From Chthonomonadales bacterium (lineage in GTDB: Bacteria; Armatimonadota; Chthonomonadetes; Chthonomonadales; Chthonomonadaceae): DNA of 31,453 nt. The position numbers were made by a program, and so were the translations under genes. Under the pieces are notes generated by a model. That model had not been told where the DNA came from. It was given only the letters and a program-made list of their open reading frames with translations, and searched no databases. Location of the stretch: assembly GCA_038217285.1 (NCBI GenBank), contig JBBQPO010000032.1:1-31453 (forward strand). Direction: 5' to 3'. Positions 1 to 31,453 of this stretch are shown piece by piece; positions within the stretch are counted from its first letter, which is position 1, and each line of letters begins with the position of its first letter.

Positions 1-185
1 GGACGCACGAGGGGCTTGACCAACTGCCACAGATCGGCAGAAGTGAAATCGGCTGCCGAAAGAAAGCGAGTGATCTTGTCGTGACTAATGGCACCGCCGA
101 GCAAGGTGGACAGTCCGGTGGCTGTCGTCAGACTGAAAGACCTGATCAGGTAGTCGGTATAGAGATCGAGAAGTTGTGTGTCCAT
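1..185 (-). CDS. IS701-family (DDE) transposase, N-terminal part; runs off the left edge
   Basis: Manual translation of the minus strand from ATG at 185 gives MDTQLLDLYTDYLIRSFSLTTATGLSTLLGGAISHDKITRFLSAADFTSADLWQLVKPLVR. The LY-DYL...TATGLS...ISHD-ITRFL...LW-VKP pattern is typical of IS701-family transposase N-termini. Absent from the ORF track because it is open at the edge. Confidence 0.85.
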   Translation of the reverse strand, partial: MDTQLLDLYTDYLIRSFSLTTATGLSTLLGGAISHDKITRFLSAADFTSADLWQLVKPLVR

Positions 186-251
186 GACGGTATTTTACCG
201 CCAACAAGGGCAAACTCAGTCAGAGTAAAATGCTCGGCTGCGTAAGGTGAG
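1..251 (-). mobile_element. Left end of an IS701-like insertion sequence; candidate terminal inverted repeat at about 238-251 (CTCACCTTACGCAG on the minus strand)
   Basis: The transposase start at 185 lies about 65 bp inside a 14-mer resembling the ends of this IS group. The partner repeat is outside the window, so the boundary is unverified. Confidence 0.55.
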
Positions 252-393
252 GACCTAACACTCTTCGGTAACCCGCACGGCCACACAAGTAAGGTCAGCG
301 CAACGATAAGGAAATGGAATGATGCTGAACTACATCCCGCACTGCGCCTCCAACCTCAAGCGGCGTCAGACCTTTTGTCAGGAGACCAGACCC

Positions 394-1458
394 ATGCAGG
401 CTTCCGCTCGCGCCCTTCCCCGCTACTCTCTGGTCGATCTTGGAACCCTCGCCGGTGGAAGCGTCAGTGAAGCGACCGCGATCAACAACCTCAACCAGGT
501 GGTCGGCTGGTCCAACCTCGGCTCGGTGCAGCAGGAGAACCGGCGCGTGGACAAGTCCTCCTTCCGGCACGGCTTCCTGTGGGCAGACGGACAGCTTTGC
601 GATTTGAACCCGGACGACGGCGTCGATATTCGCCTGCCGCGCGGCATCAACGACGCCGGAACGGTCGTCGGTAATCTCTTTCCGCTGGGGGCGACCAGTC
701 GCAGCTTCTGCGTGAGTGCGGACGGGACGCGAGCAGAACCTCTGCCGGGAGTCCATCGCGCGGAGTCCATCAACGGCCGCGGCTGTATCGCGGGGGCCTG
801 GATCGATACGAACGATACCGTGCAGACGGTTCTGGTCTGTCCGGACGGTGATGGGAACTCCGCTCCGGCGTTTTGGCCGATGCGCCTGGAATCAAGACTG
901 TATGGCGGCGCCATTCGCGCTATCAACAACCGCAACGAGGGCGCCGGCTTTGCGATGCTCGGTCGGACGCCGGACCACGAGCTGAAACAGGCGATCTACT
1001 GGGGAGCGGACGGCACGGGCTGCGCGATCTTCACCGACCAAGAGGCGGCGACGGCAAGCGTAGCGACTGGCATCAATGGCTGGGGGCAGATCGTCGGCTA
1101 TCGCGACGCTCCACGTCTGGCTCAAGCGGCGACTCGGTCCGCTTTTCGGAGAACGGAGCGGGGAGAGATCCTGACCCTGCCCTGCCTGCCCGGCGCGAAG
1201 CAGAGCGAAGCCTGCGGCCTCAATGACGCCGCCCAGGTCGTCGGCATTTCCGGCAATCGCGCCTTCCTCTGGAGCGCCGCCTATGGCGCGGCGGATCTGA
1301 ACGAACTGATCCTCTCCGACAGCGGCTGGACCCTCACCCGCGCCAACGCGATCAACGCCGTCGGCGCTATCGTAGGGCAAGGAGTTTTCCAGGGACAGCG
1401 CCGCGCCTTTCTCGCGCTGCCCTCCTCTACTCCGGGCGGGCGGCAAGGATGGCAGTGA
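394..1458 (+). CDS. HAF-family extracellular-repeat (beta-propeller-like) protein
   Basis: YSLVDLGTL start motif; repeated A-aIN--GqVVG units (ATAINNLNQVVG, GINDAGTVVG, GINGWGQIVG, GLNDAAQVVG, ANAINAVGAIVG) with HGFLW, RAFLW and RAFL motifs. GGAG precedes ATG 394; alternative start at 319. Confidence 0.8.
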   Translation: MQASARALPRYSLVDLGTLAGGSVSEATAINNLNQVVGWSNLGSVQQENRRVDKSSFRHGFLWADGQLCDLNPDDGVDIRLPRGINDAGTVVGNLFPLGATSRSFCVSADGTRAEPLPGVHRAESINGRGCIAGAWIDTNDTVQTVLVCPDGDGNSAPAFWPMRLESRLYGGAIRAINNRNEGAGFAMLGRTPDHELKQAIYWGADGTGCAIFTDQEAATASVATGINGWGQIVGYRDAPRLAQAATRSAFRRTERGEILTLPCLPGAKQSEACGLNDAAQVVGISGNRAFLWSAAYGAADLNELILSDSGWTLTRANAINAVGAIVGQGVFQGQRRAFLALPSSTPGGRQGWQ

Positions 1459-3340
1459 GCGTAAGGGTCTCCTTACCGCGCTGTACGACGATCTGAACCT
1501 TATCGCCGGGTTTGTGCCCCGATAGGGCGACCGTATAGTCCTGAACGCTCTTGACCGTCAGGTCGCCGAACTTGACGATGATGTCGCCCGCCTTCAGTCC
1601 GGCCTTGTCGGCAGGGCTGCCTTCGCGGACGCCGTTCAACTGCACGCCTTCGACCATCGCCGCGTAGTCCGGAATACTGCCGAAATAGACGCGGAATCCG
1701 GGCGATCCGCCGCCGCCGGTCACCTTTACTTTCTGGTAGGTCGGCCTGTCGGGAGCGTCCGCGATGCGCTCCGCACACTCCGCGACCAACCGAAGCACTT
1801 TCGCCTCTCCAGGCGCGTTGATCAGATCGACCGTATCTTCAGGCGTATGATACTGCGGATGCGAGCCGGTAAAGAAGAAGAGCACCGGAATACTCTTGTT
1901 GTAGAACGACTGCTGGTCGCTGGCTCCGAAGCCGTCCATGCTGCGCGACAGGGTAAATCCGGCCGTCTGGTTCAGGCTGTCGAGCAGGCCATCCCACTCC
2001 TTCGCCGTGCCGCTGCCGATGGCGATGAGCTTGTTGTCGCGCAGTCGCCCGACCATGTCCATGTTGAGCATGGCGACGGTCTTTTCCAGCGGGAGGATCG
2101 GGTGTGCCGTATAGTATTCCGAGCCGAGCAGCCCCAACTCCTCGCCGCTGAAACAGATGAGCACCAGAGACCGGCGCGGACGCTGGCGCAGTTGGGCCGC
2201 CCGCTTGATGACTTTTCCTGATGTATCCAGCCCGAAAAAGCGGGCCAGCGCCAGCACACCCGCCGCGCCGGACGCGTTGTCGTCCGCGCCGTGATGGATC
2301 GCCGGGGCGCTGGACTTCGCCAGTGAGCCGGGGCCTCCCATGCCGAGATGATCGAGATGCGCTCCGATCACGACCACTTCGGCCTTCAGCGTCGGATCGC
2401 TGCCTTCGATCATCCCCACGACATTCGCCGTCACCTTCTCGACTGGCTTCACATCCGCAGTAAGGACGACAGTAAATCGCGACTCGAAAGAGACGTTTTT
2501 GCCTGCATCTGCGTCGGCCAGCACCGATTTCAGGTGGTGGTCGGGCGCTAACAACCGTTCCGTAATAACCTGTTTAATCCGCAGCACGGGTAATCCGGCG
2601 TCCGCACTCTCGGCAGAGGTACGCGTGTTCGCGCCAAAGGGGGTCTCTGCGGGCACTGCGACCAGGACTGCGATCGCGCCGAGTTCACGTGCATTCAGCG
2701 TTTTGCGCCGGATGTCGGCCAGCTCCGCCAGAGGACTGTGCGGGTCGTTGCCGGGGCTGCCCGCCAGCATCACGACGATCTTGCCTTTGACGTCCACGCC
2801 GGCAAAGTCGTCGTGATTGGCTTGCGGCGCACGGATGCCATAGCCGACGAAGACAAGTCGTCCCGTCGCCTCTCCGCCTGCCGAGACACTCGACGGTTCG
2901 AGGGTCGGCCCCGACACCCACTGTGTCAGCCCTGCAAAGCCTTTGCCCATAATGAAAAATGTCAGATGACTGTATGTGCCGACAATATGACCTGCACGGA
3001 AGCGAAAGGGCTGATAGTAGCCGCTGCCGTCGAGAGCGGCATGGGGGTCGCGCTGTTGGGAGGTGCCGAGCGGTTTGAGGCCGAAGCGCGCGAACTCGGC
3101 GGCGATATACTGCGCGGCCTTCTCATTGCCGGGCTCTCCACTGCCCCGTCCCTGGAGCGCGTCAGAGGAGAGATAGGCGATCTGTTTTTGGATCGTTTCC
3201 GGTGCGAAGGCCGCACGGGAGATGCTATTATCCTGGGCGTTCGCAGAGAGCGTCCAGAGCAGCCCCAGGACGGCCAGAAGTGGCCCTGCAGAGCGGAACC
3301 GAACCGTGCGCAGAGCGCTCGAAGTTTGCATCCTGGTCAT
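1427..3340 (-). CDS. Secreted M28-family aminopeptidase with PA domain and C-terminal PDZ domain
   Basis: Signal-peptide-like N-terminus (LLAVLGLLWTLSANA-Q); M28 motifs GAHLDHLG, GADDNASG, FSGEELGLLGS, NMDMVGR, SDQQSF, YHTPED; PA motif DVKGKIVV; PDZ motif GSPADKAGLKAGDII. Confidence 0.93.
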   Translation of the reverse strand: MTRMQTSSALRTVRFRSAGPLLAVLGLLWTLSANAQDNSISRAAFAPETIQKQIAYLSSDALQGRGSGEPGNEKAAQYIAAEFARFGLKPLGTSQQRDPHAALDGSGYYQPFRFRAGHIVGTYSHLTFFIMGKGFAGLTQWVSGPTLEPSSVSAGGEATGRLVFVGYGIRAPQANHDDFAGVDVKGKIVVMLAGSPGNDPHSPLAELADIRRKTLNARELGAIAVLVAVPAETPFGANTRTSAESADAGLPVLRIKQVITERLLAPDHHLKSVLADADAGKNVSFESRFTVVLTADVKPVEKVTANVVGMIEGSDPTLKAEVVVIGAHLDHLGMGGPGSLAKSSAPAIHHGADDNASGAAGVLALARFFGLDTSGKVIKRAAQLRQRPRRSLVLICFSGEELGLLGSEYYTAHPILPLEKTVAMLNMDMVGRLRDNKLIAIGSGTAKEWDGLLDSLNQTAGFTLSRSMDGFGASDQQSFYNKSIPVLFFFTGSHPQYHTPEDTVDLINAPGEAKVLRLVAECAERIADAPDRPTYQKVKVTGGGGSPGFRVYFGSIPDYAAMVEGVQLNGVREGSPADKAGLKAGDIIVKFGDLTVKSVQDYTVALSGHKPGDKVQIVVQRGKETLTLTAILAARPE

Positions 3341-3633
3341 TCCTTTTCTGCCGCGCCTGGCTCGGCGTCTTCGGTGGGAGCGATGAGGCGCACGGGGACG
3401 GCGCCGGGCGCTTGAATACGATCGCCGGGGCGGAGTTTACGGCCGCGCCGCTGTTCGGGCTCGCCGTTGACGATCACGACCGTCTCGGACAGATAGTTTT
3501 TCGCTTCGCCGCCCGTGCCGATGATCCCAGCCACTTTCAGCAGTTGACCGAGCGTGATGTGATCGCCCTGGACGACGATGGTCTGGTCCGGCTCGATGGC
3601 CGCCGTGGGAATGCGATTGCGTCGCGCAAGCAT
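3337..3633 (-). CDS. yaaA: S4-domain RNA-binding protein (YaaA/YbcJ-like), 98 aa
   Basis: C-terminal part of ORF 3337..4119: ITLGQLLKVAGIIGTGGEAK...VNGEPEQRRGRKLRPGD. A strong GGAGGAG RBS lies before ATG 3633, and the stop overlaps the peptidase start. Confidence 0.88.
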   Translation of the reverse strand: MLARRNRIPTAAIEPDQTIVVQGDHITLGQLLKVAGIIGTGGEAKNYLSETVVIVNGEPEQRRGRKLRPGDRIQAPGAVPVRLIAPTEDAEPGAAEKE

Positions 3634-3640
3634 AATATTC

Positions 3641-6313
3641 CTATCTCCTCCCGCGCCAGTCCACGATGCCGGGTTCGGTCGCACTGTCGGGCGGCTCGAT
3701 GTCGGCTTTTTCGGCTTGGCGCAGTACCGTTTCGATGGGGGGGCCGCCGGGGTGCATGGCGGCGAAAATCTCGTTGGCATAGCCGATGGCGCTGTTGCGG
3801 TTCGGCGCAAGAATGAGCAGCAGGAGGTCCGCCAGTTTGAAGGCCGGCAACGAACGTACGTCCAGCGAAACCTCCCATAGAAATAGTGTCGGGGAGGAGG
3901 CGCGCAAGCCGCGTAGCCCGGCGAGCGCGGCGCTGAGGGCGTCGAACTGGTCTTCGGCCTTCGGCGCAACCGGATGAAAAAGGTTGACCGCGCCCAGAAA
4001 GCAGGCGCGCGCCTCCGGCTTGCGTTCGGCCTTCTCGTGCAAGAAGCCGAGCTGCACCCAGGCCATCGGGTAGAGCGCGTTGGCGGTGGCATGGTGAAAA
4101 TGTGCCGTCGCCTCCGCAAAGTGATCGGTGATGACGTAGGAGGTGCCGAGCCGAAAGAAGGTCTGCGCCTCCGGATGCTGCATGGCGGCGATCCGCGCCT
4201 GCGCGTCGGCCTGGTCCTTGTGGTCGAGCATCAGGTGCAGGCGAACGAGCGCAAGCTGCACCTCGCAATCCGTCCGCGCATTGGGAAACTTCTCGACGGC
4301 CTCGATCTCCGGCACCGCCGCGCGCGCTTTGCCGGCCATGAGCATGTACTGCACCAGGCGCAGGCGCAGGCGCATCGATTCCGGCTCCAGCGCCACCGCT
4401 CGGCGCATATTCTCGATGGCCTGCCGCAGATTGCCGCGCCGGGCCTGCGCCAGCGCCAGGGCCGCGACGAAGGTAGCCCTGTCCGGCGCTTTGTCCACGA
4501 CCCCGAGCATATAGGCCTCCGCCTCCGCCCAGTTGCCGGTTGCAAGGCAGACCCACGCCATCGCCCAGCGCACCGCAGTGCTGCGGGGATGAATGTTGAT
4601 CACCTGGCCCAGAAGCCTGTCTCCAGCCGACTCCTGCCCCAGGCAGTTGTAGGCCACGCCCGCCAGCAGCCTGCCCTCCAGATTGGTGCGAACCGCTTCC
4701 AGCGCCTGCAGCCCGCAGGAGAGCGCTCCGGTGTAATCACAGCGCTGCAACAAGGTCTGACCACGCTCCGTCCAGTACTGCAGGCGTTCCGCGCGACCGG
4801 CGGAGGCGGCGGGACCTCCTGTGGAGAGCGGAGGCGTCTGCATTACCGGCGTGTAGTTGCTGCCGGCAGCCCAACACCGTTCCAGCGAGTCTTCGAAGAG
4901 TCCAAACTCGGGTACCGGGAGCATCTCCGGCTCCGGCGGCGTCCCGAGGCGAGAGAGCGCCACGCCGAGCACCATCGCCGCCAGACCGCCGCCGACGATC
5001 AATCCGCGTACTTTTGCATCGGCGTCTATCGGGCCGACCATCCCCCCGAGGATCGCGACGCCTCCGCAGAGCAGCAGGACGACCGCGAGCGTCTCCAGAG
5101 CGTTCGGCTCCCGCTTCACGCGCCGCTTGCGTTCCCAGCGGCTCAGGTTTTCGCTCTCTTCGCGCTCTTCGTCCATGAGTGCGCGTTCGATCAGGCTGAA
5201 CAGGCGATCAACGGTGGCATCAGCATCCTTGAACCACGGCGCGGCCACGGTCGGCGCGAACCGAACCGAGACAGGAGCGCCCGCCGCCTCTTCATGGACC
5301 TGCGCGATGCGGTCCTCGATGGTAGGGTGAAAGCTGTAGTGCGAGCGGCGATCCCGGTCGATAGCTTCCCGACGGAGTTTTGCCAGCTCCTTTTCGTCCT
5401 GAACGCGGAGCTTGCCGCGCATCCATTCCGTATAGCTGCCTTCGCGCTGGCTCTGCAGGACGCAGTCGTGCCAGGAGAACTCGGCGGCTTTGGCGTCGAG
5501 GATCGCGCTCTTGAGGAGCGCATCTCCAAAGGTGACGCCGCCGCACAGCTCTGCCGAGGACTTGTCGGCATCGAACTCGTCCTGACGGGAGTAGAGAGCG
5601 TAGAGGCGTACCCCGGCGGCGGCCAGAAGGCTGCCAAGCCGCGCCAGCAGGCTCGCGGTCCAGAAATGGCCCCAGACTTCGCCCTGGACGGGCTCTTCGC
5701 GCAGGGCCAGCTCGCGGGTCTCTTCGACCAACCGGACGAAGCGTGACACGCCCTGCATGCCGACCTTCTTCGCACCGCGCTGCACCAGCAGGGCATGCGC
5801 CATCTCGTGCAGGATGATCGCTTCGATCTCCTCCTGCCCGAGGCCGGTCAGCAAGTTGAAGCCCAACCCCAGCGTGCTCCGGCCGTGCCCGGAACGATAG
5901 CCGTCCAGTCGGACCCAGGCGCCGCAGGTCATCTCCAGCACGATAGAATCGGGCTCCGCGCATCCGGTACGGCGCGCGCAGTCGCGCACGGTCGCGAAGA
6001 GCTGCGGGGCTTCGGCCACGGTCAGAGCGATATGGTACTTCGCGCCCTCGCGCGGGCTGCGAAAGGTGGAGACGATCACTCGGGCAAGCCGCCACATGCG
6101 GCGAAACGGCGGGATCGCGGCTCCGGGCTGCAGGAGCCGCGCCATGATGAGCAGCAGAAATACGTCGGCTACCAGCACGCACGCGATAATCAGTAGCGCC
6201 AGCAGGCAGAGCGGAAAATAGAGCAGTGTCAGGAGGGCCAGCAGGAAGATCAGTCCGGCTTTCACCGGCGTCGAGATCGGCCGTTCACGCCTGGCAACGA
6301 CAATAGTGTTCAC
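3641..6313 (-). CDS. M48 (HtpX/Ste24-like) membrane zinc metalloprotease fused to TPR-like repeats
   Basis: N-terminal TM segments; HEMAH zinc motif; QDEFDAD third ligand; FHPTIEDRI; two central TM helices; then Ala/Leu-rich TPR-like repeats. Start taken as GTG 6313; the ORF is open to 6349. Confidence 0.85.
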   Translation of the reverse strand: MNTIVVARRERPISTPVKAGLIFLLALLTLLYFPLCLLALLIIACVLVADVFLLLIMARLLQPGAAIPPFRRMWRLARVIVSTFRSPREGAKYHIALTVAEAPQLFATVRDCARRTGCAEPDSIVLEMTCGAWVRLDGYRSGHGRSTLGLGFNLLTGLGQEEIEAIILHEMAHALLVQRGAKKVGMQGVSRFVRLVEETRELALREEPVQGEVWGHFWTASLLARLGSLLAAAGVRLYALYSRQDEFDADKSSAELCGGVTFGDALLKSAILDAKAAEFSWHDCVLQSQREGSYTEWMRGKLRVQDEKELAKLRREAIDRDRRSHYSFHPTIEDRIAQVHEEAAGAPVSVRFAPTVAAPWFKDADATVDRLFSLIERALMDEEREESENLSRWERKRRVKREPNALETLAVVLLLCGGVAILGGMVGPIDADAKVRGLIVGGGLAAMVLGVALSRLGTPPEPEMLPVPEFGLFEDSLERCWAAGSNYTPVMQTPPLSTGGPAASAGRAERLQYWTERGQTLLQRCDYTGALSCGLQALEAVRTNLEGRLLAGVAYNCLGQESAGDRLLGQVINIHPRSTAVRWAMAWVCLATGNWAEAEAYMLGVVDKAPDRATFVAALALAQARRGNLRQAIENMRRAVALEPESMRLRLRLVQYMLMAGKARAAVPEIEAVEKFPNARTDCEVQLALVRLHLMLDHKDQADAQARIAAMQHPEAQTFFRLGTSYVITDHFAEATAHFHHATANALYPMAWVQLGFLHEKAERKPEARACFLGAVNLFHPVAPKAEDQFDALSAALAGLRGLRASSPTLFLWEVSLDVRSLPAFKLADLLLLILAPNRNSAIGYANEIFAAMHPGGPPIETVLRQAEKADIEPPDSATEPGIVDWRGRR

Positions 6314-6436
6314 GGAAATTTCCTGATAGGAACAGAGCGGATAGAGCAATGGGCCGGAAGCCGCCGTGCGCTTCCTCCCTTCTCATTATAGCGGAGATGG
6401 CCTGTGACGTCAACCGGGCCGAGGAGTGCCGCGCTT

Positions 6437-7477
6437 CTACTCCCGGCGGTCGGGCGGCGCGACGATACGGGGACGCAACAGTTGTTCCGGCGCGGCCTCG
6501 GGCCGGTCGCCTGCCGGCCTCAACAGGGACTTAGGCGTCTCCGCATCGCTGCTTTTCGCGGGCCGCAGGAGCGCACTGTTCTGTTTCTGCTGCTTCAGCC
6601 GGGACTCGATCTCCTCCAGACACTGCCGCGCCGCCGCTTCCACCTGATCGCTGCCGACGTACCAGTGCTCTTCGCGAATCAGCCTCTTCAAGGCGGGAAT
6701 CGTTTGCGCGTCTCCCCACTGTTCCAGACGGTCAAGAATGCCGACCGCCAGTTCGACGTCGTCCTCCGGTCTCTGCAGGAGAAGCAGCAAGGCGTGGCGC
6801 TGTTCGGCAGAAAGCTCTATCGCCTGCTCCGGACCGATCTGCGACAGCAGTCCCTTGACGAGCCTGCGATACCGTCGGCGCTGCTGGTTGGCCTCGTGCA
6901 GACCGAACGTAGAGTAGATGCTGTTGTATCCCATATTTGCCGGGGTGAACCTAGCTCCGGGGCGGATCTCATCCGTAGGGTCTTTATCCCGCTCGAAGAG
7001 CGTAAATCTTTCGGCTATATTGGAGAGGAGATAGGGCAGGAAGCGCGCATCCGATCTGTCGGCAATCAAGGAAACCACGGAGAAAGGGGGAGAAGCGACA
7101 GCGCTCCGATTGCCACGCCCAAAGTTCCCATACCATGGTATCGAGCGCGCCAGACAGCCCATCATCGTCAGCATCATCGTCACGATACCGACGCCGAGGA
7201 CGGCTACGACTGCCTTCATCAGAGGACCAGCCGACGGATCTCTGCGCAGCGCCCAGGCAATCGCGAGGGTAAATAAGGCGTAGGGGAGGGCGTGGGTCAG
7301 TCGGCTCGCAAGCCGTCTGTTGGCCGCCGTGCACCGCACCGGATGGCTCACGAGAAACTGCAGTACAGTCTCATCGGGCAGTTCCGAAATCTGCTTCGCT
7401 GCAGCGGTTCGGAGATCAATATCCGGACTGTAAGCGTGCCGGATAAGCAGTTCGAGAACTTCCTTTTCGGTGGACAC
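6437..7477 (-). CDS. Hypothetical membrane protein with HEAT-like repeats
   Basis: Two TM helices; HEAT/PBS-like segments (LAVGILDRLEQWGDAQTIPALKRL, VEAAARQCLEEI); triple LLRP tail; GGAG before GTG 7477. Confidence 0.7.
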   Translation of the reverse strand: MSTEKEVLELLIRHAYSPDIDLRTAAAKQISELPDETVLQFLVSHPVRCTAANRRLASRLTHALPYALFTLAIAWALRRDPSAGPLMKAVVAVLGVGIVTMMLTMMGCLARSIPWYGNFGRGNRSAVASPPFSVVSLIADRSDARFLPYLLSNIAERFTLFERDKDPTDEIRPGARFTPANMGYNSIYSTFGLHEANQQRRRYRRLVKGLLSQIGPEQAIELSAEQRHALLLLLQRPEDDVELAVGILDRLEQWGDAQTIPALKRLIREEHWYVGSDQVEAAARQCLEEIESRLKQQKQNSALLRPAKSSDAETPKSLLRPAGDRPEAAPEQLLRPRIVAPPDRRE

Positions 7478-7589
7478 GGATCACTCCAAGAGGGAAATCA
7501 GGATCAACGCTGTTATACCCCAAACACGAAAGTTATAGATTTACGGACCCTCAGAGCGCACGACCCTCCCCTCAGACCCTGAGAACTAC

Positions 7590-7620
7590 TGCGGGCTGTA
7601 GCGAAATACTACAGCCCGCA
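7590..7620. terminator. Hairpin downstream of the copper-oxidase gene (probable terminator)
   Basis: TGCGGGCTGTAG-CGAAATA-CTACAGCCCGCA is a perfect 12-bp stem about 30 bp after the stop at 7653; the U-tract is weak. Confidence 0.55.
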
Positions 7621-7652
7621 CAGGCATAGTTCCCTCATTTTGCATGAGCGGG

Positions 7653-10600
7653 TTAGGCGTGGAGGCGAATCCACATGCCCACGGAGGGTATCCGGTTGTG
7701 GTCTACAATAAACAGCAGGTGGAATCCGGGCGGTGTGACTGTCCCGTCAGGCGGGGCTTGGACTTGAAGCACGCCAGCGGTCTGGCTGACGATAGTGCAG
7801 TACACAAGCCGCTGCGCCATGTTAAAGCCATGGGTTGTGGCGCCTGGGTGGAGAAGGACCACTTCCGCGATCAAGGCCGCGTTCGGTGTCTGCACGGAGA
7901 ACTGCGCACCGAATAGGACGGAGGCGTCCGCTGTTGAAATGGATGGCCTTGGCTGCTCGAAGTAGGAGGGGAAGTAGCGGTCATGCGGTGTTATGATCGG
8001 TGGGTCCGTGCGGACGTCGGGTGGATCACCGCCCATCAGGATACTGCCATCGGGCAATAAGATGGCGGACGAGTGGTACAGGCGATAGTGCGGCATGACA
8101 GCGCCGACTACCCAGCCATCCTCGGGCTTCATGGGATCGAAGATCTCGACCGGCCCCGGTCCACTTGGTCCGGGCATGCCTCCGGCGATCAGGACGCGCC
8201 CATCAGGCAGAAGTACCGAATTTACCTGCAGGACCCGCCGGCCGTTCAGTTCTTTGGTATAGGTCCACGCTGGGGTGGGAACCGATAGGTCGATAATCTC
8301 GGCTGTTTTCTCCGGATGGTTGTGGTTTCCAGGGTCTCCACCGGCGATCAGAACGCGCGGCTCATAGTTCGGCGGCCGCAGTGGCAGTAACACCGATGTG
8401 CCCATCTGCTGGTCATTGGGGCTGCGGTCGCCCGCATTGGTGTTCCATGTTTTGCCTGGGGCATCGACAGGTGCGGCCCGATCAAAGCGACGCGTGACTC
8501 CTTGGTGACCTGCAATGAATAGATCGCCGCCAGGCAACACATAGGTCCATGGGTAGTACCGATAGTCGAATGCGGGAAACGCAGGGTACGGCGCGCCGCG
8601 CGCCCATGTGCCGGCGTTAGGATCATAGATCTCCATGGAGTGAGCGAGAGTACGCGGAGGCTTGTTCGGTTCATGACCGCCTTCCTGATGCGATCCGAAG
8701 AGCGTCAACACGGTACCGTCTGGAAGCGTCAACGTCGTCGAGTAGTATCTGCCCTCGATGGTCGGGGACGTTCGTGACCAGGCGAGCGTCCCCGGGTTGA
8801 ATCGAAAGACCTGCGTCGAGGTGTTCCCGCCATGGATAAGAAGTTCCGCATCCGGCGTGTCCATATACGCATGTTGGGAAGAGTGTAGGTCCCAATTAGC
8901 GGGCGGCGGTGGGTCACCGGGTGCCGCCGGATCCGGTAGGGCGACATCAATGGGTTGGTTCGTCGGCGGCACGTACAAGCCTGAAGCGTAGTCCCACAGT
9001 TGGCTTATTCTGCCATTGATGGTTCCGTCAGTGTCGACTGCATAACCGTAAAACAGGACCTTGGTTGTGTTTGGCAGCAACATCGAATGCATCATTGTCT
9101 TCCCAGGATCGCCGGGAACCGTTTCCCAGCGGCCCAGAGTGAGACGGTCCATGCGATTAGCCGCCATGAAATTTGCCGAACCGATAGCCGGTGCTAATGC
9201 TTGAGCAGGGTTCGCCTCTCTGGGAACGCCTGGGCCTGGCGCGCCTTTCGGTACCAACGCGTCGATATCGACCCCAATTTGTTGCTTCTGAGTGTCCGTA
9301 AGCCAGAGCGTCTGATGGGACCGGACGAGACCGGCAAGTCCGGCCATCATGTGCATCTCCACATGACAGTGAAAGAGGAAGTTGCCGACGATTTCATAGG
9401 CATTTGCTCCCTCCGGCCTGTTGGCCTCGTCCTGCGTCGCCTCGATCTCCGGCGGCAAAAGCAGTACAGGCGGGGCTTCCGTCTCGATGACGAATGACTC
9501 CGCTGGCCCGATGCTGAGCACGTCTACGACCTTGTTGCCGACATTCCAGCGCTGACCGTGCGTATGAAAGTTGTGCCACCCCGTGCCAAGATCAAGGTTA
9601 AAGACATACCACCGAATTCTCTGACCTGGGACGGCACGGATGATCGGAGTGTTGCCCGCGAATGTGCGCCCGTTGAGACAGTAGGACTGGATCTGCAACT
9701 TGTTCCCGTTCTCGGTCACTGTGTGCGCCATTGTAGCGGGAAACCAGGTGACCGTTCCGCCGGGTCGTACGGTGACCGTAGGCGGATCAAAGCCCATCTG
9801 GTCACCCTCGTTTATCCGCACACTGACACCAGCATCGCCGTCTGCTTGCACAATGACCGTCCCCTTCATCTCGGGATGAATCGTGCAGTGGTAACCATAG
9901 GTTGCTTCTAATTGGAAAACGAACGTATAGGGAGCCGTTCCAGGCTCCAGCCGATGGTTAAACAGTGGCTTCGCAGAAAGACTGGCGATTTTCATGTCGG
10001 GGCCGGAGGCGTTTGACATCGCCATATCCATAGGTGGCATAGAGGAGGCGGCTAGCGGGTTCAGCAGATGCAGGAAGATCGGGACATGGAGCACGCGTGA
10101 ATCGCGAGATTCCGGATGCACATAGGTCAGTCCGGCCCATTCGGAGAGGAAACTTTTCAGCGTTTTTACATCTTCATTGGGAACCGGCACGGCGCTGGTC
10201 TGGGAATGATCGGTGGTAGCCTGCGCGATTGCCGGCAGTTTCAGGTCCGGGATCGTATCGCGGTCCTCCTCCGGCACCACGATAATGGCGCCAAACAGGC
10301 CGCGGGTTATGGTCGAGCCGATGCTCTGGGCGTGGTCATGAAACGGCCAGGCTCCGATCATATCCTCGGTAACATCAAACGTATACGTCCAACTCTGTCC
10401 CTGACGTATCTCGTCCGAGCGCAGGAGTCCTCCGACGCTCTGAACTCCCAAGGGCCATGATCCGTCCGAATCGATACCGTAACGTAGGCCATGGACGTGA
10501 AAGCTGTGTGGTGCCTGATCGGCGTTGAAAACATGGATCTTCAGCCGCTCTCCTGGGAATGTATAGACGACCATACCCGGCACCCGGTGATCGAATACCG

Positions 10601-10853
10601 GCTCCGTGATGTCGGCCAATACCAACTTGTCGGGCTTGGGTACAGCATATTGGGGGTCCAAATACTCACGGTACACAAGGGCACTCAGTCGGCGCGCCTC
10701 GACCTCGATATCGGGTATCGTGCCGTCCTCATGTCCCGAGTTACGCATCATGTCACGTCGGTACCCCTTCATAGGGCCACTTTTGGGTTCAGGATCAACG
10801 GGGCTGTAGTATGGGATCTCCTCGATCCGAACGTAGATATTGCGCTCTGCCAT
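7653..10853 (-). CDS. Multidomain copper protein: two-domain multicopper oxidase (small-laccase type) + inserted cupredoxin + galactose/glyoxal-oxidase-like Kelch propeller with C-terminal DUF1929-like domain
   Basis: MCO motifs HSFHVHG, WPFHDH, HNFHTHG, HCHVEMHMMAGL; cupredoxin motifs YHCTIHPEM and FDPPTVTVRPGGTVTW..HTV; AA5-type motifs RYYSTTLTLPDG, YYPWTYVLP, RLYHSSAILLPDG, ATTHGFNMAQR. Start set at ATG 10853 after GAAAGGA; the ORF is open to 10949. Confidence 0.9.
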   Translation of the reverse strand: MAERNIYVRIEEIPYYSPVDPEPKSGPMKGYRRDMMRNSGHEDGTIPDIEVEARRLSALVYREYLDPQYAVPKPDKLVLADITEPVFDHRVPGMVVYTFPGERLKIHVFNADQAPHSFHVHGLRYGIDSDGSWPLGVQSVGGLLRSDEIRQGQSWTYTFDVTEDMIGAWPFHDHAQSIGSTITRGLFGAIIVVPEEDRDTIPDLKLPAIAQATTDHSQTSAVPVPNEDVKTLKSFLSEWAGLTYVHPESRDSRVLHVPIFLHLLNPLAASSMPPMDMAMSNASGPDMKIASLSAKPLFNHRLEPGTAPYTFVFQLEATYGYHCTIHPEMKGTVIVQADGDAGVSVRINEGDQMGFDPPTVTVRPGGTVTWFPATMAHTVTENGNKLQIQSYCLNGRTFAGNTPIIRAVPGQRIRWYVFNLDLGTGWHNFHTHGQRWNVGNKVVDVLSIGPAESFVIETEAPPVLLLPPEIEATQDEANRPEGANAYEIVGNFLFHCHVEMHMMAGLAGLVRSHQTLWLTDTQKQQIGVDIDALVPKGAPGPGVPREANPAQALAPAIGSANFMAANRMDRLTLGRWETVPGDPGKTMMHSMLLPNTTKVLFYGYAVDTDGTINGRISQLWDYASGLYVPPTNQPIDVALPDPAAPGDPPPPANWDLHSSQHAYMDTPDAELLIHGGNTSTQVFRFNPGTLAWSRTSPTIEGRYYSTTLTLPDGTVLTLFGSHQEGGHEPNKPPRTLAHSMEIYDPNAGTWARGAPYPAFPAFDYRYYPWTYVLPGGDLFIAGHQGVTRRFDRAAPVDAPGKTWNTNAGDRSPNDQQMGTSVLLPLRPPNYEPRVLIAGGDPGNHNHPEKTAEIIDLSVPTPAWTYTKELNGRRVLQVNSVLLPDGRVLIAGGMPGPSGPGPVEIFDPMKPEDGWVVGAVMPHYRLYHSSAILLPDGSILMGGDPPDVRTDPPIITPHDRYFPSYFEQPRPSISTADASVLFGAQFSVQTPNAALIAEVVLLHPGATTHGFNMAQRLVYCTIVSQTAGVLQVQAPPDGTVTPPGFHLLFIVDHNRIPSVGMWIRLHA

Positions 10854-11176
10854 TAGGTGTGCATTCCTTTCGATCTCGTAACGGTTCCCCCGGTAAAGCC
10901 TGGGGGCTTTGACGTTCCAATGCTTACAGCGCAGGCTGCAATCGGACATCTATAGGGCGCGTTACAATTTCGCCCTGTGCTTCCAGTCCTTTGTTTCGCC
11001 ACCGAGGCCATCAGGTTGGCTTGGAAATGTATATTGCTTTCTAATGCTAATGCAATTCGACATCAATCGGCAAGTTCCTGCATGTTTTTTTAGTGGTTTC
11101 TTTTTAAACTTCCGGAACTACAAGCACCGCCTCTGTGTCCTACCGAAGCACCATGCACTGAAACACAAGCGACCAC

Positions 11177-11206
11177 TTGACAAACATCTACAACTTATGA
11201 TATAGT
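11177..11206 (+). promoter_or_regulatory. Sigma70-type promoter upstream of the enediyne cassette
   Basis: TTGACA (11177-11182), an 18-bp spacer, and TATAGT (11201-11206) with an extended -10 TG, in an AT-rich intergenic region. Confidence 0.65.
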
Positions 11207-11634
11207 TTTAAGTGCTCGGTCGCACTGACATCATTACATAGTTTCGTTACTTTTGAGCGACGTCAAGGAAGACTCACCGTTCTCACAAGACCTCCTGTTC
11301 TTCCTCAACATCGTTTCGAACCACACGAATCCTTCCAGACACGCTCTGTGGGCGAGGGGAAATTCTTCGCAGATTTGGGTACACCGGCATGTGTGTACCA
11401 TGTGCGCGGAAAACCCCCGGTCGTTCTCTGAGAGCGATTATGAAGAAGCCTCCCGCTACAGATGCGTTTCTCAGGCGACCGCAAAAACAAAAAACAGGAC
11501 AGACGAAAGTCTAAACGCCAATTTATCGATACCAATTGGTTGGCCGCGATTCTGGTATCCGACGATTTCACTTGAACGGCTTGCTGCCCGGCGGCACGTT
11601 TTACATGTCCCGGACAGGAAGGGGCGAGCGCACC

Positions 11635-12624
11635 TTGGTAAATTGGAAACGCAAGTTACTGAAGATTGCCCCGGAAGAAGTCACCTTTGAACGACGAGGC
11701 TTTTCGTGTTCCAGCCGCGACACACGCGATCACCTGGAGAGTATCGGCCGAACGTTCGTCGCAGGATACCATGCTGCGCTCGAAGAGGACGACTTGACGG
11801 CTCTGTCCAGTTCCTTGAACGCTGTACCCCGGGAATACCGGGGTTTCGCTTTCGAGGGAGCCGCCATGGGTCTCACTCTCCTGGACTGCCTGATGCCCTG
11901 GGGCCGCCGCCGCCTGGACGCTTTCCTGGCTGGGCCTGGGGCCGATCATACCTATATGGTGTACGTGGGAGCGGGTTGGGCGCTCGCCCGGTTGAAGCGC
12001 CGGGTGGACGGACCGCTCACGCGCTGGGATCCCTTACTGCGCTGGCTGGCGATCGACGGCTACGGATTTCACGAGGGATATTTCCACCCGAAACCGGTTA
12101 TCGCGCATCAGGAACGACCGGGACGATGGACCGGTTATGCGCTGCGCGTCTTCGATCAAGGCCTGGGCCGGAGTCTATGGTTCGTCAACGGCGGCGATGC
12201 CGACCGCATTCGGACGACAGTGGCCGCTTTTGACCCGGACCGGCATGCGGATCTCTGGAGCGGTGTCGGACTTGCGTGCGCCTACGCCGGCGGAGTAGAC
12301 CGTTCTTCCGTGGAGGCCGTCCGGTGCGCTGCCGGTCCCTTTCTCCCCAGCCTGGCGCAGGGGGCTGCCTTCGGGGCGAAAGCCCGCCAACAGGCCGATA
12401 ATCCCGCTGACCATACGGAGGTTGCGTGTGCCGTCTTCTGTGGCCTGAGCGCTGCGGACGCGGCGCGCGTCACCGATGCAGCCTTGATAGATCTGGCGCC
12501 CGAGGGCGCGAAACCAGCATACGACGTCTGGCGAAAACGAATTCAGAGCCGATTCACGGAGGACGAGGCCGCGACATGCTACACACCCTGTTCCGAAAAT
12601 ACTGCGTACGGTTCATCGCGATAG
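11635..12624 (+). CDS. unbL: Enediyne biosynthesis protein UnbL / E3 (DUF1702)
   Basis: Motifs TFERRGF, RGFAFEGAAMGL, YMVYVGAGWA, WLAIDGYGFHEGYF, FDQGLGRSLWFV, DLWSGVGLACAYAGG, LAQGAAF; first gene of the cassette. TTG 11635 follows AGGAAGGGG; alternative ATG at 11605. Confidence 0.92.
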   Translation: MVNWKRKLLKIAPEEVTFERRGFSCSSRDTRDHLESIGRTFVAGYHAALEEDDLTALSSSLNAVPREYRGFAFEGAAMGLTLLDCLMPWGRRRLDAFLAGPGADHTYMVYVGAGWALARLKRRVDGPLTRWDPLLRWLAIDGYGFHEGYFHPKPVIAHQERPGRWTGYALRVFDQGLGRSLWFVNGGDADRIRTTVAAFDPDRHADLWSGVGLACAYAGGVDRSSVEAVRCAAGPFLPSLAQGAAFGAKARQQADNPADHTEVACAVFCGLSAADAARVTDAALIDLAPEGAKPAYDVWRKRIQSRFTEDEAATCYTPCSENTAYGSSR

Positions 12625-14555
12625 TGCCGATCATCGTGCTCTATCGGCTCTCGCAACTGCCTGCTGCTACGGGCGAGGAACGCAACGCCATGGCGGCCCG
12701 GTTTCACTTCGCGACCAGCCCCCTGCCTACCCTTCCCGGCCGTGTGCAGAAGTCTATCCGGAACGTAAATCCCAGCCTGAACCACATTTCGGGCTGGATC
12801 TCGTCGGTCGGCGCGTCGGTCGCGTTAAGCGATCTGGATGGCGATGGACTTCCCAATGATGTCTGTTATGTGGATCCCCGTACCGATGAGGTGATCGTGG
12901 CTCCCGTGCCTGGGACGCCCGCACGCTACAAGCCCTTTGCGTTGACCCCGGAGCCGCTGCCCTACGACCGGAAAACAATGGCGCCGATGGGGTGTGTGCC
13001 GGGTGATTTCAATGAAGATGGTTTGACCGACATTCTGGTCTACTACTGGGGCCGCCCTCCGATCCTGTTTCTCCGCCGCAGTATCCCGTCGGGGCATGGT
13101 CCTGTGCCGTTGACACGCCCGGAATATGTCCCGCAGGAGCTCGTCACGAACGGCGAGCGCTGGTACACCAATGCGGTCACACAGGCCGATCTCGACAGCG
13201 ACGGCCATATCGACCTCGTCGTGGGGAACTACTTCCCGGATGGCGCGCGCATTCTCGACGCCTCTGCCACAAACCCAGAAACGGTGCAGGACACCATGTC
13301 GCGCGCGTTCAACGGGGGCGGCAAGCACTTTCTGCTCTGGCAGGGCGGTACGGCCGGGGCCTCGCCGACAGCGCATTTCAAGGAAGTCGATTCGGGGCTT
13401 GACGACGAGACGCTGCATGGGTGGACTCTGGCCCTCGCGGCGGGGGATCTCGACGGCGACCTGCTGCCGGAGCTCTATCTGGCCAACGACTTCGGCCCGG
13501 ACCGTCTGCTGCACAACCGTTCGACGCCGGGACACCTCCATTTCGTTTCGCTCAAAGGCCGCAAGAGGTTCACCACTCCCAACTCGAAAGTGGTGGGGAA
13601 CGACTCCTTCAAAGGGATGGGCGTTGACTTTGGCGACCTGAATGGAGAGGGTCAATATGACATCATGGTCAGCAACATCGCCGCAAACTACGCGCTGGAG
13701 GAGAGCAACTTCCTGTTTATGCATACCGGCGAGACGGCGCTGATGAAACAGGGCGTCGCACCCTACGAAGACCGCAGTGAAGCGCTCGGCCTCTCGCGCG
13801 GGGGCTGGACCTGGGACGCCAAGTTTGCCGATTTCGATAACAGCGGCGCGCTCGATGTGATCCAGGCGGCAGGCTTTGTGCAGGGAACGATCAACCGATG
13901 GCCGGAACTACACGAACTGGCGATGGGCAACGACGATCTTCTCCGACGCTCCTCCTCATGGCCGCGCGTCCAACAGGGCGATGACCTGTGTGGGCACCAG
14001 CACAATCCCTTCTTCGTCCGCGCGGCGGATGGGCGCTACTACGACATCAGCCACGAGATAGGGATGGACGAGACCCATGTCACGCGGGGAATCGCCATCG
14101 CCGACGTGGATGGGGATGGTCGCCTGGACTTCGCCATCGCAAACCAGTGGGAAACATCGGTCTTTTATCATAATGAAAGTCCCAATCCCGGCGCGTTCCT
14201 GTGCCTGCATCTTCTGCTGCCGGTCCACGGGGAGCCGCCGTCGGAATTTAGCGTTCAACCGGGCCATCCGACGCCGGACCATCCCGGTCGCCCCGCGATT
14301 GGGGCGACCGTCACGGTGAGCCTGCCGGGCGGCAGGCGTGCCATGGCCCAGGTCGATGGCGGAAACGGCCATTCCGGACGACGCAGCCCGGAACTCCATT
14401 TCGGATTAGGACGCCTCGCTGCCGAGGCGCGCCTTAATGTCGCTCTCCGATGGCGCGACACGACGGGACAGGTTCACTCCAAAACAGTCGAACTCTCCCC
14501 CGGATGTCATACCCTCTTGCTCGGATCCGCGACCGGGAAGGGGACACGTCTTTGA
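12576..14555 (+). CDS. unbV: Enediyne biosynthesis protein UnbV / E4 (FG-GAP repeats + ASPIC/UnbV domain)
   Basis: N-terminal hydrophobic anchor; WISSVGASVAL; multiple D-DGDG--D repeats; DSFKGMGVD; RWPELHELAMGND; C-terminal QVDGGNGHSGRRSPELHFGLG. ATG 12576 follows GGAGGACGAGG. Confidence 0.93.
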   Translation: MLHTLFRKYCVRFIAIVPIIVLYRLSQLPAATGEERNAMAARFHFATSPLPTLPGRVQKSIRNVNPSLNHISGWISSVGASVALSDLDGDGLPNDVCYVDPRTDEVIVAPVPGTPARYKPFALTPEPLPYDRKTMAPMGCVPGDFNEDGLTDILVYYWGRPPILFLRRSIPSGHGPVPLTRPEYVPQELVTNGERWYTNAVTQADLDSDGHIDLVVGNYFPDGARILDASATNPETVQDTMSRAFNGGGKHFLLWQGGTAGASPTAHFKEVDSGLDDETLHGWTLALAAGDLDGDLLPELYLANDFGPDRLLHNRSTPGHLHFVSLKGRKRFTTPNSKVVGNDSFKGMGVDFGDLNGEGQYDIMVSNIAANYALEESNFLFMHTGETALMKQGVAPYEDRSEALGLSRGGWTWDAKFADFDNSGALDVIQAAGFVQGTINRWPELHELAMGNDDLLRRSSSWPRVQQGDDLCGHQHNPFFVRAADGRYYDISHEIGMDETHVTRGIAIADVDGDGRLDFAIANQWETSVFYHNESPNPGAFLCLHLLLPVHGEPPSEFSVQPGHPTPDHPGRPAIGATVTVSLPGGRRAMAQVDGGNGHSGRRSPELHFGLGRLAAEARLNVALRWRDTTGQVHSKTVELSPGCHTLLLGSATGKGTRL

Positions 14556-15553
14556 CACAGAGCAAACTCCCTGCAAAACCATTTCTGCCGGCGCTTCGGC
14601 GGTTTGCGTTCGCCATCACGGTTCTCAATATCCTGGGCCACACGGTGCTGGGTTTTGAACAGTCCTGGGCGACGCCTGTCGTGGCGCTTCTCACCGCCTA
14701 CAGTATGGAGTTCCTGCTGGAATGGGTAGACTCCCTCGTCAACCACCGGCGACCACGATTCATCGGAAACTTCCGGCACGTTGTCGACTTCCTGCTCTCC
14801 GCCCACATCACCGGGCTGGCGTGCGGAATGCTTCTCTATGCCAATGATCGGCTGTGGCCCACCAGTTTTGCGGTCGCTGTCGCCATCGGCTCAAAAGTGA
14901 TCCTCCGGGTTCCTATCGGCAAAGCCACCCGGCATGTGTTCAACCCCTCCAACTTCGGTATCACCGCGACGCTCCTGCTTTTTCCGTGGATCGGTATCGC
15001 GCAGCCCTATATGTTCACCGAGAACCTGCATGGCATCGGCAAGTGGATTCTGCCGGGAGTGATCGTGCTGAGCGGCTCGTTTCTGAACCTTCGTATGACG
15101 CGCCGCGGCCCTCTGATCGCTACGTGGCTCGCCTGCTTTGCCCTCCAGGGCTTACTTCGCAGCTTATCCTTCGGCACACCGATAGAGGCGCCGTTCCTTC
15201 CCATGACCGGAATGGCCTATCTCCTGTACACATTTTATATGGTAACGGACCCTGCCACCACCCCGGACAACCCGAAGGGCCAGATCGTCTTCGGAGCTTC
15301 CGTCGCCGCGACCTATGGACTGCTGCTGGTGAATCACATCGTCTTCGGCCTGTTCTTTTCCCTGACGATTGTCTGTACGCTGCGTGGTCTGATGCTCTGG
15401 GCAAGATCTCTCTCGCTTGCCGCTCATCCGACAAATCTCTCCACGGAACCAGTTTTCGCTGCGGTAGCAACTTCCTTCCCGGAACCGGTTCGCGCTGTGG
15501 TAGCGGGTGAACGAGACCGCTCCACGGAGATCGTGAGGACGACGGGACCATGA
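14552..15553 (+). CDS. unbU: Enediyne biosynthesis membrane protein UnbU / E5 (RnfD/NqrB-like)
   Basis: Motifs ALRRFAFAITVLNILGHTVLGFEQ, AHITGLA, RHVFNPSNFGI, YTFYMVTDPATTP; many TM helices. The TTG start overlaps the unbV stop (TTGA). Confidence 0.92.
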   Translation: MTQSKLPAKPFLPALRRFAFAITVLNILGHTVLGFEQSWATPVVALLTAYSMEFLLEWVDSLVNHRRPRFIGNFRHVVDFLLSAHITGLACGMLLYANDRLWPTSFAVAVAIGSKVILRVPIGKATRHVFNPSNFGITATLLLFPWIGIAQPYMFTENLHGIGKWILPGVIVLSGSFLNLRMTRRGPLIATWLACFALQGLLRSLSFGTPIEAPFLPMTGMAYLLYTFYMVTDPATTPDNPKGQIVFGASVAATYGLLLVNHIVFGLFFSLTIVCTLRGLMLWARSLSLAAHPTNLSTEPVFAAVATSFPEPVRAVVAGERDRSTEIVRTTGP

Positions 15554-18500
15554 GAAATGCAGTCGCCGTGATCGGTATGGCGTGCCGCTACCCGGACGCA
15601 AAATCTCCGCAAGAGCTGTGGGAGAACTCGCTCGCGCAGCGCCGCGCATTTCGACGTATCCCCCCGGAGCGTCTGCGGTTGGAAGACTATCTCTCGGACG
15701 ACAGACGCGCGCCGGACCGAATCTACATGGGAGAGGCCGCGCTTATCGAGGGTTATGAGTTCGACCGGGTGCGCTATCATGTGATGGGCAGCACCTATCG
15801 CACCGCAGACCTGACCCACTGGCTGGCGCTGGATGTGGCAGCAGAGGCGCTGCAGAACTCCGGCGTTGTGATCGAGGGCGCTGCCCGTGAGACGACCGGC
15901 GTGATCGTGGGGAATACCCTGACAGGGGAGTTCACACGCGCGGGGCTGATGCGCGTGCGGTGGCCCTATGTCCGGCGGAATGTCGAGGCTGCCCTCCAGG
16001 AGGAGGGATGGGAACCCGACCGGCGGGCGCACTTCTTAGAGGTTCTGGAACAACGCTACAAGCACCCCTTTCCGGAGGTCAGCGAAGAGAGCCTTGCCGG
16101 CGGCCTGTCCAACACGATCGCGGGCCGAATCTGCAACTACTTCGACTTCCAGGGCGGAGGCTACACGGTAGACGGCGCGTGCGCCTCCTCGCTTCTGGCG
16201 CTGGCGACCGCCTGTTCCGCACTGGAAGCCGGGGATCTGGATGTCGTTGTCGCGGGCGGCGTCGATCTCAGCATCGATCCGTTCGAACTGGTGGGGTTCG
16301 CAAAGACTGGAGCGCTGGCGGCGGAAGAGATGCGCGTTTTTGACGTTCGCTCCGCCGGTTTCTGGCCCGGCGAAGGCTGCGGGTTTGCCGTGCTGATGCG
16401 GTATGAGGATGCGGTGGCGCAGGCGCGAACGATACACGCCGTCATCCGGGGATGGGGGGTCTCTTCGGATGGAAGCGGGGGAATTACCCGGCCCGAGGTC
16501 GCCGGACAGATGGTGGCGCTGCGCAAAGCGTATCGCCGGGCGGGATTCGGTATCGACACGGTCACCTATTTCGAGTGCCATGGAACCGGAACCAGTGTGG
16601 GAGATGCGACAGAGTTGGAAGCGCTGACCCGCGCCCGTCGCGACGCGGATGAGACGGCAGCGCCCGCGATAGTCGGGTCTATCAAGGCCACCATCGGCCA
16701 CACCAAAGCGGCCGCCGGCATGGCAGGATTTTTCAACGCGGCGATGGCGCTGCAGCATCGAACCCTCCCGCCACAATCGGGTTGTGAGCAGCCGCACCCC
16801 CTGGTGAACGGCGAATCAACGATGTTACGTGTCCTCCAGGAAGCCGAGCCGTGGCCTGCCGCGCGACCACTCCGGGCAGGCGTCAGTGGGATGGGATTCG
16901 GAGGGATCAACGCGCATCTGGTTCTGGAAGGGGTGAGCGACGGTCTGCGCAACGACCGACCTTCCACGGCGCAACGGCCTCTCTCCTCTCTGCAGGACGC
17001 GGAGCTGTTCCTGCTGGCAGAGGCAACCCCCACGGCCCTGCTGGCAACGGTAGATCATCTGCTCACCTTCGCTTCCCGAATATCGCGGGCGGAGATGGGC
17101 GACCTCGCCTGTGCGCTGGCCGCCAGGGCGGAGGGGGCGCCAGGCCCTTCCCGGGCCGCCCTGGTGGCGGTCCGTCCGGCCCAACTCCAGGACCGATTGC
17201 TGGCGCTCAGAAACCACCTTGTCCGCAGCCGAGAACCTGTGCTCGACAGCAAGGGAGGCTGGTTCTTCCACCCGGAGGCTTCCGGTAAAAAGCGAAACCG
17301 TATCGGCTTTCTGTTTCCGGGGCAGGGCGTTCCTCTCCACGCGGACGGCGGACTCTGGAGGCGGCGATTCGCCTCGGTCAAGGCGAGGTACGCGCGAGCG
17401 GATCTGCCGACACCCTCCGGCAGTACCGGGACGGAGGCGGCGCAGCCCATCATCGTTACCGCCTGCCTGGCCGCGCTGGATCTGGTGGGAGCGGTGGGAA
17501 TCACCGCTGACGTCGCCCTCGGCCACAGCCTGGGGGAACTGGTCGCCTTGCACTGGGCCGATGTGTTCGATGAGCAGGCGGTGCTGCGCATCGCCCGTGC
17601 TAGAGGAAGGGCCATGGCCTCGGTGAGCGGACCACGCGGCGCGATGGCGAGCCTCTCGGCGAGTGCGGAAGAGGTGCGCGGGCTCTGTGCAGGTACCGGC
17701 GCCGTGATCGCCGGACTCAACAGTTCCCAACAGACCGTCATTTCCGGGAAAGCCGACGAGATTGCGAGTGTGGTGCAGTGTGCGCTGGCAAGGGGCTGGC
17801 AGTCTGTCATGCTTCCCGTTTCCCATGCCTTCCACTCGCCGCTGATGGAAGAGGCCGTCCCTCTTCTGCGCGAAGCCTTGAGAGCCGACACGCCCGCTCC
17901 CCTGCACAGAGCCGTTCTCTCCACGGTGACAGGCACGCCGTTATCGAAAGAGACGGATGTTACGGCTCTGCTCTGCGCGCAACTGACGGGGCCTGTCCGG
18001 TTTTCAGAGGCTTTCGCAGCCGCACAAGCCGGAATCGATCTGTGGCTGGAGCTTGGCCCTGGCCAGGTCTTGACAGGACTGGCGGCTGGAATGACGTCGG
18101 CGCCTATCATTGCGCTCCACGCAGGCGGCGAGTCACTGCGCGGCCTGCTCCTGGGAGTCGGAGCCTGCTTCGTTCTGGGAGCCGTGTCATACCCGGCTGC
18201 TCTGTACACGGATCGGTTTGTTCGCCCATTCCCATGGAACTGGCAGCCGCGCTTTTTCCAGAATCCGTGCGAGCTTGCGCCCATCCTCTCGGCGAAGGCT
18301 CCAGAGGCTGTTAGCAGAGGGACTGCCTTCGAGGAAGCGCCTCCGACCCCCTCGCTGCCGCCGCACGAAGCGCCCCTCGGTTCGGCGCGTGAGAATCGAC
18401 AGGGCGATTTAGGCTCGACCCTCGAGGCCATCCGTCAGCTCGTCGCCGAACGAACAGAGCTGCCGGTTGCCGCCATCGCAGGGGAGCATCGATTCCTTTC

Positions 18501-21384
18501 GGACCTGCATCTCAACTCGATCACGGTGGGCGAACTGATGGTTCGGGCGGCGCGGGAGGTGGGTGTCCCGGTCCCCTCAATGCCTCTGGACTTTGCCGAC
18601 GCCACCCTGGCGGACGCTGCACGCATGCTGGACGAAAGCGAGCACAACGGCGGAATGTCCGCCGACGAGAGGGACAGCCTCTCTCCGGCGGGTGTGGCTC
18701 CCTGGGTGGAGAGTTTTACGGTGGAATGGGTGGAGACGCCCCTCCAGAATGTCCGCCCTCCGACGGAGCGTGGGATCTGGCATGTGTTCGCTCCTGAGTC
18801 GTGCCGCTGGGCCGAGTCAGTACGCATCGCCTTTGCAGCCGCGCCTTCAGGTGGCGTCGTGGTCTGCATGCCAGCCGCTCTCACATACGATTCTGTGGAC
18901 CTGCTGCTGGCGAGCGCCCGGGCGCTGTTCGCGCAAGAGAAGCCGGAGCGCTACGTCGTGGTCCAGGAGGGTTGTTCTGGCGCTCCTTTCGCCAGAACCC
19001 TCTCTCTGGAACACTCCGGCATCGCGACCTGTGTTGTCGATGTCCCCTGGGATCACCCGGAAGCAGCGACCTTTGTCGTCCGCGAAGCGCTGGCCGCAGA
19101 GGGCTTTCGCGAGGCAAGATACGATTTGGAAGGCGTCCGCCACGAACCGCGACTGCGCCATCTGCCTCCGAAGCCGAAAGCCGGGATGACGCTCGGATCG
19201 AACGACGTGCTGCTCGTCTCCGGAGGCGGCAAAGGCATCGCCGCCGAATGCGCGCTGGCGCTGGCGCAGCGCACCGGCACACGCCTCCTTCTCCTGGGCC
19301 GCGCGGACCCACACGTCGATGCGGAGCTTGCGCGCAATCTGGCACGCCTGGCCGACGCAGGCGCCTCTGTGCATTATGCCCGGGCGGACGTTACCAATTC
19401 TGCACAGGTGGAATCGGCGCTTCAGGAAGCGCAGGCAGAGATAGGCCCGGTGACGGCGATCCTGCATGGCGCAGGCCGAAATGTTCCCTGCCCGATCCGC
19501 GACCTGACCGCAGAAGCGTTTCATCTCACGCTGGCCACGAAAGTGACGGGACTGCAAAATATTCTGGCGGCGATCAACTCGAAGGCGCTGCGCCTGCTCG
19601 TCTCCTTTGGCTCCATAATCGCCCGCACCGGACTGCAGGGCGAAGCGGACTATGCCGTCGCGAATGCCAGGCTAACGAGCTTTGTGGAGGAGTGGCAGAG
19701 AGATCACGCGGACTGTCGCTGCCTCAACCTGGAGTGGTCGGTCTGGGCGGGCGCCGGCATGGCCGAACGAATGGGGCGCGTGGAGGCGCTTACGCGACAG
19801 GGGATCATGCCGATTTCTATCGAGGACGGTACCGCACAGTTGGTTCATCTCCTCGAACAGCCCGCCAATGCGATATCGTACGTGGTCACCGGGCGATTTG
19901 GCAGCATCCCAACGCTTACGTGTGAAGAGGCGTCGCTGCCGTTTCAGCGGTTTCTAGAGCGGCCTCGCGTCTACTACCCGGATGTGGAGCTTGTGGTGGA
20001 TTCGGTGTTGTCGGCGGATTCGGATCCCTATCTGAGCGACCATATCTTCGCTCGGGAGCGATTGATGCCGGGAGTCATGGCGTTGGAGGCAGCAGCACAG
20101 GTCGCCATGGCGCTGGCCCGAAGCGCGACACCGCCCCGTTTCGAAAACGTCCGGTTTCTACGGCCGACCGTTGTGCCCGAAAATCAGGCGGTGACGCTGC
20201 GGGTGGCGGCTCTCCAACGGACGCCGGGCCGGATCGAGATCGCGATCCGCAGCGACGCGACCTCTTTCCAGGCCGATCATGTTCGCCTGACCTGTCGGTT
20301 CGATGCCCCTGTGGAAGCTCGGGAGCCTGGGGAACTGGAGCGCTCCCCTCTGCTCGATCTGAGAGAACAACTCTCCAGCAGGTCGGGAAGCGAACTGTAC
20401 GGACCGCTGCTGTTTCAAACGGGCCGCTTCCGGCGACTGAAGGGATACCGCCTGCTGCGTGCGAAAGAGTGTGTCGCCGAGATCGGCGCGGCGGTGGAAG
20501 CGCCGTGGTTTGGACCCTATCTGCCGACCGCCCTGGTTCTGGGCGATGTGGGAGCGCGGGATGCCGCCATTCACCTGATCCAGGCCTGCATCCCTCACGC
20601 AACTCTTTTGCCGATCGGTATCGACCGCCTGACCCTGGGGCAGACGCCTCTTGCCGCGCCTTGCATAGCGCTGGCGCGAGAGACATCGCAGGAAGGCGAC
20701 CTTTTCACCTACGATCTCACGCTCTACGACCGGGAAGGCCGCCCTTGCGAATCGTGGCAAGGGCTGCATCTGCGCCGGGTGGCGGATCGCAATCCAGCGG
20801 AGACCTGGCCCGAACTGCTGGTGGGGCCGTATGTGGAGCGCATGCTGGCAGCCCACCTTCCACCCTCGCAAGAGATCGGCGCGATCCTGACGTCTTCAGG
20901 CTCGGACAGATCCGAAGACAACACCGAACAGGCGCTGACGCAACTCCTGGGAAGGCCGATACAGGTGCGGAGGCGACCCGACGGCAAGCCGGAAACGGAA
21001 GGAGGGCTCACGGTCTCCTCGGCGCATAGCGGCAGCCTTACCTTTGCCGTTGCGGGAGCCGGCGCCCTGAGTTGCGACGCCGAAGCGGTGGTTCATCGCC
21101 CGGTAGGCGTCTGGCAGGATCTGTTGGGCGCAGTCGGAATGACGCTGGCCCAGCGGATTGTCCATGAAACAGGAGCGGATCTGGATCAGGCCGCAACGCG
21201 CGTTTGGGCAGCGAACGAGTGCGCGAAAAAGCTGGGACGGCGGCATTCCTCGCTTGTGCTTGAGGCGGCAACAGTCCCGGACTGGGTGCGCTTCTCCAGT
21301 GGCGATCTCCATATTGCCACCTACGCTTGCCATGTCTCGACGCGGTCTGAGCGGCTGGTTCTGGCTGTGGCGACGGAGTGTTGA
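15550..21384 (+). CDS. pksE: Enediyne iterative type I polyketide synthase PKSE (KS-AT-ACP-KR-DH-PPTase), 1944 aa
   Basis: KS: DGACASS, CHGTGT, GHTKAAAG. Malonyl-type AT: GHSLG, HAFH. Internal ACP: SDLHLNSITVG. KR: GGGKGI, QGEADYAVAN. DH: LSDHIFARERLMPG, RDAAIH. C-terminal PPTase: SCDAE, RVWAANECAKK. This domain order is diagnostic of PKSE. ATGA overlap with unbU. Confidence 0.96.
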   Translation: MRNAVAVIGMACRYPDAKSPQELWENSLAQRRAFRRIPPERLRLEDYLSDDRRAPDRIYMGEAALIEGYEFDRVRYHVMGSTYRTADLTHWLALDVAAEALQNSGVVIEGAARETTGVIVGNTLTGEFTRAGLMRVRWPYVRRNVEAALQEEGWEPDRRAHFLEVLEQRYKHPFPEVSEESLAGGLSNTIAGRICNYFDFQGGGYTVDGACASSLLALATACSALEAGDLDVVVAGGVDLSIDPFELVGFAKTGALAAEEMRVFDVRSAGFWPGEGCGFAVLMRYEDAVAQARTIHAVIRGWGVSSDGSGGITRPEVAGQMVALRKAYRRAGFGIDTVTYFECHGTGTSVGDATELEALTRARRDADETAAPAIVGSIKATIGHTKAAAGMAGFFNAAMALQHRTLPPQSGCEQPHPLVNGESTMLRVLQEAEPWPAARPLRAGVSGMGFGGINAHLVLEGVSDGLRNDRPSTAQRPLSSLQDAELFLLAEATPTALLATVDHLLTFASRISRAEMGDLACALAARAEGAPGPSRAALVAVRPAQLQDRLLALRNHLVRSREPVLDSKGGWFFHPEASGKKRNRIGFLFPGQGVPLHADGGLWRRRFASVKARYARADLPTPSGSTGTEAAQPIIVTACLAALDLVGAVGITADVALGHSLGELVALHWADVFDEQAVLRIARARGRAMASVSGPRGAMASLSASAEEVRGLCAGTGAVIAGLNSSQQTVISGKADEIASVVQCALARGWQSVMLPVSHAFHSPLMEEAVPLLREALRADTPAPLHRAVLSTVTGTPLSKETDVTALLCAQLTGPVRFSEAFAAAQAGIDLWLELGPGQVLTGLAAGMTSAPIIALHAGGESLRGLLLGVGACFVLGAVSYPAALYTDRFVRPFPWNWQPRFFQNPCELAPILSAKAPEAVSRGTAFEEAPPTPSLPPHEAPLGSARENRQGDLGSTLEAIRQLVAERTELPVAAIAGEHRFLSDLHLNSITVGELMVRAAREVGVPVPSMPLDFADATLADAARMLDESEHNGGMSADERDSLSPAGVAPWVESFTVEWVETPLQNVRPPTERGIWHVFAPESCRWAESVRIAFAAAPSGGVVVCMPAALTYDSVDLLLASARALFAQEKPERYVVVQEGCSGAPFARTLSLEHSGIATCVVDVPWDHPEAATFVVREALAAEGFREARYDLEGVRHEPRLRHLPPKPKAGMTLGSNDVLLVSGGGKGIAAECALALAQRTGTRLLLLGRADPHVDAELARNLARLADAGASVHYARADVTNSAQVESALQEAQAEIGPVTAILHGAGRNVPCPIRDLTAEAFHLTLATKVTGLQNILAAINSKALRLLVSFGSIIARTGLQGEADYAVANARLTSFVEEWQRDHADCRCLNLEWSVWAGAGMAERMGRVEALTRQGIMPISIEDGTAQLVHLLEQPANAISYVVTGRFGSIPTLTCEEASLPFQRFLERPRVYYPDVELVVDSVLSADSDPYLSDHIFARERLMPGVMALEAAAQVAMALARSATPPRFENVRFLRPTVVPENQAVTLRVAALQRTPGRIEIAIRSDATSFQADHVRLTCRFDAPVEAREPGELERSPLLDLREQLSSRSGSELYGPLLFQTGRFRRLKGYRLLRAKECVAEIGAAVEAPWFGPYLPTALVLGDVGARDAAIHLIQACIPHATLLPIGIDRLTLGQTPLAAPCIALARETSQEGDLFTYDLTLYDREGRPCESWQGLHLRRVADRNPAETWPELLVGPYVERMLAAHLPPSQEIGAILTSSGSDRSEDNTEQALTQLLGRPIQVRRRPDGKPETEGGLTVSSAHSGSLTFAVAGAGALSCDAEAVVHRPVGVWQDLLGAVGMTLAQRIVHETGADLDQAATRVWAANECAKKLGRRHSSLVLEAATVPDWVRFSSGDLHIATYACHVSTRSERLVLAVATEC

Positions 21385-21386
21385 CC

Positions 21387-21824
21387 ATGCCCGACTACTA
21401 TGAGTACCGCCATATCGTCGGTTTCGAAGAGACAAATCTTGTCGGCAACGTCTACTTCACCAATCATCTGAAGTGGCAGGGACGGTGTCGGGAGCTCTTC
21501 CTGCGCGACCATGCGCCCGTGGTGCTGGCGGCGCTGGCGGACGGGCTCTGCCTGGTGACGGCCCGCTGCTCGTGCGACTACCTGCAGGAACTGGCGCCCT
21601 TTGACGAAATCGCGGTTCGGATGCGCTTAGGCAGTCAGGCGCAGAACCGTCTGGTGTTGTTATTCGAGTACTGGCGGTGCGGAGCCTCGGGCGAGGAACT
21701 GGTGGCGCGCGGCGAACAGCACGTCGTCAGCATGGAGCGCCGGGCAGATCAATCGGTGGTGCCGGTGCCGATGCCAGAGGGACTGACAACCGCCTTGACC
21801 CGGTTTCTCCGAACCGCTCCGTGA
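21387..21824 (+). CDS. Enediyne hot-dog-fold thioesterase (E10; SgcE10/CalE7/DynE7-like)
   Basis: YYEYRHIVGFEETNLVGNVYF..HLKWQGRCRELFL motif with the conserved Arg-Glu pair; immediately follows pksE. Confidence 0.94.
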   Translation: MPDYYEYRHIVGFEETNLVGNVYFTNHLKWQGRCRELFLRDHAPVVLAALADGLCLVTARCSCDYLQELAPFDEIAVRMRLGSQAQNRLVLLFEYWRCGASGEELVARGEQHVVSMERRADQSVVPVPMPEGLTTALTRFLRTAP

Positions 21825-22109
21825 GTCTCTGCCGGACGGCGCATGTCAACATTTTATCGCGACTATTCAGTCTCACCCGGCCGAGGGTGCGGCTGTCTAC
21901 TACTGAAGAAGAAGGAAAGGAGGTGGTTCTACCGCAGCGTCTGTCGAATACGCGAACGGATCGCTTGCATCTCGCAAGTCACCCTGACGTATCGACCCAA
22001 CTAGAAACAATGGCATTTCTGACGTGTGGCCCGAATGTAAACACCGGAATGTTGAATCGCGCCCGCGCAAATTCTCGCTTCCTATGATTAGGAAAGGATT
22101 CCATTCACA

Positions 22110-22898
22110 ATGCGAACTAAGCGAACACTGGTTTCATCTCTGGCTACTGCTGCCTGCATCCTGCTAGGGGTTGGCGCCGCACTACCCTCCCACGCTCAGG
22201 CGTTTGACGTCTTTGCGGGGTACGATCTTTTCGAAACCCAATCTGGCACCACCTTTCTGGGAACTCCGCTCAAAGGAGTTCCCGTGAACAGTTACAACTT
22301 CGGCGGAGTCATTGGCACCCAGAACGTGGGGACAACCGATACGATCGTCCAGCGTCTCAACAATGCGGGCCCCTCCGTACTGAATGGGACGGCCCCAACC
22401 AGCCTTCAGATGAACTTTCTGGACATGGTGACCACTGCGCCCACAACGTTTGGAGGCGCACTGCCCCTGAACACCTACTACATCTTTCTGAATCCTGCGT
22501 CGCCCAGCACCGGTACGATGAACATCACCTACCTCACCGCGATATCAGGAACATTTCAGTCAAGCATCAACGTGAACTACATGATCGGAACTGCACCGAA
22601 TGACCCCAGTTCGGCGGTGACCACCGGCTCCAGTACTCTCACCACTCCTGGCCCTGTAAATTGGTCGGACACAGCCCCTCTGGGCGCGCTCCAGATTCCT
22701 GGGGTGAACCTCAACCTCAACGGATCGACTATCAACAACGATTTCTGGCCCAATTCGAGCTTTGTTGAGGACCACCCTGCCGGTGCCCATCACATAGTTA
22801 ACAATGCAGTAGCTACACCTGAGCCAGGCAGTCTCGCGCTTGTGTTTGCTTCGGCCTCGGTCGGCCTCGGCCTGCTGCGCCGACGCCGCTCCCGCTAG
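22110..22898 (+). CDS. Secreted PEP-CTERM sorting-domain protein
   Basis: Signal peptide ending PSHA-Q; Thr/Asn/Gly-rich body; C-terminal TPEPGSLALVFASASVGLGLLRRRRSR; AGGAAAGGA RBS. Confidence 0.92.
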   Translation: MRTKRTLVSSLATAACILLGVGAALPSHAQAFDVFAGYDLFETQSGTTFLGTPLKGVPVNSYNFGGVIGTQNVGTTDTIVQRLNNAGPSVLNGTAPTSLQMNFLDMVTTAPTTFGGALPLNTYYIFLNPASPSTGTMNITYLTAISGTFQSSINVNYMIGTAPNDPSSAVTTGSSTLTTPGPVNWSDTAPLGALQIPGVNLNLNGSTINNDFWPNSSFVEDHPAGAHHIVNNAVATPEPGSLALVFASASVGLGLLRRRRSR

Positions 22899-22925
22899 GG
22901 TGGCTCAGGTTTCATCCTGATGCCA

Positions 22926-22973
22926 TGCGACCGCCCTTCTGAACAGCTTCAGAAGGGCGGTCGCAGTTTTGTT
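22926..22973 (+). terminator. Strong intrinsic terminator, probably bidirectional
   Basis: TGCGACCGCCCTTCTGAA-CAGC-TTCAGAAGGGCGGTCGCA is a perfect 18-bp stem followed by GTTTTGTT, between convergent genes. Confidence 0.8.
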
Positions 22974-25900
22974 CGGCTGCCGATCACTCGGTAAAACGAA
23001 GGGATCACGACCAGCGTCAGCGCGAGTGACATCAGCAAGCCGTAGATCAGCGCCCAGGCCAGCGGCGGCCAGAGCGTTCCCCCGTTCAGCGCCTGCGGCA
23101 GTACGCCGAAGATCGAGAGCAGCACCGTCAGCAGGATAGGTCTCAGCCGACGGCGACCGGCGTTGAGCAGAGCCTGATCCATGCTGCCTCCCTCCCGCAT
23201 CTCCGTCAGCGCGTACTCGAACAGCACGATGGCATGGTTGGTCAACACACCGCTCAGGCTGACGATGCCCAGAAACGCCATAAACCCGAACGGCAGGCGC
23301 ATTAGCCAGAGGCCCAGAATCGCGCCGATCATGCTGAAGGGTATCGCAATCAGGATCGTCACAGCGACGCGGAACGAGTTGAACTCCCACACGACAATCA
23401 CAAGGTTCGCCGCAATCGTCACGCCAAGGATCAAGAGCAGCTCGGTAAAGGACTTGACCACCTCCTCAAGCTCGCCGCCGTAGCTGACTGTCACGCCGTG
23501 CGGTATCACCGAGGCCGCGATCCGCTTCTGTGCCTGCGCGAGAATCTGCGAGGCCAGATGTGTCCCGTCCGTAAATGCGGAGATCGTCAGGGTGCGCACA
23601 TGATTGCGCCGTACAATCCGCCCCTCCTGCGGCGCCAGGGAGAGTGTGGCCACCTGGCGGAGCGGAATCGATGGACCCTCTCGGGTCGGCAGATACAGGT
23701 CCTCCAGTGACTGGGGGCCTGAGCGTTCGGCGCGAGAGAAGCGCATCTGGATCGGGATCTCCTTCTCGCCCTCGCGCATCATGGAGACGGTCAATCCGGA
23801 GTAGCCCATCTGCGTCGCCTCGGCGATATCGGCGTTGGTCAGCCCCGCAAGTCGGGCCCTGCCCTCATTGATCTTTACCTGGAGCGTCAACGGCGGCGTA
23901 TCGTAGTCCTGAAACACCGACTTCGTTCCGGGGATCGTGTTGAGGATCGCCTGAATCTGCTCCCCTGCGGCACGCAGATCTGCGATACTCTCACCGGCGA
24001 CTCGGATGGCGATGGGAGCGCCTACCGGCGGTCCTTGCTCCAGCGAGCGCACAGTGACGCGCGCCTCCGCGATGGTGGCATCGGCCTGCTTCTGAACGGC
24101 AGCGATCAGGGCGCGCGCATCGTCCGACCGAGTGGTGTTGACCAGGATCTGCGCATAGTTCGACGCCGGCGGCTCCGGGCTGACGTTGTAGTAGAAGCGC
24201 GGCCCTCCCTGCCCGATATAGGTCGCCACGGATTCGATTCCCGCCTGGGCCTGTACGATCCGCTCCACCTTTTCGGCGGTCTGCAGGGTGGCCAGCACGT
24301 CCCGCCCTTCCGGCAGAGAGACGTCGATGGTGAACTGGCTGCGCAAGGCAGGTGGGAAGTACTGGATGCCGAGCCGCGGGACGACCATAATGGCGACCGC
24401 GAGCCCGACGAACGCCAACCCCACGGTGAGTCTGGCGCGGCGCAGGCCCTGTGCCGCCAGCCAGGAGATTCCATCGCGCAGCCGATCCACCAGCCGCAGA
24501 AACAATATCCGGATGCGATTGGGATGCTCTTCCTGTTCGCCCTTCAGGAAGCGAAGCGCAATCAGCGGCGCAACGGTGTAGTTGAACAGCAGCGAGAGCA
24601 GAGTCGCCAGGCTGGTCACGACGCCTACATCCCGGATAAACTCGCCCACCGCGCCCGAAAGCAGCAGCATCGGTGCAAACGAGGCGACCGTGGTCAGGTT
24701 GGAAGTGAGGAGCGGGATGCGCAGCTCATCGACCCCCTCGATGGCCGCCTGTTCGCGTTCCATGCCCGCGCTGAGTTTGCGCTCGATGTTGTCCACCACG
24801 ACGATGGAGTTGTCTACAACCAGTCCGAGCGCGATAATCAGAGCGCTGATGGAGATCTGTTGAATGTCCCGCCCAAAAACGTACATGGCGGCGAACGTGC
24901 CGAGAATCGTGATCGGCAGCATCACGCCGACGATCAGGGCGGAACGGAGCCCCATAAACAGCGTGAGCACCACCACGATCAAGGCGATGCCCATCCAGAG
25001 GTTTTGCTTGAACTCCGTCATTCGGCGCTCGACGGAACGCGGCAGATCGTTCACCAACGTGAGCCGAACGCCCGCCGGCAGATCCGCCCGCAGCCGTTCA
25101 AACTGCCGCTTCACGTCCTCTCCCAACACCATGATGTTGAATCCCCGGCGCATGGTGATAGAGACACCCACCGCTGGCTTGCCATCGACCCGGAACAGAA
25201 ATGCAGAGGGGTCGGCATAACCGCGCGTAACCGTGGCGAAGTCTCTCAGAGAGATGGGAACACCGTTGGGGGAGGCGACTATCAGACGGGCCAGGTCGGC
25301 GGGATCGGTGATGTTGCCGCTCGGCTGGATGGAGAAGCGGGTCGCCCCAGGGGCCACGCTCCCGCCCGCGCCCGGCAGAACGTTGAGCCGGGCAATAGCC
25401 TGCGCCACCTCGGTGGGGGATACGGCGAACTGCGTCATGCGCTGTGCGGAGAGAGTGATCCAGACGCGCTCCTGCTGCTCCCCGATCAGATCGACCTGCC
25501 CCACCTCGGGAAGTGTGCGAAGCCTATCACGCACCCGCCGGGCAACATACCCACGCTGCCGGTCTGTGGCGCCGTCCTCCGTCACGCCGACGATTACGGC
25601 GGCCGTATCGCCAAATCGATCGTTCACCTCCACGCTCAGCACACCGGCGGGCAGGCTCGTCCGAATGTCGCCGATCCGGTCGCGCAGCTCGTCCCGAAAC
25701 TTCTTGAGATCCCGCGTCTGATCGGCACACTCCGCCTGCAGCACGGCGATTCCGGGCCGGGACGTGCTCCGGACATTCTTGATGTCATCCAGTTCCAGCA
25801 GAGAGCGCTCGAGCCTATCGGTAACGAGATTCTCCACCTGCTGCGCCGTTGCCCCCGGATAAGAGGCGACGATCTGCACGAAGCGGCCCTGCAGGTCGGG

Positions 25901-31453: not shown

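Follow-up and report, generated by a model that had tools for sequence, protein, structure and literature searches.

Can a single bacterial protein carry a laccase, a blue-copper domain and a galactose-oxidase-like propeller, and if so, what would such an enzyme do? The question is raised by one gene in the window (the whole stretch of Chthonomonadales DNA analysed, 31,453 nucleotides), for which the original prediction had placed a three-module copper enzyme in one chain at 7653..10853. A single intact ORF of 1066 aa was found at these positions on the minus strand, and both Pfam matches and homologues agreed with the three modules. The features of the locus, with residues counted in the 1066-aa protein, were as follows.

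7653..10853, minus strand: whole CDS, 1066 aa plus stop (ATG at 10851-10853, stop at 7653-7655)
10873..10994, no strand assigned: dispersed repeat of about 120 bp directly upstream of the copper-gene start, seen from its genome copies
10269..10853, minus strand, residues 1-195: MCO cupredoxin domain 1 (Cu-oxidase_3, conservation, predicted fold)
10062..10268, minus strand, residues 196-264: variable helical linker, then the conserved strand LHVPIFLH
9969..10061, minus strand, residues 265-295: window-specific, Met-rich insertion (SSMPPMDMAMS...), delimited by homologue alignment
9705..9968, minus strand, residues 296-383: amicyanin-like type-1 cupredoxin with its halves permuted (alignment, partial Pfam and NCBIfam matches)
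9264..9698, minus strand, residues 386-530: MCO cupredoxin domain 2 (Pfam, conservation, predicted fold)
9132..9263, minus strand, residues 531-574: linker between MCO and propeller, divergent in the window protein
7950..9131, minus strand, residues 575-968: Kelch-type propeller of the GlxA/galactose-oxidase kind (GlxA alignment, Foldseek, conservation)
7656..7949, minus strand, residues 969-1066: galactose-oxidase-like E-set (DUF1929) domain (PF09118)

The longest open frame of the gene ran from 7653 to 10949 on the minus strand. Because the aligned homologues all begin at the corresponding Met, the true start is judged to be the ATG at 10853 and not that of the longer ORF. Residues 1-32 of the longer ORF fall inside the dispersed repeat, and the 32-codon extension is spurious because this repeat adjoins the start. 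Two further copies of the repeat were present in the genome, with 94% and 85% identity; additional Logan contigs start or stop at it. An AAGGA-like ribosome-binding stretch was seen by eye about 12-16 nt 5' of the ATG. The ORF had 0 differences from the Logan contigs of the probable source run, which are not independent data, and the other two reading frames of its divergent stretches held no hidden consensus motif. Homologues might, as the original prediction allowed, have proved to be two separate genes throughout; they were fused, and the fusion was found in 56 species-genome loci and 80 metagenome contigs or loci. All of the 120 best database matches were full-length (987-1185 aa), each with PF07732, PF07731, PF07250 and PF09118. 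The genome loci belonged to Actinomycetota, Acidobacteriota, Nitrospira, Planctomycetota, Bacteroidota, Chloroflexia, Verrucomicrobiota and Proteobacteria, and the family is spread widely among bacteria of soil and sediment. At the level of sequence, the fusion is real and old, and the three-module gene is no assembly artefact. The predicted full-length model had a pTM of 0.57, with low confidence in the linker between the halves.

All four laccase motifs that had been read from the DNA were located by script (HSFHVHG at residues 116-122, WPFHDH at 169-174, HNFHTHG at 427-433 and HCHVEMH at 495-501). In the numbering of the longer ORF, Pfam Cu-oxidase_3 matched residues 119-228 (E 2.8e-11) and Cu-oxidase_2 matched best over 411-470 (E 9.6e-12). 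Domain 1 holds the trinuclear-cluster His pairs H119/H121 and H172/H174 and lacks a type-1 site because D173 occupies the Cys position; Asp was found there in 128 of the 131 full-length fused sequences over which ligand conservation was counted. Domain 2 adds the cluster His H430/H432 and H495/H497, together with a type-1 site formed by H427, C496, H501 and the axial Leu506. Each of the eight cluster His, in four HxH motifs, was kept in 129-131 of the 131 sequences, and the type-1 ligands H427, C496 and H501 were kept in every one. The axial residue was Leu in 120 sequences, Met in 10 and Ile in 1. Axial Leu raises the type-1 potential in laccases, and the MCO type-1 site is, by prediction, a high-potential one. 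Sequence matches in the PDB were to two-domain laccases, with E values from about 1e-12 to 1e-7. The modelled core had TM-scores (target) of 0.57-0.67 against SLAC-type chains, compared with 0.19-0.27 against three-domain laccases, and Z scores of 20.9-22.9 against two-domain cores, compared with 15.5-19.5 against three-domain MCOs. In the predicted model, the N-terminal half is arranged as a two-domain and not a three-domain oxidase; the trinuclear O2-reducing cluster should be located between the subunits of a presumed trimer.

Where MCO domain 2 begins, the chain is interrupted by a further cupredoxin, about 90 aa long. An extra type-1 copper module had been predicted; such a module is present, and its ligands C323, H326, M329 and H377 were each found in 131/131 sequences, but it is a permuted amicyanin-like insert and not a plain tandem module. 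The copper loop (YHCTIHPEM, residues 321-329) and the His-bearing strand aligned with amicyanin at E 2e-6 to 5e-6; in amicyanin, the loop matches Cys92-His95-Met98 and the strand matches His53. The order was reversed, as amicyanin residues 77-105 aligned to query 64-92 and residues 26-55 to query 107-135, and the partial matches to NCBIfam amicyanin and Pfam Copper-bind (residues 375-412 in the longer-ORF numbering, E 1.6e-6) were split in the same order. By alignment, the inserted domain is a circular permutation in which the canonical strand order is absent; it was predicted with a pLDDT of 86-96. Amicyanin serves a quinoprotein dehydrogenase as its dedicated electron acceptor, and two-domain copper cores with tethered cupredoxins were matched by the model (9cck, Z 22.9; 6tfd, Z 21.3; 6the, Z 21.9). 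By analogy with amicyanin and with known tethered cupredoxins feeding two-domain cores, the inserted domain looks like a relay.

The C-terminal half retained the fold and the metal site of copper radical oxidases, and two of the residues around that site had changed. A PDB sequence search returned GlxA (4unm) at E 2.5e-23 and galactose oxidase at about 1e-21; in Foldseek, the propeller half matched 4unm (E 7.9e-34) and 1gof (E about 1e-32). The E-set domain matched Pfam GO-like_E_set (PF09118, formerly DUF1929; residues 1001-1095 in the longer-ORF numbering, E 2.4e-22), while the Kelch and Glyoxal_oxid_N matches in the window protein were under their cut-offs. The copper ligands Y704, Y926 and H927, with H1008 from the E-set domain as the fourth, align with Y289, Y501, H502 and H589 of GlxA, and these two Tyr and two His were present in 131/131 sequences. 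The Tyr-Cys cofactor is given as the hallmark of the copper radical oxidase family in the accessible text of one source (PMC11267884). At the cross-link Cys position, the window protein has S658 (HSSQH for FCTGH of GlxA, in a weakly aligned stretch); 127 of the 131 sequences have Ser here and 4 have Cys. The position of the stacking Trp, Trp288 in GlxA, is Tyr703 in the window protein; it was Phe in 124 sequences, Tyr in 3 and Trp in 4, the Trp being confined to the four Cys forms. As judged from this distribution, the losses of the cross-link Cys and the stacking Trp are coupled, and the Ser-type propellers formed one clade (SH-aLRT 100). Propeller-only relatives with N-termini that looked hydrophobic and signal-like by eye carry RWYP, and one of these (P0171) also has FC[AS]G[HQ]. 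The curated GlxA equivalog NF052501, whose cut-off is 800 bits, gave a score of 137.9. The AA5-like Kelch assignment held for the fold, the E-set tail and the copper ligands; it did not hold for the cofactor residues, with Ser in place of Cys and no stacking Trp, as in 127 of the 131 relatives. Ligands of every copper site were kept in at least 129 of 131 sequences, and selection therefore keeps all four sites united in a single chain. The gene product is, on this conservation, a genuine single-chain enzyme with four kinds of predicted copper site.

No N-terminus among the 131 looked signal-like on inspection, which bears out across the family the earlier remark that no Sec or Tat signal is evident. 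Upstream of the start, an in-frame stop was met within 15 codons in 13 of 31 loci, and no start codon was found in 17 of 31. Three Cys pairs covary in the family; C573 and C917 were absent together in 22 sequences and never one alone. These pairs look like disulfides, which would sit oddly in a cytoplasmic enzyme. The window protein lacks all three pairs. Its linker between MCO and propeller had a pLDDT below 50 and lacks Cys residues kept in most homologues, and its Met-rich insertion was predicted to be disordered (pLDDT <50 at residues 271-292). The strand LHVPIFLH after the variable linker also occurs in P0139, an MCO that stands alone and has no cupredoxin insert.

The reading that we tentatively prefer, at somewhat less than an even chance, is an internally wired oxidase. 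The propeller copper would oxidise a small substrate, by family analogy probably an alcohol or hydrated aldehyde. Electrons would leave the propeller one by one for the tethered blue-copper domain, pass to the laccase type-1 copper and then to the trinuclear cluster, and O2 would be reduced to water instead of H2O2. The route of the electrons, the substrate, the trimeric state and the location in the cell are all inferred. That the main clade has lost Cys and Trp is consistent with a propeller site freed from storing an oxidising equivalent in the form of a stabilised radical. The four fused relatives with Cys and Trp imply that a canonical radical site is likewise workable in the fusion, and they fit a built-in activator as well as they fit the wire; both mechanisms had been put forward in the original prediction. 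Some loci have neighbours that point against the wire, towards other donors (LodA-like quinoproteins) or towards copper homeostasis.

If the laccase were such an activator, the propeller would be a two-electron oxidase making H2O2 from O2, and the laccase and cupredoxin would occasionally remove one electron to make or restore its radical state, replacing peroxidase partners. Copper radical oxidases depend on a one-electron oxidant, with peroxidases as their partners in nature, according to the accessible parts of three papers (PMC11611005, PMC4736821, PMC12951238). The canonical Cys/Trp pair of the four relatives and the high-potential axial Leu in 120 of 131 MCO sites would both suit this role. 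However, the main clade, which includes the window protein, lacks the Cys and the Trp on which access to the radical and its stability depend, and a strict 1:1 fusion with an invariant relay copper would exceed what an occasional activator needs. We regard this explanation as unlikely.

Less likely again is that the chain serves as terminal oxidase for a separate donor, for example a LodA-like cysteine-tryptophylquinone protein delivering electrons to the amicyanin-like domain, or that the propeller acts on an aldehyde made by such a partner. Amicyanin naturally accepts electrons from a tryptophylquinone enzyme. Among the 75 informative loci (those with at least 1.8 kb of downstream sequence), 16 had a LodA-like gene within 1.5 kb downstream, mostly on the same strand and followed by a gene for a LodB-like flavoprotein, and tyrosinase-like genes adjoined the fusion gene in some loci. 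However, no LodA was present in the other 59, several of the LodA-positive contigs were near-duplicates, and the genome of the window (95% complete) gave no match to LodA_N. A separate donor would also leave the invariant copper ligands of the propeller unexplained. The MCO reported beside LodA genes (PMC4417212) resembles the fused family in Pfam matches and neighbours and is a possible member of it.

A role in copper homeostasis, as a copper-induced cuprous or metallo-oxidase or a copper sink like CueO or PcoA with the propeller as an accessory, appears very unlikely. In favour, a copper-type P-type ATPase gene lay within about 1 kb in six loci (L005, L009, L018, L080, L094 and L095), one of which (L018) also had a CusS-type sensor kinase gene 226 bp upstream of the fusion gene. 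The variable linker was at least 15% His plus Met in 41 of 131 homologues (whole-protein median 6.8%), and the window protein has its Met-rich insertion. However, this context is that of a minority, with an ATPase match anywhere in the locus in 11 of 136; the linker of the window protein is short and not rich in His and Met; and co-regulation with copper supply is expected of any enzyme with six coppers per chain. The fused family lacks a signal peptide, whereas the cuprous oxidases known to us are exported.

The weakest explanation, which we consider highly improbable, is a tailoring enzyme acquired as one island with the neighbouring enediyne-type PKS cassette (DUF1702, UnbV, an RnfD-like membrane protein, an iterative PKS and a hot-dog thioesterase): the cassette adjoins the copper gene divergently across a 680-bp spacer, and neither the copper gene (N-half query) nor the DUF1702 gene, rare genes side by side, turned up in 400 other sampled genomes of the phylum or in close relatives, but none of the five cassette genes occurred in any of the 136 homologous loci, the G+C of the copper gene (0.56-0.61) was below that of the cassette (0.61-0.67), and the dispersed repeat lies at the junction.

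Taken further, the wired oxidase might represent a new oxidase class, although we consider this somewhat doubtful. It would combine a radical-free Cu-Tyr propeller dehydrogenase, a permuted amicyanin wire and a laccase core, and with the propeller hard-wired to that core the product would be water and not peroxide. Since no export signal was seen in any phylum, the enzyme would then be an MCO working in the bacterial cytoplasm, a compartment from which, to our knowledge, copper enzymes are generally held to be almost absent. The rare Cys/Trp forms would be intermediate steps from a radical oxidase that activates itself to the wired enzyme.

The fusion joins radical oxidases and laccases, two of the best-studied copper enzyme families and both common biocatalysts, and adds a dedicated relay copper. 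The main branch of the fused family has dropped the Tyr-Cys cofactor and kept every copper ligand, a natural experiment on the cofactor, and fusions of the Cys/Trp and Ser/Phe types allow a side-by-side comparison of what the cross-link is for. Were the wire true, the enzyme would be a self-activating, peroxide-free alcohol or aldehyde oxidase; radical oxidases normally need an external activating oxidant. With the signal peptide consistently absent, one may ask at which site in the bacterial cell, and by what route, an enzyme with six coppers receives its metal.

The family appears uncharacterised: as the original prediction had supposed, no characterised enzyme with the laccase, cupredoxin and propeller architecture was found in the literature, and no chain in a PDB sequence search spanned both the laccase and the propeller halves. 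Each of its parts can be compared with systems already described. GlxA of Streptomyces lividans and fungal AA5 enzymes (4unm, 1gof, 9n3u) share the seven-bladed Kelch propeller, the E-set domain and the four aligned copper ligands (Foldseek E 8e-34 to 1e-31); the fusion differs in having Ser for Cys, Tyr or Phe for Trp and 138 bits against the equivalog cut-off of 800, in lacking a signal peptide or membrane anchor, and in being joined to a laccase. SLAC-type (type B) laccases of actinomycetes (3cg8, 3kw8, 3t9w, 4m3h) share the four HxH motifs, the type-1 site in domain 2 and, in the model, the domain arrangement (3t9w, Z 21.8). Unlike them, the fusion has the permuted insert of about 90 aa, an axial Leu where SLAC has Met, no Tat signal and an appended propeller. 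Amicyanin (1aac and others), the acceptor of methylamine dehydrogenase, which takes electrons from an enzyme with a protein-derived cofactor, has the same YHCTxHPxM loop and His strand; in the fusion, the halves of the cupredoxin are reversed and embedded in the laccase chain.

Nmar_1354 of Nitrosopumilus maritimus (9cck) also has a two-domain core with a tethered type-1 domain, and its cupredoxin matched the N-terminal half of the insert; unlike in the fusion, this cupredoxin lies at the C-terminus, and a propeller is lacking. The accessible part of its description reports that it oxidises hydroxylamine to HNO (PMC11761707). Copper nitrite reductases (6tfd, 6the, 6hbe) have a trimeric two-domain core fed by a fused cupredoxin or haem domain (Z 20.9-21.9); they hold a type-2 catalytic copper, whereas the fusion keeps the eight cluster His. 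In the LodA 'group ID' operons (Bradyrhizobium japonicum USDA6), an uncharacterised MCO with PF07731 and PF07732 accompanies tyrosinase, lodA-like and lodB-like genes, according to the accessible text of PMC4417212, and a subset of the fused loci has similar tyrosinase and LodA/LodB neighbours. That text describes neither a propeller nor a cupredoxin insert in the MCO, whose identity with the fused family is thus tentative, and it places a small gene between lodA and lodB for which there is no room in the two loci checked (a 130-bp gap in L072, an overlap in L037). These recurrent neighbours tie the family to an oxidase gene cluster noted in 2015 and, as far as that text goes, still unexplained. 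The top fold scores for the N-terminal half were to ceruloplasmin and coagulation factors V and VIII (Z 23.5-27.7). These are eukaryotic, secreted, six-domain chains with no propeller, unlike the fusion; they are built from the same two-domain units, and ceruloplasmin, like the fusion, carries several type-1 coppers in one chain.

The copper gene encodes one chain in which four kinds of copper site are kept invariant, and a relay-type cupredoxin lies between its two catalytic modules. In the ORF listing of the window, the gene appeared as a single ORF (7653..10949, minus strand) with a translation of 1098 aa. The ATG at 10853, which the original prediction had also taken as the start, gave a protein of 1066 aa and was confirmed by the homologues: the matching Met was the N-terminus of every one of them in a 40-sequence alignment (M-x-x-R-x-[IV]-Y-L-K-I-E). 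Residues were numbered from this ATG. The window was an entire contig of a 6.2-Mb assembly (95% complete). Logan contigs of the probable source run, which are not independent data, covered the ORF with 0 differences; a sequencing-run search found the stretch in the probable source run only and listed no RNA run as holding it. A frameshift or an assembly error was rejected as the cause of the divergent linker, the insert and the missing Cys residues, as the other two frames contained no consensus motif and the Logan contigs agreed.

A multicopper oxidase (MCO), a type-1 copper module and a propeller had been proposed to share one chain, and this was borne out by Pfam, by structure matches and by conservation in 131 sequences. 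Cu-oxidase_3, Copper-bind, Cu-oxidase_2 and GO-like_E_set matched above the Pfam cut-off, and Kelch and Glyoxal_oxid_N below it. The top NCBIfam model was GlxA (138 bits against a cut-off of 800), and the amicyanin match was partial. When solved structures were searched, the C-terminal half matched GlxA (2.5e-23) and also galactose oxidase; the N-terminal half matched two-domain laccases and ceruloplasmin. A search of 5.8 billion proteins returned 995 matches at E ≤ 0.001 among 7982 scored candidates. Whether the homologues are always two separate genes, a point raised by the original prediction, was settled by the best 120 of these matches, which were fused and full-length (987-1185 aa, 45-53% identity), each with the same Pfam set (PF07732, PF07731, PF07250 and PF09118). 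Full-length clusters extended down to approximately 39% identity in an exhaustive search of cluster representatives. The one-genome-per-species search yielded 157 stretches coding for a relative, the best 80 of which represented 56 loci, and a metagenome scan added 80 more loci, all at ≤52% identity. The fusion defines a family rather than a chance event. Database names of the matches were generic ("galactose oxidase-like domain-containing protein", "plastocyanin", "FtsP/CotA-like multicopper oxidase"), and ESM Atlas clusters with the same Pfam set carried automatic names only. Many short matches were contig-end fragments. Three Ser-type propeller proteins of 480-528 aa (P0293, P0297 and P0302), on contigs of 24-97 kb, began at or just after the MCO type-1 motif; their genes may be genuinely split or frameshifted, or their starts may have been mis-called. 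None of 10 matching plasmid records covered more than 46% of the query, i.e., the fused form was not found there.

The 56 genome loci came from Gaiellaceae, Jiangellaceae, Lentzea aerocolonigenes NBRC 13195, Acidimicrobiia, Nitrospira, Gemmatimonadales, Fimbriiglobus, Phycisphaerae, Ginsengibacter, Ferruginibacter, many Acidobacteriota, Chloroflexia, Anaeromyxobacter, Sorangium, Verrucomicrobiota, and alpha-, beta- and gammaproteobacteria. Within the window's lineage the gene occurs only sporadically. A full-length match was present in none of 40 relatives, the propeller part alone was matched in two of the 40 (34-35% identity), and the N-terminal half found nothing among 400 further genomes sampled from the phylum. 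The G+C content was 0.56-0.61 across 7001-11000, compared with 0.60-0.68 in most of the contig.

Conservation was scored in 131 full-length sequences, comprising the window protein and 130 proteins of 900-1300 aa from the protein and cluster-representative searches.

Copper ligands and related positions in the 131 sequences
Trinuclear cluster: H119, H121, H172, H174, H430, H432, H495 and H497, each 129-131/131
MCO type-1 site, domain 2: H427, C496 and H501, 131/131 each
Axial position 506: Leu 120, Met 10, Ile 1
Cys-equivalent position of domain 1: Asp173, Asp in 128/131
Type-1 site of the inserted cupredoxin: C323, H326, M329 and H377, 131/131 each
Propeller copper site: Y704, Y926, H927 and H1008, 131/131 each

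The four MCO motifs reported earlier were located by script at residues 116-122 (HSFHVHG), 169-174 (WPFHDH), 427-433 (HNFHTHG) and 495-501 (HCHVEMH). Since the Cys position of domain 1 is Asp173, domain 1 has no type-1 site, which places the enzyme among the two-domain MCOs of type B. AlphaFold modelled residues 1-565 with confidence (pLDDT 80.6, pTM 0.79), and the top Foldseek matches of this model were ceruloplasmin and factors V and VIII. TM-scores on the target were 0.57-0.67 for whole SLAC-type chains and 0.19-0.27 for three-domain laccases. A second ranking was obtained from a search independent of Foldseek.

Fold matches of the second search (Z)
Factor VIII: 27.7
Ceruloplasmin: 27.5
9cck, Nitrosopumilus MCO with a C-terminal cupredoxin: 22.9
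NirK 4kns: 22.9
3gdc: 22.6
3t9w: 21.8
Three-domain MCOs: 15.5-19.5

Two-domain proteins thus scored above three-domain MCOs and laccases, indicating that the N-terminal half is built like a two-domain unit; on this model, the trinuclear cluster should form between subunits. The full-length model (pLDDT 77, pTM 0.57) had a C-terminal half that matched GlxA and galactose oxidase at E ~1e-33.

The extra type-1 module of the original prediction was present with all its ligands, and its description needed amendment in that the domain appears both permuted and inserted. In a 146-aa query piece, amicyanin 77-105 (the Cys-His-Met loop) aligned to 64-92 and amicyanin 26-55 (the His strand) to 107-135, the reverse of their order in amicyanin. 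Pfam and NCBIfam matches were split into the same two parts, and residues 300-380 were modelled as continuous strands (pLDDT 86-96). The simplest reading of the alignments is that an amicyanin-like domain, circularly permuted, has been inserted where MCO domain 2 begins. Among the papers listed on circular permutation and cupredoxins, none describes a natural permuted type-1 domain in its title or abstract. In P0139, an apparently stand-alone relative of the laccase half, the strand HVPxF[FY]H directly joined the CxNGR strand of domain 2 with no cupredoxin insert; in P0142 and P0149 the insert was present and the propeller absent. All three shared the same N-terminus (I-Y-L-K-I-E or I-W-L-K-I-E) with no evident signal peptide. 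These apparently stand-alone proteins suggest a stepwise addition of modules.

The propeller had been described as galactose-oxidase-like (AA5-like). Its fold, its E-set tail and its four copper ligands upheld this description; the window protein departed from it by a Ser at the cross-link Cys and a Tyr at the Trp position. Propeller residues aligned to GlxA W288-Y289, Y501-H502 and H589, and the GlxA motif FCTGH, which holds the cross-link Cys, faced HSSQH in a part where the alignment was weak. In the main clade (127/131), position 658 was Ser and position 703 (GlxA Trp288) was Phe or Tyr, with Tyr in the window protein. Four fusions (P0129, P0130, P0133 and P0134; 39-42% identical) had Cys at 658 and Trp at 703, so that covariation of the two positions was perfect across the 131 sequences. 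Propeller-only relatives such as P0171, P0183 and P0187 carried RWYP and had N-termini that were hydrophobic and signal-like by inspection; P0171 also had FC[AS]G[HQ]. A quick maximum-likelihood tree was built from 59 propeller domains: 27 Ser-type (22 random from 126, plus P0124, P0126, P0127, P0131 and the window protein), all four of the Cys type, and 28 propeller-only proteins, the first to pass a motif filter. In this tree, which is unrooted and therefore silent on the order of events, Ser-type propellers formed one clade on a long branch (SH-aLRT 100) and Cys-type fusions clustered with propeller-only proteins. An excerpt of PMC11267884 names the Tyr-Cys cofactor as the hallmark of the copper radical oxidase family; because the Cys of this cofactor is Ser here, the window protein falls outside that family, though its copper site is intact.

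By inspection, none of the 131 N-termini had a hydrophobic, signal-like start, in agreement with the earlier report that a Sec or Tat signal is missing. Of these N-termini, 104 began 5-6 residues before Y-L-K-I-E and 10 were extended by 9-156 residues. The remaining 17 were missed by the regular expression; by eye, most had the same start with variant residues and three were N-truncated. In three of the extended proteins (P0123, P0053 and P0129) the additional N-terminal segment, approximately 110-155 aa long, was transthyretin-like and not a signal peptide; the P0129 segment matched TTR-52/PF01060 at 6.3e-5, just under the cut-off. Among 31 genome loci, an in-frame stop lay ≤15 codons upstream in 13, and no upstream start codon was present in 17. 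The pair C573/C917 was lost jointly in 22/131 sequences and never singly; C35/C150 was lost jointly in five and singly in one plus one. Joint loss of this kind is typical of disulfides, and the Cys pairs count against a simple cytoplasmic location. The window protein had none of the three conserved Cys pairs.

We tentatively favour, at somewhat below an even chance, a reading in which the chain is an internal wire, and we infer both the existence and the direction of its electron flow. Electrons would leave the propeller copper one at a time and pass via the relay copper of the cupredoxin to the MCO. This reading is preferred because the modules are fused 1:1, the copper of the relay does not vary, an axial Leu gives the MCO type-1 site a high potential, and the main clade has dropped exactly the two radical-stabilising residues, as expected if electrons exit one at a time. 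A complex prediction of the propeller (570-1066) with the cupredoxin and MCO domain 2 (245-535) scored 0.00 and counts neither way. An unlikely alternative is that the laccase half is a built-in activator. The four Cys/Trp fusions fit this role, and radical oxidases need an oxidant, as stated in an excerpt of PMC11611005.

Neighbourhoods of the homologous loci were variable, with no neighbour family (ORFs ≥90 aa) in more than 9/56 loci. No conserved small ORF (40-250 aa, within 1.8 kb) occurred in more than three loci; therefore no MelC1-like escort protein was evident. Of the 75 loci with at least 1.8 kb of downstream sequence, 16 had a LodA-like gene no more than 1.5 kb downstream; several of the contigs with LodA were near-duplicates. 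In almost every case this gene shared the strand of the copper gene, across gaps of 25-645 bp, and was followed by a LodB-like flavoprotein gene. Tyrosinase-like genes were found just downstream in L013/L083, L015 and L049; in L013 (6247-9315) and L083 the directly downstream gene encoded a 1023-aa protein of tyrosinase plus von Willebrand A domain. Excerpts of PMC4417212 describe LodA-like proteins with the same von Willebrand A domain (pfam13519) and propose a functional link for MCO-containing lodA operons, as in Bradyrhizobium japonicum USDA6, in which the MCO may be of the fused kind. The recurrent LodA/LodB pair makes it conceivable that the fusion protein serves LodA-type quinoproteins as an electron sink or works with them in a pathway; LodA_N had no match in the window's genome, and we regard this role as quite doubtful. 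Copper homeostasis is improbable as the function. In its favour, copper-type P-type ATPases lay within ~1 kb in six of 136 loci, a CusS-type kinase lay 226 bp upstream in one, and a subset of homologues had His/Met-rich linkers.

In the window, the copper gene was divergent from a polyketide cassette across a 680-bp spacer. From the families of its genes, we take 11536-21824 to be a complete cassette, putatively of the enediyne type.

Genes of the cassette
11536-12624, plus strand: DUF1702
12426-14555, plus strand: FG-GAP/UnbV_ASPIC; the ORF start overlaps its neighbour and the real start is probably later
14450-15553, plus strand: RnfD-like membrane protein
15550-21384, plus strand: KS-AT-ACP-KR-DH synthase, 1944 aa
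21378-21824, plus strand: hot-dog thioesterase

A dispersed repeat of ~120 bp (10873-10994) marked the junction of copper gene and cassette. It had two further genome copies (contigs C294 and C155; 94% and 85% identity), and residues 1-32 of the long ORF matched two other contigs of the same genome. Its fold was weakly better than shuffles (z -1.85); 7000-12000, which includes the repeat, had no Rfam match, and a promoter and terminator scan gave no excess over shuffled expectation. The DUF1702 gene was not found in 25 relatives or in 400 further genomes sampled from the phylum; since both it and the copper gene are rare, the copper gene and the cassette may have arrived together. Polyketide tailoring, to which this adjacency points, is very improbable: cassette genes occurred in none of the other 136 loci, and the evidence does not support a general tailoring role.

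Beyond the cassette, a 262-aa ORF (22110-22898, plus strand) had a hydrophobic signal-like start and, by inspection, a PEP-CTERM-like tail (PEPGSLALV...RRRRSR), with no Pfam or NCBIfam match. An RND efflux pair (22949-27612, minus strand) combined a 1020-aa pump of the AcrB family with a 534-aa membrane-fusion protein of the CusB/HlyD type. Three ORFs (1427-7477, minus strand) lay downstream of the copper gene: one of 346 aa that matched HEAT repeats weakly and contained a hydrophobic stretch, one for an M48-peptidase/TPR protein of 902 aa, and one for an M28-PA-PDZ peptidase; the HEAT ORF had no counterpart in the 136 homologous loci.

The claim that no characterised enzyme has this architecture held in that literature searches found no paper on an MCO-propeller fusion and no solved chain spans both halves. 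What is unusual is the permutation of the type-1 domain, the absence of the cross-link Cys from the propeller, and the lack of an export signal. The component modules are of known kinds, and a cupredoxin tethered to a two-domain copper core has precedents in 9cck and NirK.
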